From Phyllosticta citribraziliensis (lineage: Eukaryota), in assembly GCF_038025025.1 (NCBI RefSeq), contig NW_027117346.1:1550001-1614000 (forward strand): a stretch of 64,000 nt of DNA, read 5' to 3'. A model generated the notes under the pieces. It did no database searches, was not told the DNA's origin, and worked only from the letters and a program-made list of their open reading frames with translations. Numbering within the stretch: the first letter of the stretch is position 1; each line of letters opens with the position of its first letter. This document shows, in pieces, positions 1 through 64,000 of the stretch. The position numbers and the translations under genes are program-made.

Positions 1-65
1 ACTTGCCCTGCCACCACCTTCCGGGTACACTGTCCACGGCTCCAGTCCTTTACCAACTGTACAAG

Positions 66-1740
66 ATGATCACTACTTCGCGTCTCGCCTCCCTGGCAGC
101 TGCTTTTGTCACTGTGAGACACGCTTCTGCTGGATTCAATCCGTCCTCGAAGAACAATGTCGCCGTCTATTGGGGTTTGTGATGTTCGTGGTTGGTGAAG
201 CAATAATGACTGACTGGCTGCAGGGCAAAACTCTCATGGGAGGGGAGGTGATGATCCTGAGGCTCAGAAGAGACTGGCTTATTACTGTGCAAGTATGATC
301 CACCGTGGCACTGATCAAGCACGGCGAAGCTGACCAACGTGACCACAGATTCCGACATCGATGTACGCAAACTTTGAAGTCTTCTTGTTTCCATCTGACT
401 CTCATTTAGGTCATCCCCATGGCTTTCATGACAAAGATTGGCGGCGCCGATGCCCTGCCGGAGTTGAATTTTGCAAACCAAGGAGACCCGTGCGGCATGT
501 TCGATGGGACAAACTTGAAGAACTGTCCCCAGATTGCGTGAGCTTCCCCTGACACTGCCTTTGATCCAGCTGCTGATGTTCCTCCAGTGAAGACATTGTA
601 ACATGTCAAGAGCAGTACGGAAAGACGATACTTTTGTCGATTGGAGGTGCTACATATACCGAGGGAGGATTCCAAAGCGAATCCGCCGCTGTCACTGCAG
701 CCAACAAAGTTTGGGACATTTTCGGCCCCTATAATTCGGGAAGCAGTGCCCTCCGGCCCTTTAATAACTCTGCAGTTGACGGGTTCGACTTTGATTTCGA
801 GTCTACTGTCCAGAACATGGTACCCTTTGTGCGACAGCTGCGCACTCTTGTGGATTCCGCGTCTGATGGAAAGAAGCGTTACCTCACTGCAGCACCACAG
901 TGCCCATACCCTGACGCCGCAGACCAGCAATTTCTCGACGCCGTCGGAATGGACGCCGTCTTTGTGCAGTTTTACAACAACTACTGCGGCGTGCAGTCGT
1001 ACAGCCCGGGATCGAGCCAACAGAACAACTTCAACTTTGACACCTGGGACAAGTGGGCCACGCAGACTTCGCCCAACAAGAACGTCAAGGTCTTTCTTGG
1101 GATTCCGGCCAGCTCGACGGCTGCTGGAAGCGGTTACCTGGAGCCGACGGCCCTCGCGCCCGTCATTTCGTACGTCAAGAACTTTTCGAGCATGGGTGGC
1201 GTCATGATGTGGGATGCCAGTCAGGCGCTCTCCAACAAGGACTTCCTGGCGCAGGTCGCAGGCGAGCTTGACACTTCGTCAGCGCAATCCACGTCTGCTG
1301 CCACTAGCGCTGTGGCTTCCAGCACGGGGACAAGCAGCTCGGCCTCGCAGCGCTCCACCGGCGTCTCGTCCTCTTTGTCGTCCTCGGCGGCGTCCAGGAG
1401 CAGCGCCGCTTCGACCCTCGTCACAAGCGTGCGCAGCTCCTCCCTCACCTCGTCTTCTTCGGTTGCTGCCCCGTCCTACGACGCGCCTCCCGTCACCAGC
1501 CAACCGCAGCAAATTCTCTCTCGCGCCACGGACGCTCCGTCTGAGGCTGCCAGGTCGGGATATGGAATCAGCAGTGGCAGCAGCAGCAGCGTTGTACCCG
1601 CCTCCTCGATCCAGGCAGTGCTGCCCCCTTTCCACCATGGCCCGCCTCCGCCTATGCGCTCTTCTTCTTCCACAAGAGGCAAGCCGCATCGCTTTGTCTG
1701 CGAGGAGATCGTCGACGATGATGCCGGCGAAGCGGCTTAG
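66..1740 (+). CDS. Secreted GH18 class III (Cts1/ChiA-like) endochitinase with Ser/Thr-rich tail; 5 exons
   Basis: Spliced translation gives signal-peptide-like MITTSRLASLAAAFVTVRHASA, then NVAVYWGQNS, a 14-nt micro-exon (349-362), ILLSIGGAT, the catalytic DGFDFDFE motif, LTAAPQCPYPD, VQFYNNYC and GGVMMWDAS. Introns are GT-AG. Confidence 0.95.
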
Positions 1741-4557
1741 ATTGGTTTGTAGGTGCTAGATAGAACAGCCTGGGTGTCTCTATCGTCATAACGATCGCTA
1801 AAGACGGGATGAATTTGTTTTTGGCTCAGTGGCGTGGCATGTCATGATATGACGACGCACACGCACATGAGATGGAGTCTGGCAGATGGACACGGCCGCA
1901 GATATGGTATAGGCTTGATGCTTCTCGGAGTCGTTCTTCGCACATTTTGTACTTCTCTCGCTCAAGAGGCGGATGCTTTGCTCTCTTCCATTTCTTCTGT
2001 CTTTCGCTTCTCCATGTCCCCCCTTTCCACATCTTCGTTTGCTCCTATGTCTCTCTCGGTCAAGGTGTCTTTCGCTGCATCTTCCATTCAAACATTCCAT
2101 CACTCGCTTAGACAGATAGCCGTATATGCTTGTATCTTTGCCTAGGCGCCCTGCTTTTGTCTTTGTCCTTCCCCATCCCCCTCCCCACATTTGTCTTTGT
2201 ATCTTTCTGTGCATACGTTTCACTCGCTTGTTCCCGTCACTGGCTAAGCAACCTTCTATCCCCTCGTTAGATCTCAGCTGAGCTGGAATTTCGTCCTCTC
2301 CAACTTTCGCTTTAAGAGATAGGGCGCTATGTAGTATTATGAGAATAGAACTTTCTCACTGATCAAAAGTTTCTCTTCTTCGGCACGTGCGTCCGATGCC
2401 TTGGAGTACACTTAACGCATGGTATCGGAAAATCTCTGCTTCATTGATTGAAGTCATTCGTGGGAGGTAGTAGGTACAGAGACACACGGCGTGGCATTAA
2501 CAAGACACCCCACTCCCATCCACTTTCTCGTCACGCTGCATACCACACGCGTATATCCTTCCACGACGCGTCCATCATAGCTAGCGTATTGACGTCACGA
2601 ACAGCGGAGATACAGGGGTTCTCACAGATAAACAGCCAAGTCAGAAGCTCCATTCCACTGCTCGCCCCCGCTATGCTGTGGCGGCATCTGGACTCGTCCA
2701 TCCAGGCCTGCAAAAGCCCATTTCGCGGCGCGTGTATCATGTGTCGCGGCCACCTGGTCCGAGAAGAGGGGCTCCGGTTGTGGGCCAGCCAGACAGGCGT
2801 GGGGATCGTGGTCACCAATGACCGCATCCCAGCCCGGTTCGGTCCGCTCCTTGTGGAGGGAGTGGGGTGCTGAGTAGCGTGGAGATTCATGACACGACGG
2901 AAAGCTTCTTAATGGACGATGGATGTGCTGCGCTGTCATGTGGTCTTTGTGACGACTCGATTGCGGTATATCTGAGGGGCTCTTTTCACAGGATCAGCGG
3001 AAGGTAGAGCGTGCTGTGGCTCGACCCGGCGCGGGTGCTGGATGTGGCGCGTTGGCTTGCTTCGTGGGCGGAGAGGGTCGCGTGGGCGCGGAGACAGGAG
3101 GAGGAGAAGGAGTACCACTTTCCGCGTTGAAAACTTCGATGACGACTGGAATGGAAGACGGTGGTGGAAGAGCGTAATCGGTAATCGGGGCAGACAAACG
3201 AAGAAGATGGTGGAAAGGCAAGTTGTAGTCCACAGATTTCGGCGAGGGCGCGCGTTTGGAAACTGTCTCGCGTTGCCGGTGGGTGCTGTTTGTTTTGTTG
3301 ATTTGTTTGACGTCTGCATAATGCCAACCCTGTCGCACTCTGCGGCGCTCGCTCGCGCTCTAGTCTGCCACTGTCGTCTCAGGTGGACCCCCTCGCTCTC
3401 CACGCTTTCTTCTCAGTCCGTCGACGTCGACCTCATACCTACACATCACGGCCTCCTCTCCCCGCGGACGAGCACGCGACCACTCTCCTTATCCTGCCGT
3501 GACATGCCCAGAAGCCTGTCGACCTAACCTCCACCTCCTCCGTCTTCCAATGCAACATGGATGCTCCACGGGCATCCCGTCACCATTGCTATTCTCAAAT
3601 CTTCCTCTTCTGGCGCGTCGGCGCGGCAGACAGGGAGCATCCATGCCGTTCATGCGACGTCCCTCTTCAGCCTCGAAAGATGGGATCCCGGTGTTGCTGC
3701 ATGCAACGCCGCTTCGGAGGCGTCTTTGTGCCATGCGGAGCAGCAGTAGCGGCAGCCATATGGCGTCACGTTCGTACCAACCACTATCCGGTTTGCGCCG
3801 GCTTGTTGGATGTTGTCTGGATATCTGGCTGACTCGTTTCTGTCACTTGAAGCCTGCGCTACGTGGGAGGGCAGTTCGGCCGTAGAGAGACGGCGAGAGA
3901 GCGCTCATGAAGCTGATTATGGGGTGAGAAGGTGGGGTGTGGCGATTTAGGTCAGGAGATTGAAAAGGTGGTAGAAAGGCGCCGTGGCGATGTAAGTGGC
4001 GTTTTCTTGCGCCCGTCGTCTACTCACGACGAGCCTGACAGATAGCAAGCGCCTACGCAGGGGATCAAAGAGAAGAGATATCTTGCAGCACTGCTGTCAC
4101 CTCCAGGGCGCATTGCATGCCACAGCTAGAGGGATTGTTGCTCATTGCTTCACTCGCGCCGAGGGAGCGGACATCCTGCATTGCAAAACGCTTCGAGGTC
4201 AAGAGTCCCGTATTCATTGATCAGTGCTCAAGAGAGGCTAGCCAGTAAGCAACCGCCCACACAGAGAAAAAACCCACGAGACCCAAGTAAAGCAAGGCAA
4301 GTACCGATCCAACCGCTTTTCAAATGTCATCCGAGCAGAGCAAGACTTTTTGGGAAACCAGGTCTGGAGACGCCCCCATCCGACGTGCCTGGTTCCTCTT
4401 TTAATGAAATTGACTTTGTCGTTGTGTTCGGCAAGGACTGTCCTATTGTCGAAGAGAAGCCTCATTCTTTTGTGGCGCCGAGCCAACAGGTTCGGGGCTG
4501 GGGTGTTTGGTTGGGTTCTGAATGGAGTGTCAAGTGTTCGGGCAAAAGACTCAATGC

Positions 4558-5354
4558 TCAGACTTCTTCGACCAAGTTGTTCTCCCAAGCCGAAACGTCC
4601 GAGTCGGCTTCGCTGGTCACCTCGTCATTAGCAGCTTCGTTCTCCTCGTCGTCATTCTCGTCAGTCGTGATCTGCTCCTCTTTGATGTAGTTGGCGATCT
4701 TGGCGCTAGCAGCACGGCGGGGAGTAGAGCGGAAAGCAGTCGTCTCAGCAGGGCTGGCGGTGTCAGCGGGAGTTGGGTATCCCACACGCTCATTGACGCT
4801 GCCGTTGGCCGTGACGCTCTGGTCCTCGGAGCCGTTGGGAAGGACACAGGTCGTTGCAACATTCTTGTTCGCCCTCTTCTTGGGCGTTGGGGAGCCACCA
4901 CCAAGCTCCTTCAGCTCCTTGCGCGTGCTCGACGGAGCTGGCGAGTCTGAATCAGAGCTGTCGTCGAACCTCTTACGCTTCTTCGCAGAGCGGGGAGTCG
5001 CCTTCGGCTGGGGAGTGGCCTTGGGCCTGGCGTTGGTGACCTTGACGGGAGTCGTGGTAGCAGAAGTACCGCCAGACTTGGTGGCGACGTTCTTCTTGAT
5101 TTTTCCCAGGATTTCTTTGATCGCGCGTGCGGTCGGCTTCTCATCGCCATCACCAGCTGCAGCTGGTTAGCGAGACGGCGGAAATTTGTGAGTGAGGCAA
5201 CTTACGCCAGGCATCGACCACCCTCTGCGCGTCGACGGCGACCTGATGGGTGTTCATGATGGTCACAAACAACTGGGACCCAGTCAGTGGAGTCTGGAAG
5301 GGAAAGTGAAGAGCATACCGTAACTTTCTTGTCCGAATCCCAACGCACAGGCAT
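4558..5354 (-). CDS. Small Myb/SANT-like helix-turn-helix domain protein (cluster gene 1), about 233 aa, 3 exons
   Basis: Exons 5354-5319, 5272-5206 and ~5156-4558, with GTATGC/GTAAGT donors, CTGAC/CTAAC branch points and CAG acceptors. Translation: MPVRWDSDKKVTLFVTIMNTHQVAVDAQRVVDAWPGDGDEKPTARAIKEILGKIKK, then a K/T/P-rich tail with KKRKR and an acidic end. Domain call is by pattern recognition. Confidence 0.8.
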
Positions 5355-8353
5355 TTTGACGAAGTGTAGTGAGGCTGTGCAGGTCAGCTTGGATTGTTTG
5401 CATTGTGTCTCACGTGCGAGGATTGGGGAGTTTCATGGCAAGCATTGGGGTGGGAGCGACAGTCATGTGAAGTGACTGCGCAACAGCCATGCCAAGGTTT
5501 GCTTGAATGTGGATGTCACATTGTGAACGGGAGTTGGACATACCAATTGAGAGGAGCTTTGTCCAAGTGCTGTGAGCAAGATGGTTGATGCTGACGTGTG
5601 CAAGGTGGTGTTGAGAAGGTCGGAAGTTGAAGTGCGGTGGGCGGAAGAGGTGGAGGTTGAGGTCTGGATACGCAGCAGAGCGGAACTTTAAGGTGAAGAA
5701 AGTGACCCACGCTCCGGCGTTACGCGAATTATCCACGGTCTTGCCCCGTTCAGTGCGAGGGCGCGTCCTACCACCGCGTTTTCTACGGCGCAGCGGAAGT
5801 CATGGCCTGGCAGAGGCTGGCAACTCACAAAGACAGGTTCCGCAAGAGCTTCTGTATCTTGGGGATGCATTTCAAAGTATAAACCAAGCCGGGGGAGCCG
5901 ACTGAACATTGGCCTGGCAACTCAACCTCGACCTACTGAAACGCTGGTAAGATGGGGAATTGCGAATCATGATTGCAGCGACCTTTGGCACTTCTAGCAT
6001 CAAAGTCAGCGACGAAAGCCAAACGTGCAGATGGGCTATTGAATCTCCCGATCATTGAAGAGAATCGCGTGTCAAGCCAGGGGCGCACACTTCGGTCATG
6101 GCACAATGTGTGCTCGCGTAGCATCATACGGACTTCAAGGCGCTAATTTATGTGCACTCTGTATCACTCTCCGGACGAGTCCAGGCTTATCATCAACTCT
6201 AGCTGATAACCACTTTGATTGAGATGACTCTTATTTGAGTGTACAAGGAAAGCCTTGAAGGGCCAAGGCTCCCTGCACGTCACACCTGGAGTGGTCGTCG
6301 TAAGTCCTATGGAGCTTCGGAGGAATTTGTCAAAGCTTACGGACTTCCACAGAAGATAATTCAGCCCATTTATGATACCCGACTAACATACCGAAAACGC
6401 AGCATCAGAGGAACGGAAAAAGAGGAAAAAGACCCCAATTTGAAAGGTCTTCCTTGTAAAACCAGTTGAGGAGCGCAAAATGGACAAAAAGACACAATAT
6501 TGACAATGTGAGAAGGCCTACCCTTCCTTGAGATAGATGAGGACAGGTCAAGAGCAGTCAAAAGATGTGGGTTGTCGTAAAGCACAACCCCAAACCACTG
6601 CTCGGCAATGCGGGGCAAAGTTAACGAACACGACATGTATGCCGTCAAAGGCAAAAGTAAAGTGGGCACAGAAAGTAAATGTGCCAGGCCAATCAGATTG
6701 GCGTCGGAGATACAGAAAGGAGGCAAGTGTGCCCATCATGCGTGGCGTGTATCATCAACGGCATGGGTAGGCGCGGAAAGTGCAAGAGAAGGCTGGAAAT
6801 ATGCACGTTGTGAGGACGGACAAGCTGTGGTCGTGCACAGCGGAGGAGGAAGATTGGTAGAGAAGTTGGCAAAGACTTCGAGGATGCTGTCAAGACCCAC
6901 CCGGCGCCGTATTTCTCCGGATTCGCGACCAAGCGGTGCACCGTGTCAAAGTACGTGCAGCCGGCCCTGGGCTTTGTCCTACGCATCTGCAAGCGCCCAA
7001 TCTCCTTTGCCTCCTCCTGCACATCTCTTTTTCCTACGCAGCCAACTCGCCGATCTGTCACATCTCGCCGACGGGATGGCTGCACATCGAAACAGCTCCT
7101 TTCCGCAAACGCAAGCCCTCGCATCCAGTCGTTCCACCGCGACATGTTTTAAGACGCTCAATGTGCGGTCGGCCCGTCAGGGAACTGCTGCTCTCCCGCC
7201 TCTAGCAAGGGTCTGATGTCCGTAAACTTTATTAGCAGTTCAAGGGGCCGTTGCATTGGCAACGGGCGCAAGTCATGGCCTTTTGGAGCTGGAACTCTAC
7301 GTGTTCATGTGTACTCAGGATCTCCCACCACCAAATTTCTATGGTGAACGGCGAATCCCACACCAGCCGCCGTGAACTTTCAGTTTGCACAAGAGAAGCT
7401 TTTGGGCCGTAAGCCAGGATCCCGTTGCTTTTACGCCAGACCCTGGTGCTCCTTCCGCCCCATTCGGTTGGGATTCTTTCTTTTACGACAGACCGTTTGT
7501 CTGGAAATTTTCGAAACACCAACGCACTGTCTCCATCGTGATCTGGATACATATTTTTTGTTTTGTAATATCTCTGGCATAAGCATCGCTTTTGCCCGAT
7601 TTTCTCTTTTGACTTCAGATTGATCCACTTGCTTTGACCGTGGGCAACGAGCGCAGTGTGAAGAAAGTAGAAAAGAAGATCAGTGTGTGGCACGCTTCTG
7701 CAAAGCTTTTGCAAGGCCTTCCAAAGCTGGTTCTCAATGTTGAGTATCTAAGTATCTACACTCATCTGCGACAAATCGTTTTCCGATGAGTGAATTTCGA
7801 CCGCGAAGTGGACATCCTTGAAGGGTGGTCAATGATCACAAGTCCTGCAATTGCTCCTCCAAAATTGAACTCGCAGTCGCAGCTGGGTGCTCCATCGCAG
7901 CATCGTGGTTGATTCGGCGTGCCAATTGCACCAGAAACAGTAAGTTCATCAGACCCAAATGATACAAAGCAGCAAGACATTCACATTGAAAGCTGAGTTG
8001 CAGAAATCATGGAATCGCATTCATCATTTTTGGTGGTCAGAAGCCCAGGTGCGAACTGGCCCTTTTCCAACCCCACTGCTGCCGATACCGCAAGCAACAT
8101 ATGTGCTTTTGAGGTTGCCAGAGGAAACCGTGCAAGTGTTCCCAGGCTGAAATCAAACAATTCCGAGACTCCGTTACCGAACCGTCCTCCAGCTCGATTT
8201 GCTGGCAAATGGAAACTTAAAGACGCACTCCTGAGTTGTCGGCGACCACGTTTTGTAGACTCCGATAAATCCGCCCCAGAACTCCACCGAAAAAAAAAAT
8301 TGAAAATTGAAAACGTTCCAGAGTCGCATCTCTACTCGATCGTGTGGTAATCA

Positions 8354-9153
8354 TCAAACCTCCTGGTATTCCTCGGAAACGTCGTTGGAGAGAGCGCCAG
8401 GGTTCACGAAGCCAATTTCGCTGTAGTCGAAGAACGTATTTTCGTTCTGCGCCACAATGTCAGAATCCCAGGACGACGGCGTGGCAGCTGCGGAGGAAGA
8501 GCTGTCGAGCTCCAGCTTGATAATTGGAGACATGTTGCCAGCAGTGCTCTTCTTCGACTTCTTGGAAGGCGACTTCGCGACCCTTCCAGACTTGACACCT
8601 GCGTAATAATTGAGAACAATGAGCAGAAAGGGGGGCGTAGAGGGACTTACGATTCTCGGTAGACGGCGTAGCCTTGGGCTTGCGGGGAGTCGAGACCGCC
8701 GACTTCGGGCGCGTCACTGGCATCTGACGACCTTCGTCCACAGCCTCTTTCTGGAGGAGCTTTGCCTCCTTTCTGGCATGGCGGAATCGACCCTCAATGG
8801 CGTCGTAGGTGGCACCCTGGCCGTAGTAGTAGGCGACCTTCTTGAAATCAATCTGCGGTGAAGCGGACCCTGGTTAGCAAAGCCGATCTTTTCTTTGCAT
8901 ATTGTTGAATGTGTTGATGCCAGTTCGGCTAGTTCGGGCAGTTCAAGTGAGGTCGGGCAGTACAAGTGGGTTGGAGTTCGAGAAGACCAAGTGAGTTCGG
9001 GCAGTCCAGGTGAATTCGGACAGACCAGGTGAGTTCGGGCAGATCAAGTGAGTCCCGGATAAGAAATTGTAGACTTACATTGCCTTCTGCGGAAGCACAC
9101 ATAGCAGCCAACAGGCGCCTGTAGGATTCGGGGGTCTTCCAATCGATGGGCAT
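8354..9153 (-). CDS. Small Myb/SANT-like domain protein (cluster gene 2), about 173 aa, 3 exons
   Basis: Exons 9153-9079, 8852-8651 and 8598-8354 join in frame. Translation: MPIDWKTPESYRRLLAAMCASAEGN|IDFKKVAYYYGQGATYDAIEGRFRHARKEAKLL...TPRKPKATP...VKSGRVAKSPSKK...EEYQEV*. Confidence 0.85.
8931..9050. repeat. 19-bp degenerate minisatellite (6 units) inside intron 1 of cluster gene 2
   Basis: Units resembling AGTTCGGGCAGWYCARGTG start at 8931, 8950, 8975, 8994, 9013 and 9032. Confidence 0.9.
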
Positions 9154-11378
9154 GGTGAATTGATGTTTGAGGCTGGAAGTTTTCAGTATGGAGAAAGGCG
9201 TCTGGATGTGATGAGAGTAGTGGTTGTAGAGTGTTGTGTGATCGCGTGAAGTGATTGTGGGATGTGGGAGGTCTAAGCTAAATACCCCTACGACGGCAGT
9301 GGATCCTGCTCCCGGTTGACGGGATTGGCAGACGGGGACAGCTCTTCCCACAACCACACATATCACCGACAAGTCCAGAGTAGCCTCACAGTCATTTGCC
9401 TCGCAACACCAACCACTGCCAAAGACCGCGTATCCTACGTCATGCAGGGGTCATTGGCATGGCTCTGTCGAACAAAAAAAGGTAGCTCGCGTCTTCCTGC
9501 CTCGAATTAACGCGAGAGCGCGTCGCGGGAGCCTCCGGGTGTCCGCGGGAAGTGCACGCATATCTGCCCTGATCTCATTCTGAACATTGCACTCACCCTA
9601 AACTACTCCTACTGCGCTAACACCCTGGTCGGGCTTCGTTTTGGTGCGAGTGCGACACATGCGATGCGGGCATGGGTCCTCCCGTTTGGTGGTGTGTGCC
9701 ATCCTTGCAGTGCCCAAGGTCCAAGGGTGCCTTGCATATGCCATTGACGACGTTGTCGTGCAACATGGATTGTGAAATCGACACATCTTACAATGAGTAT
9801 TATCTCATCCATTGTGCGGCATTCGACTGACCAAATGAAGAGGCGAAGACTAGAGGACTCTGTAACACTACAGCCGTAAAGCACAGTCAGAGTCCGTTAC
9901 ATCAATCATTTATTACAAAAAGTTTCCTCTGCTGAAATTCAAATCTTCGAGCAGATTCAGTCCACACCTACTTCAATGTCAATCTCTTATTCTCAGCGTC
10001 ACCAAGGCACAGTTTTTCTAATATATCGCCAGGCTCCAAGACAAGGCACTTGTGAGCAAAGTCCCCATTCTACCAACGATATATACTTGAAGAGATTCAT
10101 ATGTTCAAGAAAATCTCGACTTCACTGTTACGGTTTTGACGATTGACGACTGATTGATAGCATTTTCCCTTTGTGTCCAACACTCATTTACCTACTTGCT
10201 TGCCTATTCAGGCATAGCGCTTTTCTACTCTAGTTTAGCCTTTATCATTTGCAGTTAGCGGCCGCGGCTCACCAAGCGTCTTAATGCTTCGCGAAGCCTG
10301 CGACCTCCAAAGAATCAACTTTTACTTCATCTCCATCCTCGCTCTTCCTACAGGCAGGAGATCTCTGAGGATATGGGAGCGAGGTGTCATGGTGGCGAAG
10401 TTACGCAAAGGTGTTGAGCTCGCAGCCTGAAGATGAGCCAGCAGCAACATCCATCCTGAACCCTACCCAGTTGTCGAAAAGAAGAAGTCACAGAGCTTGG
10501 GATGTCCCTCCGTTCCTTCGCTACGACCACACCAAATTTTGTAGCTGCCGCATCGTATCAGACTTGACAGCTCTCCAAGGAAAAACAATGCGGTAGATGG
10601 TCTGGAATTATCGAATCGCTCCCAAGAAACCCAATGGCCCAAAGAAAGTAGAAGGAGGCAATGCTTCCCCGGTAAAGGAATATCTTTGATGGTGGTTGGC
10701 AAAAGAATGCACTGCAGAGGTCGACCCAATCTGACAGCAACTCAAATTCCATCAGGTCGGCGGTAGGCTGAATGAAGGGAGATTCTTTTTGGGACTTTAC
10801 TCAAGTGCAAAATCTGCGCGTCAGTGAAGTCGCCTTGCTGGAAAGCAAACGTTGAGAGAAAGTTCCATGCGTCGATCGCCGAGAAGAACAAAGGATTCTC
10901 GGGTGCCAACGGCGCATGCACTGCATAGCTCCATTGTCAAGAAGAACAACAACACTCTTAAATGTCTGCGACATTCCATTCTTTGATGTCTCTTTCAAAG
11001 CTGTGCTGCACAGTCTTCAAGCAGTTTGACCAATTTTCGCGCAACGGCGACAAGCAAACTCCGTAATCCGGGTCTCTGTCTCTTAGGCACCGTTTGTTCG
11101 TTTGTCTTCCATCTCCTTGTAGAATTTGCACCGATTCTTTCTTTGATACTGCGCATTCAGAGCGCAATGAAAAGATCACGCTCCCACAGTCATCGTGTCT
11201 GTCAACCTGTTCAATTTTAAACCTCTGGAAATACAGGAGACTGGAGCTCAACGCATCATCCCTCAAGACCTTTGCCATTCGCAGAACGTACCTGATCTAT
11301 TTTGCTCTTCCCGAATACCGTCGTCGTTGCTTCTGTCCTTTTGCGTTTTCATCGACTCGGAGGTATATCCGCTTCAAG

Positions 11379-12011
11379 ATGCCGACGGACAAATCGAATG
11401 CCGATATGCTCTACTCGATCCTCAAACAGTTGGACCTGAAATATGTAAGTAGCCATTTCGCTTTCGCTATTCCGAGCGCAAGCAGTCTGCTCCCGTCATC
11501 TTCGTTTCTGCATCTTTTCCCAATGTCTCTCCATCTTCTCCTAACACTATGTCTCCCCTAGATCGACTGGAAAATCATTGCCGAGGAATGCAAAATCTCG
11601 AATGGTCATGCCGCCCGTATGCGATACCACCGCTTCCGCCAGACCATGGAAAACATCCAGCCCTCCAAGCGGGGTCCTCGAGCGCCCAAGGGCTCCTCCA
11701 AGCGCCAAAAGCTTTCCAAGTGCAAGGGAGCTCTGAGCGATGACGACGACGAGGACAAGTACTTTGTGAAGCCGGAGGAGGAGGACAGCAAGCTCGGCAT
11801 CAAGGACGAGCCCAAGACCGAAGCGTGGAGCGACGACGACATTCCGCTCTCGAGGGTCCCGCGCGTCAAGCGGGAGATCAAAGAGGAGACCATGGAGGAC
11901 CTGGATCGCGAGGTCAAGGCTCCAGAGCGGGAGATGGATGTGGAAAAGGATGCGGAGCCGGTGGTCGAAGCCCAGGTCTTGCTCAAGAAGGAGCCTCTTG
12001 TGTGGTCTTGA
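11379..12011 (+). CDS. Small Myb-like DNA-binding domain protein (cluster gene 3), about 171 aa, 2 exons
   Basis: Exons 11379-11444 and 11562-12011 (intron GTAAGT...CTAAC...TAG). Translation: MPTDKSNADMLYSILKQLDLKY|IDWKIIAEECKISNGHAARMRYHRFRQTME, matching the fungal Myb-like 'IDW..A......AARMRY.R' pattern, then a basic and acidic tail. Confidence 0.9.
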
Positions 12012-13402
12012 GGTACTGTGTATTTATTCGGTTGTCAGCTCAAACCCCAGGCTCAGGTATCTGGGGGAAAGGTAATGGTGTTGGCGGTGTGGGGTTTCAA
12101 ACTTGTTTGGCCTGGACAGGCCCTGGGTTGCGAAGCGGAGAAGGCGTTTGTGGAAGGCACATGGATTGAATGGCAAGAATTTCTGCTTGAAGCAGCGATA
12201 TCGAGACTGGGAAGAAAGTCCCTGGCGTTGTCAAGACGTAGACTTTGCGCTGCTGATTGGAAATGTAGAAGTGGTGGGCAAAGTGGGCTTTGCGAGCCGA
12301 CACTTCGCTGCTCTTGAATTCTCCTTCCCTCTGCAAACAGTGACTGTCTTCCTGACTCACCAGTGGGCCATACCCTTTTTCAAATTCCCTGGCACAGTGA
12401 GTGTCGAAAGAAATGAGGGAACCCCGGCAGTGCGAGTGCATCTAGGGAGCATCCATTTACCGCTACAGCTGCGGTTAGGGAGCAGTGATCCATTGCTGCA
12501 GCTAGATCCAGGAGGTTAGTCTCATCAAATATGTTCCCTTGCTGAAATCTCTGCCGCCCTGTCATTTCGACATTTTGTCGCCATGTGCTGAGGTTAGTCC
12601 AAAGAAGGCGGTTGCTGCCGTTGGCGTCCGTCACGTCCAGCGCCAAGAAACTACAAACCTATTCTTTTCAACTCCAAATCTTTCCACTTCCACACCATGA
12701 CACAGCCCAACATGTATCTGCTACTGACCAATTGTGGCTGTGGATCTAGAGGCCTTTTGCTCCAGAGCATATGGAGAATTCGTTTCCTCTCACTCGCCGC
12801 GATGTTGCGAAAGGCTAACGCAATCTCAGTGACCGCGAATGAGGCCTGTCGCCTGCGTACCTCAAATTCGCCCCGAAGTCCCAGCTCCTTCTCGCATCCC
12901 ATCTGACCCTGGGTTCCGCTCACGACGAATGCTCCTCGTCACCCCGCACGACCGTCGGTGTTACTCGCAATAATACCAAGATCCAAGCACTGGGCTCCAC
13001 AACATTCAAGAAACTTGCTCGGTACCTTTTGGCCACTTGCTTGGCACCGCATGATGAAGCCCTTGTCTCGTTCGTTTGAATCAATTAGCCCCTTGGTGGT
13101 TGTTGAAACAAAACCCAATGTCGCAACTCGTCTCTGATCCCTTGGTATTCAGAGCAGGAGATATTGTTCTTTTGTGACCTGTCGCTGACTCTCAAAGAAG
13201 TGCAGGTCCTAGCGGGCGGACGAGCATTGAGCAACGAACAAACCTTTCTGAAACGAGTGTGCCCCGAACTCCTCCATGCAACGCTTTGAAGCTGTCTCGT
13301 TTTGTTGCAAGTCAAAATTTCAGCACCGGTTTAAAGCTGCGCGAAACGAAAGGGGCTTAGCCCTTGTCAAGGTGGCCGACGAGGTGGCCTAGTGCTTCAA
13401 GC

Positions 13403-13423
13403 GCGGCGGCGGCGGCGGCGGCG
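13403..13423. repeat. (CGG)n microsatellite
   Basis: About 6-7 tandem CGG/GCG units. Confidence 0.8.
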
Positions 13424-15122
13424 ACGGAGGGAGGTGGCAACTGTGGGTTGCTGGAGTCTGGCCCTAGAGCCTCATCGAGATTCTAGACAAATTTGGAGTG
13501 GAAGCGTGAAAAGATCAAATTTCACGGTCTGGAGTTGGAAACGAAGGTTGGGCGTTTGGAAGACGCCCCCACTTCGGCAACCCGCTTTTTCCTTCCCGCA
13601 AGCTGCTAACCGGAACCTAACCACCAACGACATGCTTCGACCACACACAACGTCTCGACCTACAGCTCTTCCATCCGGCAAAGCGTCTGCGTTCAATACC
13701 GGCTCTTCAAGACAACCTTTCCGTCATTGACAGTTGATGTTGTTGAAGATGACACTTCCGAAGCAAAATCCTAGGAGCTGTTGGCACAGAGACCGACGCT
13801 CCAGCGAGCCCCCCTTCCCACGGCATCTTCTTTCCTGTTGTCAAATTCTTTCAACTTTTATCAAGTCCACCTCCCTTGTTTTCATCTCTCGCTTTCTTAT
13901 TTAACACTATGAGCACGTTTGTCACTTTGAACTCGAGCCATCTATTGGGGATTCGTCCAGAGCGCCAAGGAACCTGCTCGAATCCGCCAGCCATATGATC
14001 TTTCTCTCTTCCGCCCCAAATTCTGAAACTTATTTTGCAGAAAAACGCTGACCGGGGGCGTGAGATGTTCTTTCCTTGCTCTCATCACTCTGCCCCGCAT
14101 GAGAAGCAGCGCTTCGCAAAGGATCTGGATGTCATGATGTCTTGGAAAACGCGCGCGCTGCTTTGCGGTAGTAAAAGACAGTATTGCTAAACCAACGTCA
14201 AAGTTCCGAAAGAGTTATTTCCTGAAATGATTCTGGCCGTTATTCTTTCATCAAAGGGCTGTTTCCCAGACATTGTGGAAAGATTGTTTGTCCAAGAAGC
14301 GCCGGTGACACTTACCACTGACGGCCGCAAAGAACTCATTGCAGCTCGACAATCGGAAGTACCTATTGCTTAACGCCATACCGGTAGGTAGGCAGCCTTT
14401 ATGGTGTTGATACAGGCGCCGAAGTGCTGCCGCACCGGAGGTTAGACGGCGGTGTTCAAATGGGTTCACTGCCTCTTGCTGGACGCTCTGCTGAATGCTC
14501 CCGAATCACATTCACGCAGCCTCTCCGTTCAGGCTTCGGCATCGGATTATCAACAAGCCGTCATCGCTCCCGGTGATTGAAGGTGGTGTTCTATCGCGTT
14601 TGTTGTCAATCTCTCACCACCACACTTCTCACCTTACCCGCCTCGTGTCTTCTCAAACTGCCTTTCACTCGCATTGCATCACGCTCTTGTGTGGCTCTGA
14701 GACATTACTCTTCGCAATTCCTAGCAGTAAGTGCCTTTGCAAGAAACTGGCTCTCATCACAATCCTCTCACCCGCCTTGCGGCTCCCGCGGGAGACTCAC
14801 CATGAGACCAAGAAGCGCTGACTTCCGCAATCTCTCCCTGCTGCACTCCCTCTCAACCTCTTCTTGGCAGTGCGTTGCGGCCCATTATTGACTCAGCTAA
14901 CAACAACATTTGCGCCTCTTCAGCCGATAGCCTGCAGGAGTGTCGCATAGCTACGCCTGGTCGTACCGCTTTGGGAAAACTTGGAGAGACCACCCAAGCT
15001 CAAAAAGAATACTGGTCACCTCATTTCTCAAACTCCACAACTCTTGGAGCCTCACGGTGGTTGTCGCGACGACACAGCTCTGTTGTGCGCCAAAAGTCCA
15101 AGGGCCAAAACGGATCTGCGCA

Positions 15123-17724
15123 ATGTCTGGGGGACAACGTGCCCCCCGCATGCGGGCAATGGCCAACCTGGAGCCCGGTAAGCCTTCTTGATTGTCGCAA
15201 CGCCGAGCCCTTTTTCCATTGGGAGACTTGAACGACTATGGCCAGGTCTTCTCATGATCTGTCGTTGAACGTGGCTGCTTCTCAATCGAGTACGTCGTTA
15301 GACTGATATCATTGTTCTGCAGTGCCCTCTACGTCGTCGCGCGGTAGGACGATGACTCCAAGGAGAAACGCTACGCCCAATACCTTGATGTCGAACAAGA
15401 AAAGTCCTGCCCCTTCTTCTGTGCCGAGCAACATGTCCGCTACGGCGCCTACACCTTTCCAGGACAAAGATGATCGAGGTTCCCCAAAGGAGCGTTTGAG
15501 CTCTACCAACGAGACGGCTGAAGATGCCGAAGGAAGTGTATATGGGGAGACTGCCGATGGACATCCTGAGCATAGCGATTCAGAAGCACAATCCGACGTG
15601 GAATCCGAGCCGGGACGCGTCGTCTCGGTCAGCCGCTCCCAGATCAAGTATGGCCCAAACCACAACGGTGGTCTGCCCGTGGCGGGAGCGAGCAGCCAGA
15701 ACACCGCCGATCAATCTGATGGACATGATGTTGGCCAGCCCGTGGCGGAATCCAGCAGCCAGGACGTCGCTGGTCTCAATGATGGCCAGAATGACGAGGA
15801 GGAAATCCTTCTTGGGCGCGATGCTCCTCAGAATGTCAGATGCCTGCCCTGGCGCACCAAATTTCGGATCGCCAAGCGGACACTCATCAGCTGGGACGGT
15901 AGGTTTCTTCGGTGCGGACCTCGTGGATGAGTTTACTGACAAAAGTCAGCGGAAATGTACACCCATTCGTTGCTGTCGTTGCTCTGGATCATGGAGACAT
16001 ATGATTACCCAATACCATGGCAGGAGATGGCGGCTTTGGTAAACCCCGGGGCCACTGGCGAGGCCTTCAAGCAAGCCATGGTCAAGTTGAGGAATCGCAG
16101 AGTTGCGGAGGGACTGAGAGTGCCGCCGCCGAGGCCCAGCAAAGATCATCCGCGCTCTTCGTGCAAGTTGGAGTTGGCGGAGATGATGCGCACCGCTGGA
16201 ATGAGCTCTGAACCTTCAGTCCCGGAGTATGGAAGTGGTGCGTTGACGACGAAGGAAAATCCTTATGTTGCCGAGCTTCGTGCATCCACCCAGCCAGGCG
16301 CGCAACACTCAACCCGGAATAAGCCTCGAGCTACCCACCAGGTGTCCCAAGTGAGAGAAGAGCTCAACTCTCGTCGCCCAAGCTACTTGCCAACAAATTT
16401 TCACCCTGACAGCCAAGTTGAATTTGAGGATCTCTCGGTGGTCCACTCACGCCCCTTCACCACTGCTCTTGAGCCATACCAGCCTGCGATCACCAAGAAC
16501 CCCAAACCAAAGCTGATCTTCGTGGCCCACATTGGATCAAAAAACTCCCGTCTCCACTCCACTCGCCTAGACCAGAAGCTCATCTCTGAAGTCGCCAACA
16601 ACGTGGTCAACGGACGCTTCGCCAAGCCAACGGTCCCCAACCTTGTCCTTCTCCTCGATACGGTCCCTGCCGAATTCAACACCGAGGGCTTGGAATCCTG
16701 CCTTGAAGAACTTGGCCCCGAATTCACGATGGTTAAAAACTCTCAGCAAAAACGCAAGCGCAGCATTGCGAGCTCGGGCAGTCCACTCATGTCACCAATG
16801 TCGCCTTCAGACAACGTAGGACTTCTCACAGCTTTCAACCTCGAGCACCCGGAGCGTTCAAACGCAGAGGACCTCGATCACACAAACCATTCAAGTGGAG
16901 ACGCGGCCCCAAGCTGTCTGTTCCCAGAACCACGTGAGCCCGCCTCTGCGACGCAATGCTCCAAGAAGCGCAAGATCGACGACACGGATTTTGGAGATGG
17001 CATAGATGCTGCGGCCGATGCCGAGATGATGCTCAACCCGGCTTACGCGGTTTCTCCGGGCACGTATTTTCGCCCCCCTCCTTTCGTCCAGATGTTGGAC
17101 ATCAACATGTCCTCACGCAAGAATTTGAACGTGGGGCTTTCGTACTCGCCGACCCGCCAGCCCCATGGCCATGCGGAAGATTCTTTTGGCGATAGCATGA
17201 TGCAGGCGGACACCGACCAAGCGATGGCTTCTGTACCGGACATGGACATCAACGCAAGCAGTGGTACAGAAATGGACATGGACATGGGAATGGGAATGGG
17301 AATGGCGTCTGTCGGCTTCAACTACGCAGAGCAGCTGGGTTACAGTCAGGACACAGGTGACCGTTTCAGCTACGAAGGTCCATTCATGGGTGCCTGCTCC
17401 GATTTGGACTTGACCCTCGACAGCGCCACGTCTGAACAGGAGAGGGCTCTGTTGTCTAGCACTTCTGAATGGCGCTCCAACACCAGCCTCTTCGAAGTCA
17501 GCTCCAGCAAACGCCGTCTGGCCAGCCTCCAGCCTGTTCCGGGCGACAGCGACTACGTCGACTTTGAACAGCTCAGTGAGAAGTTCCTGGCCGAGAATCC
17601 GCACCACAAGGATCGGGGCATGCTCAACAAAAGGACTGCCGACGAGCCTGTCTTCGTACCACCTTCACTCGCCGACGAGGAGCTGTCTCGCGTGAGTTCG
17701 CAGGACGACAACGAAGATTTGTAA
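15123..17724 (+). CDS. Large, mostly disordered protein with an internal Myb/SANT-like domain (cluster gene 4), about 790-800 aa; start uncertain (15123 or 15352)
   Basis: ORF 15322-15930 joins ORF 15955-17724 through intron 15899-15949 (GTAGGT...CTGAC...CAG), giving ISWDAEMYTHSLLSLLWIMETYDYPIPWQEMAALVNPGATGEAFKQAMVKLRNRRVAEGLRVPP. NLS-like KRKR and KKRK are present. A possible first exon 15123-15177 is in phase. Confidence 0.75.
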
Positions 17725-19224
17725 ACGGCATTCTCCCGGCCAGGTCTTCATTGCTCTCTCTCAACAAGTGAGCCCTTTTTGAACCGTAGCACTGCCTCGG
17801 TTCCTTTTCCTTCAACCATTTGCATTTCCTTCAACGTGCTCTTGGCCTACCAAGTGCACCTTTCATTCAATTTCACTTTTCGTTCGACTTTGAGTTTTCA
17901 TTCGGCCTGCACATTCGGCCTTGCTCTGTGGCATTCGGCCCATCGGAATCGCCAGGTCGGGCAGCAGGGGTCTGCATTTTACACTACTCACCAACACAGT
18001 CCTGAAGGACTCTCTGGTAGCGCCATGGAATGTCCCCGTCTCCAATTGCGGACAACGACTACATTCATCACGGCATCATGATGTCGGAAGCCAACAAATC
18101 TGGACACGGAACAATACCAGGCCACTTCCTTTATCACTGGACTCCGAAAGCACGCAACTGCTGGACTTCACCAAACTACTTTTCGATGAAATGCGCTTCA
18201 CGATCCCTCGACCTTTCGTTCTGCACAACAGATTCTCCACTTTGCTTTATACCCCGGATTGACGATCCCATGGCACGACACCTCGACTGTACTGGTTGCG
18301 CTGCTATTCGCTCTCCGCGAGTCGCAGGCTGGCAGGAATACGGAGGCCGGTGCTGACACTTTGCTTACCTTCTGCTTTCTCTTTTTCCACTCAGTCCCTT
18401 TTTTTTCCCTCCTAGGATCAGCGCATCGGTCGGCTGGCCAGTTGATTCAAGTGCTGATCAGCCCTCGGGCTGGCTGGCTAGTCGGCTGATAGGACCCATG
18501 AAGCGGTTACGACACGGAGACACTGCGATGATGCGATTAATGATTGCTGCGTTAGATAGAAAAATTAGAAAAGCCTTTGGCACCAATGTTGGTTCTTATC
18601 AGATTGGTGAAAAGGCGGAACGCTCAAGGAGCCGCAACAATGACTGACCCTGATGCAAAGAAGAGGCGGCGAAGACAAAGCCATTGTTCCTTTTCGAGAG
18701 CACACGGTCGAGTCTGCAGCTGGCCAGCAGCGATTGCTCGGGCAACCTCTCAAACCTACGAGCGCTGATTGGACGGCGGAACTACCCCGAGTCATGTCCT
18801 CGGGCCAGTGGAGGCGGCGGATGGCCATCTCAGGCATTGCCTCGGTCCCCAGCACGAGTAAGGACGGCGAGAGAAGAAGTTTTAAAGTTGTTCAAGTCCA
18901 GATCTGGAGAGGAGCACTGCAGAGAGCCACGGAGAAAATGTTTGGCTGCGTGGCTGCAGGACGGCGGCGCCGGGAGAGCCGCAGGGTTGGCCAAAGCTTG
19001 CTATGCGGTGCTGAAGAACGTAGGTAGGTAGGTGTCAAGTTTGGCCCAGCAGAGAGCACCAGGTAGCAGACTGCAGAAATCCATAGACATTTTCCAATTG
19101 CAACCATCGATCGACACTAGCCATAAACCACCCAGCGTTAGAGTGCCCAGGGGGACCGTATGGCTAGCGCGACCCCGGTGCATCGCATCTTCTTCGCCGT
19201 GACGCACGGACGCAATCGAGCCCT

Positions 19225-19234
19225 AGAACATTCT
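19225..19234 (+). promoter_or_regulatory. Possible partial heat-shock element (nGAAnnTTCn) upstream of hsp60
   Basis: AGAACATTCT lies about 180 bp upstream of the ATG. Only two pentamer units are present. Confidence 0.3.
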
Positions 19235-19410
19235 CCAGCTTGACTTTTTCCTCCAGCTTCATTGACCAACACCATTCACCCTCTTTCTCATCTACACACG
19301 CTCTATCCAAGTCTCCTCAGACTACTTTCACAGGTGCTCAAGACTTAGGTGTCATTGTCGCCTCCTCAATTTCTCCTCCGCAACTCGTACCTTCTTCTCC
19401 ACTTACCACC

Positions 19411-21303
19411 ATGCAGCGCATGCTCACCTCGAGGGCGCGCGCCTCGGCCGCCTCTTCTCTCAGCGCCAGAAGCTTCAACCTGACCCAGCAGAGGTTTGCG
19501 CACAAGGTACGAAACCCCCATTGGCTCATTGGCCGCCGCATGATCGAATCTCGCAAGAACCGTCAGAAGCTGATACAACTACCAACAGGAGCTCAAGTTT
19601 GGCGTCGAGGGCCGCGCTGCTCTGCTGAACGGTGTCGACACCCTGGCCAGGGCCGTTGCCACGACCCTCGGTCCCAAGGGCAGGAACGTCCTCATCGACC
19701 AGAGCTACGGCTCCCCAAAGATCACAAAGGGTACGGAAGCCCGGATATGGATTACAAATGGGCAGATTCTGACGCGTCTACAGACGGTGTGACTGTTGCA
19801 AAGTCCATCTCCCTCAAGGACAAGTTTGAGAACCTGGGCGTCAGGCTCATTCAGGATGTCGCCTCCAAGACGAACGAGGTTGCCGGTGACGGTACTACCA
19901 CCGCCACCGTCCTCGCCCGCGCCATCTTCGCCGAGACGGTGAAGAACGTTGCCGCTGGCTGCAACCCCATGGATCTGAGGAGGGGTATTCAGGCCGCCGT
20001 CGAGGCCGTCGTCGAGTACCTCCGCCAGAACAAGAGGGATATTACCACCAGCGCGGAGATTTCTCAGGTCGCCACCATCTCGGCCAACGGCGACCTCCAC
20101 ATTGGCAAGCTCCTCTCCAACGCCATGGAAAAGGTCGGCAAGGAGGGTGTCATTACCGTCAAGGAGGGCAAGACGATTGATGACGAGCTCGAGATCACCG
20201 AGGGCATGAAGTTTGACCGCGGCTTCATCTCCCCCTACTTCATCACCGACACCAAGTCCCAGAAGATTGAGTTTGAGAAGCCTTTGATCCTCCTCTCTGA
20301 GAAGAAGATCTCTGCCGTCCAGGATATTGTCCCCGCTCTTGAGGCCTCCCAGCAGCTCCGCCGCCCTCTGGTCATCATTGCTGAGGACATTGAGGGCGAG
20401 GCTCTTGCCGTCTGCATTCTGAACAAGCTCCGCGGCCAGCTCCAGGTTGCCGCCGTCAAGGCCCCCGGCTTTGGTGACAACCGCAAGTCCATCCTCGGCG
20501 ACTTGGGCGTTTTGACCAACGGCACCGTCTTTACCGACGAGCTCGAGCTCAAGCTCGAGAAGCTCACTCCCGACCAACTCGGCTCCACCGGCTCCATCAC
20601 CATCACCAAGGAGGACACTGTCGTTCTCAACGGCGAGGGCAGCAAGGACGCCGTTGCCCAGCGCTGCGAGCAGATTCGCGGCGTCATGGCCGACCCCACC
20701 ACCTCTGACTACGAGAAGGAGAAGCTCCAGGAGCGTCTTGCCAAGCTCTCTGGTGGTGTTGCCGTCATCAAGGTCGGTGGCTCCTCCGAGGTCGAGGTCG
20801 GTGAGAAGAAGGACCGCATCGTCGATGCTCTCAACGCCACCCGCGCTGCCGTCGAGGAGGGTATCCTTCCCGGTGGTGGCACTGCCCTGCTCAAGGCTGC
20901 CGCCAATGCGCTCCAGGGCGTCCCCTTCGCCAACTTTGACCAGCAGCTCGGTATCTCGATCATCAAGAACGCCATCACCAAGCCCACTCGCTCCATTGTC
21001 GAGAACGCCGGTGCTGAGGGCAGCGTCGTCGTTGGCAAGCTCATGGACGAGTATGGTGCCGACTTCAACAAGGGCTACGACAGCGCCAAGGGCGAGTACG
21101 TGGACATGATCCAGGCCGGTATTCTCGACCCCTTCAAGGTCACCAGGACGGCGCTGGTCGACGCCTCTGGCGTTGCCTCGCTGCTGGGCACGACCGAGGT
21201 TGCCATTGTCGACGCACCCGAGGACAAGCCCGCTGGCGGCATGCCTGCTGGTGGCATGGGCGGCATGGGCGGTATGGGTGGCATGGGTGGCGGCATGTTC
21301 TAA
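19411..21303 (+). CDS. hsp60: Mitochondrial chaperonin Hsp60 (GroEL family), 3 exons
   Basis: Presequence [10 protein letters not shown]...[37 protein letters not shown] and a C-terminal GGM repeats tail. Two 5' introns. Confidence 0.98.
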
Positions 21304-22139
21304 GCTGCGTCGCCCGGCCGAGTGAATGAAGAACAAAAAAGCGTGTTTCCTCCATATACCCCCCGCCGGCTCCTTCTACCCACTACCTACATGTAGTCTC
21401 GTCATGTTTTCGAGATTGTCTATATACACATGCACGCACCCTCTACCCTCTCCTCTCCCCACTCTGGATGGATTTTTCGTTGTACTTGGGCATTGCGGAG
21501 GGGGAGTTTGGCTGTACGATAAATAAGTAGCAAAAAAAAAAGGGAATTATTGAAATGTAAACTGGTCATGCCACGTGTGATGTCATTGGGTTTGGGGCGA
21601 GACGTCCAGGTATCTACTCTGCTGCCTGCCAAAAGGTGCCGCGTGGCGGATGTTCAACATGAGGGAGACATGTATCGCAGCCAAGCGTGACGGCTGGACG
21701 GGCGCATTGACGGGCTCTGGCGGTGGGTGGCAGTGGGTGGCAGCGCAGGTAAGCGCCCGGAAATGATGGTGGAGCGTAAAGGTGGTCAAATCATGTTGGA
21801 TTTGCACCGGGGCCAGCGGCCTTGTTTACCGTGCTGCCAAGATGGGCCGAAGTGGTGGGCTGCCCTCCGCTGCAGTGCCCCTCTGCCCTACTCCCCAAAC
21901 CTCACCACCACCGCCATCATCATCTCTCTCTTCCCCCTCTCCAACGCACACCTGCGCCTGCCCTCATGTGAGTTGATTTCGACGCCGCATTGCTCATGTC
22001 TCGATGCAGCTTGCTCCGCACCTAGACCAGCGCATCCTTACTACCTGCTGCTGTTGCTGACGCTGACGGTTCCGCCTGATAGCACGCTACAAATTGACAA
22101 CTCCCCACAACACATCCTTTTCCCCATCCAACCCTCGCA

Positions 22140-23074
22140 ATGGTAAGCCTCAATGCTGCGACCTCCTCGTGCTTCATCTGCTAACGTCGCTGCGTCGTTG
22201 CGTCCAGGCCTCCTCCGGGTTCGTCTTCTTGTCCCCTACCTTGCCCCTCCACCCCTCAGAGCTGCGCTCGCAAACTTCGGCAGTCGCCATCGCAGCCATC
22301 CGCGAGGCGCCACCGACTGGCGCAACCAACATCAGCTGTGCGCGCCGGAAAATGAATGCTAACCGCGGTTCCTCACAGTGTCTCTGTCGCTCCTGACTGC
22401 GTTCAGGTCTTCAACGACCTCAAGCTCGGCAAGGACCTCAAGTGGATCGTGTACCAGATTGCAGACAATGGCAAGGAGATAGTGGTTGAGAAGACGGAGA
22501 AGAAGTCCAGCGAGACGGAAGAGGAGCAGTGGAACAAGTTCCGCGAGTTCCTGCTCAACTCCAAGACCAAAAACAAGGCCGGCGTCGAGGGTGCTGGTGC
22601 GCGGTACGCCGTCTACGACGTCGAGTACGAGGCGCCCGGCGGCAGCTACGGCGAGGGCACGAGGTACGTTTCGAGCTTTTCCCAAATTTTCCCCAAATTT
22701 TTTTCTTCCGTTGGTGTCTCTGTTTACACCTTTGCCTTGGCCAACGGCCGGAGCCTCTCCTTGACTCAGGGCCGCCGCCCGGACGACGCCAAATTGATTG
22801 ATGCTGATGATGCCTCAGGAACAAGATTACCTTCCTCTCCTGGATCCCCGACACCCTTGCTCCCTGGGTAAGCCGACACCACCTAGCCCCGCATTCCTCA
22901 CTGTTCACCATGTGCTAACGATAATTGCTGCTGTAGCCCAAGATGGTCTACTCGTCGTCGAAGGATGCCCTGAAGCGCGCGCTCAATGGCATCGCCGTCG
23001 ACATTCAGGCCAACGACGAAGCCGACATTGAGTTCGACGCCATCCTGTCCCACGTCTCCAAGGGTCGCTTCTAA
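22140..23074 (+). CDS. cof1: Cofilin (ADF-H domain), 5 exons including an ATG-only first exon and an 11-nt second exon
   Basis: ATG|GTAAGC. Spliced translation [21 protein letters not shown]...[10 protein letters not shown]...[12 protein letters not shown]...[18 protein letters not shown]...KGRF*. Confidence 0.95.
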
Positions 23075-23991
23075 GCGGCGCGGTGGTGACATTTTTGCCG
23101 TTGCGGTCCCTCCAGTCCCTTTTGACACCCTAATCCCCCTCGCGCCTCTCCCTGACCTTTCTCGCGGATGATGAACTGGCCTCTTTTTGGTGTTCGTTTT
23201 GAACAGCGGCGGCGGCGGCAGCGGCGGCGGTAGTGACGGTGGCGGGGCAGGGCATCCAAAGAAAGTGATTTATAGCGAATCGGAATTGTTCTTTCTTCTT
23301 TCTGCACTACTTGTTCTCTGTCTCTTGCGCAGGGCATGGGGCTGGCTGAATCGAGATGGGGGTTGAGGATCGAGGGGGCATTTCAGTGAGGGATGGTGTA
23401 CCTAGAAGGAGTCGAAAGGGGGAAATACCTATCAGGCTGGGAGGGGTGGAGGGCATCTTAGACCGCCTCGTCGACGTGGCGAAGGAAATTTTGGTGGTAT
23501 TGAAGTCTTACATACCTTTTGCAAGGCTTCTCGCTCTCCTTTGCCCCGAATCGTGAGCAGAGAGCACGCCAATCGACGGACAGACCTGGATCTCACGCTT
23601 CCTTCTGCCTGCTCGGTACCGAATTGGTCCTTTGAGCATGATTAACCACCTCCCTATCGACAACCGGGAGACGAGTGTCCGGATGACTCGTGATGTGATA
23701 CCCAGCTGGTTTTCTCCATGTTCTGGTCCTTCGGCTTCGCTGCTGCCCGAAAGTCGATTGCATGCATGTGGTATGTGTAGCTACACGCGATCGAAACGGA
23801 GGCAAGGCAAGGGTGACGAGTTGTAGCTCATGTTAGTATGTTGATTTTGGATTGAATATTGACATGCTCGACTCCTCCTGGCTCGGTTTTTCTCCTCTCA
23901 TGTCTTCAGCGGCATTTACCTTTGGCCATCAGATCCGCTCGCCGCCCCATTCCCCGTCCTTCCCTTGATGAATTTCACCCAACCCGCTCGA

Positions 23992-24763
23992 CTACCTTGA
24001 CTCCCTGTCCCATGCCCCCTTGAACACTCCCGCCATGCGCCGCGCCACAGCCTCGTCCTTGAGCCTCTGCCCCAGGAAGCCCTCCAGATCGCTCCAGAAA
24101 GCCTCGCTCTTCGCAACATCCTCCCCAGTGACGACCGGTTCCGCCAACGGCACCCCCGCCGCCGCACCCACTGCCGGCGCCTCCACGCCAGGCGACGCAA
24201 CGCGCTCAGGCGTTGCCGCCGGAGACGCCGCCGCGGCCGCAGCAGCCGCTCCCCCCAGGACAATGACGCCAAACTCGGCGTCGGCAGAGACGTCGTCGCC
24301 CAGCACGTCCTTGAGCGTCTTGGTGTCGCCGACGGGCTTCTTCTTGTGCAGCAGCTTGATCTTGTCGACGGGCAGGCCCGACGCCGCCGCGTATGCCGTC
24401 TTGAGCGCGTGCATGGACGTGTGCGGCGGCTGCGGCGAGGGCAGCGTGAGCGACGGCGTCGAAGGCGAGGGCCGTGTCGGCTTGAGCGTTACCGTCGTGC
24501 CGGGTGCGCTGCCGGCGGCGTTGGGCGAGGACGAGGGAGATTCGGCGCTGGGTTGCGCGCGGCGTAGCCGTGTTCCGGAGGCGGGCTTGGGGAGGATGAA
24601 CTAGGTGGGTTGGTTAGCTTTTGCGTGGAGTGTTCGCAGAGGTGGCTCGCACGGCTGGCTGTGCTGGGTACTCGCGCGCATCGGCGACGTGGTCGGGCGA
24701 GATGCGCATGGGGCGCGCGTCCAGCGCGGACAGGAATTGTTTTGCAAAGGCGAGCTCAGTCAT
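23992..24763 (-). CDS. get5: Get5/Mdy2-like ubiquitin-like protein of the GET pathway, 2 exons
   Basis: N-terminal MTELAFAKQFLSALDARPMRISPDHV, a UBL domain (KIKLLHKKKPVGDTKTL) and a C-terminal FWSDLEGFLGQRLKD...FKGAW segment. Confidence 0.85.
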
Positions 24764-25024
24764 GTTTGCGTGAAGCTCTCAGGATTCGGAGAGGACTGGA
24801 CCGGGCAGGAGAAGGCACAAGAGTGATGTCGCAGCAGACCAAGCTATCATGAGCTTGGTTCCTAGCGTGGTGTTGAGGGGCTCACCGCCCAGACTTACGA
24901 AAGGTTTCTGCCGGGCTAAAAAACGCACTGACCCGAAATTATTTCCTGCGCAAAACCAAGTGCTTCCTTCTAGCGCGCCCGCTGCCGTTTTCTCCCTCAC
25001 ACAGCTTGATATTTTCGCGCCACC

Positions 25025-27379
25025 ATGGGTCCCTCGCGTCGTCTCAAGCATCAGGGCGTTCCCGCCCCCCTCCAAGACAAGTCCGCCAACCGCAAACGCA
25101 AGAGCGCGCCCGAAGCGCCGGCGCCCGCATTCGCCAATGGCAAGAAGAAGCGCAGGACCTCCGAGGCCGAGGACGCGGCCGTGAAGCCGGTCAAGCAGGC
25201 CAAGCAAGATGTTCAGAAGGCTACCCCGAAGGCTGCCCCCAAGAAGGGCGACACCAACGGCAAGGCCAAGGGAAAGCCAGAGGTGAATGGCGCCGCCAAG
25301 GCCAAGAAGGGAAAACAGGCAAAGGAGCCGGAGCCAGAGCCGGAGAGTGAGGACGAGGATATGGACGAGTGGGAGAGCGCCGAAGATTCTGGCGAGGAAG
25401 TGAAGAAGGCTGGCTTCGATGCGCTGAGTTCCGACGACGACGACGACGACGAAATGCCCGACGACGAGTTTGACGACTTGTCCGACGACGACGTGGTGGA
25501 CTCGGATGACGACGCTGGCGCAAAGCAGCTGTGGTCGGAGGACGAGGACGACGATGCCGATGCAGAGGAGCAGCTCACGGCCGCCAACATTGAGGGTCTC
25601 ACGCGGAAGCTGGACATGCAACGAGCCCAGGAGGAGGCCGAGGCGCAGGCTGAGTTGGAGGAGGCGGCGATACAGACCAACATTGCCGGCGACAGGCCCA
25701 AGGTGCTCCTGGACGACGACGAGGATGACGATGGCCCTTCAAGAATTGCTCCAGACCTCCAATTGCTTAGGACCCGCATCTCGGACACCCTCCGCGTTCT
25801 GACAGACTTTCAAAACCTGGCCGAGCCCGGCCGGTCAAGAGCAGAGTACAATTCTCAGCTGCTCAAGGATATTTGCGCGTACTACGGATACTCGCCGTTC
25901 ATGGCGGAGAAGCTGTGGGGACTTTTCCCTCCCAGCGAGGCCTTTGCCTTTTTCGAGGCCAACGAGACTCCCCGTCCCCTGGTCATCAGAACAAACACTC
26001 TCCGCACCCACCGTCGTCAACTCGCCCAGGCCCTCATCAACCGCGGTGTGACTCTCGAGCCGGTCGGCAAATGGTCCAAGGTTGGCTTGCAAATCTTCGA
26101 AGCCACCGTCCCCATTGGTGCCACTCCCGAATATCTCGCTGGTCACTACATCATCCAGGCCGCATCGTCGTTTCTTCCCGTCATGGCCCTCGCCCCTCAG
26201 GAGCACGAACGCGTCCTCGATATGGCATCTGCCCCCGGTGGTAAGACGACACACATTGCGGCGCTCATGAAGAACACTGGATGCATCTTTGCCAACGATG
26301 CCAACAAGGACCGTGCCAAGGGTCTGATTGGTAACATCCACCGCATGGGCGTCAAGAACACGATTGTCTGCAACTACGATGCATTGGAATTCCCCAAGGT
26401 CATTGGCGGCTTTGACCGCGTGCTGCTCGATGCGCCCTGCTCGGGAACCGGTGTTATTGCCAAGGATGCCTCTGTCAAGACGAACAAGACTGAGTTGGAC
26501 TTTATGCGCCTGCCCCACCTGCAAAAGCAGCTTTTGCTCCACGCCATTGACTCGGTCGACCACGCGTCCAAGACGGGCGGCTACATTGTCTACTCGACGT
26601 GTAGCGTGACGGTCGAGGAGAACGAGCGCGTCGTCCAGTACGCCCTCGACAGGCGGCCCAACGTCAAGCTCGTGTCGACGGGTCTGACGTTTGGCAAGGA
26701 AGGCTTCACCAACTTTCAAGGCCGCCAATTCCACCCCAGCTTGAAGGAGACCCGGCGTTACTACCCTCACGCGTACAACGTCGATGGCTTCTTCGTTGCC
26801 AAGTTCAAGAAGACGGGTCCTACGCCTGCCAACGCCGTCCTTGCTGAAAATGCAAGCACAAAGTCGTCCAAGGGAGCAAGCAAGAAGGCGGCGGATGAGC
26901 TGCCGGCGGTTGCTGACCACGCCCCTGTCACTGAGGAAGAGCAGGAAGAGGACGAGTTTGGTGGCTTTGATGACGAGGAGGACCAGGTCTACATTGAGCG
27001 GAGCATCAAGCACCAGCTCAGGAAAAAGGGCAAGAACCCCAAGGCGGTGCTGGGCAGGAAGAGCAGCAGCAGCAGCAGCGAGAAGCCGACGGAAGACGAG
27101 GACGCTGGCGACAAGGAGAGCGAGAAGGCTGAAAAGGGAGCTGTGAAGGAGAAGTCAAAGGTGGAGACCACGGAAGCTGCCGCCAAGGAAAGCAAGAAGC
27201 CTAAGAAGGAAGTTGTGAAGGAGCAGTCGAAAGTAGAGACCAAGGAGCCGAAGGTCAAGGAGTCGAAGGCCAAGGAGTCAAAGGCCAAGGAGGAAGCCGC
27301 ACAACAGGCCAGTCCAAAGGAGCAACCAGAAGCCAAAAAGGCCAAAAAGGAGAAGAAGAAGGGCAGGAAGTCGGTGTAG
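25025..27379 (+). CDS. nop2: 25S rRNA m5C methyltransferase Nop2
   Basis: VLDMASAPGGKT, DRVLLDAPCSGTG and VYSTCS motifs; acidic N-terminus and KE-rich tail. Confidence 0.97.
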   Translation: MGPSRRLKHQGVPAPLQDKSANRKRKSAPEAPAPAFANGKKKRRTSEAEDAAVKPVKQAKQDVQKATPKAAPKKGDTNGKAKGKPEVNGAAKAKKGKQAKEPEPEPESEDEDMDEWESAEDSGEEVKKAGFDALSSDDDDDDEMPDDEFDDLSDDDVVDSDDDAGAKQLWSEDEDDDADAEEQLTAANIEGLTRKLDMQRAQEEAEAQAELEEAAIQTNIAGDRPKVLLDDDEDDDGPSRIAPDLQLLRTRISDTLRVLTDFQNLAEPGRSRAEYNSQLLKDICAYYGYSPFMAEKLWGLFPPSEAFAFFEANETPRPLVIRTNTLRTHRRQLAQALINRGVTLEPVGKWSKVGLQIFEATVPIGATPEYLAGHYIIQAASSFLPVMALAPQEHERVLDMASAPGGKTTHIAALMKNTGCIFANDANKDRAKGLIGNIHRMGVKNTIVCNYDALEFPKVIGGFDRVLLDAPCSGTGVIAKDASVKTNKTELDFMRLPHLQKQLLLHAIDSVDHASKTGGYIVYSTCSVTVEENERVVQYALDRRPNVKLVSTGLTFGKEGFTNFQGRQFHPSLKETRRYYPHAYNVDGFFVAKFKKTGPTPANAVLAENASTKSSKGASKKAADELPAVADHAPVTEEEQEEDEFGGFDDEEDQVYIERSIKHQLRKKGKNPKAVLGRKSSSSSSEKPTEDEDAGDKESEKAEKGAVKEKSKVETTEAAAKESKKPKKEVVKEQSKVETKEPKVKESKAKESKAKEEAAQQASPKEQPEAKKAKKEKKKGRKSV

Positions 27380-27548
27380 GGTGGGAGTGTAGCATTTTCG
27401 ATTGTCATCAAAAGTACCAGACATGGGATTCTGGAGTTGTTGTTTCCCACAAGAAGGGCGGTGTCATGAGAGCCCAAAGGGGAAGGGATGGACGGGCGAG
27501 TGGAGAGCAGGCGTCGTCACAGGCTGGGTCCAAGGCCCAAGCTGCCCC

Positions 27549-27583
27549 GAGTCCTGAGTCCTGAGTCCTGAGTCCTGAGTCCT
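27549..27583. repeat. (GAGTCCT)5 heptanucleotide tandem repeat
   Basis: Five perfect copies downstream of nop2. Confidence 0.9.
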
Positions 27584-28001
27584 GTCCTGACCGGCACCGC
27601 CGCGTTGAAGCCGACGGCCGTGCAGGATTTGGACTCCTCACCACCGCCGCGCAGTCTGATGTTTTCGTTGTGGCCCCTGACCTGACGGCTGGGGAACTGG
27701 AGGCGCGGCGCTGCAGAAAAAAACAGCGACGTCATTCCGTGCGAAATTTCTAGACACCGGGCAGCGGAACCAGAACCCACTTTCCAGTCCGGTCGTCCTG
27801 GCCTGTCCTGTCCTCGTGCTGTCCTGTCTGCCTGTCCTGCCGTCTCTTCATTCCCGCCCGTCTGCCTGCATCTGTCCGATCCATAGCACACGCACACGCA
27901 CACGCACACACGCACACCTGAAGCCACACTGCCCGTTTCGAAACGCCTCGACTTTTTCCGGCCGCCCACATACCGTACCCAGCCAACCCCCCGTCGCAGA
28001 A

Positions 28002-29418
28002 ATGCGGACCTCCAAGTCGAGGTCCTCGACCTCCAGGTACGCTGCAGCATCTAGACCCTCTCCTCCCCAGCATATGCCTGCCGTCCCATCCGAGATGCCT
28101 CCGCCAATATTTTTCCTCTGGTCCATTCCACCCCTCCCCCGCGTCTCGACAACGTCGTCTCCCCGCCACAATGTGACTACGTAGCTAACTCCCGCCGCGG
28201 CACCGCACCAACAGCCGCGAAAACAATGCCTTTATCGCCAATCCGGGCTCCCGCCCGCTGCTCTCCGAAGACATGCCCTCGCTCCCCGAAGACGCCATCG
28301 ACCTGTTCCCGCGCAAGCTAGGCCCGCGCATCCTGTGGCTGCCGTCGTCGCAGGCCATTCTGAAAAAGGGCCCCATGGTGCGCATGGCCGAGGCCGAGGC
28401 CATGCGCTTCATCCGCCCGCGCACGAGGGCCCCCGTCCCCGAGGTGTACCAGGCGTTTGTCAGAGACGGCATCGGCTACATCCTCATGGAGCGCATGCAC
28501 GGCGTGCCGCTCGAGGAGCGCTGGAAAGACCTAGACCCGGCGAGGAGGGAGACGGTGGTGAATGAGCTGAGGGAGTATGTGCAAGAGTGGAGGCAACTGC
28601 GGGGTGAGTGGTTTGGGACGCTGGCCGAAGGGAGTGGCGACGCGGTGGCAGAAGAAGCAGACGCAGGAGCAGCAGCAATCGAAGAAGAAGTCGAAGGAGA
28701 AGAGATGGATCTGGAAGAGGACGATGCAGCGGATGCAGAGAGCCCAGTGATATACACGCCAGGGATAGGCCGCGGCGGGCCCTGCGAGGACCTCTGTTTC
28801 AAGCACCTCTGCCTGGCGTCACCGTCGGGCTCCGAATCCGGGGGTTCCAGAGGCGGCGGAGGGCTAGGTGACGTGGGGGATGGCTGCGAACAGCGGTACG
28901 GGCCGTACCGCACCAAATCCGAGTACAATTCCGGGGTCGTCGAGGCGCTGCGTAACTCGCGGCCGCAGGGCCACCTGTCGGGAGCCGACCAAAAGCTGGC
29001 CGCCCGCATCCTGGCCAACGGCGGCGAAGACAAGGTGTGGACGCACGGCGACTTCATCCTCGCAAACATACTCGTCGAGGTCGACGAGAAGCCCAGGCCC
29101 CGGCGCCACCCCCTGGCCAACGGCACCAGCTGCGACGAGGTCGACGACGGCGCCAAAAGGTTCAAATCCAACGACTACCATGACAATGCCGGAACCTCCC
29201 CTGACCCCGGCGGCATCCGCGTCACGGGCATCCTCGACTGGGAGGCTGCCGGCTTCAGCCCCACGGAGCGCGAGTACTGCGAAGCGCGCAGCAAGGTGCG
29301 CGAGCGCGACAAGGACTGGCGCGTAGCCCTCGACTCCATGTTTGACGCCGAGGTGCGCGCCAAGTGGCCGCTGTGGCGCGAGATCGACTGGGCCATCGTC
29401 GCCCATAGCATCCTGTGA
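28002..29418 (+). CDS. Aminoglycoside phosphotransferase (APH)/choline kinase-like protein with an acidic insert
   Basis: EAEAMRFI..T..PVPEVY, YILME, HGDFILANIL and ILDWEAAGF motifs. An upstream exon (MRTSKSRSSTS) splices in frame. Confidence 0.88.
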
Positions 29419-30874
29419 CAGATACGGCTGCGTTCCTCGCGCAAGCGGACTTTGTGGTCGTCGTTGATGGATAGAGGGTGATGGTGAAGGAAACCTCGGC
29501 AGAAGCTGGGCAGTGAAAACACTGGCTTGCTCTTCCGTTCTTCGCCCTTTCCATCATGCTCGTCGCCACCGTCGTCGTCCGTCCTGCTTCTATCCTGCCG
29601 TCCACACCTCGATCAACTTGATCAATCAAGTACTCCCTCAAACCGCGCACCCACTCGCGGATCAAACCTCACTCGAACCCACATCATGACCTCGCCACCA
29701 CCACCACTCATCACCACTTCAACTAGGAGACCGAGACAAGGAGAAGAATGAGAAGAAGAGATGTTGCCATGCTAGCCAGCCAGCCAGCCAGCCAGCCAGT
29801 GACAGACAAACAGACAGATACAAACCCATCCATCATCACCATGACCATCTTACACAGAGAAAGCAAACAAGTAGATAAGCAAGCAAGCAGAGGCGTTGGC
29901 CGGTATTGTCGGTTGTTGGGTTTTATTTATACCGGTGTTCTCAGGGAAGAAGGGCAGCGTCGGTGTGTAGGGTTTCCATCCATCTCCTTCCTTCCATCCT
30001 TTCAGCAAAAATGTATCCCATTTCAACATGGCACATGCTTTTCCCCCTGACGAGTGAGTGTCTCGTTCGTTCATTTGTTCGTATGCGTGGGTTGGTGGGG
30101 GCATCGGGGTGGGGAGCTGGAGCTGGAGGTGGAGATGCAGCTGTGGCGGGGCGGGTCGTCCCGTATTCCCTCTCGTATCGTGTGGAGTACATACGGGAGG
30201 TGGTGGTTTGTGGCGTATGGAGAGGGAATAAATTGACCAAACTAGACTAGCTCTTGGGAACTTCCATTTCTCCCCAGATACCGCTCCAGACGTGTGGAGT
30301 AGAGGTCAGTTATAATACATATCATCATAGGTTCTTTCCATGCCACGTGCCTCATGACCAACCACTCACCTGGGAGCCTGCCGCCTAGGTGTGCACCAGG
30401 CACCAGCGCACGAGGAACCTCCCTACGCGTCACCACTACCACCCACTACCACCACGTGAAGCATAGACGACGTGACTTGACGCGCGTGAGTGCATGCCGT
30501 GACTCATGGTGCGTGTGTGTTCCAGGCGCCAGCACTCCAAACCTCGACTATAAAAGCAGCGCCGCCGCCTCCTCGCTCTTCCTTCCTCCAGCAAAACACG
30601 GCAAAGGCCGACTCCGCACGGAGGAGAGCTATGGCAGAGGAGCTTTCAGCACTCTTGGAGTCTTCCAGCTCGTCGAACCACTGGGGTGCGGCCGGCTGGT
30701 TGGCTGGCGGGTTGGTTTGGTCTGGGTTTGGTGGATTGGTCTGGGTTGATGTGGAGGGACATCCGTCGACAGCATTATTCGATAATGGTGGGAAACATGG
30801 CTGTGTGAAGGTGATGTTGGGTATTAGTGATGGTGAAGGTTCAGGTCACTTCCGTCAGGATGGGGGGTTGGAAG

Positions 30875-31006
30875 ACATGGCCGCTCCTTGGGTGCAGCAG
30901 TAGTGGTGGATGAATGCTCCTTGAGTGGAGCCGTTGTCCTGGATGAATTCTCCCTGGGTGCTGCTGTAGTCTTGGATGAATGCTCCCCTGGTCTAGCTTT
31001 GAGGGT
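30875..31006. repeat. 33-bp degenerate tandem repeat, about 4 units (copy A)
   Basis: GGATGAAT(G/T)CTCC recurs at 30908, 30941 and 30974, a 33-nt period. Confidence 0.8.
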
Positions 31007-31175
31007 GGGTGGATGGAAGCTCCTCGATAATACCCCTGGTGCCATGAGTTGGTGATGCGCTTAAAGACGAGACCATCTGGAGCTGTATAAAACAATGTAT
31101 GGACAGACCCAGTCCAGGGCCACAACTTCATCTATATGAACAATGCAACAAGACGTCCAGAATCCTCACAATCCT

Positions 31176-32311
31176 CTAGTCCAACCACACCGCATTAGCA
31201 CAGCACCCACCATCCTCAATCCTGACCTCCGCAACGACCTTCGCATCAACGCCCACACCAGCATCACTGCTCGCATTCCGCTCCAGCTTCCACACCTGCA
31301 CGAAGCGCTCCTGCGTGTCGGTGAGCGCGACGTACGAGTCGGCCCACGGCGCGGCGGCGAGGGCGTTGGCGGACCCGCCCGACGTCGTCGTGGGCTGCAG
31401 CAGCAGCTGCTGCGCGATGGACCCGTCGCTGCTGAGCGCGAACGCCGAGATGTAGCCCGTGCTGTTGGTGTCGCGCGCGCGCGACGACGCGTACAGGAAG
31501 CAGCCGCTGGGCGAGACGGCTACGTCGTCGGACCAGTAGAGCGAGTCGTCGAGGCCTAGTTGAGAGCGGGGGATGTCAGCTTTGATATGGGGGGGAAGAC
31601 TGTAATAAGGGGGTCGTTCATACCGTCTGCGATCAGGGGGTATGTCACGTTGCTGAAGACGGGCTTGCCCGACGCCTGGTCGATCCTGTACTGCGCCAGC
31701 TCGTTGCTCTCCTCGAGGACTACGTACAAGAAGCCACCGAGGGGGTGCACGGCGGCGTGGCGCGGATTGGCGCCCGTGGACGGCGCATCCGTCTTCGCAA
31801 CGAGGTCGAGCAGCCCTGTACCGTTGGCGATGGAGTGCGTCCACACGGCGTTGCCGCTGTCGTCGGCGCTGTACAGGTACTTGCCCGACGGGTGCAGCGC
31901 CAGACCGTGGACGCCTGATGACCCGCTCGTGTAGCTGACGTTCTGCGCGACGGCGGACAGCGCTCCCGTGCGTCCGTCGACGGATACCACGTTCGCACAG
32001 TCGCCAAAGGGGTCGGCGTACACATTGTACGGCGGGACCGTGTTGCCGATGATGTAGATGCCGCGGTCAGATTGGCAGTCACCAGAGATGGGGACTGATG
32101 CACTGTGCTTCAGGTTTGGTGACGAGCCGTTGTTGAGCACGCTGTACGAGTGCCAGGAGCCGTCGTCGGTGGCGTAGAGGGCTTTCTTGTCGTGCGAGAG
32201 CGAGATCCATGGGTGTGGTCCAGCAGCGGTGATGTGAGGAAATGCTTGAAAGAAGCTTAAATCATGTGAGCATGTATCGAGCTTCAAAAGCTAACCCGGG
32301 CAAGGAGGCAT
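31176..32311 (-). CDS. 3-carboxy-cis,cis-muconate cyclase/lactonase-like 7-bladed beta-propeller; N-terminus appears shortened
   Basis: HPWISLSHDKKALY, VHGLALHPSGKYLYSAD, PRHAAVHP.G..LYV..E and the terminal CCANAVWLD. Intron at ~31557-31623. The start is uncertain. Confidence 0.8.
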
Positions 32312-32380
32312 CGCGTGTGTCGTTTTAGGGTATCTATGCAGGTTCATCGATTCCTCCCACGAGGACCATCGCCAGTGATC

Positions 32381-33562
32381 TTATTCCTCTTCTGATTCTT
32401 CAGAACTTTCTGCTTTCTCGGGTCCACCTGATTTCGTAGAACCCTTCGGTGTATCAGCATCCGTGAAAGCCTTCTCCGTCTCCTCTCTCTCCCTCTGCGC
32501 CCTCTTCTCCGCGTCAAACTTGCGCTTTGCCACCACAGCCTGTGCAATTTGCTCACCAGGACCGCCGGGCGTGAGCCAGTTGAGATTGTTCATGGCATCC
32601 AAGGCAGCTGCACCACCTGCATTCTTCTTGCTCTTGGCAGCCCCAACGCCCATCTTCAGGTTCTCAAATCCCCAGCCTGTGAGATATACCGCCTGCTTCA
32701 TCTCGTCCCTGCTGTCGCTAGGCACGTCCTCGTAGGTGATTTTGATGCCGACACCGCCCAACAGAGCCGCAAGCTTCGTCTTGGCCTGAGAAACGTCTTG
32801 GAAATTGTCACTGTTGCGATTCTCGCTCAGAATCGGCTTCCAGAGCTCCAACATCCAGTCGCGAATACGAGCCTCGCCGTTTTCCGGATCGTCCTTGTAG
32901 ATGGCGCCGACGTACGCTTCAAAGATGTCGGCTTCGATCTTTGGCCACTTGCTCGTTCGCTCGATGCCTGGAGTGGCATGGACTATCTTGGACGGAAAGT
33001 TGTACCGTTGTGAATATTCACGGAGCGTGCTGTTGCAGACCAGAGCTTCGCGCACGGTGGACTTTTGTCCCGCCGAGAAGTGGTCAAAATCTTTGGCGAT
33101 GATCTTGGTTGCTACGAAGTGCAGAACAGAATCGCCAAACCACTCCAGTCCTTCGTAGCAGCGCGAGTGCCAATCTGTTTGGCCGTCCACAGATGATGAG
33201 TGAATGAATGGCAGTCTTTGGAGCTCTGGGTCCCTGATCTCGGGGAGCGGAGGTAGAGGCCAACGAGGCCTGTTGGAAGAATTTTGTGACCTTTGGCCTT
33301 TGCTTCGATTCCTATCGTAGTTGCTGCCGCTAGGAGGATTTCTTGGCCTGCCAGAGTAGTCATGATTCGCCGGCTTGGGACGATGGGAAAAATCGTTCTT
33401 CCTGTAGGGACTGTTGCCATGGCCATGACCTCCGGGTGCGGAATTTCCTTGCATGGCAACGCCTCTGCCATCTGGGGCTTTGTGTTTCTTTGGGTAGCTG
33501 GAATTGGGGCCCCCTTCGGCATTAGCGCCCGTCAAAGGCCGCTTCAACTGCGACGAAGACAT
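32381..33562 (-). CDS. Ribonuclease III (Rnt1/Pac1-like) with a C-terminal dsRBD-like region
   Basis: Signature YEGLEWFGDSVL and ADIFEAYVGAIY; G.GAAKSKKNAG..AA..AM near the C-terminus. Confidence 0.9.
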   Translation of the reverse strand: MSSSQLKRPLTGANAEGGPNSSYPKKHKAPDGRGVAMQGNSAPGGHGHGNSPYRKNDFSHRPKPANHDYSGRPRNPPSGSNYDRNRSKGQRSQNSSNRPRWPLPPLPEIRDPELQRLPFIHSSSVDGQTDWHSRCYEGLEWFGDSVLHFVATKIIAKDFDHFSAGQKSTVREALVCNSTLREYSQRYNFPSKIVHATPGIERTSKWPKIEADIFEAYVGAIYKDDPENGEARIRDWMLELWKPILSENRNSDNFQDVSQAKTKLAALLGGVGIKITYEDVPSDSRDEMKQAVYLTGWGFENLKMGVGAAKSKKNAGGAAALDAMNNLNWLTPGGPGEQIAQAVVAKRKFDAEKRAQREREETEKAFTDADTPKGSTKSGGPEKAESSEESEEE

Positions 33563-33924
33563 GGAGAGATGGGTCCAGAAATCTCATGCGCTTGGAACTC
33601 TGGCAGCATGGAAGTGAGACCCAGTCGATGAAGAAAATAGTATCGGAGAGTGTGAGAGTTGAAGCCTTTAGAGCCGCCAAGGTAGCTCTTCGGACTCAGA
33701 GAAAAACTTCGAGAGGTGGTCAAGTAATCGAGAGCTGGCGAAGGAAAGCGCGTCCAATTTGAGTCCCGCGGGCAGGGACGCGATGGGCCGCTTTGCCATG
33801 TCGGGCATCGCTCCCGCAGGCGGTGAAGAACGGCAAAAAGCCCACGTCGCGCGCTCTCAGGTCCAGATACCATCGATCCACAGGACCGACGTTGAGCAGC
33901 GAGCGTTGCCGTCCACCAGCCATC

Positions 33925-34461
33925 ATGACCGTCCCACGCCATCGCATTGTCGACCTGATGAGGGTAAAGACTCCATTCCCGCTGCCATCTTACTTCCCAC
34001 CGCCTATCCTGCGAGACACGACGCTCTGCGCCCAGAACCCAACCTATATCCACTACGCCGCTACCTTGACTTACCCGCGCTGACGCCGCAATCACAGGCC
34101 CAATGCAAAGTCTTCAACAACGTCTTCAACCCCGAGGGCTTGCGCATGGGCACCAGCGTGCTGCGCCAGCGCCTGATCGGTCCCTCGGTCGCATCCTACT
34201 ACCCGCGCAAGGTCGGCACGTACCAGGACTTCAAGAAGCTGTACGCCGAGTGGGAGAGCATTGATATTGACGAGTTTGAGCGCGAGGAGCACGTCGCTGG
34301 GTATGACTCTTCTGCTCCCTGGGACTTTTGGGGGTTTTTGATATACTGGTTAGTGGAAAGTGTTGCTGACAACGGTGTGCAGACGCAAGGCGCGTGGAAA
34401 GGGCGCACCCAAGAAGAAGCGGACGGCGCCGGATTTCAAAAAGGGTGGCAAGAAGAGATAA
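33925..34461 (+). CDS. rsm27: Mitochondrial ribosomal small subunit protein mS33/Rsm27, 3 exons
   Basis: Spliced translation MTVPRHRIVDLMR|AQCKVFNNVFNPEGLRMGTSVLRQRLIGPSVASYYP...RKARGKGAPKKKR. Confidence 0.9.
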
Positions 34462-34743
34462 AGAAATCTGTCAAAAATGGAGGCGTGAGGGGTGTTATAC
34501 CAAAGACAATTGGAGGAGCATTTGCGACGGCGTTGAATTGGGTTGTCTTTTGTGGGCATGGCAAGAAGCATCGGAATTTCTGTGTGCACGTCGAAAATTT
34601 ACAAATTTTGTCCTACAGGACCCAATCTACTGACCCAAAAAGCAAGATTCGCAAAAATTCCTGGACACCTACGCCCGAGCATCCATACTCCATTTGCCCT
34701 GACCTACCAGAAATGCCAATCAAAGCGATGCTGAATCAGACGC

Positions 34744-36227
34744 CTACTGGGCTTTCTCTGTGGGCTTCTCTGCCGCCTTCTTACTCTTTTTCATCTCCGT
34801 TCCAGGAGGCACTTTGAGGGTTCCAAACACTAGACCACAGACGCCAACAACGCCTGCACCGCCGACAGCGTAAGCGAACTCACGACCGGCCCACCAGTAC
34901 AGGCTGCAGAAGATGAGCGGTCCTAGAGACCGGCCAATCTGTCCTGTGGCACGTTAGTAGCCGTTGAAGAAAAGATCAGGTGGATTGAGCATACCCCAGC
35001 TACGGTGGCTTCCCAACCGTCCACCACGTTCGTCATCAGCTGCCTCGAAACTGCTCAAGCTGTTCAGTCCCGTCACTACAGTGGCGCTTGTCACTGCCAA
35101 GCATGTAGCCGCCGCATACAAGCCCCCTTGCGTCGTTATCCTGCCAAGTAGTAAGAAACCCACTGCGCAGGCCAGCACGCCCGTCTGCACAACGCGCAGC
35201 GGGTGGAGCCTGCGTGTAACACTGCCCTGAAGGATCGACGCCACGAGGCCAATGTAGCCCAATAGGCGACCAGACTGTTTCTGGTCGTAGGAGAAGAGGT
35301 CGTACGTCATGAACGGCAGCGAGAACTCCATGCCCGAGAAGAACAAGATGAAGATGAAGTGCGTGAAGTTGAGCAGCGTGTGCGAGTTGGTACGGACGCG
35401 ACGCTGGGCCGGCTGGTCTTCCTTGTCCTTGTTCGCGCTGGCGTTGGCAGACGACCCCTGCTCGGTTGTCGCGGGAAGCGTTTCTGGCAGCGCCAACCAC
35501 AGGTACACGGTTTCGGTGACGATGAGAAACAGCGAGAACCCCGCGGCCGTTGCAAACGGGTTCGCGGCGAAGGTGGTGATGCTGGACAGCCAGGCGCCGA
35601 GCGCGGGGCCAAAGGTAAAGGCGATGCTGAAGCAGGCGCCGACGAGAGCCATGGTTGCGCCGCGCTGAGAGTGGTCGCTGATGTCTGTCGCAATGGCCGT
35701 CGCGAGCTGCACATTGCCCTCACTCAGCCCACCGACGACGCGGGACGCCAGAAATGTGCGGAAATCCGTCGCTGCGACCCACAGCGCCACGCTGAGAATG
35801 TTGCCAACCATGCTCCAGAGAAGCGCTGTGCGCCGGCCATGCTTGTCCGATAGTTTGCCAATTATAGGAGAGGCGATGGCCTGGAGAAAGGAGAAGAGCG
35901 AGCCGAGAGCCCCGCCCAGCAGCACAATGTCGTAGCGGTCATTGATGGGCTTGGAGAAGGAATTCTTGTATGCGTTGAGTCCAGCGAAAATGCGGTTCAA
36001 GACGGTATTGGAAGACGAGTGCGTAGCTTCGTGGTGACGGTAGAATTCGAGGAGCTTGGGGAACAAGGGGAGGATAAAGGTAAAGGAAATCTGCGGAGTC
36101 GTCAGTCAATCGCTTGATTCCAGAAAGAAACACTGGAGGGATGTCTTACCAGGTCTAATAATAGAGAGATGAAGAGAACGCGCAGCACCTTTCGCCGCAA
36201 TTCCGGGGTAACGGGCGGTGACGCCAT
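34744..36227 (-). CDS. MFS transporter (tetracycline-resistance/MFSD10-like), 3 exons
   Basis: LFISLLLDL|ISFTFILPLFP, motif A GKLSDKHGRR, and about 12 hydrophobic segments. Confidence 0.92.
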
Positions 36228-36610
36228 TGTTTTGGCGGTCTCGTAGGGGCGATGCGCAGCACCGAATTGAAACAACAACGAAGAGAAGAAGTAAGGGGGG
36301 AGCAGAGAGTGACAGAAGAGGACGAATGTGCAGAGTAGGAAGCAGACAACGGGAAGAAGAAGAAGAAAGACAGCGTGTCGTGAGCAGTGACGAAGCGAGC
36401 GAGAGATGACCGGGGATGTGTGATCAGCTTGGCCGACGTTTCGAGACGCGGTCATTGGCCGACCCTCCACAAAAATCCATGTCGCACTCCCGTTACCTCC
36501 GGCCCGAGGCTCTCCATCGCGGACTTCCGAGAGGGGTTGTCCTGGAAATAATATCAATCCCAGCCTCTCTCTCGTCCTTTGCTTTGCAATGAGCAGACGC
36601 TTTCTTCGAC

Positions 36611-37433
36611 ATGGCCGACAAGTCTGAGGCCAGGGCCAAGGCCATGCGCGCCATCCAACAGGGCCTGTTCGATCGGTACGCTAACAACGTGCATCCCCTT
36701 TGTTTGGGACAACGCTCACACCACGGCCCACAGCTACGAGCTGATCGCGGCCCAGCGCCCTGCAGACCATGTGGTTTGTGTAGTCCGAGCAGAGTCTCAC
36801 CACGGCGGTATCAGCGGGCGGGGATCCGCTAATTCTTGGCTTCCGCTGACAGGACTTTGACCATGTTGTCATGTCTAAATTGAGGCTGGTCGACGCCGCT
36901 TTGGACGGCTTCTCCCAGTACGAGTTTACCGTGTCCAAGGAATTTTCCAATCTCAATGATGTCATGCATGGTGGAGCTTATGGTGTTGTTTTTGGTACGT
37001 CTGGTGTTCTCCGCCCTCACAGGGGCTTGCTGACTGCTCAGATATGGCAACCACTTCTGCATTGAATCCTTTGGCGAGACCGGATTTTTACTTGTACGTG
37101 CCGGTTCCTGCTACTTTATCATTTTCTGATTCTCACGAGTCCAGCTTCATGGGCGGTGTGACCCGGATTCTTCATATTTCATACCTTCGAGGCGTTTCGA
37201 TCGGCACTAAAGTCCTGCTCTCGTCAAAGGTCGTCCAAATTGGCAAGAAAATGGCCATGATCAAGGGAGAAATGACGTCTCTCGACGGCAAAACCGTCTA
37301 CGCGACAGCTGAACATCACAAAGTCAATGCGCTGCCGAATCCGCAGCACCTGGAATTCCGAGTGCCTTGGGATGATGAAGTCGAAGCAGATATAAAAGGA
37401 GAGAACGCAAAAAAGAAAGCGGCGAAACTGTAA
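36611..37433 (+). CDS. Hotdog-fold acyl-CoA thioesterase (PaaI/ACOT13-like), multi-exon
   Basis: N..MHGGAYGVVFD motif, GVTRILHISYLR and YATAEHHKVN. Confidence 0.85.
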
Positions 37434-37947
37434 ATAATTGAAGCTTCACTGGCAATGGTCCGGGGCTCAGCTGAAGAAACATCTTCAAGCGAGAAAGTGG
37501 GTAAGTTTTGCGGTGCTGCGTCATTGGTTCGGTAGTGACATTCTGCAGGCTGACTGAGAAGCACCATGATCTGGAGGCTGTGAGAGCCCTGAGCTTAGTC
37601 AGTGGCTTCTCTATATTCGTGGCTGTGGTGCTTTCTTTCCTTCATGGACACCTCCCATCTCCTCTCCTATCTATTCCTTTGCGCCAATCGGAATTTGCTC
37701 GCCCATGCACCGGGAGCGCTGCCACCGCATTTCTGTATCTGGCCTTTCTCTCGAAACCCGCTTGTCCGGTCCACTCGATTCCATTCTCGTTGAAAGCAAA
37801 GCCCCGCGGCGAGGCTGTTCTGGCGTACCACGTAGCCCTGCTACGCTTTGCTTGTCCTGCACCACGTGTCCTACAGCAGCCCCTCTTCATCTTTCAGCCT
37901 TTCCGTCCCCAACATATTCGGCACAAACGATTCCGCGCGCTGTATAG

Positions 37948-40900
37948 ATGGCGTCCAGCAACGCACAACCTGGGCCTCCTCAGGTACTCCCTCAGTAAGC
38001 TCCTCTGACCCGCCACAGCCTAAATCAAAGTTGATTCGCTTAAAGCGCATCGAACCAGCTCTGGGAAAAAGCTGCCAAAAGCCTGAGCGAAGACGATCGG
38101 CAAACCATCGACGCATCAAGGGCCAACAAAATCGACGTGCTCAACGACGTGCTCACGCTGGTCGAATCGAAGAGACAACTCTGTCGGGACAAGGCATGGA
38201 GATGGCCGAAATCTAACGGAGAGCAAATCATTCTGCGCGATTTGTGTGAGAAGACTATCAGATGGGTCGACAAATTCAAGCAGGTAGGAGATGTCGCTGT
38301 GCAATACGATCCTGTACACGCTTCCTTACCATGGGCTGGCGTCCGTTTCATCCTTCAGTTGGTCGTGAGCGACTCAAGGTTATTTGCAACAATGATGGAA
38401 GGAGTCGAGGGCGCATCTCGTCTTATCACCCACTGCGCGATTCTGGAGGACCTCTGTCTCAGATCATCCTCGCCAGCAATCAGCAACCTCGCGGAAGCTT
38501 TGGTCAAGTTATACGCTGCTATCCTGCTCCATCTCGCAAAGGCAGGAAGATACTTCGGTAGAAGTACACTGAGTATGTGTCTGTTCTTCTGTTTGCTAGT
38601 CCTTTACTGGCCACAGTAAGCAGAACGTATAGGACAAAGCCTTGTCGAGACTGAAGACAGTGTCAAATCTCAATGGAATGTTGTCATCGAAGCCGAGAAG
38701 GATGTGGAGCGGTGCTTTGGAGCAGTCGGACACGAGACTTTGGTTGCCGTTGACACGAAACTTGACGACCTGCTCCAATCTCTCGACCAACCGATCAACC
38801 GAATGGTCTCTCAATTATCTGAGCTTCACGACTCTTTCAAAAAAGAGGAAAGACAAGCACTTCTTCAGTGGTTGTCCAGAATCCCCTACAAAGAGCATCA
38901 TAAGCGAATCAATGACGAACGCCTTTCTGGATCGGGGGACTGGCTCCTCAAAAAACAAGCCTTTGCGCAATGGATTCAATCCAGTAGTTCCTCAATCTTC
39001 TGGCTTCATGGTGCCCCAGGAGCTGGCAAGACGCACCTAACTTCACTAGTGATCGACCGCTACCTCAAGCAAGGAAATCGCCAATCGCCCATGGGGCTTT
39101 CTGCTTTTTTCTACTGCAATCTTGGCGAGGCAGGTCGCTCTAGCCCCGAGGAGATCCTGAGATGCCTTCTGAAGCAACTTTGCTCAGCAACAGCCAAGGA
39201 GCCTATTCGGGAGCCAGTCGCGACCACTTACAGACGCAGGAAAGAAGAGGCTGATGACGATGGTGGCGATCCCTTCAAGTTATCAATCAAGGAATGCGTG
39301 AGCCAAATTGTGGCAATTTTCGACGAAAACCCCGGAATTCTGGTCGTCGACGCTCTGGACGAATGCGACCCATCTCGGAGATATTATCTGCTTGAAGCTT
39401 TGGACGAAATCATTCAACTATCGTCGAATCTTGTCAAGATCTTTGTCTCGAGCCGAAACGACGACGACATTGTTAGACGGTTGCAAAAGTGGAGAAATAT
39501 ACAGGTTCATGTCGAAGACAATGGGGACGATATCAAAGACTTCGTGAACTTAGAGTTGAGGAAAGCCATCACCAGTGGCCGCCTCCTCAAAGGCGCTGTC
39601 TCTCGACAAATGGAGAGCGAAATACGCGAAGCGCTCATCAAGGGCTCCCAGGGCATGTAAGTCTCGAATGTGTCTTCGTTTACTGGGTCACAAGACTAAC
39701 CAGGACTCCCTCAAGGTTCCTTTGGGCCAGTCTTCAAATTCAAAACATCACTGATCACCAACGCTTCAAACTCGAAGCCGACGTTAGAGCCGAACTAGGA
39801 AAGCTTCCAGACTCCCTGAAAGGATCCTACCACAAGATCTATCAGCAAATACTCAACTCCGGTCCACAAAGCAGATCATTGGCTCAAAGCGCTCTCGCAT
39901 GGATCATGTGTTGGCAAAGTTACCCAGACGCTCATAACCTTTTATCCGCCATCAAATTCAGCAGCGACGATTGCAAATATGCTTCAATGTCCGACGTGCT
40001 TGATGTGTGTTGCAACTTGGTCATACTCGACAGTCCGACGTCATCCGATCCCGGTTTTCGTTTCGCTCATCTATCTGTACAAGAGTTCCTCATGGACTTG
40101 GAGGATTTCACGCCATTCAAGATTCACTTACAAGCCGCGAAATATTGCCTCTACATAATGGATCTCGGCTACCAGAGGAGACTCTCTTTGCTGGGCACAC
40201 GACTTTTCTACGACCCTCTAAGCAATGCTCTTCGCTATTTTTCTACTCACGCTCGCTTCTTTCAAGACGTTTGGAGAGAAAATGACGACGTTAAATCCAT
40301 CCTGGAGAAATTTGCGGAGCTTTACATCTCAGTTCCCAGGAAGAGGCTCTACATGGATCTTCCGCCGGAATATGTTCCGCTACCATGTTCTGTATTATCG
40401 GCCGCATCGGTGAATCTCTCGTCTCTCGTCGACATACAACACAGCCAAGGCCGGCTGAATCTAAGTCCAGCGCAGCAATTTGAATGCCTTCGGAAATCCG
40501 CATGGCTTGGAAATTCAGACTCATTCTGGACATTCGTGCGTCATTTTGGGCTCCGATCTGCTGATCTCATATACCTGGCGGCCGACGCTGTGAGCTTACA
40601 AAAACGTCGGGACTACTGTGAAAAAGCTCGGCAACAAAACCGTCCCCAAATCATGCTTCGGCTTTTGGAGTACGACAAATTGCCATTCTCGAAGGTTGTT
40701 CTTCACGCTCTCATAAACGACCACTCATTCGCCTGTCATCTGAAATCCTATGTCACTGGTTGGGCAATAGACAATGGCAATAAGCTGTCGAAACCAAGTT
40801 CTTTCTTGGAAGTGACCCAAGGCCATAATAGGGAGGTCTTGATGGGACTTCTCGACTCAGACCTGCTGCTAAGACCTGCGGATATTGAGGAGTTGATGAA

Positions 40901-41300
40901 AGAACTACAATCGGATGAAGAAGTCATGCAGCTACTTGTCTCCAAGAAGCAATCGGTCCAGGATGCGATCGCTGCCTTTCAGGAAGATCAAGAACCACGT
41001 AATTGGTATTTCTCTGATTTGTCCAATGAAGGATTCACAATGCTTCCGGCCTTCTTCGTGGAGCTTTGGTTTTCGTTTGGTTTTCACGATTTTGGTCTTG
41101 GTGATGGCAGAACCGTCTCTGTATTGGTTTCCGAACTCCAGCAACATCGAGGATGGATCAAGCTCTCAGACGCTGGCACTGAAGTATTGAGGAGAGAAAT
41201 AAAAGCAAGGGAAATCGATGAAAACAACATTGAACGAAGCGAAGCGAGGTACGAGAAGAAGAGGAGATACGAGATACGGAACAGAAGAGGTTATAACTAA
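37948..41300 (+). CDS. Fungal NLR-like NACHT/STAND NTPase with a helical N-terminal domain (NWD-NACHT-N type)
   Basis: LWEKA...FKQVGDVAVQYDPVHASLPWAGVRFIL, Walker A GAPGAGKT, Walker B ILVVDALDEC, IFVSSR, GM|FLWASLQ and FAHLSVQEFL. Probably 3 introns. Confidence 0.88.
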
Positions 41301-41881
41301 AGATCAAAACCGACTCTTTACTACCGTGCTTACAGCAACAGCAACCTCTCATTCCCCAACTCTGCTGGCATCAGGGGAGCATTCATGCATGCGGTGCAGG
41401 ATGGTGATCATGCGCGGGCAGTGGTTGTGTGACGGACTTTTTTCTTGTTCCAACGATCTGTCTTAGGTCTTCAAGTGTCAGACTCTCCTTCCGAGGACCT
41501 TTTCTCAGCTTCGGAGTGATGGAATGGTTGATAGCAGCAGACTTCATCGCATAGAAGAATTCTAAGAGAAGTGTTTCCTAACAGCCGCAATTTTGCTCAA
41601 CGAAGTTGGCAACTCTAGCGTCTGCACTTGGGAAGCATTCGTTTGCTAACATTGTTGTGCCTAGGGAGCAGTCATCTGCAGTTACAGTTGGTGTTTATGG
41701 CGCTGTTGTTTATTCATGCAGCCAGGCACAGGGAGTTTCGTTTCTTCCAATACCCCCCTTGAATTGCAGCCCTGAGGAACTGGAACCTGTCTGAAGATTT
41801 ACGGACATCATCATAAAAGTCTAATGATCTGCACATGCCACACTGTATGTGACATCCCCCACAAAACCCCTACGCCGTCCA

Positions 41882-44800
41882 CTATCTGTCTGCTCTCCCG
41901 ACATCAATGCCAAACCTCTTCGCCTCGCCCTGCACTCCCGAACTCCACCAGCCAAGCGAAAAGACGTAGCCCTGCCACACGCCGCGTCGTTCCAACTCCT
42001 CATTGTCCCACCACTGCGCCTCGCCATGGAATTTCTCCGAGCTGAACATCTCCATGTTGCCAGCCAGCAGGCTCGCGCCCGCCGCAATCGACGCCGGATT
42101 CTTGGGCAGCACGCGGCGCGTGTCCATGACCCAGAACGACAAGCCGATGCACAGCGCCAGGGCGAGGAGCAAGCCGTCGAGGATGCGCGTCGACACGGCG
42201 CTCTGCTTAAGCCGATAGACGTGCGGGTTCGTCAGCGTCGCTGTCGTCGTGGCGGCAGGGGCGCGCGGCGCGTTGGCGTCGAACGGGACGCGGATGGCCA
42301 GGTTGGCCGTCTGCGCGACCACGATGCGATAAATGTGCGTCAAGCGCGCCACGATCTTGCTGAGTCCGGAGTCGTCCATGTATTCGCGCATTGGAAAGGC
42401 TTTGGGGTCCTCGGTGGTGCCCAACTGATAGATGACGGCTTGGAAGGCGGGGTCGTAGAAGCCGGATGTGGGCCCCGCGAAGTTGGCGGAGCCGAAGATG
42501 GAGGGAATCATGGCCGAGGGGAAAGCGGGCATGAAATCCGTGGCAAAGGTCTGGTTGGAGAAGGTCAGGGGTGGGATGCTGGTGTCGATTTCTGCGTCGA
42601 GAATGGCGAGGGACGTTGCGGAGAGAGTGACGGAGGTGGAAAATTGTTGAATCTTAAAGGCGCAAGTGAAGGCGCGCCAGTTGGAGTCGTTTGTTCCGTA
42701 GGCTCCGCAAAGAGTGTTGCCAAAGGTGGCGTCCGTGTCGTCCGTGTTGGCAATGTCAAAGAAGCCAAAGGCATCAGATCCAGGCAACGGCCATGCTCCT
42801 TGCATGCTACAACCCAGATCCGTGTATTGGGTGAAGTTGACATTGCCGTAGAGCCAGTCTGAGATATTTTTTGGTGCTCCAGGGGTTTGCGAACAGTTGA
42901 GATCGCCCCTAATTGCTGCAAGTCGTGTAAACAGCTTGCTTCCGTCGTTGGCAGTAAAGTTTGAGAGACGATCTTGCATCACTGCGTCCTGAAATTTGAC
43001 CTCAGGAAAAGCCAGCTCTTGATGCGTCCAGGCCGGAAAGGAAAAGTTTTGTGTTGTGAGCAGTCCAATGTTGAGCGAGGCTTGCTTGAAGGCATCGTAA
43101 TTTGCCCCTTGGCCCAAGTCGTCTGCCCGAAAAGACGAGTTGAACTGATTGACAGTGGATAATGTGACGAGCTGACGAGTCTCTGTTGGCTGTGCAGTGT
43201 AAAGACCGCTGACGACGATCGTCAAAAGAGGAGCCATGAGCATGGTGACAGCCATCAGGAATACGGGAAAGTGCCCATTCATCGCGGAATGCCAGAGAGA
43301 CTGCACCGCCGTCTTCGAAACATATTCCCTGACAATGTCGTCGCGCGTACTGGAATACTTGGTGCGCAGGACGTAGAATGGAAAGATAAAGACAACGCCA
43401 AAGGCAATCGTTCCAACCAAAGTTTGTGCAATCAACATCACAATGGCAGGGACATAGACCCAAACGAAGCGGATGTATCCTTGAGCGTCGACTTGGGCCA
43501 GTCCGTTTCTTTGCTCGGATTTCCAGTAGAGGATTTCAAGAGCGACAGCCACCAGAACGAGTGAAACCGCAACAATGATCTTGAAGATGGGCAAGATTGA
43601 CAGCGGACGCCACCACTTGATTTTCTTGTCCTTCTCCCGGGTATTCTCCACAGAAGATACGTCGCCCTTGTTTTCTGTGAGTATCTCGACCGAGAAGTGG
43701 CACCTGCTTTCGGCATTCTTGACTACACTTTGGCATTTGGTCCCCAATAGGTGTGAACGAATGCTTTCGATTTCGGAAGAGCCTTGGTGACATAGCCTAT
43801 CCAGGAGCGAGGGACTGTTGGCAAGAATGAGTGCCAGGCTTCCGATGGTGGAGGGATCGCGGGGTGTAAAGTTGCGGGGCGCAATGGAGAGCATCGCAAG
43901 AGCAACACCAATTTTCAAGACCAGGGAAGCTGCCATGAGGTACAGCGAGAGTCCTCTGACGCGAAGACGTTGCGCTGTCGAGTAGCATGTCCCAGTCAAT
44001 TCCTTTTTGACTGGATTCATGAGATCTTGCCGGGCCATTTGCGCGGTTGCCATACGGAACAGATCGTTCGAGGTTTTTTTCAAAGTGTCGGGACTTTTGA
44101 GCTCACTCATAGTGTATGTGTTGTTCGCGAAGGTCTCCAGAAATGCCCACATCTGCAACCAAGGCTTCGCAGCCAGTGAGCTGTACGCGTATGGATTGTC
44201 CAGGATTAATCCCGCAGCTTCGGTTGATGTCTGAAGGCCCTCCAACAAATCCCATCCAGCGAATCCAAGGGACCCAGCAGCGGGCTTTGAGTCTTTGGAA
44301 GCGTTACCAAGGAGATTACCGGCCAAGTCTGTCCTGACGAGCACATTGCTGATCTTGTATGTGGGATTGCAAACAAGAGTCGTGGTTTGATCCGGAAGTA
44401 TCGTCGTGTTGAACGAATACCCGGAGACATTCTGGTAGATGCGGCCAACTACGACTACAAGGCGTCTTGGGTCCGGATTTTCCGTCGTCGACGTGCAATT
44501 GATTGGGAACACATCTCCGAAATCGCACTCATCACTTGCGGGATCACTGTCATTACAACCGTTCCCATAGGTCATGTTTCTGACTTGACATGAGGGCGAG
44601 TCGATGTCAATGTGTACGTCAATGCTGTGGCAATGGACATCTGAGCAGAAGGTGTCGTAAGACTTGATCTTGGCCGTCTCACAATTCAGCTCTCCTTGGA
44701 AAGCGCGAGCGAAGCTCTCAATCTGGAAATTTCCAGAATCTGAATGATTGTGAGCAATCAAAAATCCTTCTTGAAATTAGAAAGAACTTACCAGGAAAGG

Positions 44801-45587
44801 GGCTGGATAGGTTGAGTGTTTGAAATGCCAAGTTTCTAGTTGTACCAGGCGTGTAAGCCAAAGTTCCATTGTTTATCGCGAGGGTTGACAGGACCGGGGA
44901 ACTTCCAATCGCGGACGATTCGAAGCTATTGACAAAATCATTTGAGGCGATCAGTTGGCAGTTTGGATGCACGATCTGAGTGTTTTGAAGAACCAAGAGG
45001 CCGGTGGACGCGACTGTGAGCAGCTTGATCAGGAGCGAGCCGATAATTGTGATTACAACGGGCCAATGGGCGTGGCGCAAAGACTTGAAAAAAGCCTCAG
45101 TCTCCGACACGGTGATGTAGTCGATTAAGAGGGTGTCGGATGAAGATGTCGGCTTCTTTTGAAGTAAAACCCACGGTATCGCCTGCTTTGTCCTGTGCTC
45201 AACTTGGCCCCATAACGCTGCGGCGATTGCCAGCACTGTTGAAATCGTCAGCGGCCTGGATATGACGACGAGAGCGAAGGAATTACCAGCGGTTGGACCA
45301 TATGTCCACAGATAATGGTTCGTGGACTTTGCCGTCGCGATTCCATTCTTTTTGGTGTCCACAGCCGCCAAAACAACAAGTCCAAGCAGGAGGACAAGGT
45401 AGCAAGCAACAAAGCCGAGTATGCTCTTCTTTTGCAGGAATGACGGCGTCCATCCTGGCAAAGTTTCGCTCATTCTTTCTGTTTCGACGTCGTGGAAGCT
45501 AGATAAGCTTGCACTTTGGATATGTTCTCTTCTTCCTTTGGTTTTCGTGGTGCTTTCCTTGGGAGATGCGACCTGCGACATCGCCAT
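41882..45587 (-). CDS. Large multi-pass membrane protein with two DUF3433-like domains
   Basis: YLWTYGPTA..LWGQVEHRTKQAIPW and a second FVWVYVPA domain, plus PRDPSTIGS and LPKNPASIAA motifs. Two introns (~45238-45288 and ~44741-44791). Confidence 0.82.
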
Positions 45588-45767
45588 GTGGGAGTCGAGT
45601 TGGTACCGCAGATGAGTGCACAAATGCCTCCGAGGGACCACATAGCATTTGCCAGAGACTTTCCGGTATCTTGTGGACAGTCTAAACAAGCCATGATGAG
45701 GTGGTGGCGTCGTGGAACTTTGAAGGTTGAGCCACAAAGGGTGTCGAAAGAGATGAGATACGGCAGT

Positions 45768-45881
45768 GAACGAATGCTCCAAGCGCAACTGCAGCAGTGC
45801 ATGAACGCTTTTTAAGCGCAGCTGCAGCAGCATATGAATGCTTCTTGAGTGCAGTCATGGTAGCGAACGAATGCTCCCTAG
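45768..45881. repeat. 31-33-bp degenerate tandem repeat, about 3.5 units (copy B)
   Basis: (GAAC/GCAT/ATAT)GAAYGCTYY recurs at 45768, 45799, 45832 and 45865. Confidence 0.75.
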
Positions 45882-46752
45882 ACGCACTCATGCTTCTAGG
45901 AGGTCTTGTTTCTTCGACAATCACTGTGGGGCGAAACCTCGCGCCAAATGCTTAGCGCTGACAAGACGATGGGATAAAACAAGACCAGATCCGCGACAGG
46001 CACAAGCGCCGCCAACACGACTATTTTTACCCAGTGCGAATGCCAACATCTCGAGCGCTGTCGGAAGATTCGCGGTCGTGATGAAGCAAACTTCTACGAC
46101 CGTCCTGTTTCTTTGCTCACAGACTCATTTATACTTCCAAGGCAAAATTTTCCTGATAGAATCGAGCGTCGTCCTATCCTAGATGTGGAAAACGCTTGGG
46201 ATTAGGACATCGAAATTGAGATGCGCAAATGGGAAGACAAGGAGCTTACTTAAAAGATTGTCCTCAGCAACCGCTCCCTGGCCGCAACTGTGAGAGCAAA
46301 CGGACACTCCTGGTATGTACACAGCCAGCTCCATCCGGGAGGCGGTGGAAAGAAGGAAGAAATTACAATATTATGTAGAGTAGGTAGGTAGTAGTTATTT
46401 AAAAGGGGTACGTCCGAATCGAAGCCTGTACGTCCATCTGTCCGTTTATCTGACCATTCCCATCAATCCTTCCGTATCCATGACCATAACCATGTCCGAG
46501 AAAACCACATGAGGAGGCTCCGATGCCAACCTCGACGTCTGTACTGAAGTTATGTAGGAAATATGGTCCTGTGCTCGCTGGCTTGCTTGCTCGCTCGCAG
46601 TAAAGACCGTAGAGATGGAGAGCAAGCTGCTGCGGTGATATTGTCGTCGCCCAAACGCCAGATTTGCACACATGAATACATCCACGCCACGCCACGCCAA
46701 AGAAAGCTGTCGCAACTCGAATCGATGTCATTCCTCCGCCGCGCTGCTGCAA

Positions 46753-49449
46753 CTACATTACACAGCATTTGTCCTTTCCCTCGCCGACCTCGCCCGCCTG
46801 CGCCCCCGTCCCGTGGCCATCAGGGATGCGATCAATCAAGCGCCCACCAGCTGCACCACCAGCTCCAGTCGTCTGCCGCCGCCCTCTGCCCCTCGCCACC
46901 ATCGCCGCGCCGCGGCCCCTGCCAGATCCGCGACCCTCGCCACCGAGGTAGTAGCTCTGTGACGTGGAGGCATACGCCGACTGGCCACGGCCGTGTCGCG
47001 CAGCAGCAGGATTGCTGGGAGGGTTCGGCAAGCCCGAGGGCGGATTGTAGACGGGCGAGTTTTGCGCCTGTTCGTAGGTCGGCGGCGGCGGTTCGTCGCC
47101 ATCGTCGGCAGGACGATGCGTTGTTTGGGCTTGTTGTGGACCGGTGCGGCGGGGCGGGATGAGAGGGCGAATGTCGTTGTTCCGGATTGTGTCCATGATG
47201 CGCGAGGGGTTCGGGTTCGGGCTGGGGTTGGGGTTGGGGCTGGGGCTGGAGGCGGAGCGCTGGTTGTTGCGCGAGGCTTCGTTGCCGAGAAACGACTGCG
47301 AGAGCTCGTTTTCGCGTCGCCGTCGTGCTTCGGTCTCGCGGCGGTGACGATCCTCTTCTTCCTCCTGAAGTTGCAGAGCGAGGGCAAGATCGGCATCTTC
47401 CTGCTCGGTGCGGGAGCTTTTGACCTGACCCGAGGAGTCGAGGGTGCCGGATTCCTGAGGAGAGGTGACGCCGGCGTCGGTATGAATGTTGCCAGCGCCA
47501 CTGGTATGCCGTTTTCGATGCTGAACAGGTTGCCAGCCGCTATCGTCATCCACAACGGCGTCGTTTCGACGGTCTCCCGTCGACCTCTCTGCTTGTTGAC
47601 CGTGAGAGACGGGTCTAAAATCGCCAGAGAAAAGCTCCGACCCCTGCCCCTTTACATCAACGAGACTCTCCCACACAATCTCCTCATGGCTTGCGTAGCC
47701 AGCATCTGTAACAAGCGAAAGGATTCTCTCGGTCTTGGGATGTTTGTATACGGTGGAAAAGTGGTCGTTGCGGAACAAGATGGCAATTTGGCCCGACTTC
47801 AAGGTTCTTCTCATGACTTCCAGACCATGATCCGTCAACTGTGTCGAGTAGTTCCTGAAAAAGTCCTCCATCGTCAAAAGATCTTCGTAAAGCGCCTGCT
47901 CGTCCGAGGAAAGCCCAGTCGACGTCAGCTTGATATCAAGCTCCTCCTTATGGAACTGGACATTTTGCGCATCTTCATATGTTTTTGCGCGCCGATCGAA
48001 AGCCGCATAGGCCCGAGAATCCCGAGGAGGCAGCCATCCATGAATGAGGGGAACGCCAAATGTGCTGTAAAGGCGCATCTCTCGCGTCTGCTCGAAATCG
48101 CCTGCCGCTGAAGAGTCCGATGCGACAAATCGGGGGTTGACATTCATGCCAGTGTGTAGTGCGAGAAGAAAGGCGTACAAGTCACCCACGTCTGGGAGAC
48201 TCTGAGCCGCGGCGCTATTAGGACCAGACATCAATTCTTCAAACACGGCGTCCAAGAGGAGGCCAAGGCTGACTGTTTCCCGATTTTCCAGTGTTTCCAT
48301 AAGTGGAGTCTGCCGGCCCTCTGGCGCATTAAGGATGAGCGCATTCACCAGCGCAAGCAAGGGGCAGGGACCATTAGCATTTTGGGTCAAGACGGGGGCG
48401 TGGCGCAATTTGTTTGTTCGTGAGTCGAGCCAACGAACATGTCTGATCGAGTAGTGTTCTCTTCTTTGCCGTGATTGTTGGCTCGCAGGGGTCTCAGCAG
48501 TCGGGCTTGCTTCTTGCGGGCGTGCTGGCTTTGGAGGAGGAATGTCGTCTTGCGCTCTTCGCGGTGGCAACGCAGGTGGTATATCCTCTTGCTTCATCGG
48601 CGGCATGACAGGCGCGGTTTGAGCCTCTGGCTCCATTTCCGTTTCCAAAGCCATCATCGCTGGTTGAATACGTTCATCCGGTACTACCGACTGCGATGGC
48701 GCAGCATTTTGCTTCCCGTCTGCAGGCTCTTCGTCGACAGGAGCGTCCAACAGATGCGATTCTTGTCTTTGGGGATTCTGATCGACGAGAGACATTTTTG
48801 AAAAGGCATCTACCGGCGTGCTGTTGTCCAACGGCATTTCCACCGGCACTTGCTGTACTGCTGCCGCGGCAGAGCCTTCCCACAATGGCTTCCTCTCTCC
48901 CTCGTCGCTGCTTTGTCCAGTTGTCTGAAGGCGCAAATACGGATTTTGCGACTGGAGCGGTATCGTCGGTCGGTGTTGAGCCGAGGGCGATTCATCTTTC
49001 TTTGGCGACTCCTCATTCTTTGGGGCTTCGTCGTTCTTGGCGTCGGGTGTGGGCGTCTGGACTTCAGGGAAAGGTGGCCGATCTTCGTCCTCGACAGATA
49101 TCCTGGGTACTGGGCTCCCGCTCGGTGGCCCAACTCTCAACGGTGCTGGCAGGGTCGCATCTTTGTTCGCCGCTATACTGGACTGCCGCCGACCAGCGCC
49201 CACCTTCAATGGAGCGGGGACCTCATCGTCCGAGTCTCCAGGCTCTTCCCAGTCCGAAGTCTCGCTGGCGGAGGAGTTGGTTCTCGAGGTAGCCGGGCGA
49301 GCGTCTTCGTGGTTGACGAATTGGTAGGCCGAGGCATCGTAGGGAGATGAGAGTGGGGGAGGGTGCTCGTCTGGCGGCGTGGTGGGGTAAGGTGGATTAT
49401 GCATGGCCTGGGAGAGGGGCACTGGGACGAGATCTGGTTTGCGGACCAT
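46753..49449 (-). CDS. MINDY-family (DUF544) deubiquitinase, Miy1-like
   Basis: Catalytic Cys motif QNANGPCPLLAL, His motif FRNDHFST, MIU-like EQEDADLALALQLQEEE and a C-terminal CCVM. Confidence 0.92.
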   Translation of the reverse strand: MVRKPDLVPVPLSQAMHNPPYPTTPPDEHPPPLSSPYDASAYQFVNHEDARPATSRTNSSASETSDWEEPGDSDDEVPAPLKVGAGRRQSSIAANKDATLPAPLRVGPPSGSPVPRISVEDEDRPPFPEVQTPTPDAKNDEAPKNEESPKKDESPSAQHRPTIPLQSQNPYLRLQTTGQSSDEGERKPLWEGSAAAAVQQVPVEMPLDNSTPVDAFSKMSLVDQNPQRQESHLLDAPVDEEPADGKQNAAPSQSVVPDERIQPAMMALETEMEPEAQTAPVMPPMKQEDIPPALPPRRAQDDIPPPKPARPQEASPTAETPASQQSRQRREHYSIRHVRWLDSRTNKLRHAPVLTQNANGPCPLLALVNALILNAPEGRQTPLMETLENRETVSLGLLLDAVFEELMSGPNSAAAQSLPDVGDLYAFLLALHTGMNVNPRFVASDSSAAGDFEQTREMRLYSTFGVPLIHGWLPPRDSRAYAAFDRRAKTYEDAQNVQFHKEELDIKLTSTGLSSDEQALYEDLLTMEDFFRNYSTQLTDHGLEVMRRTLKSGQIAILFRNDHFSTVYKHPKTERILSLVTDAGYASHEEIVWESLVDVKGQGSELFSGDFRPVSHGQQAERSTGDRRNDAVVDDDSGWQPVQHRKRHTSGAGNIHTDAGVTSPQESGTLDSSGQVKSSRTEQEDADLALALQLQEEEEDRHRRETEARRRRENELSQSFLGNEASRNNQRSASSPSPNPNPSPNPNPSRIMDTIRNNDIRPLIPPRRTGPQQAQTTHRPADDGDEPPPPTYEQAQNSPVYNPPSGLPNPPSNPAAARHGRGQSAYASTSQSYYLGGEGRGSGRGRGAAMVARGRGRRQTTGAGGAAGGRLIDRIPDGHGTGAQAGEVGEGKDKCCVM

Positions 49450-50203
49450 GTGGCCGTCCGAACAAGTAACTAAGGGAAGGATTCAAGATTGGCGAAGTGG
49501 TATGCAGGCAGCCACGGAGCTGACGGCCTGTCTGCGGCGCGATTCCGCGTTGGGTATTTTGGGATGCGACAGAGGATACGAATAGGTGGAGAGGTCGGAG
49601 AGGGACGAGGTGGCGAGAGGGAGGTAGAGGAGGAAGAGGCGGAAGAGGCGTGAGAGGAGCCGATGGCTTAAGTCTGCGTCGAGAGGACACGGGCTCAGCA
49701 GGTGGTGGTGGTGGTTAGGTACATGTAGGTTGGCGCCGCCGGCCGATGACGCGGAGCGGCTGTGTGGCTGAGCACTCGTTCTTAATGGCCACAAGTTTTG
49801 GAGTTTCACAACATTGCCGAAGCCGTGCCCTTTCAACAAGACGGAATCGCGACATGTCTTTCCAAATTGAATGACTTCCCTTGTACCTCGCAGTAGCTAC
49901 ATGTAAACAACCGAAGAAGCCCAAAAGATCTCTCGTTATTCTTCCTTCCAGTAACCAATATAACGTCAGCACTGTAGCCACACCCATCTGCCGGGATTCT
50001 ACCGAAAGTGGCGGTGCACCATCACAAAGTCTAGGTGGTCCGTGCGCTTGTCGGAGACGATCCGCCCGCGGGCTTGTTCACAATTTCTACCTCGACATTC
50101 TTCACAGTCGCAACTCCACCTCCCCACTGAATTTAGGGCCATGGCTTAATACATACAGCAGCGTCAAAGCCACCACCTCACTTGGCTCGTCGAAATTTCC
50201 ATC

Positions 50204-52191
50204 ATGGTTCATTCTCACATCCGTCCGCACACCCACATTGTGCTGCGCCTCCCCTCAGGCCTTCTCAAAGTCGTCGAAATCGCTCCAAACCTGTAGGTCA
50301 CTGTCGAAATGAGTGAGCCGTCGCTCCCGCTCCATGACCAGCCACATCGGCTTCCCCGACGCCAGCATGCTGACCTCCAGGCAGCACCATTTCTATCGGC
50401 AAATTCGGAAGCTTCCCTGCAAACCAGCTCCTTGGCCGGCCCTACAACCTGACCTATGAGATTCTGGATCGCGAGGATGGAAAGGACAAGATTGAGTTGC
50501 GCGTCGTACCCGCGTCCGAGTTGCACGAGGAGGTTATCAAATCCGAGGAGTTGGAGGCGCAACCCGAGGGCGCTACGCCAACAGCTCTAACGAACGAGGG
50601 CGAAAATGGCGGGGTCGAGTTCGACATTGTCGCCGAAGATGGCTCGGTCTTGATGCGCTCGAATCGCTTGACTGTTGACGATCCGACCCGGCAAGCGCTC
50701 TCCATGGAGGAGATCGAGGAGCTCAAAAAGGCAGGGACCAGCTCCGGCATGGACATCATCAAGAAGATCATGGCAGCACACAAGGCTTTGGACGAAAAGA
50801 CGAGCTTCAGTCTTGCCAAGTACACCCTGAGAAAGAGCAAAAAGTACCTCAAGAGGTTCGAAGTTTTGCCAATGGATGTCGGCATGTTGACCGAAGTCAT
50901 GCTGGAAAAGGAGGCTCACAGAATAATGGAAGCAAGGGAAGAGATGCTTGGTCTGATTGGTGCATGGAGTAACGTCCACTATGGAGGCGCAAGCACACCG
51001 GTCGAGCTAGGGGACGGCGCAATGATAGGGGGCGGAAGATGGCTAGTGGTAGATGAGACGGGAGGGCTCATCGTCGCCTCTTTGGCCGAAAAGATGGGGA
51101 TTCTGTACCCACCAGAGGAGGAGGATGGCGAGTTTTCGGAGGAAGACGAAGCGCAAGGCGACGAGGACATGCCAGACGCACCGGCAGAAGAAGACGCAGC
51201 ACAAGATCAGCCCGAGACTCTGGACGCGAATGCTGAAACCGCAGAATCGAAACCGGAACCGCCGAATGGCGATGCCAAATCAACAAAGCCCAAAACCTCA
51301 AAAGCACACCACAACAACATACTCGCCCAATCTGCTACCACAAATAGCATAACGCTGCTCCACTCGGCGGCGCAACCCAATCTCGGTCTCCTCAAGTACT
51401 TCAACTACGACGCCTCCTCCCCCGCGCAGTCTCCTACACATCCTTTACACAAACACCTCAAGACCATATCCTGGCTCCAACTCCTCGACCCCACTGCCGA
51501 TGTGTCTTACGAAGAGCCCGAGACCGTAGCACCCGATGTCCTTGCGACATGGAAGTCTGGAAAGCGCGGGACATATTACCGCAAACGCCGCAGGTGGGAG
51601 CGTATCCGACGCGTCATTGCCGAGACTAGAGGCGGTGGCTTCGACGGTTTGATTGTTGCGTCGTGGATGAATCCGACTAGCGTGTTGCGGCACACTGTTC
51701 CTCTCTTGCGCGGCGGCGCTCAGGTCGTCGCGTACAGCCCGACCATCGAGCCTCTTTCCGAAGTCATGGATTATTACTCTCGCGAACGCAAAGCCGCATT
51801 CATCCAACGCACCATCAATGCCGACAGGCCATACAACCCTGACACCGCGACCGACGAGGAGAAGCGCGAGTTTGACGAGGACTTTCCTGTCAATCCGACT
51901 CTCCTTCTTGCGCCCATGCTACAGACGAGCCGTGTTCGAGCATGGCAAGTGTTGCCGGGTCGCACACATCCGCTCATGACAAGCAAGGGCGGTGCAGAGG
52001 GCTTTGTCTTCACTGGCACACGAGTAGTGCCTGCAGAGGGCCCCATCGCAGCAAGAGGCAACTTTGGCAAGAAAAGGAAGACAGCAGAAAAGACTGATGG
52101 CCAGACAGAAGGTGAGAAAGAAGCAAAGAAGACAAAGGTCAATGGTGAGCACCCGGAGGGCGAAGGCGCAACGCCAGTGGCCGAAGCATGA
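50204..52191 (+). CDS. trm6: tRNA m1A58 methyltransferase non-catalytic subunit Trm6/Gcd10, 2 exons
   Basis: ISIGKFGSFPAN.LLGRPY..TYEI, KTSFSLAKY..RK.KKY and WQVLPGRTHPLMT. Confidence 0.93.
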
Positions 52192-52754
52192 GAGGTAAAA
52201 GATGGACTCATTATTTGGACCGGCCCTTTGGATCATAGATGGCGTTGGTGGTATTTTTGCACTCACTATACACATTCCCCATCGCATGGCGGTGCTTATT
52301 GAATGATATGGGTGCAGGCCTTGGTCTCGGTCCTTGGACGAAAAGACAATTTTGGCGCAGTACAACCACACTGTCCTCATTCTGTGTTTCCAACTTCATC
52401 TTCATGGTCTTCAATTGTGTTTTCGGGGGCAGCGAGCAGCCCCTGGTTTCTCGCCCCGGTCCTGTCGGCAGCTAATATCATTGGGGGCGAAGGCTTCAAC
52501 CCAGGTGCCAGGATACCATCCCCCACACATGGCTGACAAAGCTCTATCATAGCGCCATGTGGACCAGTATCTCACTCAGCCTTGCCACGGCTATCTCTTC
52601 AACACGGCAAAAGGCTGACGCTTCGATCTCCCTTCAGGAGAGTGTCGCCAACGAACAACCTTGAGTCGAACTCCTCCTTCCCGTCCGTCGATGCCTACGC
52701 CTGCATTGGATCACGGAGCCAAGGGCGGATAAAGCTCCTGTATCGCCGGCAAGA

Positions 52755-55700
52755 ATGTCTTCAAAGCGACCATACCGAACATGCAACCAGTACTCCATCG
52801 GTCTTATTACTGCGCTTGCCATCGAGCTGGCAGCGGTCAACGCGATGCTCGATGAGACGCATGACTATCCTCAAGACTTGGATGCAGTCTCTGATGACAA
52901 CAACTATCAATTCGGGCGAATCGGATCCCACAACGTGGTGATCGCGTCGCTGCCAGCCAAAGTTCATGGAAAAGTCTCGGCGGCCACCACGGCAATTCAA
53001 ACGGCAAAAGCCTTTCCGCATATACGTTTCGGTCTCTTCATCGGCATCGGCGGAGGTGTGCCAAACCTGGATCTGGAACAAGACGTTCGACTTGGGGACG
53101 TCGTCGTCGGTCTACCTGGGGGGACGAGTGGAGGCATCATACAATATGATCTTGGGAAGGTCACGAATCAAGGCTTCAAACGAACTGGAACGCTTTCGAA
53201 GCCGCCGAAAAAGCTCTTGGCCGCAGTCCAGTCCTTGCAAGCGAAGCATGAGGGCGAAGATTCCAGAATACCCGCGCTGATTGAGGAGGCCTTCCAGAAG
53301 TATCCGAAACTGAAAAGATCAAATCCGGGTTACTCATTCCAGGGAGCTGAGAACGACAATCTGTTTCAATCCGACTATGAGCATGCAGGCGGCACCAAAT
53401 GTACCAACTGTAGAAAGGACCGAACTATTTTCCGTGAGGAACGGGTGGAGCCAGAGCAGCCACGAATCCATTACGGCATGATTGCCTCCGGAGACAGCGT
53501 GATAAAGAGCGCCAAAGTACGAGACTCAGTTGCACAAGCGTTGAAAGTCGAAAACGACGTCAATTGTCTTTGTTTCGAAATGGAGGCCGCTGGACTAGAG
53601 GACTTCCCTTCCCTTGTTGTTAGGGGGGTCAGTGACTATGCGGATTCGCACAAGAACGACAGATGGCAACGGTATGCCGCGATGACAGCGGCCGCTTTCG
53701 CCAAGGAAGTTCTGCAAAATATCGGGGCAAAGCAAGTTGAAGCCATTTCAACAATCAGAGAAGTTGTGAATGGACTTGACCAATGTTAGTAATCCGAGAG
53801 CTTGATTTTTTGAGCCTTTGTGAGAAATGCGTCTTACTCCTGGATAGATGTTCGAAAGACCGGGGAGGAACTCGTTGATTCCAAACGGATGGGAGAGATA
53901 AAGGCGTGGTTGAATGCTCCCAGCCCGTCGATCAATTCTGGCAGGGCTCTCTCTTTGCGACATCCAAATACCGGAACCTGGCTATTACAAAGCCCCGCTT
54001 TTCAGACCTTCAAATCCTCCAGGAATTGCCAGTTCATATGGCTCCAGGGACTAAGCGGGTGTGGGAAAACCAGCCTTGCCGCTTCGGTGGTCCAAAACTT
54101 GGAAGCACAACACCAAGCAAGCACTGGCGAAAAAAGGCCTGTTTTAAACTTCTTCTTCGACTTTCGAGATCCCAAAAAACAGTCACTTGACGGACTTGTT
54201 CGCTCCCTGATTGAACAGCTGTTCTTTGGGTCATCGGATGGAAGAGCCAAAAAAATCATCCATCAGTTTTTCTTGGACTGCAATAATGGAACAATCCAGC
54301 CGTCAACCGGAGACCTAGAGAAAACGTTTGATTGCGCAATCGCCACTCTTGGCGAGATACAACTGGTTTTAGATGCTCTTGACGAATGTCCGCAAGGAAG
54401 CAAGTCAAGAAGGCCAATAATGGAATGGATATCCGCTCGTTTCAGAGATGAGAAGGCCCAGAATCCGCGTTGGAAACTATTCGTCACCAGTCGCAGTGGG
54501 CAGCCTGATATCGAGAGCAGGTTCGATGCCCTCAGAGTCACAACGAATTATCTCTCTGTTGACGCCAGAGACGACATTTGCGAATTCGTGGAAAGTAGGC
54601 TTGAAGAGGAGGAATTCCAAAGATGGCACGCCAGCCCAGATATTCGAGACAGTATAAGGTCGACAGTAACAGAGAAAGCGGGAAACATGTGAGTTTAGTG
54701 AAGCGGCGCCAATTACAACCGGGAAAGTCTAATAGACGTAGGTTCCGTCTAGCAGAGCTCCACATGAGCCAACTCGAGAAATGCGGCTCAGCATTCGCTG
54801 TTGAAGAGGCGCTCCAAACACTGCCAAACGACTTGAATGAATTTTACGAAAGAAGCCTATTGCAGGTCCCGGTCTACTATCGAAAAGGCGTCCTCCGACT
54901 ACTCCAGTTCCTCTTGTACTCGGAAGGCTTAAGAGGTTCGACTGCACTCGATTTCATGGCGATCGATCCAGACGCCAAAAATCCTGAGGATGCCTTCAAT
55001 GAACGGAAAGTCTTGAAAGACTTTGGGCCAATATCCTCAGTTCTCTCCAGCCTCATCAGCATCATTGATGGTGATCATGTGATACTTGCACACGCGTCAG
55101 TCAAAGACTTCCTCGTGTCTTCTTCGAACAAGGCCCATTTCGCTACCGATTTCTCCGAGAGATCAGCAAAATCAAGCATTACGAGAGCTCTTCTGTCATA
55201 TGTAGTGTTCGTCTCGCCTAAAATTGCAAGAGACCCAACTTATACCGACTATTATGAAGCAAATCGCGACTTGGGATACACAACGCTCGACGACTTAGTC
55301 TGTGAACTGAAAAGAATCAAAGACGACGACGTGGACGAAACTACCCAGGAGTATATGACTCAGTTCTTTCTGGACCACAGGTTCGCTAGCCTCGCGCTAA
55401 TACCAAGGATAAACGGCGAGGTTCTGTACAGAATGTACAAACCTGGCGAAGAATTTGACGCGCTAAAGTGTGAGCTTTTGGACCAGACGCCCCACGATTC
55501 CCTCCACGCGGTATGTGCATTGATTTGCGTCGATTACGGCTGGAACCGAACGCTCCGGAGTCTGCGTGACAGACTAGATATCAACGCAGCTCACACAAAG
55601 GTCATACATCCTCCCCTGAACGTTATATGTTATTACGACAACATGCTCGAGGATAAGGTCGCACCTCTTCTCGAGGCAGGTGCTAGTCCAAACCTGCCAG

Positions 55701-56422
55701 GTCCGGATACATGTGGGTCCGCGTTGCTTGCTTTCATATATGGCCAAATCAAAGCCTTGAAACTTGCCTACTATCGTGACGAATTTCAAACTGGTGGCAG
55801 CCAAAAAGCTATGCCAGTCCGACAAATCGAATCACTCATCACCAAGGGCGTGAATCTGGAACTTTCAGGAGGACAGAGAACTGCCTTGCAGTTACTTTGT
55901 TCCATGTTGGTGGACTTGTTCTACGTCGAACTGCTCCTCCAAGCCGGTGCGAACCCGAACTACTACGAAGTTTCGCGAAGCCCTCTCTCCATAGCATGTT
56001 CTCGAAAGAACACGACTCTTGTCAAGATGCTCCTTGAGTCTGGCGCCGATCCGAACAAGCAAGAAGGCTCAGGGTACCTGCTCTCAACAATATCGAGTCC
56101 ATGGGACACATCATTGACCAGAGGGCTTTCCGACTACGCCAACTACATCGTGTCCATTCGGGCAAAAAAGAGTTTTATTTCGTCTATCATCCATCACGAT
56201 ATCCCTGAAATACCCGAAATCATGCGACTACTCCTTGTCCATGGCGCAGACGTCGGCCTGGCGATGTCGGTCTTACATGAAGATGACCCCATGAGAAACA
56301 TCTTGGCGGCTGCTGGTGTAAGTGTTGTCCTAAGGAGACACTGCGAAACAGCATCGCTCGAGAGTTTGTCAGAGGAAACCCGAATGGAATTGCGTGCCAT
56401 TGCCATGGAAATGGATTGGTAA
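52755..56422 (+). CDS. Tripartite fungal NLR: PNP_UDP nucleoside phosphorylase - NACHT - ankyrin repeats, 3 exons
   Basis: PNP motifs IGIGGGVP, EMEAAG and RGVSDYADSHKND. Walker A GLSGCGKT and Walker B LVLDALDEC. Ankyrin-like SPLSIAC...LVKMLLESGADPN and LLLQAGANPN. Confidence 0.92.
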
Positions 56423-56721
56423 AAATTCTACCTGCAGGAAGCCCTGGTCGCATATAGTATCATCATCGACATGCTGCACTGGCTTGCAAGCAGTAGGGCA
56501 ATCAGTCAATGCAGGGAAAATAGAGGTTGACAAGGTCAAGGGAAAGCTTCGATTCAAAAGACAAGACACCGATTTCACAGTGGTATCGCACAATGGGAAG
56601 GATAAGACATTACGACTCAAACGAATCAACAACAGGGTATTCGCCAATCCAAAAACAATCCCTTCCCCACCAACACACCTCCCGTAATCCCCTACGACAG
56701 CCCACGCAAAGCGTTCACGCT

Positions 56722-59331
56722 CTATTTCTTCCCCGCCTTCTTCGGATCCTCCTCAAACAGTCTACACCACTTCTCCCACTCCCTCGCGCCCTTGCTCATG
56801 ATCCCCTTGAAGTCCTCCTTCACCTCTTGCACCTCCCACCGCTCGTCCTCCCAGTTGCGCGTGGCGCCATCGGTCTGGCTGGGAGCCCACGCTATGGCCT
56901 CGAGAACCTCGGTCTCGGTGGGCGCGGCGCCGGACGGGTAGGGGAAGAAGGTCGGGCTACGTTCGTGGCACCGGTGCGCGAGATACCGCTGTAGCGTGGA
57001 AAGGCGCGAGGAGGGCGTGAACTCGAGCGCGAGCTTGGGGTCGTCGTCCTTCTTTGCCTTCGTCTTCTCCTTTTCTTTGCCCTTGGCCTTGCCTTTTTCC
57101 TTGTCATCCACGGGGGGCACCTGAGCATGGCCATCTGCGTCGACGGCAGCACCATCATCGTCCGCTTCCGTCGTCGCCTGCAGTCTCTTGGTCGTGGAGC
57201 GGGCGATCTTCGCGCCCCGGATCGAGCTGTAGGCCCAGACGGCGTCGGCCTCGAACAGGCCGCCAAACGGCCAGACAAACATGATGAGCGTGTCGACGAC
57301 GACGCTGACGGGGAGGAGCCCTGTGGCGAGGATGGAGTCGCGCTGTGCTTTCGACTTGGTCCGCAGCATGCTGTTGATGAACTCGCGGCGCAATTCTGCG
57401 GGCGTGTATGGCAGCGAAGACGGGTAAACGAGCGTCAGGTGCGTCAGGGGGACGGCTTTGCTGGGGCCATCCTTCTCCTTGTCGGCAGCGGCACTGTCGG
57501 CGGTGGCTGGTGCAGAAGCATCCTCAGATTGCTCGATGGCTTTCGGCGCATTGGTGCCGTCGGCGGGAGTAGACCCCGTCATGCGATTAACAAAGTCGAG
57601 GTTAGAGCTAGTCGTCTGCTTAATGGCCCAATCTATGCCCTTGGTAGCTTTGCTGCGGATGCCCTGCCAGCTAGCGGCCTTTGCCTTGCTGGTTTTGGCA
57701 TTGCGCACCTCCTCTTGCCATTTGCGCTGCACCTTGTGCACACGGCCCTCTTTTTCGCCCTCGGCCGGTTTGGTCAGCGGAGGAGGCGGCGGCGTGTAGA
57801 TGAGGAAGCGGTCTGGGATGCTTTCGGCGGACACCTTGTTCAGCTTGGGCTTCGGGAAGGGGATGAGGTAGGCTATGAGCTTGTGTGGGTCCCGCGTGTA
57901 GTGGATGGGGTTGGCAGGATCATCGTCTTCAACATTTTGATAAGATCGACGCGGAGGGAGAGGAGGCCGGTAGTCCGCTGGTCGGGGTGGAAAAGGTGGA
58001 GGCGTTTCATCTTCCGACTGTGCGTACTCTGTTGGTGCGGCCGGTACATGCTTGGTGTCTGGTGGATAGTATTCCTTGATCTCTGAGGGACCATCTTGCG
58101 CTCCGTCCAAAGCTGGCGGGTGAATTTCGTGATACGCTGGCGGCGGCTGTTCTTCGAACTCATGCGGCGCCTCCGTTGACTCATGCAATGCATTTTTGTT
58201 GTCAGGTGGATACCCTGAAGATGCTGGAGCTGGGTTTGGTTCCTGAAAGGCGGTTTTGGTGTCAGGCGGGAATCCAGAGTATGGCGAAGCTTGATAAGGC
58301 TCCTGGAAAGAATGCTTGTTGTCAGGCGGGTATTCAGAAGACGCTGCAGCTGGATGCGGCTCCTGGAAAGCGGTCTTGTTGTCTGGTGGGAATCCAGAAA
58401 AGGGCGAAGCTTGATACGGCTCCTGGAAAGAACTCTTGTTGCCAGGCGGGTAATCAGGAAATTGTGGTGCTGTTTGCGACTCTTGAAAATCACCCTTGTT
58501 ATCAGGAGGGTATTCGGAAGCTACTGGAGCTACCTTGCTGCCTTGTGGATCTTCCTTGATTTTTGGCGGCAATGCGGGAGGCACTTCATGGGGCAAGTCG
58601 TAGATGCCATCCGCGGGGTCCTCTGGCGCTGCCGAAGTTGAAGGGATGGGATTCCCTTGCGGTTGATGCTGTTGAAGATGCCCTGTCGGCTCCGGCTGCA
58701 CATCTTTGGTCTCCGGAGAGTGATCGTGGTCCTCGGATGGCGCAATCACGATTTGCGGCACAGAATCATTCACCGCCGCCGGCACTTGCTGGGCCTGGGG
58801 CGAAAATGGCCGATACTGCTGTGCAGGCTCGGGCTTCGCATTCACGACTTCTGGTTCGTGATGCCTGTTCGCAAGTTCGGTCGGGGAGTCTCTTCTCTCG
58901 GGAGCCGCCGAAGGCTGCTGAGCCTCGGGAGAGAAAGCCCGATACTGCTCCTTGCTCTCGGGTTTGGGCTGCGCATTCTCGGTTCCTGGCAAGCCATTCT
59001 CGTTCCCGGACTCCGGTGGCGGGCTTTTTCGTTTATGAGGCGCAGACACCGTGAGCGCCTCGGGAAGTCGATGCGGGTCGTCTTTGACTTGATAGTTGTC
59101 TTCAGATGCACCCGGGGAGCCATTTCGGTCTGGGGAACCCTGTTGAACTGGTCGGTAAGGCAAGTATGCCGACTCTTTCTGTTGCTCCGATGTGGAAGAT
59201 GCAGATGCTGGATTGTAAGGCTTGTAAGACTGATAACCCGGCGCGGACGGCGCAGGGTCCTGTGACGCAGAATAAGGTTGGTAGGGATGGTAGGGTTGCT
59301 GGGCGTGTTCTTGGGGCTTGTCGTCGGCCAT
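56722..59331 (-). CDS. Uncharacterised protein: P/Q/E-rich repetitive N-terminal half plus a globular C-terminal domain with a hydrophobic segment
   Basis: Long ORF with a probable ATG at 59331 (MADDKPQ). The C-terminal part reads RDPHKLIAYLIPFPKP...FLIYTPPPPPL...WPFGGLFEADAVW. Confidence 0.8.
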   Translation of the reverse strand: MADDKPQEHAQQPYHPYQPYSASQDPAPSAPGYQSYKPYNPASASSTSEQQKESAYLPYRPVQQGSPDRNGSPGASEDNYQVKDDPHRLPEALTVSAPHKRKSPPPESGNENGLPGTENAQPKPESKEQYRAFSPEAQQPSAAPERRDSPTELANRHHEPEVVNAKPEPAQQYRPFSPQAQQVPAAVNDSVPQIVIAPSEDHDHSPETKDVQPEPTGHLQQHQPQGNPIPSTSAAPEDPADGIYDLPHEVPPALPPKIKEDPQGSKVAPVASEYPPDNKGDFQESQTAPQFPDYPPGNKSSFQEPYQASPFSGFPPDNKTAFQEPHPAAASSEYPPDNKHSFQEPYQASPYSGFPPDTKTAFQEPNPAPASSGYPPDNKNALHESTEAPHEFEEQPPPAYHEIHPPALDGAQDGPSEIKEYYPPDTKHVPAAPTEYAQSEDETPPPFPPRPADYRPPLPPRRSYQNVEDDDPANPIHYTRDPHKLIAYLIPFPKPKLNKVSAESIPDRFLIYTPPPPPLTKPAEGEKEGRVHKVQRKWQEEVRNAKTSKAKAASWQGIRSKATKGIDWAIKQTTSSNLDFVNRMTGSTPADGTNAPKAIEQSEDASAPATADSAAADKEKDGPSKAVPLTHLTLVYPSSLPYTPAELRREFINSMLRTKSKAQRDSILATGLLPVSVVVDTLIMFVWPFGGLFEADAVWAYSSIRGAKIARSTTKRLQATTEADDDGAAVDADGHAQVPPVDDKEKGKAKGKEKEKTKAKKDDDPKLALEFTPSSRLSTLQRYLAHRCHERSPTFFPYPSGAAPTETEVLEAIAWAPSQTDGATRNWEDERWEVQEVKEDFKGIMSKGAREWEKWCRLFEEDPKKAGKK
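58185..58515 (-). repeat. 60-bp coding tandem repeat (about 6 x 20 aa, [YF]PPD[NT]K..FQEP)
   Basis: Consecutive 60-nt sequence lines 58201-58501 are visibly near-identical. Confidence 0.92.
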
Positions 59332-60025
59332 GCTGATAAAGACTTGATCTAAAAACCAAGAAGAGAGAAATAGGATGTGATGAAAGACTCCAAAGCGTCT
59401 GCCTGGAAACTGGAGGGGGTTTTGTAGTGTACAGCGGGCAAGAAGGACATGACGTCGGACAGGGTTTGCAGGGACCAAGTAATGCGTGCAGGCAGACGCG
59501 TGGCACACGGCCAACTTTGGAGGGTGTGGCGCAGTCTCCGTCCATTATGCCCCCAATTCTCACTTCATCAACAATCGTCGCGTCTTCTTCGACCGATCAG
59601 CTGAAAGAAGAGGGGCCCAGTGGAGGGGCAAAACCACTGACGCAATTGTACATGTACACCTCTCGCTTAGTCCCGCCAGATGCGTGTCGGAAATAAAACA
59701 TTCGCATTCCCGACTACCATGAACCAACGGTCCAGAGTTTCCCCTGTCGAAGGCCTCGCATCTTCTTCTCCGCATTATTGGTCCAAGCGGACTAGATACA
59801 ACGGGAAAGAGCGGATCCAAAGTTCAAATATAGATCCAGTTGTGGGCCACGGTGCTAACTCCGCAACACTCTCCGTCAGTACTCCCCCTAACCGCTTCCT
59901 ATATAGATTCCGCATTCCGCTACATCCTCGCATCATTGCACCTGTTTTGAGAAACTCCATACATCAAGCCTCACGCCACATCCGCAAAAGATCGTCGTTG
60001 CCTGACAACACCATCATCACCAGCA

Positions 60026-60886
60026 ATGGCCCACCCGCATCCTCCCATCAAACCAGCCCCGTCAGACAAGGTCTACATCCAAGGTCACTCGCAGGCCGTC
60101 GTCGACGCACACAGCCGCCGCACGGCGCAAACCTGCGCCGCCTACCTTCTGCCCCATCTCAAGCCCTCGCACAAGGTGCTCGACGTAGGCTGTGGGCCAG
60201 GCAGCATCACAACAACACTGGCACCATTCGTACCAGAAGGCCACGTGACAGGCGTCGACTACTCCCCGGATGTGATAGCTCACGCCGAACGGCTGGCTGC
60301 CCCTTCGGGCGTGGCAAACGTATCATTCCAGACAGCCGACGCATTCGCGCTGCCCTTTGCCGACGGCACCTTTGACGTCGTGCACGCGCACCAGGTCGTG
60401 CAGCACGTGGCGGACCCGGTGGGCTTGCTGCGCGAGATGCGCCGCGTAGCCAAGCCAGATGGCGGCATCGTTGCCGTGCGCGAGGGCGACGCGCACATTT
60501 GGTTCCCGGACGAGAGCGAGCAGGGCCCTGGCAGGAAGCTGGGCGTGTGGTTTGCCCTCTGGATGCGCATGGCGCGCGACCAGGGAACGGAGCCCATGAC
60601 TGGCAGGCGCTTGAAGCGGCTGGGCATGAAGGCTGCATTTGCTGCGCAGGACATCAATGTACAGGCTGGCTCAAGTTTCTTTCAGCAGGAGAGCTTGGTC
60701 CAGTGGTGTGAGACATGGGCGAGGCGGGTGACCGAGAGCGAGTTTGCATCTCGGGCGCTAGATGGCAATTATACCACAAGGGAAGAGCTGGAAAATCTGG
60801 CAAAGGCGTGGAGGGAATTCGCCCAGCTGGATGACGCCTGGTACAACAACACTCAGGGGGAAGCCATTTTTACCCGCAGAGACTAG
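60026..60886 (+). CDS. Class I SAM-dependent methyltransferase (UbiE/COQ5-like)
   Basis: VLDVGCGPGSIT, LPFADGTFDVVHAHQV and LREMRRVAKP.GG. Confidence 0.92.
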   Translation: MAHPHPPIKPAPSDKVYIQGHSQAVVDAHSRRTAQTCAAYLLPHLKPSHKVLDVGCGPGSITTTLAPFVPEGHVTGVDYSPDVIAHAERLAAPSGVANVSFQTADAFALPFADGTFDVVHAHQVVQHVADPVGLLREMRRVAKPDGGIVAVREGDAHIWFPDESEQGPGRKLGVWFALWMRMARDQGTEPMTGRRLKRLGMKAAFAAQDINVQAGSSFFQQESLVQWCETWARRVTESEFASRALDGNYTTREELENLAKAWREFAQLDDAWYNNTQGEAIFTRRD

Positions 60887-61020
60887 TTTCCAAAACTTGG
60901 ATTTCGATACCAGACAAGTCGCTGATATTATCCAATGCCCTGTCAATAATCATGCTGTTTGGGCTGCTTTCGGCGGTTGGGAGAGCTCGCAATACTGCCC
61001 TGTGGATACCGTCGTCCACC

Positions 61021-62697
61021 CTACAGATTCCTCATGATCCTCTCCCGCCGATTCTCTTTGTCTTTCCCATCACTCCTCCAGTTGTCATCCCGGCCGCGTC
61101 CCCTCTCAGATCGCCCACCTCTTCCTCTGTCGGCCCTTCTCTCCCTGTCTGCATCTCTCCTGTCTCTGTCGCCATCTCTCTTCCCTTTCTTCTCTCCGAC
61201 AATCTCCTTGACTTTTTCCCTGGGATCAATCACAACCAACTCCTCGTCGTTCTTCCTCTTCCACTCCAAGTCTTTGCCAAGGCGATCTTTTTCAAAGCTC
61301 AGCGCATGATTCATCCATCCCACATCGTTGGCATCCTCGTCTTCCTGCGCTGCGCCGGGGGCGTCCCAAGCCTTGCAGGACTGGCAGTTTGGTATAAAAT
61401 GCAAGTCGCACAAAGTCGCTTCCGGGTCCTCGTCCGCGTCACCATTCGCACTAGATTTCTGCTCAGGTGGCTCGTCTTTCTTCTCGTCCCGCTCAAGCAC
61501 TGATTCCTTTGGCGCGCTCGCGAGCTTGCTCCTAAAGGCACTCAGAATGTCCAACGCTCGCTGATCCGAGCGTGGGTCGCTGGCTCCTCCGCCTCGCCGC
61601 TTGCGACCTCTCGTCGCGGTCTCGGGAATCAAGGCTTCCAATGCAGACTTTTTCTTGGGGGCTTCTTTTGGGGCATTAGTCGTGCGTTTCATGCTAGCCT
61701 TGAGCGCCGCAATCTCCGCGTTCGTGCGCTCCAGGGCAGAGTTCACTTTTTGGGCAGTTTCATCTTCGGACTCGGAGCCTGAGCTTGATGGGGAGCGAGA
61801 CGAGCGGCGAGGAGGCTGAACAGGCGCGGATGGCTTTGGTGGGGGCGAGGCAGACTTTTTTCGCATTGTACGTGTACGTTCCTCAGATGGCACGGGGGGC
61901 GACGGGCTTGGCTTGCGAGCTGGTTTGGGGGGCTTTGGTTCAGGTGCTTTAGCATTCCCCTTGTCACCAATGGCTTTGGTGTCGTCCTCTGCGCTGACAA
62001 GCTTGGGGTTGAACTTGGGTTTCTTGACGACAGGCGCGAAGCCTGCGTCATCGCCCTCGTCGCCACCAAAACTGAGCAGCTGCTTAGCTGCCTTCCTCTT
62101 GGTCTTCTTGGGACCCTTTTTCTCCTGCGCCACCGGTTGTGCAATCTGCACCCGCTTGACCATGTCATCGAAGAAATTCACCACAATTTCTGTGTTTATA
62201 ATCTTGGTGGGATACAGCGGCCTTTCACTGCCCTCTTCTTCGGTCAGGTCGGCCTCGCCCATCTTCATCAAATTGTAGATGGTGTCGCCCTCGACGCGTC
62301 CAAACATTGTATTCTTGCCAGTAAGATCCGGCGTCGCCCCCAGCGTCATGAAGAACTGGCTTCCGTTGTCGTCCTTTTGACCCGTGTTCGCCATTCCCAG
62401 GAGACCTCGCCGGTTGAACTTGAGGCGGGAATGGAACTCGTCTGCAAAAGGCTCGCCATCGTAGCTGCTCTCGCCGCCAGATCCCGTGCCCGTCGGATCA
62501 CCACCCTGTATGATGAAGCCTGGGACCAGGCGATGGAAGATGGTGTTGTCATAGTAGCCGTCGAGACACAGCTGGAGAAAGTTGCGCGACGTGACGGGGG
62601 TCTGTTTGGCGAAGAGCTCGAGGGCAATGTCTCCGGCGGTGGTGTGCAAGATGACCTTGGCCGTGGGCTGCGGCTCCAGGTTATAGACTGAAGACAT
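61021..62697 (-). CDS. cwc27: Spliceosome-associated cyclophilin Cwc27
   Basis: MSSVYNLEPQPTAKV, FHRLVPGFIIQGGDPTGTG, DEFHSRLKFNRRGL and a C-terminal CDLHFIPNCQSC. Confidence 0.93.
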   Translation of the reverse strand: MSSVYNLEPQPTAKVILHTTAGDIALELFAKQTPVTSRNFLQLCLDGYYDNTIFHRLVPGFIIQGGDPTGTGSGGESSYDGEPFADEFHSRLKFNRRGLLGMANTGQKDDNGSQFFMTLGATPDLTGKNTMFGRVEGDTIYNLMKMGEADLTEEEGSERPLYPTKIINTEIVVNFFDDMVKRVQIAQPVAQEKKGPKKTKRKAAKQLLSFGGDEGDDAGFAPVVKKPKFNPKLVSAEDDTKAIGDKGNAKAPEPKPPKPARKPSPSPPVPSEERTRTMRKKSASPPPKPSAPVQPPRRSSRSPSSSGSESEDETAQKVNSALERTNAEIAALKASMKRTTNAPKEAPKKKSALEALIPETATRGRKRRGGGASDPRSDQRALDILSAFRSKLASAPKESVLERDEKKDEPPEQKSSANGDADEDPEATLCDLHFIPNCQSCKAWDAPGAAQEDEDANDVGWMNHALSFEKDRLGKDLEWKRKNDEELVVIDPREKVKEIVGEKKGKRDGDRDRRDADRERRADRGRGGRSERGRGRDDNWRSDGKDKENRRERIMRNL

Positions 62698-63038
62698 GGC
62701 GGGGGGCGCGGGACCGGAGCGCTGACGCTGGTGGACCGAGGAGTGGTGGTGAATCGCGGTAGGATTGCTGGCGTTGAGGCGCGAGGGCGCGTGGGAGTCG
62801 AAAGCGAGCGCAGGTGTTGGCGGGGAATAAACACATGGCCGCCGACACCGGTTATTCTCCGAAAAAACGCGGTCACTATATTCACCGCCCATGTCCGTGC
62901 GTGCTCCGGTGCGAGGACGTCACTGGCCTCCCGTGGGACACAAAGTAAACTCCCACCACGCCTGTTCTCTTTCTCTTAAACCCCCCAGGATGCGGTGAAT
63001 CCAGAGCCTCTTTGACCAGCAGCTTCACCACCCCCACC

Positions 63039-64000
63039 ATGCTGCCCTACATCAACCTCCGTACGCCACAGCTTCCAAAGCCTCGCTCTCAGCCGGAAAA
63101 GCTACTAACCTTCTGGTCTAGCTTTCGAGTACGTTGCAAACGTGCTGGGAGCTTCTACCGACGAGCGTGCGCCCCTCCGCCCCTTTCAAAAACATGTTTG
63201 TCTGCTAACTCGCGCAGTCAAGCTCATCGCATCCTTTCTACTCGCCTATCCGCTCGCTGGTGTTCTTAAGCGCATACCAGATTCGAAACCATGGCAGAAG
63301 AACCTCTTTATAATAACGTGCGTCTTTTCCGGGCGTGCATGTGCGAGAGACGGGTGCTGAGTTTACAAGGGTCGCGCTATTCTACCTCGTCGGCCTGTTC
63401 GACCTTTGGACAGGTCTGCGGACGCTCTTCATCAGCTCCGCGGGGGCCTATGCTATTGCAAGATACGTTGATGGCCCATTTATGCCTTGGATTGGCTTCG
63501 TGTTCCTCATGGGCCACATGTCCGTCAACCACCTCGACAGACAATTTCGGAACGCGCCAGACACGGTCGACATTACTGGAGCACAAATGGTCCTGGTCAT
63601 GAAGCTGACTGCTTTTTGCTGGAATGTCCATGATGGTCGGCTGCCAGAGAGCGAGCTCTCAGACTACCAAAAGGAGCGCGCCATACGCGAATTCCCGTCG
63701 CTGGTAGACTATGCCGGATACGTGCTCTTCTTCCCGTCTCTGTTCGCAGGTCCTGCTTTCGACTTTGTCGACTACCGCCAGTGGCTCACGACGAGCATGT
63801 TCAAATTGCCGCCTGGAGTTGACCCGACTCATGCTCCGCCAACCCGCAAGCAGCGCAAGATTCCTCGTAGTGGTACGCCGGCTACATGGAAGGCCATCTA
63901 TGGTCTCATCTGGATCTTTGCATTTCTCAAGTTTTCCGCATGGTACTACCCTGAAATGCTACTCAGCGACGAGTACATGAAACACAACTTCTTCAAGCGT
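63039..64000 (+). CDS. ale1: MBOAT lysophospholipid acyltransferase Ale1-like (partial, runs off the window)
   Basis: Spliced MLPYINL...LGASTDELKLIASFLLAYPLA, DITGAQMVLVMKLTAFCWNVHDG and FFPSLFAGPAFDF. Confidence 0.9.

Follow-up and report, generated by a model that had tools for sequence, protein, structure and literature searches.

The window analysed here, a 64 kb stretch (64,000 nucleotides) of DNA from Phyllosticta citribraziliensis, holds four neighbouring genes, G1 to G4, which are probably (at roughly 65%) an ancient array of paralogous Myb/SANT-like genes, whose products would be nuclear binders of DNA or chromatin, each acting alone, and whose members would have stayed together by descent. 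The array is regarded as old and preserved because these genes also adjoin one another in very distant fungi, with their order unchanged. It most likely arose by tandem duplication, and each gene would give rise to a protein with one Myb/SANT-like domain of about 55–60 residues, in which an aromatic residue lies close to every helix and the third helix is basic; it is through this third helix that the predicted nuclear proteins would bind DNA or chromatin. Each protein would most likely act on its own, with no obligate complex, and the persistence of the array by descent may have been aided by a shared regulatory landscape, which is conceivable given that the region has few genes, that its leaders are long and that it yields non-coding transcripts.

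Gene models and the space between the genes

GT..AG splicing with the boundaries of the initial annotation recovers all four of the peptides quoted there for G1–G4, so that its claim of four neighbouring genes is reproduced; the ends of the region, 4558 and 17724, are the stop codons of G1 and G4. All four genes are covered by contigs of the runs X1–X3, which are assembled contigs that behave as spliced and are presumed to be RNA, and the joints given below are among those listed. G1 lies on the minus strand at 4558..5354 (exons 5319–5354, 5206–5272 and 4558–5156; 233 aa), with its domain at about 5080–5354, followed by a basic/acidic low-complexity tail with KKRKR, and both of its introns (5157–5205 and 5273–5318) are joined in the run contigs. 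Its 5' leader, at 5355..6140 on the same strand, has an intron at 5375–5543; the leader joints in the run contigs are 5374 to 5544 and 6283 to 6339 (both X1 and X3) and 5651 to 5715 (X3), the contig of a related organism over this leader extends to 6829 with additional introns, and the upstream ORFs are all short. G2, also on the minus strand, lies at 8354..9153 (exons 9079–9153, 8651–8852 and 8354–8598; 173 aa), with its domain at about 8748–9153 and a tail with an invariant STPRKPKA stretch; contigs of all three runs, X1, X2 and X3, join across both introns. The first of these introns (226 nt) contains a 19-nt tandem repeat of 6.2 copies (8931..9053, minus strand). The idea that this long intron holds a snoRNA or another known RNA was considered and dropped after an Rfam search, which gave nothing meaningful over 2000–19500.

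G3 lies on the plus strand at 11379..12011 (exons 11379–11444 and 11562–12011; 171 aa), so that G2 and G3 are divergently transcribed in the window; its domain, at about 11379–11660, belongs to Pfam PF22980 (Myb_DNA-bind_8). G4, likewise on the plus strand, occupies 15352..17724 (exons 15352–15898 and 15950–17724; 773 aa). Its domain, at about 15880–16122, is internal, whereas those of the other three proteins are N-terminal; after it come a conserved VPPPRP stretch and then a fourth helix, the remainder being of low complexity. The G4 intron is joined in one X3 contig of 2157 nt. The splice models thus agree with the run contigs for the introns of G1, G2 and G4, whereas the G3 intron is not confirmed in this way, since the listed X1 contig over G3 (10987–12222) is unspliced and has no joint there. 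This intron therefore rests on other evidence, namely that the Pfam domain spans the junction and that L002, L016 and L024, which represent three other lineages, have an intron at the same place.

G1 is identical (100%) to database protein P0001 (233 aa) and G3 to P0019 (171 aa), both named for Phyllosticta citribraziliensis, which means that these two models are already annotated publicly and that the description of the genes as found only by manual splicing was overstated. The G2 orthologue P0005 has 173 aa and is 97% identical over exon 2. Relatives were found for G2 (14) and for G4 (15, conserved across exon-2 residues 1–84). The tails of the proteins are of low complexity, with acidic ends, S/TPxK/R sites, an S+T+P share of 16–27% and basic runs that resemble nuclear localisation signals; in addition to STPRKPKA, the G2 tail has an invariant GRV.K stretch.

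The initial annotation had placed no enzyme or transporter gene between the four genes, and this is borne out by a Pfam search of the six-frame ORFs of at least 80 aa from 1–22 kb, in which 3 of 123 match at E ≤ 0.001: a GH18 ORF at 577–1737, G3, and a Cpn60/TCP-1 ORF at 19168–21300. The intergenic spaces are transcribed, for instance at 3371–4468 and at 12360–13547 (spliced, minus strand), and no ORF longer than 111 aa was found in the transcribed spaces; because of this, and because no Pfam family matched, the possibility of a further protein gene within these transcripts was dropped. The transcript at 12360..13547, between G3 and G4, is a candidate non-coding RNA on the minus strand, seen in X1 and X2 contigs, with a GT..AG intron at 12815–12860 and no ORF longer than 61 aa.

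Domain family and fold

G3, searched as P0019, matches PF22980 with 56.7 bits (E 1.5e-15), its residues 4–52 aligning with model positions 2–49 of 50, where the curated gathering cut-off is 27 bits; its exon 2 by itself reaches 38.9 bits, and the relatives of G3 and the linked G3 gene of L002 also match. For G1, G2 and G4, searched as single sequences, Pfam yields no family. For PF22980, no match at E ≤ 1 was obtained with P0001, P0004, P0005, P0009, P0010, P0014 or the Aspergillus steynii protein P0018 (0/7), nor with G4 exon 2, and none of 14 G4 relatives matches a Myb family at E ≤ 0.1. Below the threshold, exons from further members of the array match PF22980 (E 0.0018 and 0.061), PF13921 (0.0096, 0.04 and 0.22) and PF23082 (0.099), and some of these exons match unrelated families just as weakly.

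With shallow alignments, full-length or of the domain, hhalign found no significant pair among the four families, and the first local HMMs gave no cross-match among them. The alignments were then enriched with relatives from metagenome contigs, upon which hhalign gave probabilities of 95.7% for G1–G2 (E 1e-8), 94.1% for G1–G2b, 97.8% for G2–G2b, 91.9% for G4–G2b (E 7e-7) and 30% for G2–G4, G2b being an array member of the locus groups described below. None of these five scores was reached by column shuffles (0/60), a lenient control; the spliced relatives had been picked by best HMM score, which favours likeness within a family and not the scores across families. The enriched comparison of G3 with each single family is weak (1–5.5%), and the observed score was reached by 3/60 shuffles for G1–G3 and by 9/60 for G3–G4. 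When G1, G2, G2b and G4 were merged into one profile, it aligned with the G3 family at 43% (E 2.4e-4), with 56 columns in register from end to end, a score reached by 0/200 shuffles. G1, G2 and G4 are, by these profile comparisons, remote homologues of one another, and the superfamily that they form is probably linked to G3.

Gene structure and residue pattern were also compared. The introns of G2 and G3 fall at one aligned column, both in phase 0, while phase 1 is seen in every loop intron of G1, of G2b and of the G2 of other lineages; the G1 exon sizes of 36 and 67 nt recur in relatives from five locus groups. In the superfamily alignment the aromatic positions are a W before helix 1, W/F/Y at the I-D/P-[WFY] start of helix 2, and F/Y or L in helix 3; G3 is without the first conserved W, and the third helix is Arg/Lys-rich in all four proteins in the merged-profile alignment. 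The pattern of about 55 aa that the initial annotation had described as common to the four proteins is therefore beyond chance, and becomes visible once the alignments are enriched.

The AlphaFold2 model of the G4 domain (pLDDT 84, pTM 0.66) has helices at residues 2–16, 23–30, 36–52 and 68–81 and is a confident model of a three-helix helix-turn-helix bundle, while the model of G1 is poor (pLDDT 48, two helices). Foldseek of the G4 model against the PDB gave no match at E ≤ 0.001; compared with solved structures the model is a generic helix-turn-helix, its scores to Myb proteins being no better than those to unrelated helix-turn-helix proteins, and the alignment profiles of G2, G3 and G4 found nothing relevant among PDB sequences. 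In the protein Atlas, the G1 and G2 domains lie near a cluster with PF22980 in 17% of its members, at scores (0.79 and 0.82) below the meaningful level that serve as leads; a structural neighbour of G1 named 'AT hook motif protein' is likewise a lead. The earlier reading, in which all four proteins have one three-helix-like domain of Myb/SANT type, is supported by the Pfam match of G3, the model of G4 and the remote homology of G1, G2 and G4, but as a statement about the structures of G1 and G2 it went too far.

Linkage in distant fungi and its explanation

The evidence on linkage comes from thirty metagenome loci. Those with long loci among them form five DNA-distinct groups, and the others are short or stand singly. 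G1(-), G2b(+) and G2(+) occur in 5/5 locus groups, and 4/5 have G3 at a distance of no more than 10 kb, B2 being the group that lacks it. A G4-like gene is present in one of the five groups, where the order is G1-G2b-G2-G5-G3-G4, which includes the full G1-G2-G3-G4 order; G4 was not found in groups B1 and B2. In group D, G3 is inverted and stands on the opposite side of G2, still within 10 kb. The window has neither G2b nor G5, and its G2 points the opposite way from that of the other lineages; no extra array copies were found there by the first HMMs or by the enriched ones. When six-frame ORFs of at least 40 aa from the whole window were compared with the loci at E ≤ 1e-5, the matches were confined to pieces of G2, G3 and G4, and in the reverse search the clear matches of the loci landed on G1–G4. 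The flanking genes differ between the window and the locus groups.

Identity to the G2 domain of the window is 44–64% in the loci, 52% in an Aspergillus homologue and 65–69% in Botryosphaeriaceae, which by this measure gives the five groups roughly the distance from the window that Aspergillus has. A flanking kinase is common to 4/5 groups and was not seen in group D; since four groups share it, the five may be one clade, in which case the deep comparison is in effect one between the window and a single clade. Linkage and order are conserved, though not completely, in distant fungi, in line with the anciently duplicated, physically linked set that the initial annotation had proposed, and the five locus groups with the array are new here.

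These observations have also been considered under other explanations. The adjacency might be due to chance, with four unrelated small disordered proteins having a loose amphipathic-helix pattern in common; the pattern as originally described was indeed loose, neither profiles nor HMMs gave anything significant at first, and a Pfam family exists for G3 only. However, the enriched profiles tie G1, G2 and G4 together far above shuffles, linkage of these genes recurs in five further locus groups, and exon sizes and intron positions are held in common, so that chance is already contradicted by the profiles and the linkage and is highly improbable. It is also unlikely, though far from negligible, that the array is a deeply conserved set, stable in order, of fungus-specific Myb-like chromatin proteins that form one regulated unit, a heteromeric complex or a coordinated developmental or stress switch whose members bind together or are deployed in sequence and whose genes are linked by selection for joint regulation, a module of the kind proposed in the initial annotation. 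Such a module would fit the retention of linkage and gene order at roughly class-level divergence while the flanks differ, the position of G3 in group D, the divergent G2 and G3, and the gene-poor setting with its long leaders and non-coding transcripts; but members have been lost (G3 in B2, G4 in B1 and B2, G2b and G5 in the window), and the linkage of tandem paralogues can last through descent alone.

A different question is what the domains bind. They may be SANT-type modules for proteins or histones, or the proteins may bind nucleosomes through their tails, in which case they would be abundant architectural chromatin proteins and not sequence-specific DNA binders. The small one-domain proteins with long basic S/T-P-rich tails, the invariant STPRKPKA and GRV.K of G2, the AT-hook lead for G1 and the generic fold matches are consistent with this, but the Arg/Lys-rich third helix of all four proteins fits DNA-binding Myb domains better than acidic SANT domains, and Pfam calls the G3 family DNA-binding, which is a name and not a test; an architectural role is accordingly judged doubtful. 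An old array of individually acting DNA- or chromatin-binding paralogues is the explanation that we prefer.

Significance and comparison with known systems

Censuses of transcription factors and chromatin proteins in fungi depend on domain databases, and because no Pfam model matches G1, G2 or G4, such censuses miss three of the four families, although they are conserved across distant filamentous ascomycetes. Conserved clusters in fungi are mostly metabolic, and a small array of regulator-like paralogues with a stable order at roughly class-level divergence is unusual among them; it is, moreover, a compact target for experimental testing. Should the proteins turn out to be ordinary DNA binders that act singly, three new Myb-like families would be gained, along with a better-defined wider superfamily of PF22980; if they form one regulated unit, three of its four families have escaped domain databases and transcription-factor censuses.

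The nearest known family is PF22980, of which G3 covers nearly the whole model above the cut-off; the merged G1/G2/G2b/G4 profile aligns end to end with the G3 family, while the relatives of G1, G2 and G4 differ in having no match as single sequences. Neither PF22980 nor Myb_DNA-bind_8 is mentioned in the literature searched, and the available portions of the literature on tandem SANT/Myb paralogs, chromatin and microsynteny hold nothing on this array. Compared with canonical Myb/SANT repeats, such as the solved domains of MYB1 R2R3, Cdc5, Rap1 and the plant GT-1 trihelix, the array proteins have one domain and no tandem repeats; there is no above-threshold sequence match to these families, and structural scores are no better than those for unrelated helix-turn-helix proteins. 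In insects there are lineage-specific clustered arrays of single Myb/SANT-like (MADF-type) genes, with an N-terminal, Trp-marked three-helix domain and disordered tails. Likened by description, the fungal array resembles these in its clustered paralogues, its one N-terminal Trp-marked three-helix domain and its disordered tails; it differs from them in that it is small (4–7 genes) and in that its members are ancient and not recent expansions.

Gene models, transcripts and introns

Gene models were built by joining GT..AG introns on each gene's own strand. In this way, G1 (minus strand; exons 5319-5354, 5206-5272 and 4558-5156), G2 (minus strand; 9079-9153, 8651-8852 and 8354-8598), G3 (plus strand; 11379-11444 and 11562-12011) and G4 (plus strand; 15352-15898 and 15950-17724) give proteins of 233, 173, 171 and 773 aa, respectively. 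The four peptides on which the initial annotation based its four-gene set were each recovered from these spliced models, which confirms that observation. The long exons were used as queries for protein database searches; the database proteins P0001 and P0019 are exactly G1 and G3, respectively, over the full length, both recorded as uncharacterised proteins of Phyllosticta citribraziliensis, and P0005 (173 aa) is a G2 orthologue, at 97% across exon 2. For G4, 15 relatives were found, with similarity mainly in residues 1-84 of exon 2. Another database protein, P0023 (331 aa), has 100% identity with the last 331 residues of G4 (16729-17724); this record points either to a gene model that was truncated or to a start within G4.

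Transcript evidence was taken from contigs of three runs that carry no RNA label on record, with joints as listed. The two introns of G1, the two of G2 and the single one of G4 are each spanned by an exact joint in these contigs, with GT..AG ends and all on the gene's own strand. For G3, the sole contig listed (10987-12222) is unspliced and keeps the 117-nt intron, which could reflect intron retention, pre-mRNA or an accident of which contig was listed; if retained, the intron would cut the G3 protein short at 60 aa. Since the listed contig is unspliced, the G3 intron is based instead on the Pfam domain that spans its junction, the same intron in the public gene model and the recurrence of its position in three other lineages.

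The run contigs also show that the G1 leader (5355-6848) is at least about 620 nt long and bears an intron (5375-5543, minus strand); in a related organism, one contig extends the leader to 6829 with two more introns. Its ORFs are short upstream ones only. Several intergenic stretches are likewise transcribed without sizeable ORFs. Within the array 12360-13547 (minus strand, spliced at 12815-12860), and next to it 3371-4468, are candidates for non-coding RNAs. Intron 1 of G2 (8853-9078) is 226 nt, long for a fungus, and contains a tandem repeat (8931-9053; 19-nt unit, 6.2 copies); its counterpart in modelled relatives is likewise long, at 233-417 nt, and Rfam gave no match for the G2 intron.

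Domain identity and homology between the families

Judged by its sequence, G3 is a clear member of PF22980 (Myb_DNA-bind_8), a Pfam family that is named but unstudied: it scores 56.7 bits, where the cut-off is 27. G1, G2, G4 and their relatives have no Pfam family match at E<=1, and profile searches of PDB sequences found nothing. AlphaFold2 modelled the G4 domain confidently (pLDDT 84), as a three-helix bundle with a fourth helix, while the model of G1 is poor (pLDDT 48). In the superfamily alignment, a W is conserved before helix 1, helix 2 opens with I-D/P-aromatic, and helix 3 is rich in Arg/Lys. Basic runs, for example KKRKR, occur in the tails of the array proteins, as do S/T-P-x-K/R sites and acidic ends, and the STPRKPKA stretch of the G2 tail is invariant.

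Comparison of the four families by profile, with few close relatives per alignment, gave no significant link. The domain exons of relatives were modelled by enumerating all GT..AG introns and keeping the top family HMM score. Exon sizes of 36 and 67 nt are common to the window G1 and its modelled relatives, G2 relatives have the 75-nt first exon in common, and G3 relatives share the intron directly before the I-D-W motif. With the enriched alignments, hhalign gave 95.7% for G1-G2 (E 1e-8), 94.1% for G1-G2b (G2b being a further paralogue in related loci), 97.8% for G2-G2b, 91.9% for G4-G2b (E 7e-7) and 30% for G2-G4; for each pair, 60 column shuffles all stayed far from these scores. G3 is weak against single families (1-5.5%); the merged G1+G2+G2b+G4 profile matches the G3 family at 43% (E 2.4e-4, 56 columns), a score reached by 0 of 200 shuffles, and the introns of G2 and G3 share one column and one phase in this alignment. 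Such shuffling is a lenient control, and the choice of spliced models on HMM score may inflate within-family likeness. Sub-threshold Pfam matches to PF22980, PF13921 and PF23082 came from exon fragments of further array members; some of these fragments matched unrelated families just as weakly. G1, G2 and G4 are unrecognised remote Myb-like families, and the earlier reading of a Myb/SANT-like fold spread by ancient duplication is largely supported.

Linkage in other fungal loci

Metagenome contigs were scanned with the G2 family, which yielded 30 loci. Apart from short or single loci, DNA similarity sorts these into five groups holding long loci, namely A (L001, L002, L005), B1 (L007), B2 (L008, L010-L013), C (L014-L017) and D (L018-L028). 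The loci were searched with four domain sets and enriched HMMs. The orthologues proved to be linked there as well: G1 accompanies G2 in 5/5 groups, on the opposite strand at about 4.5-5 kb, with G2b between them in all five; G3 lies within 10 kb in 4/5, in D with inverted orientation and on the opposite flank of G2, and was not found in B2 by these searches; and a G4-like gene with the family's VPPP stretch occurs only in group A (1/5). The order in group A is G1-G2b-G2-G5-G3-G4, which the window order G1-G2-G3-G4 matches, but with G2 inverted and G2b and G5 absent.

Several members of these loci have features of their own. G5 (L010 12838-13752, minus strand; L008 13301-13660; L002 11877-12035) starts with MPSW and is the array member that comes nearest to Myb in sequence (PF13921, E 0.0096); in groups A and B its place is between G2c and G3. 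In the G4-like gene of group A (L002 18781-19471), the helix 2-helix 3 part is present twice, near-identical and about 330 nt apart, which is an internal duplication. In B1, the sister group of B2, the G3 copy (L007 14246-14728) looks degenerate: residues conserved elsewhere have changed, and its spliced model is poor, at 37 bits.

A left-side protein kinase is common to groups A, B1, B2 and C (41-47% identity between groups), so these groups may form one wider clade; it is not present in the 64-kb window, and no window genes other than G1-G4 were found in the loci. The G2 domain of the window has 44-64% identity with the loci, 52% with an Aspergillus homologue and 65-69% with Botryosphaeriaceae, from which we infer a roughly class-level distance between window and loci.

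Surroundings and proposed working

Within 1-22 kb, only 3 of the 123 ORFs with 80 aa or more have Pfam matches (G3, a GH18 chitinase on the left and a TCP-1 chaperonin on the right), whereas the other 42 kb is dense in ordinary genes, with matches for 21/97 ORFs of at least 130 aa, including cofilin, Get5, RsmB-type methyltransferase, RNase III, MFS, two NACHT genes, MINDY, Gcd10, cyclophilin and MBOAT; G1-G4 therefore occupy a gene-poor 17 kb. The two NLR-like NACHT-type genes of the dense part lie at 38044-41297 and 53814-56419, one with NACHT_N and NPHP3_N, the other with NPHP3_N, NACHT and ankyrin repeats. The first and enriched HMMs detected no extra copies of the G1-G4 domains in the 64-kb window.

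In the literature searched, the conserved linkage of the array is not described. General knowledge of Myb/SANT proteins suggests that the array proteins would be nuclear and would contact DNA or chromatin via helix 3, and phosphorylation would regulate their tails. The complex or developmental switch that the initial annotation proposed for the four genes is a less likely reading. Set against known families, the array is one PF22980 member together with three unrecognised remote Myb-like families.
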